Shown here in pieces: positions 1 to 26,239 of a stretch of 26,239 nucleotides of DNA. Below the pieces are notes generated by a model. It was not told the origin of the DNA, ran no database searches, and saw nothing but the letters and a program-made list of their open reading frames with translations. The stretch comes from a virus (Duplodnaviria > Caudoviricetes), in the IMG/VR virus record IMGVR_UViG_3300032239_000633, positions 1 to 26,239 of that record; one strand, written 5' to 3'. The position numbers and the translations under genes were made by a program. Positions within the stretch are counted from its first letter, which is position 1; the number at the start of each line of letters is the position of its first letter.

Positions 1-516
1 CAGATTACTTATTATCATAATCGGATGGATAAGTTTGATCATTGTTCTGATGAAAGTCAAGTTCCTGGATCTTTAGCAAGATATAATATTCCAACTTATA
101 GAGAACTTCACTTTCTGGTAAAGAAAAAAATAGAAACTATTTTAGAAATGGATCTACATCCAACTTATTTCTATGATAGGTTTTATTTTCCAGGGCAAGA
201 ACTCACAAAGCATACAGATCGCCCTGCTTGTGAAATTAGTGTAACCTTACAGATCAATTCAAATACAAAAAAATCTTGGCCGATTTGGTTTGAAACTCCT
301 GATGAAAGAGAAGTTTCTGTAAGTATGAAGAATGGTGATGTCTGCATTTATAAAGGGTGTGAACGTCCTCACTGGAGAGAACCATTAAAATCAAATTATA
401 ATCCACTTCAAAAAATCTTTAAAAAAGATGATACTTATCATCATCAAATCTTTTTACATTATGTAAATGCGAATGGTCCTTACGTCCATTGTGCCTTCGA
501 TGCTTCAAGACCATGA
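1..516 (+). CDS. 2OG-Fe(II) oxygenase superfamily protein (probably 5'-truncated by window edge)
   Basis: HTD (HxD) in LTKHTDRPACEISVTL, distal His in CERPHWREP, and QIFLHYV. The frame is open from base 1 to the ATG at 25, so the true start may lie upstream. Confidence 0.8.
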   Translation, partial: QITYYHNRMDKFDHCSDESQVPGSLARYNIPTYRELHFLVKKKIETILEMDLHPTYFYDRFYFPGQELTKHTDRPACEISVTLQINSNTKKSWPIWFETPDEREVSVSMKNGDVCIYKGCERPHWREPLKSNYNPLQKIFKKDDTYHHQIFLHYVNANGPYVHCAFDASRP

Positions 517-529
517 GCATTCATACCTA

Positions 530-558
530 TTGACTTGTATTGCAGAATACCTTATAAT
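530..558 (+). promoter_or_regulatory. sigma70-type promoter for psbA
   Basis: TTGACT (530-535), 17-nt spacer, TATAAT (553-558). Overlapped by late-promoter-like AATAAATA (556-563). Confidence 0.75.
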
Positions 559-597
559 AAATAAGTCAGGAAATCAAAACATTTCTTAATCTTCTGT

Positions 598-660
598 AAC
601 CGAGACCATCAGAAGTAAAGTGTCTCTCATACCCACACTGGAGGGTGGTGTGGGGTATAC
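598..660 (+). ncRNA. Structured psbA 5' leader, PhotoRC-II-like cis element
   Basis: Two hairpins in the psbA 5' UTR: GAGAC 602-606/GTCTC 622-626 and ATACCCACAC 629-638/GTGTGGGGTAT 648-658. The position matches the PhotoRC-II motif known upstream of cyanophage psbA; family assignment is from memory. Confidence 0.55.
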
Positions 661-706
661 TGTAACCGTTCAATTCCCCTTGAACTAATACTTACCCTTT
701 TAACAA

Positions 707-1708
707 ATGACTGCTTCAATTGCTACACGCTCCAATAGTAACCTCTGGGAACAATTCTGTTCTTGGGTTACTTCCACAAACAACCGTCTTTATGTTGGTT
801 GGTTTGGTGTTCTGATGATTCCAACGTTGCTTGCGGCAACGACTTGTTTCATCATCGCATTCATCGGTGCTCCCCCTGTTGACATCGACGGAATTCGTGA
901 ACCAGTTGCTGGTTCTCTGATGTATGGAAACAACATCATCTCTGGTGCCGTTGTTCCTTCTTCTAATGCCATTGGTCTTCACTTCTATCCTATCTGGGAA
1001 GCTGCTTCACTTGATGAGTGGCTCTATAATGGTGGACCTTTCCAATTGGTGATTTTCCACTTCCTTATCGGTATCTTCTCTTATATGGGTCGTGAATGGG
1101 AACTCTCCTACCGTCTAGGTATGCGTCCTTGGATTATGGTTGCTTACTCCGCACCTGTTGCTGCTGCGACTGCCGTATTCCTGGTGTATCCTTTCGGTCA
1201 AGGTTCTTTCTCTGATGCTATGCCACTTGGTATTTCTGGAACTTTCAACTATATGCTTGTGTTCCAGGCAGAACATAACATCCTGATGCACCCCTTCCAT
1301 ATGCTTGGAGTTGCTGGTGTCTTCGGTGGTTCATTGTTCTCTGCGATGCACGGTTCTTTGGTAACTTCTTCTTTGGTTCGTGAAACCACCGAGAACGAGT
1401 CACAGAACTATGGTTACAAGTTCGGTCAAGAAGAAGAGACTTATAACATCGTTGCTGCTCACGGTTATTTCGGACGCCTTATCTTCCAATATGCGTCATT
1501 TAATAACTCCCGTTCGTTGCACTTCTTCCTGGCTAGCTGGCCTGTTGTAGGCATCTGGTTTGCTGCTCTCGGTGTTTCCACGATGGCATTCAACCTCAAC
1601 GGATTTAATTTCAACCAGTCCCTGCTTGATAGTCAGAACCGAGTAATTCCTACTTGGGCGGACATTTTGAACAAAGCTGGTCTCGGATTTGAGGTAATGC
1701 ACGAGCGT
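707..1708 (+). CDS. psbA: Photosystem II D1 protein, exon 1 (codons 1-334)
   Basis: Unmistakable D1 sequence ([39 protein letters not shown]). Similarity stops abruptly after R334; the ORF-track extension to 1795 is read-through into the intron. Confidence 0.98.
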
Positions 1709-1915
1709 TTTGTGAACGCATGGCGCTCGTTAAATCGGATGAATTGCTGGAACTCTCTTGTAGACAATCAGCAGCCAAGCCTTGCAAGCGTGTAAGGAAG
1801 GTTCAGAGACTAGGCGGTGGATGACGCTTCATCCGTAATACGCCACTAGCGTCCGACACTCTTATGAGTGATGATATAGTCCGCTCCCTCTGGCGACAGA
1901 GGTTAAAACAGAAGG
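1709..1915 (+). mobile_element. Group I self-splicing intron (207 nt, no internal ORF)
   Basis: Exon ends in U(1708) and intron ends in G(1915). P1 is ACGAGCGU/GCGCUCGU (1723-1730) with a U.G pair at the splice site. P3 1735-1741/1850-1856; P4 UGCUG 1745-1749/CAGCA 1769-1773; P7 GACUA 1808-1812/UAGUC 1877-1881; P8 1857-1870; P9 CCUCUG-GCGA-CAGAGG 1887-1902. Removal restores HER|NAH. Confidence 0.95.
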
Positions 1916-1993
1916 AATGCTCACAACTTCCCACTTGATCTTGCTGCTGCTCAAACAACTTCGGTTGCCTTGACTGCTCCAACCATCGGGTGA
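1916..1993 (+). CDS. psbA: Photosystem II D1 protein, exon 2 (codons 335-359)
   Basis: Translates NAHNFPLDLAAAQTTSVALTAPTIG*, the canonical D1 C-terminus with H337, D342, A344 and a 15-aa extension. Confidence 0.97.
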   Translation, partial: NAHNFPLDLAAAQTTSVALTAPTIG

Positions 1994-2004
1994 TATAATA
2001 AATG

Positions 2005-2029
2005 GGAACTCTTCGGAGTTCCTTTTTTT
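2005..2029 (+). terminator. Intrinsic terminator after psbA
   Basis: GGAACTC-TTCG-GAGTTCC stem with a cUUCGg tetraloop, followed by a T7 run. Confidence 0.9.
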
Positions 2030-2036
2030 ATAAATA
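2029..2036 (+). promoter_or_regulatory. T4-type late promoter for the homing endonuclease gene
   Basis: Exact TATAAATA starting in the terminator T-tract, 25 nt before the ATG at 2062. Confidence 0.75.
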
Positions 2037-2061
2037 ATTATGCACGAAAGAAAACACGAGA

Positions 2062-2490
2062 ATGACTAAACTTTACTCCGACCTCTATAAAACTTGTATG
2101 ACCTGTGGTAAGGAAAAACTTGCTACGGATTTTTATGTAAGAAATAAGGTGTCTATGGTTAGGCATTCTGCTTGTAAAGAATGTGATAAAGAGAGGGTAA
2201 AAAGGAGGCACGAAGAAAATCCAAATCGCACAAGAAATAATGACTTAAAAAGAAACTATGGTATAACTCTTCAAGAACATCAAGAGATGTTTGAAAAACA
2301 AAAAGGTGTTTGTGCTGTTTGTGAAAAACCTGGAGATGGAAAGTGGAAGAAACTATGTGTAGACCACGACCATAAGACTGGGAAAGTCCGTCAGTTGCTT
2401 TGTAGAAACTGCAATATGGTATTAGGTCAAGTTGATGATAGTATAAATCATTTAGGAAAACTTGCGGCATATTTACAAAAACACCAATGA
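2062..2490 (+). CDS. Free-standing Endonuclease VII-family homing endonuclease (F-CphI-like)
   Basis: N-terminal CxxC...CxxC; C-terminal YGITL...CAVC...LCVDHDHKTGKVRQLLCRNCN (DHD-H/N Endo VII signature). Lies directly downstream of intron-containing psbA, as F-CphI does in phage S-PM2. Confidence 0.85.
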   Translation: MTKLYSDLYKTCMTCGKEKLATDFYVRNKVSMVRHSACKECDKERVKRRHEENPNRTRNNDLKRNYGITLQEHQEMFEKQKGVCAVCEKPGDGKWKKLCVDHDHKTGKVRQLLCRNCNMVLGQVDDSINHLGKLAAYLQKHQ

Positions 2491-2570
2491 CCTTCCTCTA
2501 CATCCTCCTGTTCTTCCAGTTCTTCGGAGTGTTCCTCTTTCTAATGTCTATCACACAAGAACTTAAATAA
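2487..2570 (+). CDS. Small hydrophobic single-TM peptide (27 aa), not in ORF track
   Basis: ATGA start/stop overlap with the upstream gene; MTFLYILLFFQFFGVFLFLMSITQELK*. Confidence 0.5.
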   Translation: MTFLYILLFFQFFGVFLFLMSITQELK

Positions 2571-2593
2571 ATATCAATAAGTCGCAAGCACTT

Positions 2594-2965
2594 ATGGTTC
2601 CCTTACATTCACCTAAGGACTATTTGTTTAATCTTCATACATCATCTAAAAGTGAAGCAAAACGATTGTGGAGGCAGAATATAAAGGATGCATGGAATCA
2701 GGAATGTGCTTATTGTGGATCAGATCAAAACATTACGTTAGACCACATCATACCCCAGTGTAAGGGCGGTCTAGATATCAAAACGAATGTAGTTGCCTGT
2801 TGCCATTCGTGTAATCAATCTAAGGGGCATGAGTATTGGAAGTTGTGGTATGTCCAACAAGACTTCTATAATGAAGATATAATGAATAAAATAGAAGACT
2901 GGATGAAACCACCAAAACCTACAAATCTTTATAGTTATCGTCCAAGAAGAAATAATGCACTATGA
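2594..2965 (+). CDS. HNH endonuclease
   Basis: CAYCG...TLDHIIPQCKGG...NVVACCHSCNQSKG, a McrA/HNH-type motif. Preceded by AATAAATA (2566-2573). Confidence 0.9.
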   Translation: MVPLHSPKDYLFNLHTSSKSEAKRLWRQNIKDAWNQECAYCGSDQNITLDHIIPQCKGGLDIKTNVVACCHSCNQSKGHEYWKLWYVQQDFYNEDIMNKIEDWMKPPKPTNLYSYRPRRNNAL

Positions 2966-3090
2966 TATCCTCAACAACTCCATATAAACTCGCAGAGATT
3001 ATTAGGGATACCTGGCCTCAACTTTACAGACCGATGAAAATGCCTTATAATACTGAAAGAACTCAAGAACAAAATGATAGAAAGGATTAA
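2962..3090 (+). CDS. Small hypothetical protein (42 aa), not in ORF track
   Basis: ATGA overlap with the HNH stop; MISSTTPYKLAEIIRDTWPQLYRPMKMPYNTERTQEQNDRKD*. Fills the gap between two genes. Confidence 0.55.
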   Translation: MISSTTPYKLAEIIRDTWPQLYRPMKMPYNTERTQEQNDRKD

Positions 3091-3307
3091 TGAACTCATC
3101 GCAGAACTTGGATGGGAACCAACGGATGAAATCGTAGTTCAGGTTGGTGGTGTTGCCGTCACAGGAACTCAGACAGTCTCAACATCAAATCCAAAGTGGT
3201 CTAAACCTTACGGTAGTGTAACCTATCAGAATGATGCCTTTATTGTCATCAAAAATGTCAATCGCAATCCCGTAGTCCCTTCGCAACCCAAGAATGAAGA
3301 GGTATAA
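3074..3307 (+). CDS. Hypothetical phage protein
   Basis: 77-aa ORF in a tightly overlapping run of genes. Confidence 0.7.
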   Translation: MIERINELIAELGWEPTDEIVVQVGGVAVTGTQTVSTSNPKWSKPYGSVTYQNDAFIVIKNVNRNPVVPSQPKNEEV

Positions 3308-3593
3308 TACTGAAGATTATTTTTCTGTTATTGAGACTAGGACGGGTAGAAAGATTGTAGATTGTGGTGAGGAACAAGATGCATTGGCAATGATTGCTTT
3401 TGATCCTGCCAATCGTACCTATACCAGAAATAAGTTTCTAATGGGTAATGTGATTGATATTGAAATGCCGAAAGCACTTCCAACTACAAATATTGCTGTG
3501 TCTAATAACCGAGAGTATGAATATGCTCCTCGTCAGGAACAACTTCCACAAATTAAACTACCAGACAGACAGCAAGAACCTTTTAGACCTTAG
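3294..3593 (+). CDS. Hypothetical phage protein
   Basis: 99-aa ORF overlapping the upstream gene, with codon usage like its neighbours. Confidence 0.7.
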   Translation: MKRYNTEDYFSVIETRTGRKIVDCGEEQDALAMIAFDPANRTYTRNKFLMGNVIDIEMPKALPTTNIAVSNNREYEYAPRQEQLPQIKLPDRQQEPFRP

Positions 3594-3608
3594 CAGTAGA
3601 GAATCAAA

Positions 3609-3809
3609 ATGACTGAACGAGCACAAAAAATAATGGATTCTATTTGGGAATCTAGAAATCAAGGAGCAGATACTGAGAATAAATTAGTTGCATCTATTTT
3701 GCGGATTGTATCTGAAAATGTGATTGATTATACTGCACAGAATGGTGGTTTGATTGTATTGGATAAGAATGATATGGTAAATCTTGCAGGTGAAATTGAG
3801 GCACTATGA
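3609..3809 (+). CDS. Hypothetical phage protein
   Basis: 66-aa ORF; its stop overlaps the next start (ATGA). Confidence 0.7.
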   Translation: MTERAQKIMDSIWESRNQGADTENKLVASILRIVSENVIDYTAQNGGLIVLDKNDMVNLAGEIEAL

Positions 3810-4510
3810 CTTACGATACTGTTTTCATTTCTGATGTTCACTTGGGCACTGATAGATGTAATACTGAAAAGTTCTTGAAGTTTCTAAAAGAAATCAAAAC
3901 CAAAAAACTTGTAATGGTTGGTGATATTTTAGACATTCATTGTATGGAAAAGTACCATACAAGATGGAAGAAGGAACATACAGAATGTGTTCACGCAATT
4001 TTGAACTTGTGCAAAAAAGGCACAGAGGTTGTCTATATTCTTGGTAATCACGAAGCAATGTTGAGAAGATATTGCGACTTTGAGCACAAGAATCTTCTGA
4101 TTTGTAATGAATACGTTCATAAAGATTCCAAAGGAAATAAGTTCTTATGTGTTCACGGAGATAAGTATTCTGAATATTCTTCGGGTTCTTGGAAGCAACT
4201 TATCTTTAATTGGGGGTATGAGTTCGTCACACCTTTGAGTATCTCGTTAAATAGATTTTTTAGATTTTCTTTGGTTCATTACTTAAAGAATACCGTAAAA
4301 GGTAAAGAGTATATTGATAAGTATGAGAATGATATTATTGGATATTGTATTCAGCAAGATAAGAAGTATGCTGGAATTATCTGTGGGCATATTCATTCAG
4401 GCAACATTCGTCAGTTTGGTAAGGTGATGTATATGTGCTGTGGTGATTGGTGTGACCAGTGTACTGCAATTGTGGAGAAGAATGGAGTTTATTGTTTGGA
4501 GAAATATTGA
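3806..4510 (+). CDS. Calcineurin-like metallophosphoesterase, LpxH/UDP-2,3-diacylglucosamine hydrolase-like
   Basis: All five motifs are present: SDVHLG, GDILD, GNHE, HGD, GHIH. Confidence 0.85.
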   Translation: MTYDTVFISDVHLGTDRCNTEKFLKFLKEIKTKKLVMVGDILDIHCMEKYHTRWKKEHTECVHAILNLCKKGTEVVYILGNHEAMLRRYCDFEHKNLLICNEYVHKDSKGNKFLCVHGDKYSEYSSGSWKQLIFNWGYEFVTPLSISLNRFFRFSLVHYLKNTVKGKEYIDKYENDIIGYCIQQDKKYAGIICGHIHSGNIRQFGKVMYMCCGDWCDQCTAIVEKNGVYCLEKY

Positions 4511-4735
4511 ATGAATCCTCGTAAATATAAACAAGCAGAAAATCAAAAAAATAAAAGACATAAAGAAGTGTTTACTCCAGATGGGTATCTTAACGACCCT
4601 CCAGGATCTAAGTGTCCTTATTGTGGCGAAGAACATAAAGTTTGTTCTTACATGGATAGTCTTTCCCGTTCCTGGGGAAGGCAGGCTTGCGCTTATAAAC
4701 ATAAGAATAAAAAGAAAGAAGATGAAAAAGGATGA
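4511..4735 (+). CDS. Small basic hypothetical protein with putative Zn-binding motif
   Basis: CPYCGEEHKVC...C; abuts the upstream stop and overlaps the downstream start. Confidence 0.6.
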   Translation: MNPRKYKQAENQKNKRHKEVFTPDGYLNDPPGSKCPYCGEEHKVCSYMDSLSRSWGRQACAYKHKNKKKEDEKG

Positions 4736-5381
4736 CAGTAACAATTATGATTCATTACTCGCAAAAACAGATCTTAAAATTTTAAGTTCTGATATTAGTG
4801 ATGATTTCATAGGCGTTTTTGATACCAATTATGATGGAACAGAATTGGTTCATTTATTTGAAAATCTAAAAAAATCAAATATAGCATTTTCTAGAAATTC
4901 AAAAACACTTGATAAACCATTCTTGAATCTTGAGGATGAAGTGATATGGATGGCAGTGAATCATGAAAAGGAAGATTCCTTTGATATGTCACTATCAATG
5001 AAAGTGATGGGGAAATATAATGAATTGACTGCACTATGTTATAATGAGTATGTAAAAAAATTTGGATATCTTCATCATATTCAAGGTCATCAATATACTG
5101 TCAATCTTCAAAGAACTCAACCAGGTCAGGGGTATCACGTTTGGCACTCTGAAGTTGAAGCACTGCAATATACGACTCGTTACCTAGCAACAATGGTTTA
5201 TTTGAATACTGTAGTCGAAGGTGGAGAAACAGAATTCAAATATCAGCATCGTAGAGTTCAACCAAAGAATGGAAGAGTTGTAATTTGGCCTTCTCAGTGG
5301 ACTCACGTACATAGAGGAAATCCCCCATTAAAGGGTAATAAGTATATTGCTACAAGTTGGATTCACTATACAAGCATTTAA
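4722..5381 (+). CDS. 2OG-Fe(II) oxygenase (prolyl-4-hydroxylase-like)
   Basis: GYHVWHSE (HxE), MVYLN..EGGETEF, THVHRGNPP..KYIATSW. ATG 4722 is preferred over 4581, which would overlap the previous gene extensively. Confidence 0.88.
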   Translation: MKKDDSNNYDSLLAKTDLKILSSDISDDFIGVFDTNYDGTELVHLFENLKKSNIAFSRNSKTLDKPFLNLEDEVIWMAVNHEKEDSFDMSLSMKVMGKYNELTALCYNEYVKKFGYLHHIQGHQYTVNLQRTQPGQGYHVWHSEVEALQYTTRYLATMVYLNTVVEGGETEFKYQHRRVQPKNGRVVIWPSQWTHVHRGNPPLKGNKYIATSWIHYTSI

Positions 5382-5412
5382 TAAATATGCCCGTTATTAA
5401 ATTAGATAAATA
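5380..5412 (+). promoter_or_regulatory. Tandem late promoters at the head of the structural module
   Basis: AATAAATA (5380-5387) and GATAAATA (5405-5412) in an AT-rich intergenic region. Confidence 0.6.
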
Positions 5413-5438
5413 ATTAAAATTCATTTTAAATTGAATTA

Positions 5439-5978
5439 ATGGCGACCATCTTCAAGCCAAAAAGAAGTAGTAATGTTGGTAATATTCCAACAGTCGCTCA
5501 ACTGGCTGATGGTGAAATTGCTGTAAATATACCCGATCAATTAATTTATATTCGTGACGGCAGTGATATTAAAATCATCGCCCAGGCACCAACGGGTAAC
5601 ACTGCAAAGTGGATTAATATTAATCATTTGACTGGTGGTGGAGGTGGAGCTACTGTTGGTGTTATCGCTCAAAGAAGATATTATGTAGATTGTAGAACTG
5701 AAGGTGTAAACCTTATTCTTCCATCTACTGCTTTATCTGTTGGCGATAGCGTTGAAGTTGCTGATCCATATTATTCTTGGGGAATAAATCGAGTTAGAGT
5801 TGATGTTTCTGCATCTCCAGCATATGCCTCTAGTTCTGGAACTAGTGGAACTTTGAGTGGAGATAATCCATTTAAAGACCAACTCGGAAATCTTGTAGAT
5901 GGGCCACTATTTTTGGATATCTCAGGTGCGAGGGTTTCATTTATGTGGACTGGAATTCATTGGGGGATAGTAGCATAA
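5439..5978 (+). CDS. Putative tail-fibre connector/virion protein
   Basis: N-terminus KRSSNVGNIPTVAQLADGEIAVNIPD resembles the T4 gp37 N-terminal motif (KRS..P....L.EGELAIN..D). C-terminal YYVD...LP....VGD.V.V.D...W domain is typical of T4-like fibre/baseplate proteins. Confidence 0.65.
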   Translation: MATIFKPKRSSNVGNIPTVAQLADGEIAVNIPDQLIYIRDGSDIKIIAQAPTGNTAKWININHLTGGGGGATVGVIAQRRYYVDCRTEGVNLILPSTALSVGDSVEVADPYYSWGINRVRVDVSASPAYASSSGTSGTLSGDNPFKDQLGNLVDGPLFLDISGARVSFMWTGIHWGIVA

Positions 5979-5979
5979 A

Positions 5980-6345
5980 ATGGCAATCACGCTCAGCGGG
6001 GCAGTTATCGGCCCATATTCAGATTCTAATGGATATTATGTTTACGCTTTAAGGCGTGATGAAAATCATATGCTGTATGTTACTAAAGTAAGTGCAGCAT
6101 CGACAACTGATACTGCGATTGATATAAATTATCGAAAGGACGGAAGTCAAATCTCTGAAGTTGCGGACTACCAAGATTATGTTGTAGAAACAACAGAGCA
6201 AAAATCTTTAACAAATCATCCGCAAGATAAATACCAACAGATAAGATTTGATAGAAGGAATGTGAACTATTTTATTGATGATGATGGATATCTCGTTCTC
6301 CAATTGAACGGAACCTACGATTACACCACCATAGGACCAAGATAG
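5980..6345 (+). CDS. Hypothetical, probably virion-associated protein
   Basis: 121-aa ORF between structural genes with 1-nt and 9-nt spacers. Confidence 0.7.
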   Translation: MAITLSGAVIGPYSDSNGYYVYALRRDENHMLYVTKVSAASTTDTAIDINYRKDGSQISEVADYQDYVVETTEQKSLTNHPQDKYQQIRFDRRNVNYFIDDDGYLVLQLNGTYDYTTIGPR

Positions 6346-6354
6346 GAATAAACA

Positions 6355-9354
6355 ATGGCAGAATTTAGACTTGGTAGATTAAAATTCAATTGGAGGGGTG
6401 CATGGACCCCAAGCACTGCTTATGTTATTGACGATATTATTACCTTAGGTGGTAATAGTTACGTTTGTACTGTCAACCATACTTCGGCAGCGAGAGAGGA
6501 TTTATGGTACATTACAGACTATAACATTGGAACTCCTAGATGGGCCGTTCATACTGAAGGTATTCGTACAAGAGGTGATTGGGCTGGACTTACGACCTAT
6601 AGTCCTAATGATATCTTTACCTATGGTAATACACAATATCGTGTAACAACACCTCACTTCTCTTCTGCTGTTGGTGTTATCACCTTTGCATATACAACAG
6701 AATATATCTCTGGTGTGAAAGGTGAAGGTGGATTTAGTCCTACTACAACTTATCAAAAAGGTGATATTGTAACTTATAATGGTAGTGCTTATATCGGTGT
6801 TGCAACTAATGCTGGTGTAGTTCCATCTTTGGGTGTTGGAACTGCCTGGAACTTATTGGTTACTGGTATTTCAACCAATGGTATTAGTACTTATACTGTT
6901 TCCTCAAACTATAGATATGGTGATCTTGTAAGTTATGGTGGTGATACCTATCTTGGTATCGGACTTACAATTCCATTTGGTGCGCGTCCTGTCGGATATG
7001 GTACAACAAGTTCTGCAAACTGGCAACTTCTTGTAAGAGGTTTAAGATATGCTGGTACTTGGTCTACTACAACTGAGTATCAAATTGATGATGTTATTTC
7101 TTATGTTGCATCATCTTATGTTTCTGTTGGATCATCTAACTTAGGTAAGCAACCAGGTACAAGTTGGGCAAGTGGCAACTGGTCTTTACTTGCTGATGGT
7201 TCTTCTGCTGCAGTTTTAACGCAGCGTGGTGATTTAATTACCAGAGATGCTGGTTCTCCTCTAAGATTGGGTATTGGATCTACAGGAACTGCCTTACGTT
7301 CAACAGGTTTGGATCCTATTTGGGATTACTATGGCAATGCGGCAAATAATTATTATGTTAATAACTCTGGACAAGACTGGTCTCAATGGGGACAATCTCC
7401 AGAAACTGCTTGGAAAACTCTAGCATATGCTGTAACTCAGGTACAAACTCCATGTGTTATTCACTTACAAGCTGGAACGTATCAAGAACAATTGCCGATT
7501 ACTGTTCCCGCATTCTGTGAGATTAGGGGAGCATCACAAAGAGGTGTATTCATTGAACCTGCAACTGCTGGACTGGCAACAGGAACTATGTTTTATATGT
7601 CTGATGCAACACTTATTAGTGAAGTTACAGTTAGAGGAATGAGTGGTTGGGCGAAGACAACCAGTGATCCAACTGCAATATTAAGGCAAGATTCTGGAAC
7701 AATTACTTGTCCTCCTACTGGTGTATTCTTTAGACTTAACCCTGCAAGTCCTATTACTTGGAAATCACCTTATATTAAGGATAGTACTGGTATTTGTACT
7801 GGTTGTGTTGGTGTTTATGTTGATGGCAGTCTTCACGCCAGTGGAAATAAGAGTATGGTTTTCCACGCATATACTGTTGTTGCTGATTCTGGTGTTGGAT
7901 ATTGGATAGATAACAATGCTAAGGCAGAAGTTGTTTCAGGATTTACTTACTGGGCGGATTATGGATATCTCACTACTAATGGTGGAGTTATCCGTGCCCT
8001 GAATGGCAATAACTCTTATGGAACTTGGGGATCTGTATCTCTTGGATATTCTCAAACAGAAACTCCAAAAACAGGACAGGTTGATGGGGAGCTTTTAGAG
8101 TATCAAACAGGTACATTAGTTGCTGTTGGTACTGGTGTTACTGTTGGTGCTGCTGTTACTGGTGGTACATCAGGTGCTCGTGGTGTTATTATCTATGATA
8201 TCTCATCAACAAATAGAGTTGCATATCGTCCTGTTGGACTAACTACATTTGTTAAAAATGAAGTTATCTATATTGGACCAGATGCACTTGTTTCTGCTGG
8301 TGCAACTGCAAAACTTCTGAATAATGATGACTTTGATAGTGGAATTAAAGGATATCTCATTCCTCTAAAAGGTCTTACTGAACGTCCTCGTGCAAGAGGT
8401 GGACTTCAATTCATTGGTGTTTCTACAAATGGTATCGGCCAAACCACAAGAAGAACTTCAGGTTCTCTTTATGGTGCTGGTGCAGGAACTGGTTCTACAG
8501 TTGCACCAGGTATTGGATCTGATACTTCGGCATATACGATCAGTGATGTTACTTCCTACGTTGTTCCAACATATGGTCTTGCAGGATATGCTGGAACATA
8601 TACTATGGCAGCTCTTGGATCTGCTGGTACTTATCCAAGTGTTGCCGTATCTGCAGGTGGAACAGGATCTGGAGCATATTTAAATATTACTATTGCTGGT
8701 ACAGGATATCCAAGTATAATTTCGATTTCAACTGCAGGAACATATTATACTCAAGGAGAACAAATTACAGTTAATGGAAACCAAATTGGTGGTGTTGCAG
8801 GAACTGCAATTACATTTAGTGCTGATACTCTAAGAGGAACAGCAATCGTTCGTATTGCTTCTGAAAAACCAGCAACAGCTAAAGCATTTGATGGACAACA
8901 AATTCGTATTCGTTATGACTTTAGCCAGATTAGATTGACAGGTCATGATTTCCTTGATATTGGTATTGGGAATAAAGTTTCTTCCAATTATCCAGGTAAA
9001 CCATTAACAACTGCTATTACTGGAAATCAAGTTGTTGAAGGATATCCTGGAAGAGTTTATTATGTAACTACCGACCAAGATGGAAACTTCCGTGTCGGTC
9101 AATACTTTGCAGTCGATCAGGCAACTGGGGCAGCAACTCTGAATGCTTCTGCTTTCAACCTTTCTGGTTTGACATCTCTGAGACTAGGTTCCCTTGGTGG
9201 TCAAATTGGTGAGGCGATCAATGAGTTCTCATCTGATGGAACTCTATCTGGTAATTCTAATACTGCAGTTCCAACAGAGGCAGCAGTGAAAACTTATGTA
9301 GATACTCAGATTACCAAATCTAGATCATTTGCATACTGGGTAGCTACATCGTGA
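6355..9354 (+). CDS. Large virion structural/tail-fibre protein (999 aa)
   Basis: Gly/Thr/Ser-rich. Five N-terminal (W/F)xxxTxYxxxDxV/IxYxG repeats; YYVNNSGQD...AWKTLAYA...LQAGTYQE beta-helix entry motif; C-terminal NEFSSDGTL..NSNTAVPTEAAVKTYVD. Confidence 0.8.
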   Translation: MAEFRLGRLKFNWRGAWTPSTAYVIDDIITLGGNSYVCTVNHTSAAREDLWYITDYNIGTPRWAVHTEGIRTRGDWAGLTTYSPNDIFTYGNTQYRVTTPHFSSAVGVITFAYTTEYISGVKGEGGFSPTTTYQKGDIVTYNGSAYIGVATNAGVVPSLGVGTAWNLLVTGISTNGISTYTVSSNYRYGDLVSYGGDTYLGIGLTIPFGARPVGYGTTSSANWQLLVRGLRYAGTWSTTTEYQIDDVISYVASSYVSVGSSNLGKQPGTSWASGNWSLLADGSSAAVLTQRGDLITRDAGSPLRLGIGSTGTALRSTGLDPIWDYYGNAANNYYVNNSGQDWSQWGQSPETAWKTLAYAVTQVQTPCVIHLQAGTYQEQLPITVPAFCEIRGASQRGVFIEPATAGLATGTMFYMSDATLISEVTVRGMSGWAKTTSDPTAILRQDSGTITCPPTGVFFRLNPASPITWKSPYIKDSTGICTGCVGVYVDGSLHASGNKSMVFHAYTVVADSGVGYWIDNNAKAEVVSGFTYWADYGYLTTNGGVIRALNGNNSYGTWGSVSLGYSQTETPKTGQVDGELLEYQTGTLVAVGTGVTVGAAVTGGTSGARGVIIYDISSTNRVAYRPVGLTTFVKNEVIYIGPDALVSAGATAKLLNNDDFDSGIKGYLIPLKGLTERPRARGGLQFIGVSTNGIGQTTRRTSGSLYGAGAGTGSTVAPGIGSDTSAYTISDVTSYVVPTYGLAGYAGTYTMAALGSAGTYPSVAVSAGGTGSGAYLNITIAGTGYPSIISISTAGTYYTQGEQITVNGNQIGGVAGTAITFSADTLRGTAIVRIASEKPATAKAFDGQQIRIRYDFSQIRLTGHDFLDIGIGNKVSSNYPGKPLTTAITGNQVVEGYPGRVYYVTTDQDGNFRVGQYFAVDQATGAATLNASAFNLSGLTSLRLGSLGGQIGEAINEFSSDGTLSGNSNTAVPTEAAVKTYVDTQITKSRSFAYWVATS

Positions 9355-9358
9355 TGAT

Positions 9359-9366
9359 TATAAATA
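9359..9366 (+). promoter_or_regulatory. T4-type late promoter
   Basis: Exact TATAAATA in an intergenic region. Confidence 0.7.
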
Positions 9367-9407
9367 ACTTTAAATAACATGACCAAAGAAAAATTGGAGA
9401 ATTGTAA

Positions 9408-9725
9408 ATGTCATCAGGAGTTCTAGGCCAAGTTTCGATTGCGGCAACTACAAATACAACATTATATACAGTTCCTGCATCAAACTTAGCATACGCAAAC
9501 GTTAATATTACAAACAGAAATACAACAAACGTTGCTGTTCGAGTTGCTATTACTACTGGTGCAGATCCAACAACTGCCCAGTACATTGAATATGATGTTG
9601 ATGTGGCACCTAATGGTGTTCTAGAAAGAACTGGACTTGTTATGGAAGCAACTAGAAGAGTTGTTGTTTATTCAGATACCGCTAACGTAAGTTGTAGCGT
9701 CTACGGTGTCGAACAACCTGTATAA
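9408..9725 (+). CDS. Small beta-rich virion protein
   Basis: GGAG RBS; TTLYTVP...VNITN...YIEYD domain, also seen twice in 19847-21028. Confidence 0.75.
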   Translation: MSSGVLGQVSIAATTNTTLYTVPASNLAYANVNITNRNTTNVAVRVAITTGADPTTAQYIEYDVDVAPNGVLERTGLVMEATRRVVVYSDTANVSCSVYGVEQPV

Positions 9726-9749
9726 TTATACCAAGGAGATTTAAGTACA

Positions 9750-10085
9750 ATGCCACGCACTATCGCAGGACCAATCGCAACCAGTACATTAGTTGGTATT
9801 ACGACTAATTACAATGCAAACCCCAACGAAACTATTCTTGCAGATACATCTGGGGGACCAATTACTGTTACTATTCCTGCTTCAACTTCTGCAGTAGTGG
9901 GAACAAGAATTTCAATTATTGACCCAAATGGAAAATGGGGTCAGTACAACTGTACGGTTGGAACAACAACCTCAATTACTAGAATTGCTGGTTTGAATGA
10001 AAACCTAACAATGAATATTTCTTACAGATCAATTGAACTTCTATATTCTGGAGCAACTTACGGTTGGGTTCTTACTAGATCTTGA
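9750..10085 (+). CDS. Small tail-fibre/baseplate-type domain protein
   Basis: AAGGAG RBS; ILADTSGGPITVTIP...VGTRISIIDPNGKW...ELLYSGATYGW, similar to the C-terminal domain of 5439-5978. Confidence 0.75.
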   Translation: MPRTIAGPIATSTLVGITTNYNANPNETILADTSGGPITVTIPASTSAVVGTRISIIDPNGKWGQYNCTVGTTTSITRIAGLNENLTMNISYRSIELLYSGATYGWVLTRS

Positions 10086-10119
10086 TGATTAATCCAACTT
10101 ACCAGGGCGAGGATAAAAA

Positions 10120-11271
10120 ATGGCAGATTTAAGATCGCTGATTAAATACGCAGATGATACTACACTGAATCGTGTTGTTGGTTTAACCACTAACTATGGA
10201 TCTCAGTATAGACAGATTCGAATGTATGATTTTTGTCAAGCTGCTCCACAACCTTATACGACTGCATTTCAATGGAGAGCTCCTCAGGGAACTAACTTTG
10301 TTAAAATTGAAATTTGGGGTAGTGGTGGTTCTGGCGCAGGTGCCTGCTGCTGTATGTGGGGATTTCCTGGTGGTGCTGGTGCTTATGCATACAGAAATTT
10401 GTGTGCTAAAGATCTTGGAGATTTGAGTGGATGTCCGTTTGAATTTTGTATTGCAACAGGTGCTTGTTGTGCTAATAATGGTACAGCACCTATGGTTGGT
10501 TATATGGGATGTAAATCCTATGCCACTGGCGTAGGACTTTGTAATTTCTGTGCGGAAGGTGGCGCTCCTGGAATAGTTTTTTGTGCTCTAAGTTATCATT
10601 GTTGCTTCTGCTATAGTGGAGAAGGACAAAATACAATGCACGGAGGTACAATGGACTTCCGTAATGATTACACATTTTGTGGTCCTCAAACTTCTAACTG
10701 TGGATTTTCTTGCTTTGCTCAAGGTGGAGGTATAGGACAGTTTTGGAATGTAAATAATATGGGTAAAAACAAAGCTAACCCATATGCCTGTATGTTTGAT
10801 GGTAAGGCAGGTAGATTTGATACTTGTGGAACTGCAGTTCAATTAGGACATGCCGTTAACCATTGTTATGGTGGTCTTTGTATTGGTACTACTCATTGTG
10901 CTCCTTATTATGGTGCAGATGGTGGTGCATTTGGACTTCCTGGTGCTATTGGATCTCCTTGTAACCAAGATGCTGCTGATTGGTGTATGATTAAGCAGTA
11001 TATCCCATATCCTGGTGGACTAATTAATACTAAAGGTGGATATTGGGCTCGTAGGTATGATAGTATGAACTACGCAGGTGAAAATGCTTATGGTGGTTGG
11101 ATGAGAGCTTCGATGGGATACTGGGGTGGTGGAGATGATGGAAACCACGGCATTCCTGGTGCTGGTGGAAACAGTGCAGGAGCAAGTGGTGGCAACTGCT
11201 ACTGTGGTGGACCTGGATATAATGGATTAGTACAGATCACCTATGGTGGATCTGGACAAGGATACGTTTGA
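10120..11271 (+). CDS. Cys/Gly-rich putative fibre-tip protein, paralogue 1
   Basis: MADLRSL start, EIWGSGGSGAGACCC..GFPGGAGAY, GCKSY..G.GLCNFCAEGG, GLVQITY; 28 Cys in 383 aa (hand count). Confidence 0.75.
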   Translation: MADLRSLIKYADDTTLNRVVGLTTNYGSQYRQIRMYDFCQAAPQPYTTAFQWRAPQGTNFVKIEIWGSGGSGAGACCCMWGFPGGAGAYAYRNLCAKDLGDLSGCPFEFCIATGACCANNGTAPMVGYMGCKSYATGVGLCNFCAEGGAPGIVFCALSYHCCFCYSGEGQNTMHGGTMDFRNDYTFCGPQTSNCGFSCFAQGGGIGQFWNVNNMGKNKANPYACMFDGKAGRFDTCGTAVQLGHAVNHCYGGLCIGTTHCAPYYGADGGAFGLPGAIGSPCNQDAADWCMIKQYIPYPGGLINTKGGYWARRYDSMNYAGENAYGGWMRASMGYWGGGDDGNHGIPGAGGNSAGASGGNCYCGGPGYNGLVQITYGGSGQGYV

Positions 11272-11293
11272 GGAACTTGAGAGGTAAAAACAA

Positions 11294-12286
11294 ATGGCAG
11301 ACTTAAGAAAACTACTCAACACAGAAAACGCAGATTACTTGCAAAGGCAAGCAAGAGCTGGTTATATCAACCCAACCACAAACGTTGATGCCCCACAATC
11401 AACTACTTGGGGCACTGGATGGGGACCCGTTCTTGAAGATGGATATACTCAGTATTTTGTTGGACAATGTAATAATCAAAACTGTGATGCATCTTATTGG
11501 GCTTACTGTGGTGGGTGGTGCGCTCCTCCTGGTGTAACGCAAATCACCTTTGAGATCTGGGGTGGTGGCGGTTCTGGCGCAGGTGCCTGCTGCTGCCAGC
11601 AAGGGTCTCCAGGTGGTGCGGGGGCATATACACGTAAGACTCTCTGTGGATGTGATTTCCCAGGTCAATCTCTGGGTGGTATGTGCTATCTTTGGTTCCT
11701 TGCCCCTCCAACTTGCTGTTCTGCTTGTTGTGTAGGACTTCGTGGATGTAAGACATATATTACAGGATGTGGTCTATCAAACTTCTGTGCCGATGGTGGA
11801 CTTCCTGGCAAAACCTGCTGTGGTGTTTTTTATATTGGTGGCGTTGCACCAACTTATGGACCTTCTTGTTCTTCCTATGCGAATGGTTCGGGAGCAGGAC
11901 TTGGTGGATCAGGATGTTATACATTCCCACCTGATGGTTTTGTTGCTTGTGATTGTGCTTGTGGATATGGTGGAGATTATGCAGTTGGTGGAAAACTAGG
12001 ATGGTTCCGTGTTGACTGTGCTTGTGGCGATAATTGCTATGTAAAACTTGGAATTCCTCAACCTGGTGGTACTAGAGATCAATGCACCAGATACTTCATT
12101 ACTAAGAATATGGGTAATGCTTGCATCAATGAGTGTATTGCATACAATAGTGCTGAATGGCCTGGACATACTTGCTGTGGTTGGGGAATGCACGGACAAG
12201 GATCCCCATCTGCAACCTCTTGTGCTGGATCTTGCTGTTATGGCCAGCGTGGTTCTAGAGGACTAATTCGTATTACCTATAAATAA
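11294..12286 (+). CDS. Cys/Gly-rich putative fibre-tip protein, paralogue 2
   Basis: MADLRKL start, EIWGGGGSGAGACCC..GSPGGAGAY, GCKTY..G.GLSNFCADGG, GLIRITY; 35 Cys in 330 aa (hand count). Confidence 0.75.
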   Translation: MADLRKLLNTENADYLQRQARAGYINPTTNVDAPQSTTWGTGWGPVLEDGYTQYFVGQCNNQNCDASYWAYCGGWCAPPGVTQITFEIWGGGGSGAGACCCQQGSPGGAGAYTRKTLCGCDFPGQSLGGMCYLWFLAPPTCCSACCVGLRGCKTYITGCGLSNFCADGGLPGKTCCGVFYIGGVAPTYGPSCSSYANGSGAGLGGSGCYTFPPDGFVACDCACGYGGDYAVGGKLGWFRVDCACGDNCYVKLGIPQPGGTRDQCTRYFITKNMGNACINECIAYNSAEWPGHTCCGWGMHGQGSPSATSCAGSCCYGQRGSRGLIRITYK

Positions 12287-12308
12287 TTTTTAAGGATAAC
12301 CAAACGAT

Positions 12309-13265
12309 ATGTCAAATTTAAGAAGTCTTTTAGGAACTAAAGATATCAATGTTTCTGGAATTTATTCTGGAGGTATTGGTAGACTTAGACCAGGACAAAC
12401 AACTTATTTTGCTGTTCATGACTGTGGTAGTGATTCAACTGCTGCATCTGCATTTAACTCTCAGTTCTATTGCTGCTGGAGGGTTCCTGGATCACCGACA
12501 GGCACTGGAACCACTGTAGTTACCTTTGAGGTCTGGGGAGGCGGTGGAGGCGGTGCTGGCGCCTGCTGCTGTATGATTGGTGTTCCTGCTGGTGCTGGCG
12601 CCTATGCCCGTAAAACAGTTACTGGGATTGCCTCAGGAACTGCATATGATATTTGTATCGGAACAATCGGATGTAGAACTCCTGATGCTGTTGGTACTAG
12701 GGGATGTAAATCATATGTTACAGGATCTGGTCTATCAAACTTCTGTGCTGATGGTGGTCATGCTGGATGTAGTCTTTGTGCTGCTCAGCATGATTCTAGA
12801 ATCTATCACTTTAAAACATCTTTAGGTGGTGCTGCTTCTGGATGCTGCCAGGGTCTTTATACAGGATGTAATGATATTGTTGGATTCTCAACATTCTCCA
12901 ACTTCTGTGTAGGTTGTTGCGCCCAATACTTTGGTGCCGACTTTGGTGCTTATGGTCTTCCTGGAGCAATTCAACTTTGTGCTTGGGGTACTTGTAGACA
13001 AAAAAATAAACTTTATATTGCTTATCCTGGTGGATTGGTTAACGAACAGGGTGGATATATTAATATTTCAATGTATTGTGATAATAGTTGTGGTTTCCGC
13101 GAACAGTGCTGTGCTGCTACTCTGATTGGGTTTGGGGGTGGTGGCGCACAAGGATATGTTCCTGGAGTAGGCGGAGTTTCAGCTTGGAATTGTGCGGCTA
13201 ATACCTGTTGCTGTGGAAGTGCAGGTTACGCTGGCGCCGCTAGGATAACCGTACAGTGGGTTTGA
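12309..13265 (+). CDS. Cys/Gly-rich putative fibre-tip protein, paralogue 3
   Basis: MSNLRSL start, EVWGGGGGGAGACCC..GVPAGAGAY, GCKSY..GSGLSNFCADGG, GAARITV; 28 Cys in 318 aa (hand count). TATAAATA at 12278-12285 upstream. Confidence 0.75.
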   Translation: MSNLRSLLGTKDINVSGIYSGGIGRLRPGQTTYFAVHDCGSDSTAASAFNSQFYCCWRVPGSPTGTGTTVVTFEVWGGGGGGAGACCCMIGVPAGAGAYARKTVTGIASGTAYDICIGTIGCRTPDAVGTRGCKSYVTGSGLSNFCADGGHAGCSLCAAQHDSRIYHFKTSLGGAASGCCQGLYTGCNDIVGFSTFSNFCVGCCAQYFGADFGAYGLPGAIQLCAWGTCRQKNKLYIAYPGGLVNEQGGYINISMYCDNSCGFREQCCAATLIGFGGGGAQGYVPGVGGVSAWNCAANTCCCGSAGYAGAARITVQWV

Positions 13266-13303
13266 TACAATAAATATAAATTACATAGGAGTGTATTTTA
13301 CTT

Positions 13304-14278
13304 ATGGCTAAAATTCGTAAAAAGTTTACATACAATTTACCAGACGAGTATCTTTCTCAGGAAAGTACTCTTGGATTGAAGGGAGAATGGACCTATGAAG
13401 GACCAGATAAAGTTTGGGTTTTTGTAGATTATCAAACTAATAAAATTCTTACTAGAGAAAGTTTTAGAGCAATTGATGATGAAAATCCAGAAAAACAATA
13501 TGAGGATTTAGAAGTTTACACAGGATTGAATTCTTATCCTGTTTTAATTACTTTTGATGATGATGCTCCGCTGCTTTCTTCTGTAGCACAAACTACACCT
13601 TTAGCATCTGATCTTCCTCAGAAAAAATATAAACTTCCAGGATCGGACGTAGTATTTTATAGTAGACCAAATCCAACTACACCAGATCATACATTTGAAA
13701 TTGCAGATTGTGAGTATGATCCAAACCTGAAGAAGTGGAAAAAACCATATCCATGGAGAATCCCACATATCACTAAAGATCAATTTTTATCAGGATATTC
13801 TGCAGTTGTAGAAGATGCCAAAATGGTGGCGTCTAAAGCAGAAGTATATGAATGGACTGAAGAACAAATTGCCAAATGGGATGCATATACTGTAGAACTC
13901 GAAGGTGTTTTAGAAAAGTATGCCGATTACTTAGATACTCCTTGGATGGTTCCATTCCCAGTTGATCCAAGATTAGATCCTGAATGGAAGGATTTTGTGA
14001 ACGCAGATCCCGATTCGGCAAATCTTCAACCACCTGATCCTGAACCAAAAGTAATTTATCCTGAAGGTGCAGATCCTTATGCAGGAACAGTAAATCTAGA
14101 ATATAATCCTAATGAAACTGATGAAGAAGCAGGTAGATTGCCTGGGGAGATTGATTGGACCAAAGTTACAGATCCATCTGTAGCAGCAACACAGGAAGGA
14201 TATAATCCTAATGCCCGAGATGGTGACGGTGATGGTATCGTTCAAGAAGGAACTCCTTTTGAAAGACCTGCATCATAA
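13304..14278 (+). CDS. Acidic Pro-rich protein, possible tail-fibre assembly chaperone
   Basis: AATAAATA 13269-13276 and AGGAG RBS. W..Y...L......PW.VPFP..P segment is reminiscent of fibre-assembly chaperone C-termini; acidic tail with DGDGDG. Function is inferred. Confidence 0.6.
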   Translation: MAKIRKKFTYNLPDEYLSQESTLGLKGEWTYEGPDKVWVFVDYQTNKILTRESFRAIDDENPEKQYEDLEVYTGLNSYPVLITFDDDAPLLSSVAQTTPLASDLPQKKYKLPGSDVVFYSRPNPTTPDHTFEIADCEYDPNLKKWKKPYPWRIPHITKDQFLSGYSAVVEDAKMVASKAEVYEWTEEQIAKWDAYTVELEGVLEKYADYLDTPWMVPFPVDPRLDPEWKDFVNADPDSANLQPPDPEPKVIYPEGADPYAGTVNLEYNPNETDEEAGRLPGEIDWTKVTDPSVAATQEGYNPNARDGDGDGIVQEGTPFERPAS

Positions 14279-14291
14279 ACAATAAAATAAT

Positions 14292-14320
14292 AAAAAAGGG
14301 GAGTAAATCACTCCCCTTTA
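14292..14320. terminator. Intrinsic (possibly bidirectional) terminator
   Basis: AAAGGGGAGT-AAATC-ACTCCCCTTT inverted repeat, with an A6 run on the left and TTT on the right. Confidence 0.75.
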
Positions 14321-14345
14321 CACTATCTAAATAGTGCGGTATAAT
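14317..14345 (+). promoter_or_regulatory. sigma70-type promoter for the glycan cassette
   Basis: TTTACA (14317-14322), 17-nt spacer, TATAAT (14340-14345); GAGG RBS before ATG 14369. Confidence 0.65.
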
Positions 14346-14368
14346 TAAAGATAATTATCGAGGCGAGT

Positions 14369-15547
14369 ATGAGATCGACTGCGTTTTTCGTAAACGGAGG
14401 GGCGGGGCGTGTAATTTGCTCTATTCCTGCATTTGAAAAATATCAAGAAGAACATCCAGATGATGATTTCATCATTGTCTGTGAAGGTGGAACAGATTTT
14501 TTCAAAGGTCATGCAACTCTATATCCAAGAGTATATGACAATTGGCATAAGAATCTTTTCAGGGAAAAGGTTCAAGAAAGAAATATTGTAACGACAGAAC
14601 CATATCGTATTTGGGAATATTACAATCAAAAGTGTAATCTTTCTCAGGCATTCGATATTCAGATTAATAATAAAGGTATTAGGAGTCTTCCTCGCCCAAG
14701 TTTAAAGTTCTCTCGTCAAGAAATCATTCAAGCAAAGTTTGTAATCGAAGAAGTTCGTCAAAAAACTAAAAGAAATAAACTTGTTGTTTTTCAACCATTT
14801 GGGCGTGGTGCTCAAATGATGGGTAACTTTATTACTGATTCTGGTGGAAGAAGTTTTGAACTTGGCAATGTTATTTCTATTGTGAAGAGACTTCAGAAGA
14901 AAGGTTATGGCGTTATCTTTATGAGTGAATTCTCCATTGACTTCACTAAGGAAGGATGCACTGAACCTATTGCCGCACCTCAAGGTGTTGATTTACGTCA
15001 GTGGGCTGCAATTATTGGTGAAGCAGATCTATTCTTTGGTTGTGATTCTGTAGGACAACATATTGCTTATTCTAAAGAAGTTCCTGCAGTAGTTGTTGTT
15101 GGTTCAACTTGTAAGGAGAACATTAGTTATCCTGATTATGAGAAGTTTGAAGTTCTTGATATGGGAGAAGGTCTAAGAATCTATGATCCCATTCGCATTG
15201 CTATGGATGAAGTTACTCATCGAATTAACGATGGTATCATGGCAATGAATGATAAAGTTGAGGAAGTCATCATTGAATCTATTGATAAAATGATGAAAAA
15301 GTTTTATGTTAAGAAAAACGAATTGGTTGTACTCCCAAGTCAAGATTGTGGTACTGAATCTTGTGGTGCCCCTTCTCAACAAATTTCTCAGGCACCAAAG
15401 ATGATTGGGTCATTGGAGTCTTCTCCAACTATCAATTCTATGCTAGAATCTGCAAAGAAAACAACTGCCATTGGTGAGTTGATTCAATCATCAAAGAATG
15501 GTAGTTCTAAAAAACCAACTGGATTTGTTGATACAATTAAAAAGTAA
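14369..15547 (+). CDS. GT9-like glycosyltransferase (ADP-heptose:heptosyltransferase-like)
   Basis: N-terminal GGAGRVICSIPA (cf. xxGDxxxxxP); VVFQPFG; LRQWAAIIGEADLFFGCDSVGQHIA...PAVVVVGST (GT9 DS..xH motif). About 70-aa low-complexity C-terminal tail. Confidence 0.7.
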   Translation: MRSTAFFVNGGAGRVICSIPAFEKYQEEHPDDDFIIVCEGGTDFFKGHATLYPRVYDNWHKNLFREKVQERNIVTTEPYRIWEYYNQKCNLSQAFDIQINNKGIRSLPRPSLKFSRQEIIQAKFVIEEVRQKTKRNKLVVFQPFGRGAQMMGNFITDSGGRSFELGNVISIVKRLQKKGYGVIFMSEFSIDFTKEGCTEPIAAPQGVDLRQWAAIIGEADLFFGCDSVGQHIAYSKEVPAVVVVGSTCKENISYPDYEKFEVLDMGEGLRIYDPIRIAMDEVTHRINDGIMAMNDKVEEVIIESIDKMMKKFYVKKNELVVLPSQDCGTESCGAPSQQISQAPKMIGSLESSPTINSMLESAKKTTAIGELIQSSKNGSSKKPTGFVDTIKK

Positions 15548-15560
15548 TTAGAGATTTTAT

Positions 15561-17243
15561 ATGACGACTATTCTTTCTTGTGCTCGTGGTCACAATGCAA
15601 GTACCACTTTGATGGTTGATGGTGAGATTGTTTTTTATCTTGAAGAAGAAAGACTCTCCAGATTTAAATATGATGGTGCCCCTTTGATGGGTCTCATCAA
15701 GGCATTTGATTATGTGGATGAGATCGATCATCTTGTGATTTGCCATACTCATCGTCATGGACCTGTTCTTGACTGGTGTGGTGATGATGCTTATCAGGGT
15801 CTAGTTCGTAAGATTGCACGTAAGAAATTTGATTTCGAAACGCATTTTATTGATACAATTCACCACCAAATGCACGGTGCCTGTGGATTTTATAACTCAG
15901 GATTTGAAACTGCTGCCTGTGTAATCGCTGATGGTGCTGGAAGTTTCCTTCAATTTGATGGAGTTCAGGATACATTCTATGAGTTTGAATCAATCTTTAA
16001 AGCATCTTATCCTCATGAGTTTGAGATTGTTTATAAGCATATTGGTACGAAGTCACCAATCGGTATGGTTGAAACTCAAGCAGGAGTATATGCAACAGAA
16101 TATCCTGGTCTTACCAAGATGTATGAGGCAGTAACTGAGTACTGTGGTTTCCCTGCAATTGAAGCAGGTAAACTGATGGGTCTTGCTCCTTATGGAAAAT
16201 CAAATGAAGATCTTCCTCCATTCTTTAGTAATGGTTGGGGAAATCGTGAACTCATTATTCCAACCTATCCTAATGCTGCAAAGATTAATGTTGGACGTTA
16301 TCCAATTCTTGCAGAGGATGTTAAAAAGCATCAAAAGGGAGAATATACTGAAGTTCAAAAAGATATGGCATATGCGATTCAGGAAGCAACCGAGAATCGT
16401 ATGATTGAACTGATTCGTAAGGCACACGAAGAAACAGGTGAAACAAACATTGTTATTTGTGGTGGATATGGACTGAACTGTGTTGCCAACTATAAGTATC
16501 TTCAGGCATTCCCTGATTTGAATATCTATTGCGAACCTATTTCTCACGATGGTGGAACATCAATTGGTGGAGCACATTTTATGTGGCATCAAATTAGTGA
16601 GAATACGGAACCTAAGAAGCAGGCATCTGTTTATTATGGACCTCAGTATTACATTGATTCTTATGAAGATGATTTGGAAGGTCTCAATGTAACTGATACT
16701 TCTTATGATGAAGTTGCAAAACTAATTCGTGATGGTAACATTGTAACCTTATTCCAAGGTCGTTCTGAGGGTGGTCCTCGTGCTCTTGGTAATCGTTCCA
16801 TTCTCTTTGATCCTACCATTAAAGATGGTAAGGATATTGTGAATGCTGTGAAGCATCGTGAGTGGTTCCGTCCTTTTGCTTGTTCCATTAAGCAAGAACA
16901 AGTTCATGATTGGTTTGATCTTGCTGGACGTGAAGAAACTCCCCATATGATGTATGCTGTTAAGTGTCTTCCTGGAGTTGAGGAAAAGATTCCTTCGGTT
17001 ATTCACGTTGATGGTACTTGCCGTATTCAAACTGTTACTGAAGAACAGAACGAACATTATTACAGTCTGATTGATGCATTCGAAAAACTGAGTGGAGTTC
17101 CTATTCTATTCAATACCAGTTTCAATCTGGGTGGAGATCCTTTGGTCGAAACGATTGAGGATGCTGTTCTGACTCTTCGTAAGAGTGATATTGAATATAT
17201 GTACCTTCCTGAAATTCAAAAACTAGTATACGTTCCTAATTGA
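15561..17243 (+). CDS. O-carbamoyltransferase, NodU/CmcH/TobZ family
   Basis: EEERLSR, HHQMH, DGAG, EAGKLMGLAPYG, GGYGLNCVAN, DGGTSIG, RSEGGPRALGNRS, KHREWFRPFA, HVDGTCRIQTV, NTSFN. Confidence 0.95.
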   Translation: MTTILSCARGHNASTTLMVDGEIVFYLEEERLSRFKYDGAPLMGLIKAFDYVDEIDHLVICHTHRHGPVLDWCGDDAYQGLVRKIARKKFDFETHFIDTIHHQMHGACGFYNSGFETAACVIADGAGSFLQFDGVQDTFYEFESIFKASYPHEFEIVYKHIGTKSPIGMVETQAGVYATEYPGLTKMYEAVTEYCGFPAIEAGKLMGLAPYGKSNEDLPPFFSNGWGNRELIIPTYPNAAKINVGRYPILAEDVKKHQKGEYTEVQKDMAYAIQEATENRMIELIRKAHEETGETNIVICGGYGLNCVANYKYLQAFPDLNIYCEPISHDGGTSIGGAHFMWHQISENTEPKKQASVYYGPQYYIDSYEDDLEGLNVTDTSYDEVAKLIRDGNIVTLFQGRSEGGPRALGNRSILFDPTIKDGKDIVNAVKHREWFRPFACSIKQEQVHDWFDLAGREETPHMMYAVKCLPGVEEKIPSVIHVDGTCRIQTVTEEQNEHYYSLIDAFEKLSGVPILFNTSFNLGGDPLVETIEDAVLTLRKSDIEYMYLPEIQKLVYVPN

Positions 17244-17246
17244 GAT

Positions 17247-17654
17247 ATGGAGAAAAAAAAGAAAATCTTTGTAAATGGTACGTTCGATCTTTTACATGTC
17301 GGACATCTCCAACTACTAAATCACGCTAGAGGATTGGGTGATTTCTTAACTGTTGCAATTGATAATGATGAAAGAGTAGCAGAGAAGAAAGGTCTTGATC
17401 GACCTATTCTTCCTGCAAAAGAAAGACTCTTTCATCTGATGAATCTTAGAGCAGTTGATGAGGGTTTTATTTTTGATAGCGATGAAGCACTTGAATTAGT
17501 TGTAAGTAAGGTAAAACCTGATATAATGGTAGTAGGTTCTGATTGGAGAGGTAAAGAAATTGTTGGATCAAATTATGCGGGAGAAGTTCAATTCTTTGAC
17601 CGACTTCCCGAATGGTCAACCACAAATGTCATACAACGTATTATTAATCGGTGA
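17247..17654 (+). CDS. Nucleotidyltransferase, HldC/RfaE domain II-like (heptose-1-P adenylyltransferase)
   Basis: NGTFDLLHVGH (HxGH), KG..RP, KPDIMVVGSDW, STT. TagD-like cytidylyltransferases share these motifs; genomic context favours HldC. Confidence 0.85.
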   Translation: MEKKKKIFVNGTFDLLHVGHLQLLNHARGLGDFLTVAIDNDERVAEKKGLDRPILPAKERLFHLMNLRAVDEGFIFDSDEALELVVSKVKPDIMVVGSDWRGKEIVGSNYAGEVQFFDRLPEWSTTNVIQRIINR

Positions 17655-18366
17655 TACCTGCATTGATGAATATGTGTATGGGACCTGCACTAAATTAAAT
17701 CCCGAATCTCCTGTTCCCATTTTAAGTTTCAAACATAAAGAAACTAAGATGGGAATGTCAGGTAATGTGTTAGAGAATCTTAAATCATTTAATATTAATG
17801 TTACTCACATTACAAACAGAGAAAAGATTACAAAAACAAGATATGTTGATGAAAGATATAATCATCAACTTCTGAGAGTAGATGAGGACATTCAAATCGA
17901 AACTTTTTTGGGTTTTTTACCCGAAGAAAATTTTGATGCAGTTGTAATCTCTGACTATGCAAAAGGATTTCTAACAATTGATAAGATCTATGAAATTGTA
18001 GAGACTTATACCTGTCCTATTTTTATTGACAGTAAAAAGGTTCATCTTCCCGATGCAGAACATGTATTCATTAAGATCAATGAATCCGAATCTCAAAAAC
18101 TTAGAACTCGTCCTAAAAATTTAATTGTAACTTTAGGAGAACGAGGAACATTTTTTAATAATACAATTTATCAGGCAAATAAAGTTAATGTATTTGATGT
18201 AGTTGGGGCAGGAGATACTTTTATTTCTGCTCTGACTTATTTCTATCTGGAAACAAACAGTATAGAAAGTGCTATAATAAAAGCAAATAGAGCAGCGGCA
18301 ATTGCCGTTCAACATAGAGGAACATATGTTCTTACTAAGGAGGATATAAATGAAATACGTAGTTGA
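17626..18366 (+). CDS. PfkB-family kinase, HldA/RfaE domain I-like (heptose-7-P kinase)
   Basis: VLLIGD..IDEYVYG...LNPESPVP, KTRY...QLLRVD, ISDYAKG, VTLGERG, DVVGAGDTF. Start at ATG 17626 (MSYNVLLIGD) is preferred. Confidence 0.88.
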   Translation: MSYNVLLIGDTCIDEYVYGTCTKLNPESPVPILSFKHKETKMGMSGNVLENLKSFNINVTHITNREKITKTRYVDERYNHQLLRVDEDIQIETFLGFLPEENFDAVVISDYAKGFLTIDKIYEIVETYTCPIFIDSKKVHLPDAEHVFIKINESESQKLRTRPKNLIVTLGERGTFFNNTIYQANKVNVFDVVGAGDTFISALTYFYLETNSIESAIIKANRAAAIAVQHRGTYVLTKEDINEIRS

Positions 18367-18676
18367 TATTGACGGTACAATTTGTACGAATGGGGATTGT
18401 TCTGCTTGTAAGTATGAGGGGAGTGTTCCTATTCCTGATCGAATTGAAAAAATTAATAAACTTTATGATGAAGGACATACCATTTGGTACTTTACTGCTC
18501 GTGGAATGGGTAGATATAATGATGATGCAAAAAAAGCAAATGAAAAGTTTTATGCACTTACCAAAATGCAATTGGGTATTTGGGGATGTAAGTATCATGA
18601 ACTTGTTCTTGGCAAACCATCTGCAGACTACTACATAGATGATAAGGCAATAGAATCTAATGAGTTCTTCAATTAA
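18350..18676 (+). CDS. Minimal HAD-family phosphatase
   Basis: DIDGT motif I, FTARG motif II, GKP..DYYIDDK motifs III/IV; AGGAGG RBS. Confidence 0.85.
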   Translation: MKYVVDIDGTICTNGDCSACKYEGSVPIPDRIEKINKLYDEGHTIWYFTARGMGRYNDDAKKANEKFYALTKMQLGIWGCKYHELVLGKPSADYYIDDKAIESNEFFN

Positions 18677-19025
18677 ATTAGTCCCCAAAGGTTGGGGATA
18701 TGAAAAGTGGATTGTCAATACTGAGGAGTATTGTGGAAAACTTTTGTACTTTGTAAAAGATGGAAGATGCTCTTACCATTATCATAAATTAAAAGACGAA
18801 ACTTTCTACGTTCAATCGGGAAAGATTCGTCTTTATTATGGGACTAATGATGATTATGATAATGCAAATCATATCACCTTAGTGAAGGGTGATAAGTTTC
18901 ATGTTCGTAGAGGATTGAGACATCAAATGGTTGCATTAGAAGATACTGAGTTGTTTGAATTTTCAACTCAGCATTTCGATGAAGATAGTTATAGAATTAT
19001 CCTAGGAGATAGTCTTCAACCGTAG
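18660..19025 (+). CDS. Cupin-domain sugar isomerase-like protein
   Basis: KGWGYE, SYHYHKLKDETFYV, distal His (GLRHQM); mannose-6-P isomerase/D-lyxose isomerase-like cupin. Confidence 0.8.
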   Translation: MSSSIKLVPKGWGYEKWIVNTEEYCGKLLYFVKDGRCSYHYHKLKDETFYVQSGKIRLYYGTNDDYDNANHITLVKGDKFHVRRGLRHQMVALEDTELFEFSTQHFDEDSYRIILGDSLQP

Positions 19026-19785
19026 TAAAAGGATAATCCTTAATCCAAAACATATCAGCACAGGTATAATTCTGATATTTGCCAATCAGATGCTCGGGGA
19101 AGGGGATGTAACGTACATCTCCCCCCTCTTTCTTTGCAACACACTCTGCAACGTGTTGGAACGACACAGGGGATCCTGTGCCTATATCGTAGATGCCACT
19201 AGGTTGGTTGTTTCTTAACACTAGATCAACAACATCATCTACGCATACAAAATCCCTATAGAACTCATCCGATCCTTCGAAGAGTTCGAGATATCCTTTT
19301 TCCTTGATTTGTTTAGTGAATTTACTGACGGGACTTGCCTGATCTCCCTTTTGATCCTCTCCTTTTCCATAGACATTAAAATATCTGAAACCTTGTATCG
19401 ACTTAAACTTGTCAATGTTATCAAGGACGTAATAATCGATTTGAAGTTTTGATATTGCGTAATAGTTGAGAGGATTGATGTATCCAACTGTGTTCCCATA
19501 AACCGATGCTGAAGAAGCATATTTAACGGGAATCTGATACTCGATTGCTTTCTCAAATAGTTTAATTGAGAAGTCAACATTATACTTATGGATTTTATTA
19601 ATATCTTTCTCTACTGTGCTAGAAATTGCTCCCTGGTGAATAATGAGATTCACCTTGTCCCAATCAGTATAGTCATTAAGAAATGGATATGCACCACTTG
19701 CTTCTACCCTATAAACATTTTCAAGATCTAGGTTGTTGCAAAAGTGTTGTCCGATAAAACCATTATGTCCTGTAAGAATGATCAT
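18997..19785 (-). CDS. hldD: ADP-L-glycero-D-manno-heptose 6-epimerase
   Basis: TGHNGFIG (GxxGxxG), HQGAISSTVE, YASSASVYG, PLNYYAISK (YxxxK), GFRYFNVYG, RDFVCVDD, YQNYTCAD. Confidence 0.88.
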   Translation of the reverse strand: MIILTGHNGFIGQHFCNNLDLENVYRVEASGAYPFLNDYTDWDKVNLIIHQGAISSTVEKDINKIHKYNVDFSIKLFEKAIEYQIPVKYASSASVYGNTVGYINPLNYYAISKLQIDYYVLDNIDKFKSIQGFRYFNVYGKGEDQKGDQASPVSKFTKQIKEKGYLELFEGSDEFYRDFVCVDDVVDLVLRNNQPSGIYDIGTGSPVSFQHVAECVAKKEGGDVRYIPFPEHLIGKYQNYTCADMFWIKDYPFTTVEDYLLG

Positions 19786-19807
19786 ATCACTTATGTTTTT
19801 ACTATGT

Positions 19808-19824
19808 ATTCTATCACATAAATA
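19808..19824. promoter_or_regulatory. Back-to-back promoters: minus-strand extended -10 for hldD and plus-strand late promoter
   Basis: Minus strand TGaTAGAAT (19816-19808); plus strand CATAAATA (19817-19824). Confidence 0.5.
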
Positions 19825-19846
19825 CTAAAAAGATATGCTTATATAA

Positions 19847-21028
19847 GTGGCAATAGGAAGACTTGGTTCTTTTAAAACTTCAACAATAGTTGGATTAAAT
19901 ACCAATACGGTATTATATACATCAACTGGAACCTTGTCGAAGGTCACAATTAATGTGACGAATCAGGGTGTAGAAGATGCCACTTTTTCGATTGGAATTA
20001 GTTCAGGAACATCCTTTAGAGATTCTGACTTTATTGTTTACGGACAAACTATCAAGAAAAATACCTACGCATCAATTACAAATGTAGGTATTAGTAGTGG
20101 AGAAACAATTTTTACAAGAGCAAACAAAGAAAATGTTAGTTTTATTGCTCTTTCTGTAGTTGATTATGATGCTTCTATCGGAACATTTTTTGGTAGACAA
20201 GAATCAGTAAGAACCTCTTTATCGGGTCCTGCACTTGTAAATGATCCAGTAGTTCTTTATACTGCTTCAAAAGCAGCGCAAGTTAGTATATCGGTCAATA
20301 ATACTAGTCAGGATGATGCCATATATTCGATTGGCATTTCTTCTAGTGGTTTATCTCAGTTTACATCTTCCGATTATATTATCTTCGGGCAACCTCTTAC
20401 AAAAAGAACTACACAAATTATTGATTCGATTGGAATTGGTACGGGTCAAAGTATCATTGTAAAGGCGAATGAAACTGACATAACATTCGTTGCTTATGAT
20501 CTTCCAACATCAGTTCTTGAAAAAATAACAGTTGGTGATGCAATTAGTATTGCATCAAGTGTAACTGCCCGTGGTGGATTCTATGGCAACTTAGTTGGAA
20601 ATGTATATTCCGCTGGTATTTCTACCTTTAATAACGGCGGCATAATCATTGGCGCCGCTGGAACAAATTTAATTGTAAATGGCGATGCTAGAATTACTGG
20701 TATTCTGACTCTTGGAACTTCCAGTATTACTTTAAATGGAAATACCAATACAATTAAAATCGGAACAGGAGTTTCAATTACTAATAGTAGAATTGATTTA
20801 GTTGGAGTTCTGAGTGCAACTAGTATTAATTCGACCAGCATTAATGCAACGGGAGTTTCTACATTTAATAATGTAATTGTGGGTGGAGCAGCAACGGCAT
20901 TAGTTGTAAATAATAATCTTACAGTTACGGGTATTGCATCAATTAGTGATCTTGTGGTAACTAATAGTGTTAAAGGAAATGCTATTGATGCAACTGCAAT
21001 TGTTTATAGTATTGTCTTCGGATCATAA
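19847..21028 (+). CDS. Virion structural/fibre protein with duplicated N-terminal domain
   Basis: GTG start; two ~110-aa repeats (VLYT...V.I.V.N...DA..SIGISS...SD.I..GQ), then GISTF/GVSTF-type beta-repeat shaft. Confidence 0.75.
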   Translation: MAIGRLGSFKTSTIVGLNTNTVLYTSTGTLSKVTINVTNQGVEDATFSIGISSGTSFRDSDFIVYGQTIKKNTYASITNVGISSGETIFTRANKENVSFIALSVVDYDASIGTFFGRQESVRTSLSGPALVNDPVVLYTASKAAQVSISVNNTSQDDAIYSIGISSSGLSQFTSSDYIIFGQPLTKRTTQIIDSIGIGTGQSIIVKANETDITFVAYDLPTSVLEKITVGDAISIASSVTARGGFYGNLVGNVYSAGISTFNNGGIIIGAAGTNLIVNGDARITGILTLGTSSITLNGNTNTIKIGTGVSITNSRIDLVGVLSATSINSTSINATGVSTFNNVIVGGAATALVVNNNLTVTGIASISDLVVTNSVKGNAIDATAIVYSIVFGS

Positions 21029-21031
21029 ATA
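21024..21031 (+). promoter_or_regulatory. Late promoter
   Basis: CATAAATA overlapping the stop codon, upstream of 21064. Confidence 0.55.
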
Positions 21032-21063
21032 TCTTAAAACGGAACTAATTAGGGATAATATTA

Positions 21064-24063
21064 ATGGCAAGATCTTTAGTTCATGATTATATTTTTGTTC
21101 CAGGTGCTGCTAGTGTAGGAACTATTACTGTTAATGGTAATGTTCATCTAAAAAGACTTCTTGTAGTTACAAATGTAACTCGTAATATTATCATCTATAA
21201 TTTTGCTGATTCAACAAAATCTGCGACTAGTAGTTATAATTCAACAACAGATAAAACAACATTTACATTAGGATATTCGACAGTAGGTATGTCTGCAACA
21301 GATCAGTTGCAGATTTACTCAGAAAAAGATTCGACAGAAATTACAGGATCCACAACTCTAACAGATCCTACTGACAAGTTCAGAGTTACAACTCCACAAG
21401 CACTGATTGATACCGACTTTGAATACGGCACTCAGACTACTAAGTGGGAAAACTTAGGTTTAATTAATAACAGACCTTTTGCATATAATACTTCAACTCC
21501 AATTTCAGGGATAAACTATATTCTTTATCCAACAGGATCTAGAATAGTTACTGTTGGTATGTCAGTAACCGCTCCTGGTATTGGAACTGCTATTACAGTA
21601 CAAGATGCTTTTCTTAACATTGCAAATGGAAACTTCTTAGTTGAAAGTGTTTCTGGATCGGGAAGTACAATCTTTACTTATACTGGAAGAGCACAAAATA
21701 TTACACAAGTAACTCAAGTTTTTGATCCAAATAAAACGGGTATCTATACTGGAGCAGTATATGCCAATGCTCAAATTGGTGGAACTCCAACAATTACTTA
21801 CAGTGGAACTAGAATTACAGTAGTAACAACAATTCCACACGGATTAGGTCTTGGTAATGAAGTTGCTATTGTAAACACTTCTGCTTCTACGAATCCACCA
21901 AATGGATCTTTTATTGTAACTCGTATTACAAGCTCATCTTCTTTTGAGGTTGTTGCCCCTGTTGCTCCATCTGGTTCAGTGACTGGTGGTATAATTTATG
22001 TAAGACCTCAAGCACAATTCTTACATAGACCTTTTGATGGTGGTGTTCTATTTTCAAGTAATGCAACTGCTAACTATGAAACTGCCATTCGTCAAACCAG
22101 AAGATACTTCCGTTATCAATCTGGTAAAGGTATTATGATTAGTTCGGGTACAATCCTGAAACCTAATCTGCAGATTGACTCAATGGTTGGTGTTGGTACT
22201 GTTGTTACAGTTACCACAAGAGAACAACATAACTTACAGGGATCTGGAGATACCATTACAATTTTTGGTGCTAATCAATCCGAATACAATGGAACTTTCC
22301 CTGTCAGTGGAGTAACTGGATATAATAGTTTTCAATATGTTTTACCTTCTTCTGTTACAACTTCTCCTGCTACAGGAGTATTCAATGCTTCGGTTGCTGG
22401 GTGGTATGGTTGTGTAAATCGTTTAGGTGCATTTGATTCCCAAAACGGATTGTTCTTTGAATTTGACGGACAGCAACTATATGCAGTTCGTAGAAGCTCC
22501 ACATATCAAATTTCTGGAAGAGCAAGTATTGTTAATGGATCATCAATAATTACTCAAACTAATACTTCTTTCCCAACATTTTTTGCAAGTCAACTAGATG
22601 TTGGTGATTTTATTGTTATTAGAGGACAATCATATCGTGTTACCGATATTGAAAGTAATACTCAGTTTGAGATTAGTCCAGCATATCGTGGAGCGACTGC
22701 TGATTATGCAATTGTTTCAAAAACACAAGATCTTAAGATTCCCCAATCACAATGGAATCTTGATAAGATGGATGGCACTGGACCTTCGGGATACAGAATA
22801 GACCTCACCAAAATGCAGATGTTCTATATTGATTATTCTTGGTATGGTGCTGGTTATGTTCGTTGGGGACTACGCGGAGCAAATGGTACAGTTACATATT
22901 GCCATAAATTGCCAAATAATAATGCAAACACTGAAGCTTATATGCGTTCAGGTAACTTACCAGCACGTTACGAATCAACTTCAATTCCTCCAATTACAAA
23001 ACTAAGAAGAGCACTTGGAGAATTTGATACAACTGTTGGTGTTGCTAGTACTTCAGGATTCCCACCAGTTGGAACTTTAGTAATTCGTAATGCAAATACT
23101 TATGAGTACATAAATTATACTGGTCTTTCAACTGATGGATTTACTGGAGTAATTAGAGGGAAAGCAGGAAATTCTTCTCTTAACATTGGTATTGCAACGG
23201 GTAGCAATGTTGGATTTGGAACTACTTCAGATCTCCAAATAGGGCAAAGAGTCGTCTCCCCATCTTTCCCCGAATCAACATTTATCACTGGTATTGGAAG
23301 TACATCAATCACTTTTAGTCAAGCGGCAACATCTGCAAATCCGTTAGGAGCTCTTGTTCCTCCAATGGGAATTACTACAGGTGCCAATTTTGTTTATAGT
23401 TTAACAGACCCTGTTGCAGTTGAATTGGCATATCCATCATTTGGTCCATCCATTTCCCACTGGGGTACGTCCGTAATTATGGATGGAAGATTTGACGATG
23501 ACAAATCACTCGTGTTTACTTACGGACAATCTTCATCAACAACTATTAATTCTGGTGTAACAAGAGCACTGTTCTCAATTCGTATTGCTCCATCGGTTGA
23601 TAATGGTATCGCTGGATCATTTGGAACTAGGGAATTAACTAATAGACTTCAATTAAAATTATCTACTTTGGATATTACCACAACAACTGCTGGTTCAAAC
23701 CTTCTGGTTCGTGCATATCTTAATGGTACTCCTTCTCCAGGGGCAAACTGGACCAATGCTGTTGGTAATGTTGCAGGTGCTATTAACTCATCCCTCGCTC
23801 AACTTGCAGACTACTCTGGTGGTAGCACTACTGTAATTGGTGGAGAAGTTATATCAGGATTCTTTGTGGGATCTGGTGCTCTCTCAATCGATCTTACAAA
23901 CGTTAGAGACCTTGGTAACTCCATTCTTGGTGGCGGTGGTGCTTCATCAGCATCTCAAATCTATCCTGATGGACCAGATGTTCTAACAATTGTTGTAACA
24001 AATATTGGTGCATCCTCTGCAACGGTGTTTGGTAGACTATCGTGGACCGAAGCACAGGCATAA
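21064..24063 (+). CDS. Large virion structural protein (999 aa; baseplate/fibre-associated)
   Basis: Thr/Ser/Gly-rich; LLVVTNVTRNIIIYNFAD, PQALIDTDFEYG, RQTRRYFRYQSGKG, IDYSWYGAG; repeated T..HxL..G..V/I.I....NG.F.V modules. Confidence 0.8.
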   Translation: MARSLVHDYIFVPGAASVGTITVNGNVHLKRLLVVTNVTRNIIIYNFADSTKSATSSYNSTTDKTTFTLGYSTVGMSATDQLQIYSEKDSTEITGSTTLTDPTDKFRVTTPQALIDTDFEYGTQTTKWENLGLINNRPFAYNTSTPISGINYILYPTGSRIVTVGMSVTAPGIGTAITVQDAFLNIANGNFLVESVSGSGSTIFTYTGRAQNITQVTQVFDPNKTGIYTGAVYANAQIGGTPTITYSGTRITVVTTIPHGLGLGNEVAIVNTSASTNPPNGSFIVTRITSSSSFEVVAPVAPSGSVTGGIIYVRPQAQFLHRPFDGGVLFSSNATANYETAIRQTRRYFRYQSGKGIMISSGTILKPNLQIDSMVGVGTVVTVTTREQHNLQGSGDTITIFGANQSEYNGTFPVSGVTGYNSFQYVLPSSVTTSPATGVFNASVAGWYGCVNRLGAFDSQNGLFFEFDGQQLYAVRRSSTYQISGRASIVNGSSIITQTNTSFPTFFASQLDVGDFIVIRGQSYRVTDIESNTQFEISPAYRGATADYAIVSKTQDLKIPQSQWNLDKMDGTGPSGYRIDLTKMQMFYIDYSWYGAGYVRWGLRGANGTVTYCHKLPNNNANTEAYMRSGNLPARYESTSIPPITKLRRALGEFDTTVGVASTSGFPPVGTLVIRNANTYEYINYTGLSTDGFTGVIRGKAGNSSLNIGIATGSNVGFGTTSDLQIGQRVVSPSFPESTFITGIGSTSITFSQAATSANPLGALVPPMGITTGANFVYSLTDPVAVELAYPSFGPSISHWGTSVIMDGRFDDDKSLVFTYGQSSSTTINSGVTRALFSIRIAPSVDNGIAGSFGTRELTNRLQLKLSTLDITTTTAGSNLLVRAYLNGTPSPGANWTNAVGNVAGAINSSLAQLADYSGGSTTVIGGEVISGFFVGSGALSIDLTNVRDLGNSILGGGGASSASQIYPDGPDVLTIVVTNIGASSATVFGRLSWTEAQA

Positions 24064-24117
24064 TGTGCTATAATAGAGTTTAAATCTAGCATAAATTAAT
24101 AAAACTGACTTGATACT

Positions 24118-24354
24118 ATGAATTTTACAGTTTATTCAAAAGAAGATTGTCCCTATTGCTACAAGGTTAAACAAGTCCTTGAGTTGACAGGAAGTAGCTT
24201 TGTAGTGTATAATTTGGGAGAACACTTTACTAAGGATGAGTTCTACTCTGAGTTTGGTGAAGCATCTACTTTTCCTCAAGTAGTATGTGATGATAAAAAA
24301 TTGGGGGGATCAGTTGAAACCATTAAATTCCTCAGGGAACGCCAAATCGTTTGA
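24118..24354 (+). CDS. nrdC: Glutaredoxin
   Basis: VYSKEDCPYC, TFPQV, LGG. Upstream extended -10 TGcTATAAT at 24066-24074. Confidence 0.92.
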   Translation: MNFTVYSKEDCPYCYKVKQVLELTGSSFVVYNLGEHFTKDEFYSEFGEASTFPQVVCDDKKLGGSVETIKFLRERQIV

Positions 24355-24541
24355 CAAGAATATAAATAACAAAGAAGACCACATTAATCGTGGTGTAGAA
24401 TTTATTTTAACGGGAGGAAAGAAAAAGCAACCCAAAGCCCATAGAATAGGATTTGAAAAGATAGTTAACTTCTTTAAGAAAGAAATAACAGTCCGCTTCG
24501 AGTTATCATTGGGTATCAGAAAAAAAGAAACTAGGGAGTAA
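24287..24541 (+). CDS. Basic hypothetical protein (start uncertain)
   Basis: Open frame filling the gap to 24546. Possible starts GTG 24287, ATG 24290 or TTG 24314, all inside the glutaredoxin gene. Confidence 0.5.
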   Translation: MMIKNWGDQLKPLNSSGNAKSFDKNINNKEDHINRGVEFILTGGKKKQPKAHRIGFEKIVNFFKKEITVRFELSLGIRKKETRE

Positions 24542-24545
24542 AAAA

Positions 24546-24770
24546 ATGGAAGCCGCAAGTTTAGTTTTTGGTTCATTCCTCATTATTTTATTTTTTGTGG
24601 TAGGTAATTTGCTCGGATGGGTTGCCCGAGAGTATATGATGAATTATCGAGAAATCCCAAGACTTCATCCCGAAATGTATGATCACAATGGGAATATTAT
24701 TCCTGACGAAATATTAGCAGTACGATTTGAAAACGATTATGACTACGACGACAGCGAAGACGAAGACTAA
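24546..24770 (+). CDS. Small membrane protein with acidic tail
   Basis: GGGAG RBS, N-terminal hydrophobic helix, HPEMYD..G, D/E-rich end. Confidence 0.75.
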   Translation: MEAASLVFGSFLIILFFVVGNLLGWVAREYMMNYREIPRLHPEMYDHNGNIIPDEILAVRFENDYDYDDSEDED

Positions 24771-25338
24771 GACTCTGACAACAGTTAAAAAAACTCCAGC
24801 AGTTACTGAAGATCTGCCCGCAAATCCTTTCGCATTTGAAGTTTTTACGCTTGCATCTAAGCAAAGAACTAATGCCAAAAAAGTTGAGATTCTTAAAAAA
24901 TACGATCACCCCTCTTTGAAGGCATTGTTTATTTGGAATTTTGATGAAAGTTTGATTTCTTCTCTTCCTCCTGGAGATGTCCCATACTCTGCAGTAAATG
25001 AAATGGATTCATTCAAAGGAACTTTGAGTGAAAAGATTCAAGATGCAGTTGGAAAGATGGAAGAACTTGGTTCCAATTCACTTGGATCTCAAGATCAAGG
25101 ACGTTCATCAATTCGCAAAGAATATGAAAAGTTTTATAATTTCATTAAAGGTGGTAATGATGGACTGAGTTCTCTTCGTAGAGAAACTATGTTTATTAAT
25201 GTACTTCAGGGTCTTCATCCACTAGAGGCTGAGATTATTTGTTTGGTTAAAGATAAAAAACTTGAAACGAAATATAAAATTTCGAAAGAAATCGTTTCGG
25301 AAGCTTATCCCGATATTCGTTGGGGTAATAGAGTTTAA
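24739..25338 (+). CDS. Hypothetical T4-like phage protein
   Basis: Long ORF with LPPGDVPY, RRETMFI..LQGLHP.EAEI; ATG 24739 is preferred to TTG 24727. Confidence 0.8.
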   Translation: MTTTTAKTKTKTLTTVKKTPAVTEDLPANPFAFEVFTLASKQRTNAKKVEILKKYDHPSLKALFIWNFDESLISSLPPGDVPYSAVNEMDSFKGTLSEKIQDAVGKMEELGSNSLGSQDQGRSSIRKEYEKFYNFIKGGNDGLSSLRRETMFINVLQGLHPLEAEIICLVKDKKLETKYKISKEIVSEAYPDIRWGNRV

Positions 25339-25360
25339 TATATAATGTATTGATATTGTT

Positions 25361-25735
25361 ATGGAAGAAAAACTTATAGAGAAGCAACAGATGCCAGCAG
25401 AAAAGGAAAAGGCATCCGAAAGAGATTTAGAACATACCTGGACGGCACAAGAAAAGGAACTATTCAAATCTCGTTATGGATGTGAAGTTCTAAAACAAAA
25501 CTGCACCTTAGAAGAGGCAAAGGTTACCGATGTTCCTAACGATGCTTACATTGTGAGTTATGAAATCAACGGAAACATTTGTTATGATCTGACTCGTTGT
25601 GGAAAGAGATCAAATCTTTTCGATATGTATTACGACAATCTTGGACCTGTTGTTCGTAAAATTGAATGGGGTTGTGGTAAAATTAGTCCAAAACTTTGGG
25701 GATATAAATCACCCGAAAAGAAAAAGAGAAAGTAA
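25361..25735 (+). CDS. Hypothetical phage protein
   Basis: 124-aa ORF with FDMYYD and G.ISPKLWGY, followed by a terminator. Confidence 0.75.
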   Translation: MEEKLIEKQQMPAEKEKASERDLEHTWTAQEKELFKSRYGCEVLKQNCTLEEAKVTDVPNDAYIVSYEINGNICYDLTRCGKRSNLFDMYYDNLGPVVRKIEWGCGKISPKLWGYKSPEKKKRK

Positions 25736-25741
25736 TTTCCC

Positions 25742-25774
25742 AAATACCTGGAAAAAATTTCCAGGTATTTTTTT
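25742..25774 (+). terminator. Intrinsic terminator
   Basis: AAATACCTGGAAA-AAA-TTTCCAGGTATTT 13-bp inverted repeat ending in a T run. Confidence 0.85.
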
Positions 25775-25787
25775 GTGTGTAGGGTTT

Positions 25788-25795
25788 TATAAATA
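25788..25795 (+). promoter_or_regulatory. T4-type late promoter
   Basis: Exact TATAAATA 23 nt before ATG 25819. Confidence 0.75.
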
Positions 25796-25818
25796 TCTAA
25801 GAAGATTGTGCGTTTAAG

Positions 25819-26239
25819 ATGAAGTCCTTTAATGAATTTAAAGTAGATTGCTTTATAACTGAAGGTGCTGCAGAAAAATTGGCAGCAATGTCACCAGAGC
25901 AGATTGCAGATTATAAGAAAAGTAATCCAGGTGCAGCATCCAAAGTTGATGAACTTTTGAAAAATGCAAAAACAACTAAAGTTCCTGGAAGTACTTTTTC
26001 AGGAAATCCTCCCACTGGTGGTGCTCCAAGACCTCCTGCTGGTGCTCCTGCTGGTGGTGGAACTCCACCAAGATCTGGGGCAATGGTTCAATCCCCAGGT
26101 GGAAACCTTGCAAAATCAACAGTAAAGGCAGCTGCAGGTGGAGCCGCCCAAGGAGCAGCAGAAGTAGGTTTAAATGTTGCTAAGGGTGTAAAGACAGCAA
26201 CCAAGATTCCTGGCCTAAAATCTGGTGCAGCTCTTGGGG
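25819..26239 (+). CDS. Putative internal head protein (3'-truncated), not in ORF track
   Basis: Open to the window end: MKSFNEFKVDCFITEGAAEKLAAMSPEQ... then Gly/Ala/Pro/Lys-rich low complexity. Confidence 0.75.
   Translation, partial: MKSFNEFKVDCFITEGAAEKLAAMSPEQIADYKKSNPGAASKVDELLKNAKTTKVPGSTFSGNPPTGGAPRPPAGAPAGGGTPPRSGAMVQSPGGNLAKSTVKAAAGGAAQGAAEVGLNVAKGVKTATKIPGLKSGAALG

Follow-up and report, generated by a model that had tools for sequence, protein, structure and literature searches.

A predicted virion-tailoring cassette for heptosylation and carbamoylation among the tail-fibre genes of a T4-like cyanophage

Why would a phage keep genes for a nucleotide sugar, a sugar transferase and a carbamoyltransferase among genes that build its tail fibres? 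We followed this question in a T4-like cyanophage, in a stretch of 26,239 nt (the window), where an ORF check confirmed all seven predicted cassette ORFs, adjoining or overlapping at 14369-19785, and PHROG assigns both flanks to the virion (Table 1), as a sequence-only reading of this DNA had proposed. That reading was right about presence and adjacency, but hldD had to be reassigned to the minus strand; it is convergent and shares 29 nt with the 3' end of the cupin gene, and the cassette thus comprises two transcription units. The order of the genes is common to S-CAM3, S-CAM1 and P-SSM2 and is also found, with inserted tailoring genes, in S-SSM7 and Sf-FS3, a recurrence that is not due to chance. 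We consider it fairly probable that the cassette is a virion-tailoring system, predicted to heptosylate and then carbamoylate the phage's own fibres.

Table 1. Features of the fibre module, the cassette and its flanks, with positions in the window
Feature	Position	Strand	Basis
Long tail fibre protein, 999 aa, 6 Cys, head of fibre module	6355..9354	+	phrog_9851, E 9e-261
Cys/Gly-rich fibre-tip paralogue 1, 383 aa, 28 Cys, candidate acceptor	10120..11271	+	phrog_4205; alignment A5
Cys/Gly-rich fibre-tip paralogue 2, 330 aa, 35 Cys, candidate acceptor	11294..12286	+	Gly_rich_2 lead
Cys/Gly-rich fibre-tip paralogue 3, 318 aa, 28 Cys, candidate acceptor	12309..13265	+	phrog_4205
Probable tail-fibre assembly chaperone, 324 aa	13304..14278	+	by homologues
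Hairpin (14295-14319), then overlapping sigma70-like site	14295..14345	+	consensus matches only
GT9-fold heptosyltransferase-like enzyme (GT)	14369..15547	+	Arg14 at catalytic-Asp position; donor motif D226-S227-x3-H231 kept
TobZ/NodU/CmcH-type O-carbamoyltransferase (CT), 560 aa	15561..17243	+	PF02543+PF16861
HldC-like heptose-1-P nucleotidyltransferase, 135 aa	17247..17654	+	TIGR02199 7e-34; HVGH, WSTT motifs
HldA-like heptose-7-P kinase, 246 aa	17626..18366	+	TIGR02198 7e-41; SDYAKG, INESE, GAGDT motifs
Small EcbF/BcbF-type HAD phosphatase	18350..18676	+	TIGR01689 5e-10; DIDGT, TAR, KPSADYYIDD
Cupin	18660..19025	+	top PDB match D-lyxose ketol-isomerase 2y0o 4e-6; also 7nzo 3e-5
HldD-like ADP-heptose 6-epimerase, convergent	18997..19785	-	TIGR02197 8e-60
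Downstream virion genes	19847..24063	+	393-aa fibre-like (phrog_11338, weak, 4e-6); 999-aa virion structural (phrog_5838 2e-289)

The gene string is that of the cyanomyovirus clusters T4-GC 302-308 (P-SSM2 gp307-313, S-SSM7, S-CAM1/3, Sf-FS3; PMC1079782, PMC3037559, PMC7824862): the genes are orthologous and identically ordered, hldD is convergent there too, the same fibre genes lie ahead, and the gene content is no different. The gene set, which the sequence-only reading compared with annotated "LPS genes", is already in print (PMC3037559; PMC7824862). The sections on this string in Sullivan 2005 (PMC1079782), Sullivan 2010 (PMC3037559) and Iyer 2021 (PMC7824862) propose host-surface or metabolite roles under the names "LPS genes" or capsule/metabolite cluster, with no product shown; none of these sections recognises T4-GC 302 as a GT9 protein or mentions its Cys-rich partners, the Arg in place of Asp or the role of the cupin described here.

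Assignment of the cassette to ADP-heptose synthesis holds by family matches (rfaE_dom_II 7e-34, rfaE_dom_I 7e-41, heptose_epim 8e-60), all of which lie under the NCBIfam equivalog cut-offs. Of the bacterial GmhA/HldE/GmhB/HldD pathway, kinase, nucleotidyltransferase and epimerase are recognisable, whereas HldA and HldC are split and shortened here, and the places of a SIS-fold GmhA and a GmhB orthologue are taken by a cupin resembling D-lyxose isomerase and a HAD of the EcbF type. The expected GmhA isomerase is absent from the window and from five of five complete phage genomes; the HAD phosphatase is present as claimed, but belongs to another family than GmhB. HldD shares 37% identity with E. 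coli RfaD and keeps YxxxK and FRYFNVYG with the following Lys, the HldA-like ORF starts with ATG, and in the HldC-like protein the promiscuity motif described in PMC11573728, (F/L)xxGRSTT, is missing. To judge from its matches, the cupin, with invariant residues H40, H42, K45, E47, H88 and E100, is probably the sedoheptulose-7-P isomerase in place of GmhA, and the HAD, which occurs in 26 of 30 hld-bearing close loci, is a probable GmhB substitute. In databases, the two are labelled "cysteine dioxygenase" and "phosphoheptose isomerase", respectively. Of 151 genomes sampled across the family to which a Prochlorococcus genome belongs, only 5 have HldC-like genes, and PMC4390846, in its part on cyanobacterial LPS, describes this LPS as lacking Kdo and heptose, in agreement with the earlier statement. 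With so few HldC-like genes in that family and no heptose in this LPS, donor supply by the phage fits a fibre target.

The putative heptosyltransferase has no Pfam match and matches RfaQ only weakly (3e-5). Its structure model (pLDDT 95.9) adopts the GT9 fold that had been suspected, with Z scores of 24.2 against 3tov, 21.7 against WaaF, 19.8 against TibC and 19.2 against WaaC, but the catalytic Asp of GT9 enzymes and TibC is replaced by Arg: hhalign against E. coli and other GT9 proteins (98.9%) places its GR on the GD of WaaF. Among 86 aligned proteins, 81 have Arg at this position, as do 229 of 233 GT ORFs; all 37 further loci have Arg or Lys there, while D226 and H231 of the donor site are invariant (86/86 aligned proteins). 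With WaaC and WaaF (PDB 2h1f, 1psw, 3tov) the enzyme shares the GT-B fold (Z 19-24) and the D-S/T-x3-H donor site; it differs in its low identity (11-14%), in Arg for Asp13, in lacking an LPS operon and in a host LPS without Kdo. With the TibC/AAH protein heptosyltransferases (BAHT; PMC4358343) it shares the fold class, the ADP-heptose donor (predicted here) and a gene position adjoining an adhesin-like putative acceptor, whereas the N-terminal beta-barrel of TibC (the alignment begins at TibC residue 96), the four-Cys iron finger and Asp110 are missing, and the TibC acceptor is Ser. Asp13 in WaaF/WaaC and Asp110 in TibC are named, in those parts of the enzyme literature that we drew on, as the catalytic base for hydroxyl acceptors. 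A thiol or another acidic acceptor would need no base, and the Asp-to-Arg enzyme would be compatible with transfer to cysteine. It could also be inactive, or a base-free O-transferase of the kind exemplified by POFUT1. Cysteine is the sugar acceptor of glycocin S-glycosyltransferases such as SunS, and a 2023 study by Freeman reportedly described virion glycosylation in mycobacteriophages; phage-encoded glycosylation of virion proteins and Cys as acceptor would be the shared features, and to our knowledge these systems use other GT families, sugars and targets, with neither heptose nor a GT9 fold.

Which protein would receive the sugar is suggested by the neighbours of the GT. Each scan contributed its 80 best loci, and because these are related to one another, the counts are not independent. 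Among the 44 of the best 80 IMG/VR loci with flanks of at least 8 kb, tail fibre, chaperone and CT were present at all 44, a Cys-rich protein at 43, and HldA/C/D plus cupin at 30, the other 14 having no hld genes nearby. The reverse search recovered GT and CT at all 57 Cys-rich loci with at least 6 kb downstream among the best 80, and the GT also accompanies a homologue of paralogue 3 in 12 of 12 phage records. Paralogue 2 takes its Gly_rich_2 lead from the ESM Atlas (17% of one cluster); three of its four homologues carry this domain, one above the cut-off, and its fold matches the Pam3 fibre weakly (E 0.03, from a model of pLDDT 47). The chaperone itself has no Pfam match; Phage_tail_APC (PF16778) was found in three of four homologues tested, two above the cut-off.

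In a broader set (234 GT loci, of which 66 remained at <70% identity and 50 of these had flanks of at least 5 kb), a Cys-rich neighbour, defined as an ORF with at least 10 Cys per 150 aa, stood at 41 of 50 loci and at 0 of 30 controls, which were cellular rather than tail-gene loci; in a second set, more distant for the most part, 14 of 16 non-redundant loci had one. These neighbours span glycine-rich, RCC1 and coiled-coil folds. The GT adjoins Cys-rich tail proteins in the N4-like Vibrio phages SBP1 (41 Cys/925 aa) and D497 (41/1756) and in Aeromonas phage HJ05 (23/559), whose genomes contain no CT. In three Vibrio phages that lack the GT, the homologous tail proteins contain 0.45-1.2% Cys; the 87 residues that align with Cys include 56 that are polar, charged or Gly and a single Cys. 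RCC1 proteins reach 4.3-8.8% Cys at three of five GT loci, compared with 0.2-2.0% in 20 proteins from loci without a GT within the fetched flanks (≤10 kb), and Cys occupies one repeat position in 7 of 43 versus 0 of 89 cases. The nine loci without a Cys-rich neighbour are all distant (29-37%) and without CT; two (L219, L256) lack any fibre-like gene in their vicinity, and two others (L238, L263) have RCC1 proteins with little Cys (0.5-1.8%) next to the GT. GT9-fold transferase and Cys-rich fibre proteins are the fixed core, CT and heptose genes are optional add-ons. Of 50 contigs, most of them fragmentary, four carry psbA/D, each of these being hld-bearing, and one of five "no-hld" contigs has hldE and the cupin elsewhere; that only cyanophages need hld genes is an unproven idea.

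Cys-rich fibres could instead bind metals or be held in disulfide networks, with the GT as a non-catalytic binding or assembly factor or a transferase of something else than heptose. This agrees with the missing Asp, with the place of 7wff_a, a chloroplast NDH subunit of GT9 fold that is not known to be an enzyme, near the top of the fold matches, with several invariant Cys columns in the alignment of Gly-rich paralogues, and with enriched CC (1.95x) and CxC (1.41x) pairs, as in metal-binding proteins. It sits poorly with the invariant donor site, the full ADP-heptose pathway beside the GT at 21 of 50 non-redundant loci in several branches, the lack of a CxxC excess (0.96x) and the coiled coils of Vibrio phages, where Cys is scattered over positions that are polar in homologues; an even-Cys-count bias was not seen (55/123). 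We regard this explanation as quite improbable.

Between fibres and the host surface, both offered by the sequence-only reading, the linkage, with a tail fibre at every well-flanked close locus, favours fibres. Linkage alone names no target, because receptor-blocking genes also adjoin receptor-binding genes: carbamoyl-heptose on host LPS or capsule might block superinfection or progeny re-adsorption, and its genes would then adjoin adhesins whose receptor the product masks. This is the standing view of cyanophage "LPS genes" in the relevant sections of PMC1079782, PMC3037559, PMC7824862 and PMC7029224, and the nearest folds of the GT are LPS heptosyltransferases. Neither the GT nor the other cassette enzymes have a hydrophobic segment, which resembles cytoplasmic-face LPS enzymes. 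The sigma70-like site behind the hairpin (TTTACA-17-TATAAT, 11/12) has counterparts upstream of the GT at 13 of 61 homologous loci versus 2.6 in shuffled sequence, and its place between fibre genes and GT would allow early expression. Its spacer contains a late-promoter-like TAAATA, found within 150 nt upstream of the GT at 52 of 61 loci versus 1 of 57 for CT, a consensus match that would fit late timing and speaks for a fibre target. A host-surface target leaves unexplained why several unrelated tail-protein folds beside the GT are Cys-rich and their GT-less homologues Cys-poor; moreover, the hydroxyl-activating Asp is missing, cyanobacterial LPS offers no Kdo acceptor, one GT family serves cyanobacterial, Vibrio and Aeromonas phages with differing host surfaces, and the cassette has no flippase, polymerase or export gene. 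We therefore judge it unlikely. The phage's own fibres are the likely target, since the Arg-for-Asp GT adjoins Cys-rich fibre proteins in unrelated phages.

The CT matches its family (Carbam_trans_N 3e-20, Carbam_trans_C 1e-58; 7xb6 5e-55, TobZ 3e-52) with GHN, HHQMH, DGAG, HDGG and KHREW motifs. A 2024 study by Pyle reportedly described phage GTs that attach heptose to 5hmC, and hydroxymethylated DNA bases might be heptosylated, carbamoylated or both. Both Pfam domains and the motifs are shared with TobZ/NodU/CmcH and with a phage enzyme that makes 5-carbamoyloxymethylcytosine (PMC8670742), but the CT here neighbours GT and fibre genes, not hydroxymethylase or antibiotic genes. According to the pertinent parts of PMC8670742, the 5hmC carbamoyltransferase co-occurs with a thymidylate-synthase-family hydroxymethylase, and on contigs without the modification the CTs have glycosyltransferases as neighbours. 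That hydroxymethylase was found in 0 of 5 complete cassette-bearing cyanophage genomes (control, 10/14), and the cassette sits among tail genes, which makes DNA modification extremely improbable. TET/JBP matches numbered 0 of 5, with the control set equally silent. A diffusible carbamoylated-heptose antibiotic or toxin, as the passage on S-SSM6a in Iyer et al. (PMC7824862) suggests, would suit a CT nearest to antibiotic O-carbamoyltransferases and the second CT and 2OG oxygenases inserted in S-SSM7 and Sf-FS3, with a halogenase in S-SSM7. These insertions are absent from the window, S-CAM1, S-CAM3 and P-SSM2, there is no scaffold-building or export gene, and what stays constant beside the GT is a Cys-rich virion protein; we hold this to be very unlikely.

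From the genes, their order, folds and motifs, the linkage and the Asp-to-Arg change, we infer activities, acceptor, linkage type, CT substrate and purpose as follows. The cupin would convert sedoheptulose-7-P to heptose-7-P, HldA would phosphorylate it to heptose-1,7-PP, the HAD would release heptose-1-P, and HldC and HldD would yield ADP-D,D-heptose and then ADP-L,D-heptose. The GT would pass this heptose to the phage's own Cys-rich fibre protein, possibly to cysteine thiols, and the CT would cap the fibre-bound sugar to O-carbamoyl-heptose, using carbamoyl phosphate and ATP. S-linked heptose on fibre cysteines is a tentative prediction; given a fibre target, S-linkage appears about as likely as O-linkage. 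Such a decoration may serve to stabilise the fibres, or to mask or tune their receptor binding.

The cassette of this T4-like cyanophage is a real, conserved and already listed gene set without a known product. All seven genes named in the sequence-only reading are present in the window, which is the whole viral contig of 26,239 bp, and they are contiguous or overlapping as described, with the correction that HldD lies on the minus strand. The predicted virion-gene flanks were also recovered, with fibre genes upstream and virion genes downstream. The upstream side comprises a long fibre gene, two small genes, three Gly/Cys-rich paralogues (28, 35 and 28 Cys) and a chaperone-like protein directly before the transferase gene (GT), for which three of four homologues tested match a tail-assembly chaperone family.

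Profile searches recognised the cupin, an EcbF/BcbF-type HAD protein and the two-domain carbamoyltransferase (CT) of the TobZ/NodU/CmcH type, whose Carbam_trans_N and Carbam_trans_C domains score above cut-off and whose metal and nucleotide motifs are present. The assignment to ADP-heptose synthesis is supported by HldC-like (7e-34), HldA-like (7e-41) and HldD-like (8e-60) homologues with intact active-site motifs, each scoring under its equivalog cut-off. An identical gene string occurs in the cultured cyanophages S-CAM3, S-CAM1 and P-SSM2, and S-SSM7 and Sf-FS3 carry the string plus a second CT and inserted 2OG oxygenases. Such a second, divergent CT (~30-40% identity) is often found within the cassette (L009, L013-L015, L018, L020, L023, L024, L069, L081, L003, L004), and these insertions suggest variable tailoring. 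Cys-rich genes lie just upstream in P-SSM2 and S-SSM7 as well (36 Cys in 356 and 36 in 355 aa; 28-30 in ~262 aa). Elsewhere on the contig, the psbA ORF diverges beyond '...VMHER', and two HNH-like endonuclease ORFs come next, an arrangement that suggests an intron near its 3' end; the psbA gene of S-PM2 has an intron of this kind.

Positions of the features discussed, in the window and in homologous loci (L-numbers)
Feature	Sequence	Coordinates	Strand
psbA ORF region (psbA at 707)	window	707-2965	
HNH-like endonuclease ORF	window	2062-2490	
HNH-like endonuclease ORF	window	2594-2965	
Six plus-strand cassette genes	window	14369-19025	+
GT	window	14369-15547	+
CT	window	15561-17243	+
HAD and cupin	window	18350-19025	+
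HldD (overlaps cupin end)	window	18997-19785	-
sigma70-like site (11/12)	window	19912-19940	-
Giant fibre-like protein	L287	2302-6675	
Giant fibre-like protein	L224	415-3156	
GmhB-like HAD	L021	12927-13565	-
GmhB-like HAD	L037	12903-13574	
Cupin operon	L133	7001-9302	
Cupin operon	L135	7001-10409	

GT has no Pfam match, a sequence search against the PDB gave none, and a profile search returned WaaF only, at E 0.02, so that its fold had to be predicted. The AlphaFold model, built from an 86-sequence alignment, reached a pLDDT of 95.9, and its strong matches are all GT9-type (3tov, Z 24.2; WaaF, 21.7; TibC, 19.8; the NDH subunit 7wff, 19.5; WaaC, 19.2), with a drop to Z 12.5 for the next unrelated glycosyltransferase and concordant Foldseek results. 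The GT9-like identity thus holds at the level of a predicted GT-B fold. A profile alignment with ten GT9 proteins (98.9%, E 1e-16) places the WaaF motif 'VGD' on 'AGR' of GT. This catalytic-Asp position is occupied by Arg in 81 of the 86 aligned proteins (Lys 3, Cys 1, Ser 1), in 229 of 233 locus ORFs (Lys 1, motif not located 3) and in 28 of 37 further loci (Lys 9). The donor motif of the D-S/T-G-x-x-H type is present, with D226 and H231 in 86/86 and S227 in 85/86 sequences and the Gly shifted by one position. Next to so constant a donor motif, a non-catalytic GT, or a metal or disulfide role, appears unlikely to us.

GT shares fold and donor motif with the LPS heptosyltransferases WaaC/F/Q, but Arg replaces Asp13, described in a passage of bioRxiv 2022.06.13.495986 as the catalytic base of WaaC/WaaF. 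These enzymes transfer heptose onto Kdo or heptose of the lipid A core, whereas the LPS of the cyanobacterial hosts lacks Kdo according to a passage of PMC4390846; remodelling of the host surface by the cassette is, in our estimate, rather improbable, although it ranks first among the alternatives. The BAHT enzymes (TibC/AAH), dodecamers that heptosylate Ser of a linked adhesin, differ from GT in their N-terminal beta-barrel (residue 1 of the GT model aligns to TibC residue 96), in their four-Cys iron finger (the GT alignment has no near-invariant Cys) and in Asp110, which is Arg in GT; a section of PMC4358343 gives the finger and Asp110 as TibC/AAH features, the latter as the catalytic base of TibC. 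With the base-position Asp, the barrel and the iron finger missing, GT is thus heptosyltransferase-like in build, yet stands outside both the LPS GT9 and the BAHT groups.

The genomic contexts of GT, drawn from IMG/VR and cultured phages, link it to fibres and to cysteine. Among the 80 closest IMG/VR loci, we scored the 44 with at least 8 kb on both sides: all 44 carry a fibre gene, a chaperone gene and CT, 43 a Cys-rich gene, 30 HldA/C/D plus the cupin, and 26 the HAD gene. Close relatives support both the linkage of the cassette to fibre genes and the co-occurrence of GT, CT and Cys-rich genes. The reverse search from the Cys-rich protein found GT and CT in 57 of 57 scoreable loci (of 80), a set that overlaps the forward one. 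As a separate observation, the GT and CT block of several loci (L059, L075-L078, L080, L082, L083) has the opposite orientation to the fibre genes and still sits between the Cys-rich genes and a large virion protein.

Pooling three scans gave 234 GT loci, reduced to 66 at <70% identity, of which 50 with at least 5 kb of flanks were scored. An ORF with at least 10 Cys per 150 aa lies near GT in 41 of these 50; none of the 30 cellular loci used as a control has one. The counts of all these scans overstate independence, as the loci are related and were picked as best hits. The CT-bearing loci are Cys-rich throughout (38/38), the CT-less ones in 3 of 12. Nine distant loci fall below the threshold, five with mildly enriched fibre-like ORFs (2.4-3.7%), two Cys-poor and two with no fibre-like gene in their flanks. 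In a FastTree tree, Cys-rich neighbours appear on several separate branches.

A scan that started from the Vibrio/Aeromonas branch yielded 37 loci, 18 of them non-redundant, with a Cys-rich partner in 14 of 16 well-flanked loci; some have the Cys-rich ORF at most 30 bp from GT and no CT within their 6-kb flanks. Scans for close relatives found none for the GT of Aeromonas phage HJ05 and two loci for that of Vibrio phage SBP1. A Cys-rich tail protein is encoded directly next to GT in HJ05 and in N4-like Vibrio phages, and no CT was found in these genomes. Homologous tail proteins have 4-7 Cys in three GT-less Vibrio phages versus 41 in the N4-like Vibrio phages with GT, and the additional Cys mostly replace polar residues of these homologues (56/87). 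RCC1-propeller proteins are likewise Cys-rich in 3 of 5 GT loci, compared with 0 of 20 such proteins where no GT lies close by.

No sequon is evident around the Cys. The Cys-rich protein modelled poorly (pLDDT 47), with a weak fold match to the Pam3 fibre (E 0.03), and a profile search of the PDB came back empty; the window's Cys-rich proteins have no Pfam match, and one of four homologues scores above cut-off for Gly_rich_2 (PF21722), the family of Pam3 fibre-like adhesins. Giant fibre-like proteins with ~10% Cys (137/1458; 88/914) also occur beside GT (L287, L224, L261, L435), as do Cys-rich neighbours in two loci (L422, L424) in which TGA is best read as a sense codon (table 4 by coding density).

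Our favoured reading, which we hold to be somewhat probable and in which all activities are predicted, has three steps: ADP-heptose would be made within the infected cell, GT would move heptose, in the course of assembly, onto the Cys-rich fibre proteins, and CT would then O-carbamoylate the fibre-borne sugar. Since an acidic nucleophile would fit an Arg-lined site without the Asp, and homologues have polar residues where the Cys stand, S-linkage would, given a fibre target, be about as likely as O-linkage; overall we regard S-linked heptose on the fibres as a tentative proposal. CT could also point to DNA modification, as in the phage 5hmC DNA carbamoyltransferase system, but the thymidylate-synthase-family hydroxymethylase that co-occurs in that system is missing from cassette relatives (0 of 5 complete genomes; the window, at 26 kb, is a fragment), and we consider this highly improbable. 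A carbamoylated-heptose metabolite is scarcely more probable; for the cluster of S-SSM6a, a passage of Iyer 2021 (PMC7824862) names capsule decoration or a metabolite.

Fibre heptosylation needs a donor, and here the cupin appears to occupy a gap. SIS-fold GmhA, the usual sedoheptulose-7-P isomerase, was found in none of 5 complete isolate genomes (control 8/14), 5 further contigs and 234 GT loci, nor elsewhere in the genome, as in the other sugar cluster of P-SSM2. The public label 'phosphoheptose isomerase' on the cassette HAD masks this absence, and like 'cysteine dioxygenase' on the cupin and its orthologues it looks wrong. The best solved relative of the cupin is D-lyxose ketol-isomerase (4e-6), followed by D-lyxose/D-mannose isomerase (3e-5), with other cupins close (2e-5 to 8e-5), and the cassette cupin carries the isomerase motif set YCxK ... 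HxH ... KxETF ... H ... EFS. The D-lyxose/D-mannose isomerase cupin family suits a manno-configured ketose-aldose step, with sedoheptulose-7-P as the putative substrate here. Two of five contigs without a local cupin have one elsewhere; a complementary cupin/GmhA distribution is not demonstrable in viruses because we found no viral GmhA at all.

In genomes, gmhA lies near this cupin in 0 of 49 loci, about a dozen of which look like phage contigs in bins. Among the cellular-looking ones, the cupin lies beside hldA/C/E in nine and beside a GT9 gene in six, according to a scan of 100 ORFs that covered 23 of the 49 loci. Credible gmhA is missing from 8 of the 9 genomes with hldA/C/E beside the cupin, which are incomplete. 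GmhA-like matches among the cupin-bearing cellular genomes, also incomplete, are all below cut-off (~1e-42 in 2/24, two at 1e-24 in one, a split 1e-19 in one). In Woesearchaeota and Peribacteraceae, the cupin stands where GmhA would be expected, in operons with the order cupin-hldA-hldC-gmhB(-GT9) (L133, L135). In a sample of 151 genomes from the family to which a Prochlorococcus genome belongs, 5 have HldC-like genes, one of them on a likely phage contig, and this rarity fits a need for a private donor supply. A CDP/UDP-heptose product was dropped as a candidate: (F/L)xxGRSTT, given in a passage of PMC11573728 as the motif of promiscuous STTR5 HENases, is absent, with RLPEWSTT here and, among homologues, Y, F or W preceding STT in each of the 12 most frequent contexts. 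In phages without nearby hld genes, a GmhB-like HAD adjoining CT has lost its first catalytic Asp motif (ARDG/TRDG; L021, L037) and is possibly a pseudo-enzyme.

Immediately before GT come a hairpin, a sigma70-like site and TAAATA. TAAATA is kept there in 52 of 61 loci versus 1 of 57 for CT and 2 of 37 for HldC, and the sigma70-like site occurs in 13 of 61 versus 2.6 expected; these consensus matches suggest late expression with the structural genes and, in some phages, an early promoter. Within the window, the 13 copies of ATAAATA are not above chance (9.6 +/- 3.1), and all lie on the plus strand. A minus-strand sigma70-like site, located within the next fibre gene at its 5' end, could drive hldD; a corresponding site precedes only 4 of 37 homologues.

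In the relevant passage of Sullivan 2010 (PMC3037559), T4-GC 304, 305, 307 and 308 figure among 'LPS genes' that co-occur and whose function is unknown, and a passage of PMC11573728 describes what heptose pathways do in viruses as an open question. In the open-access literature we found nothing on GT, the Cys link or the role of the cupin, on cyanophage heptose with a carbamoyltransferase, on phage S-linked Cys glycosylation or on dense protein S-heptosylation. Viral heptose enzymes, which may include cyanophage Hld proteins, have reportedly been assayed (Tang, Science, 2024). On our evidence, the gene set looks less like 'host LPS genes' and more like a system for heptosylating virion fibres through an atypical GT9 branch. 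More speculatively, and with considerable doubt, this branch, with Asp changed to Arg, may be a protein S-heptosyltransferase that places thioglycosidic heptose, often carbamoyl-capped, on dozens of surface Cys of fibres of any fold; its acquisition would drive Cys-richness, and the cyanophage donor would come from a private pathway starting with a GmhA-unrelated cupin isomerase.

Cyanophage 'LPS genes' have been without a defined product since 2005. The analysis names one enzyme, candidate acceptors and mass shifts testable on S-CAM1, S-CAM3, P-SSM2 and Vibrio SBP1; E. coli K-12 makes ADP-heptose already. If S-linked, the modification would be dense protein S-heptosylation, a categorically new one, with a usable thioglycosylation enzyme. 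If our reading is true, the GmhA step would have been solved a second time, by an unrelated cupin, and the two database labels would need correcting. A class of auxiliary genes assumed to modify the host would then belong to virion morphogenesis, and the receptor-binding proteins of abundant aquatic phages would be glycoproteins.
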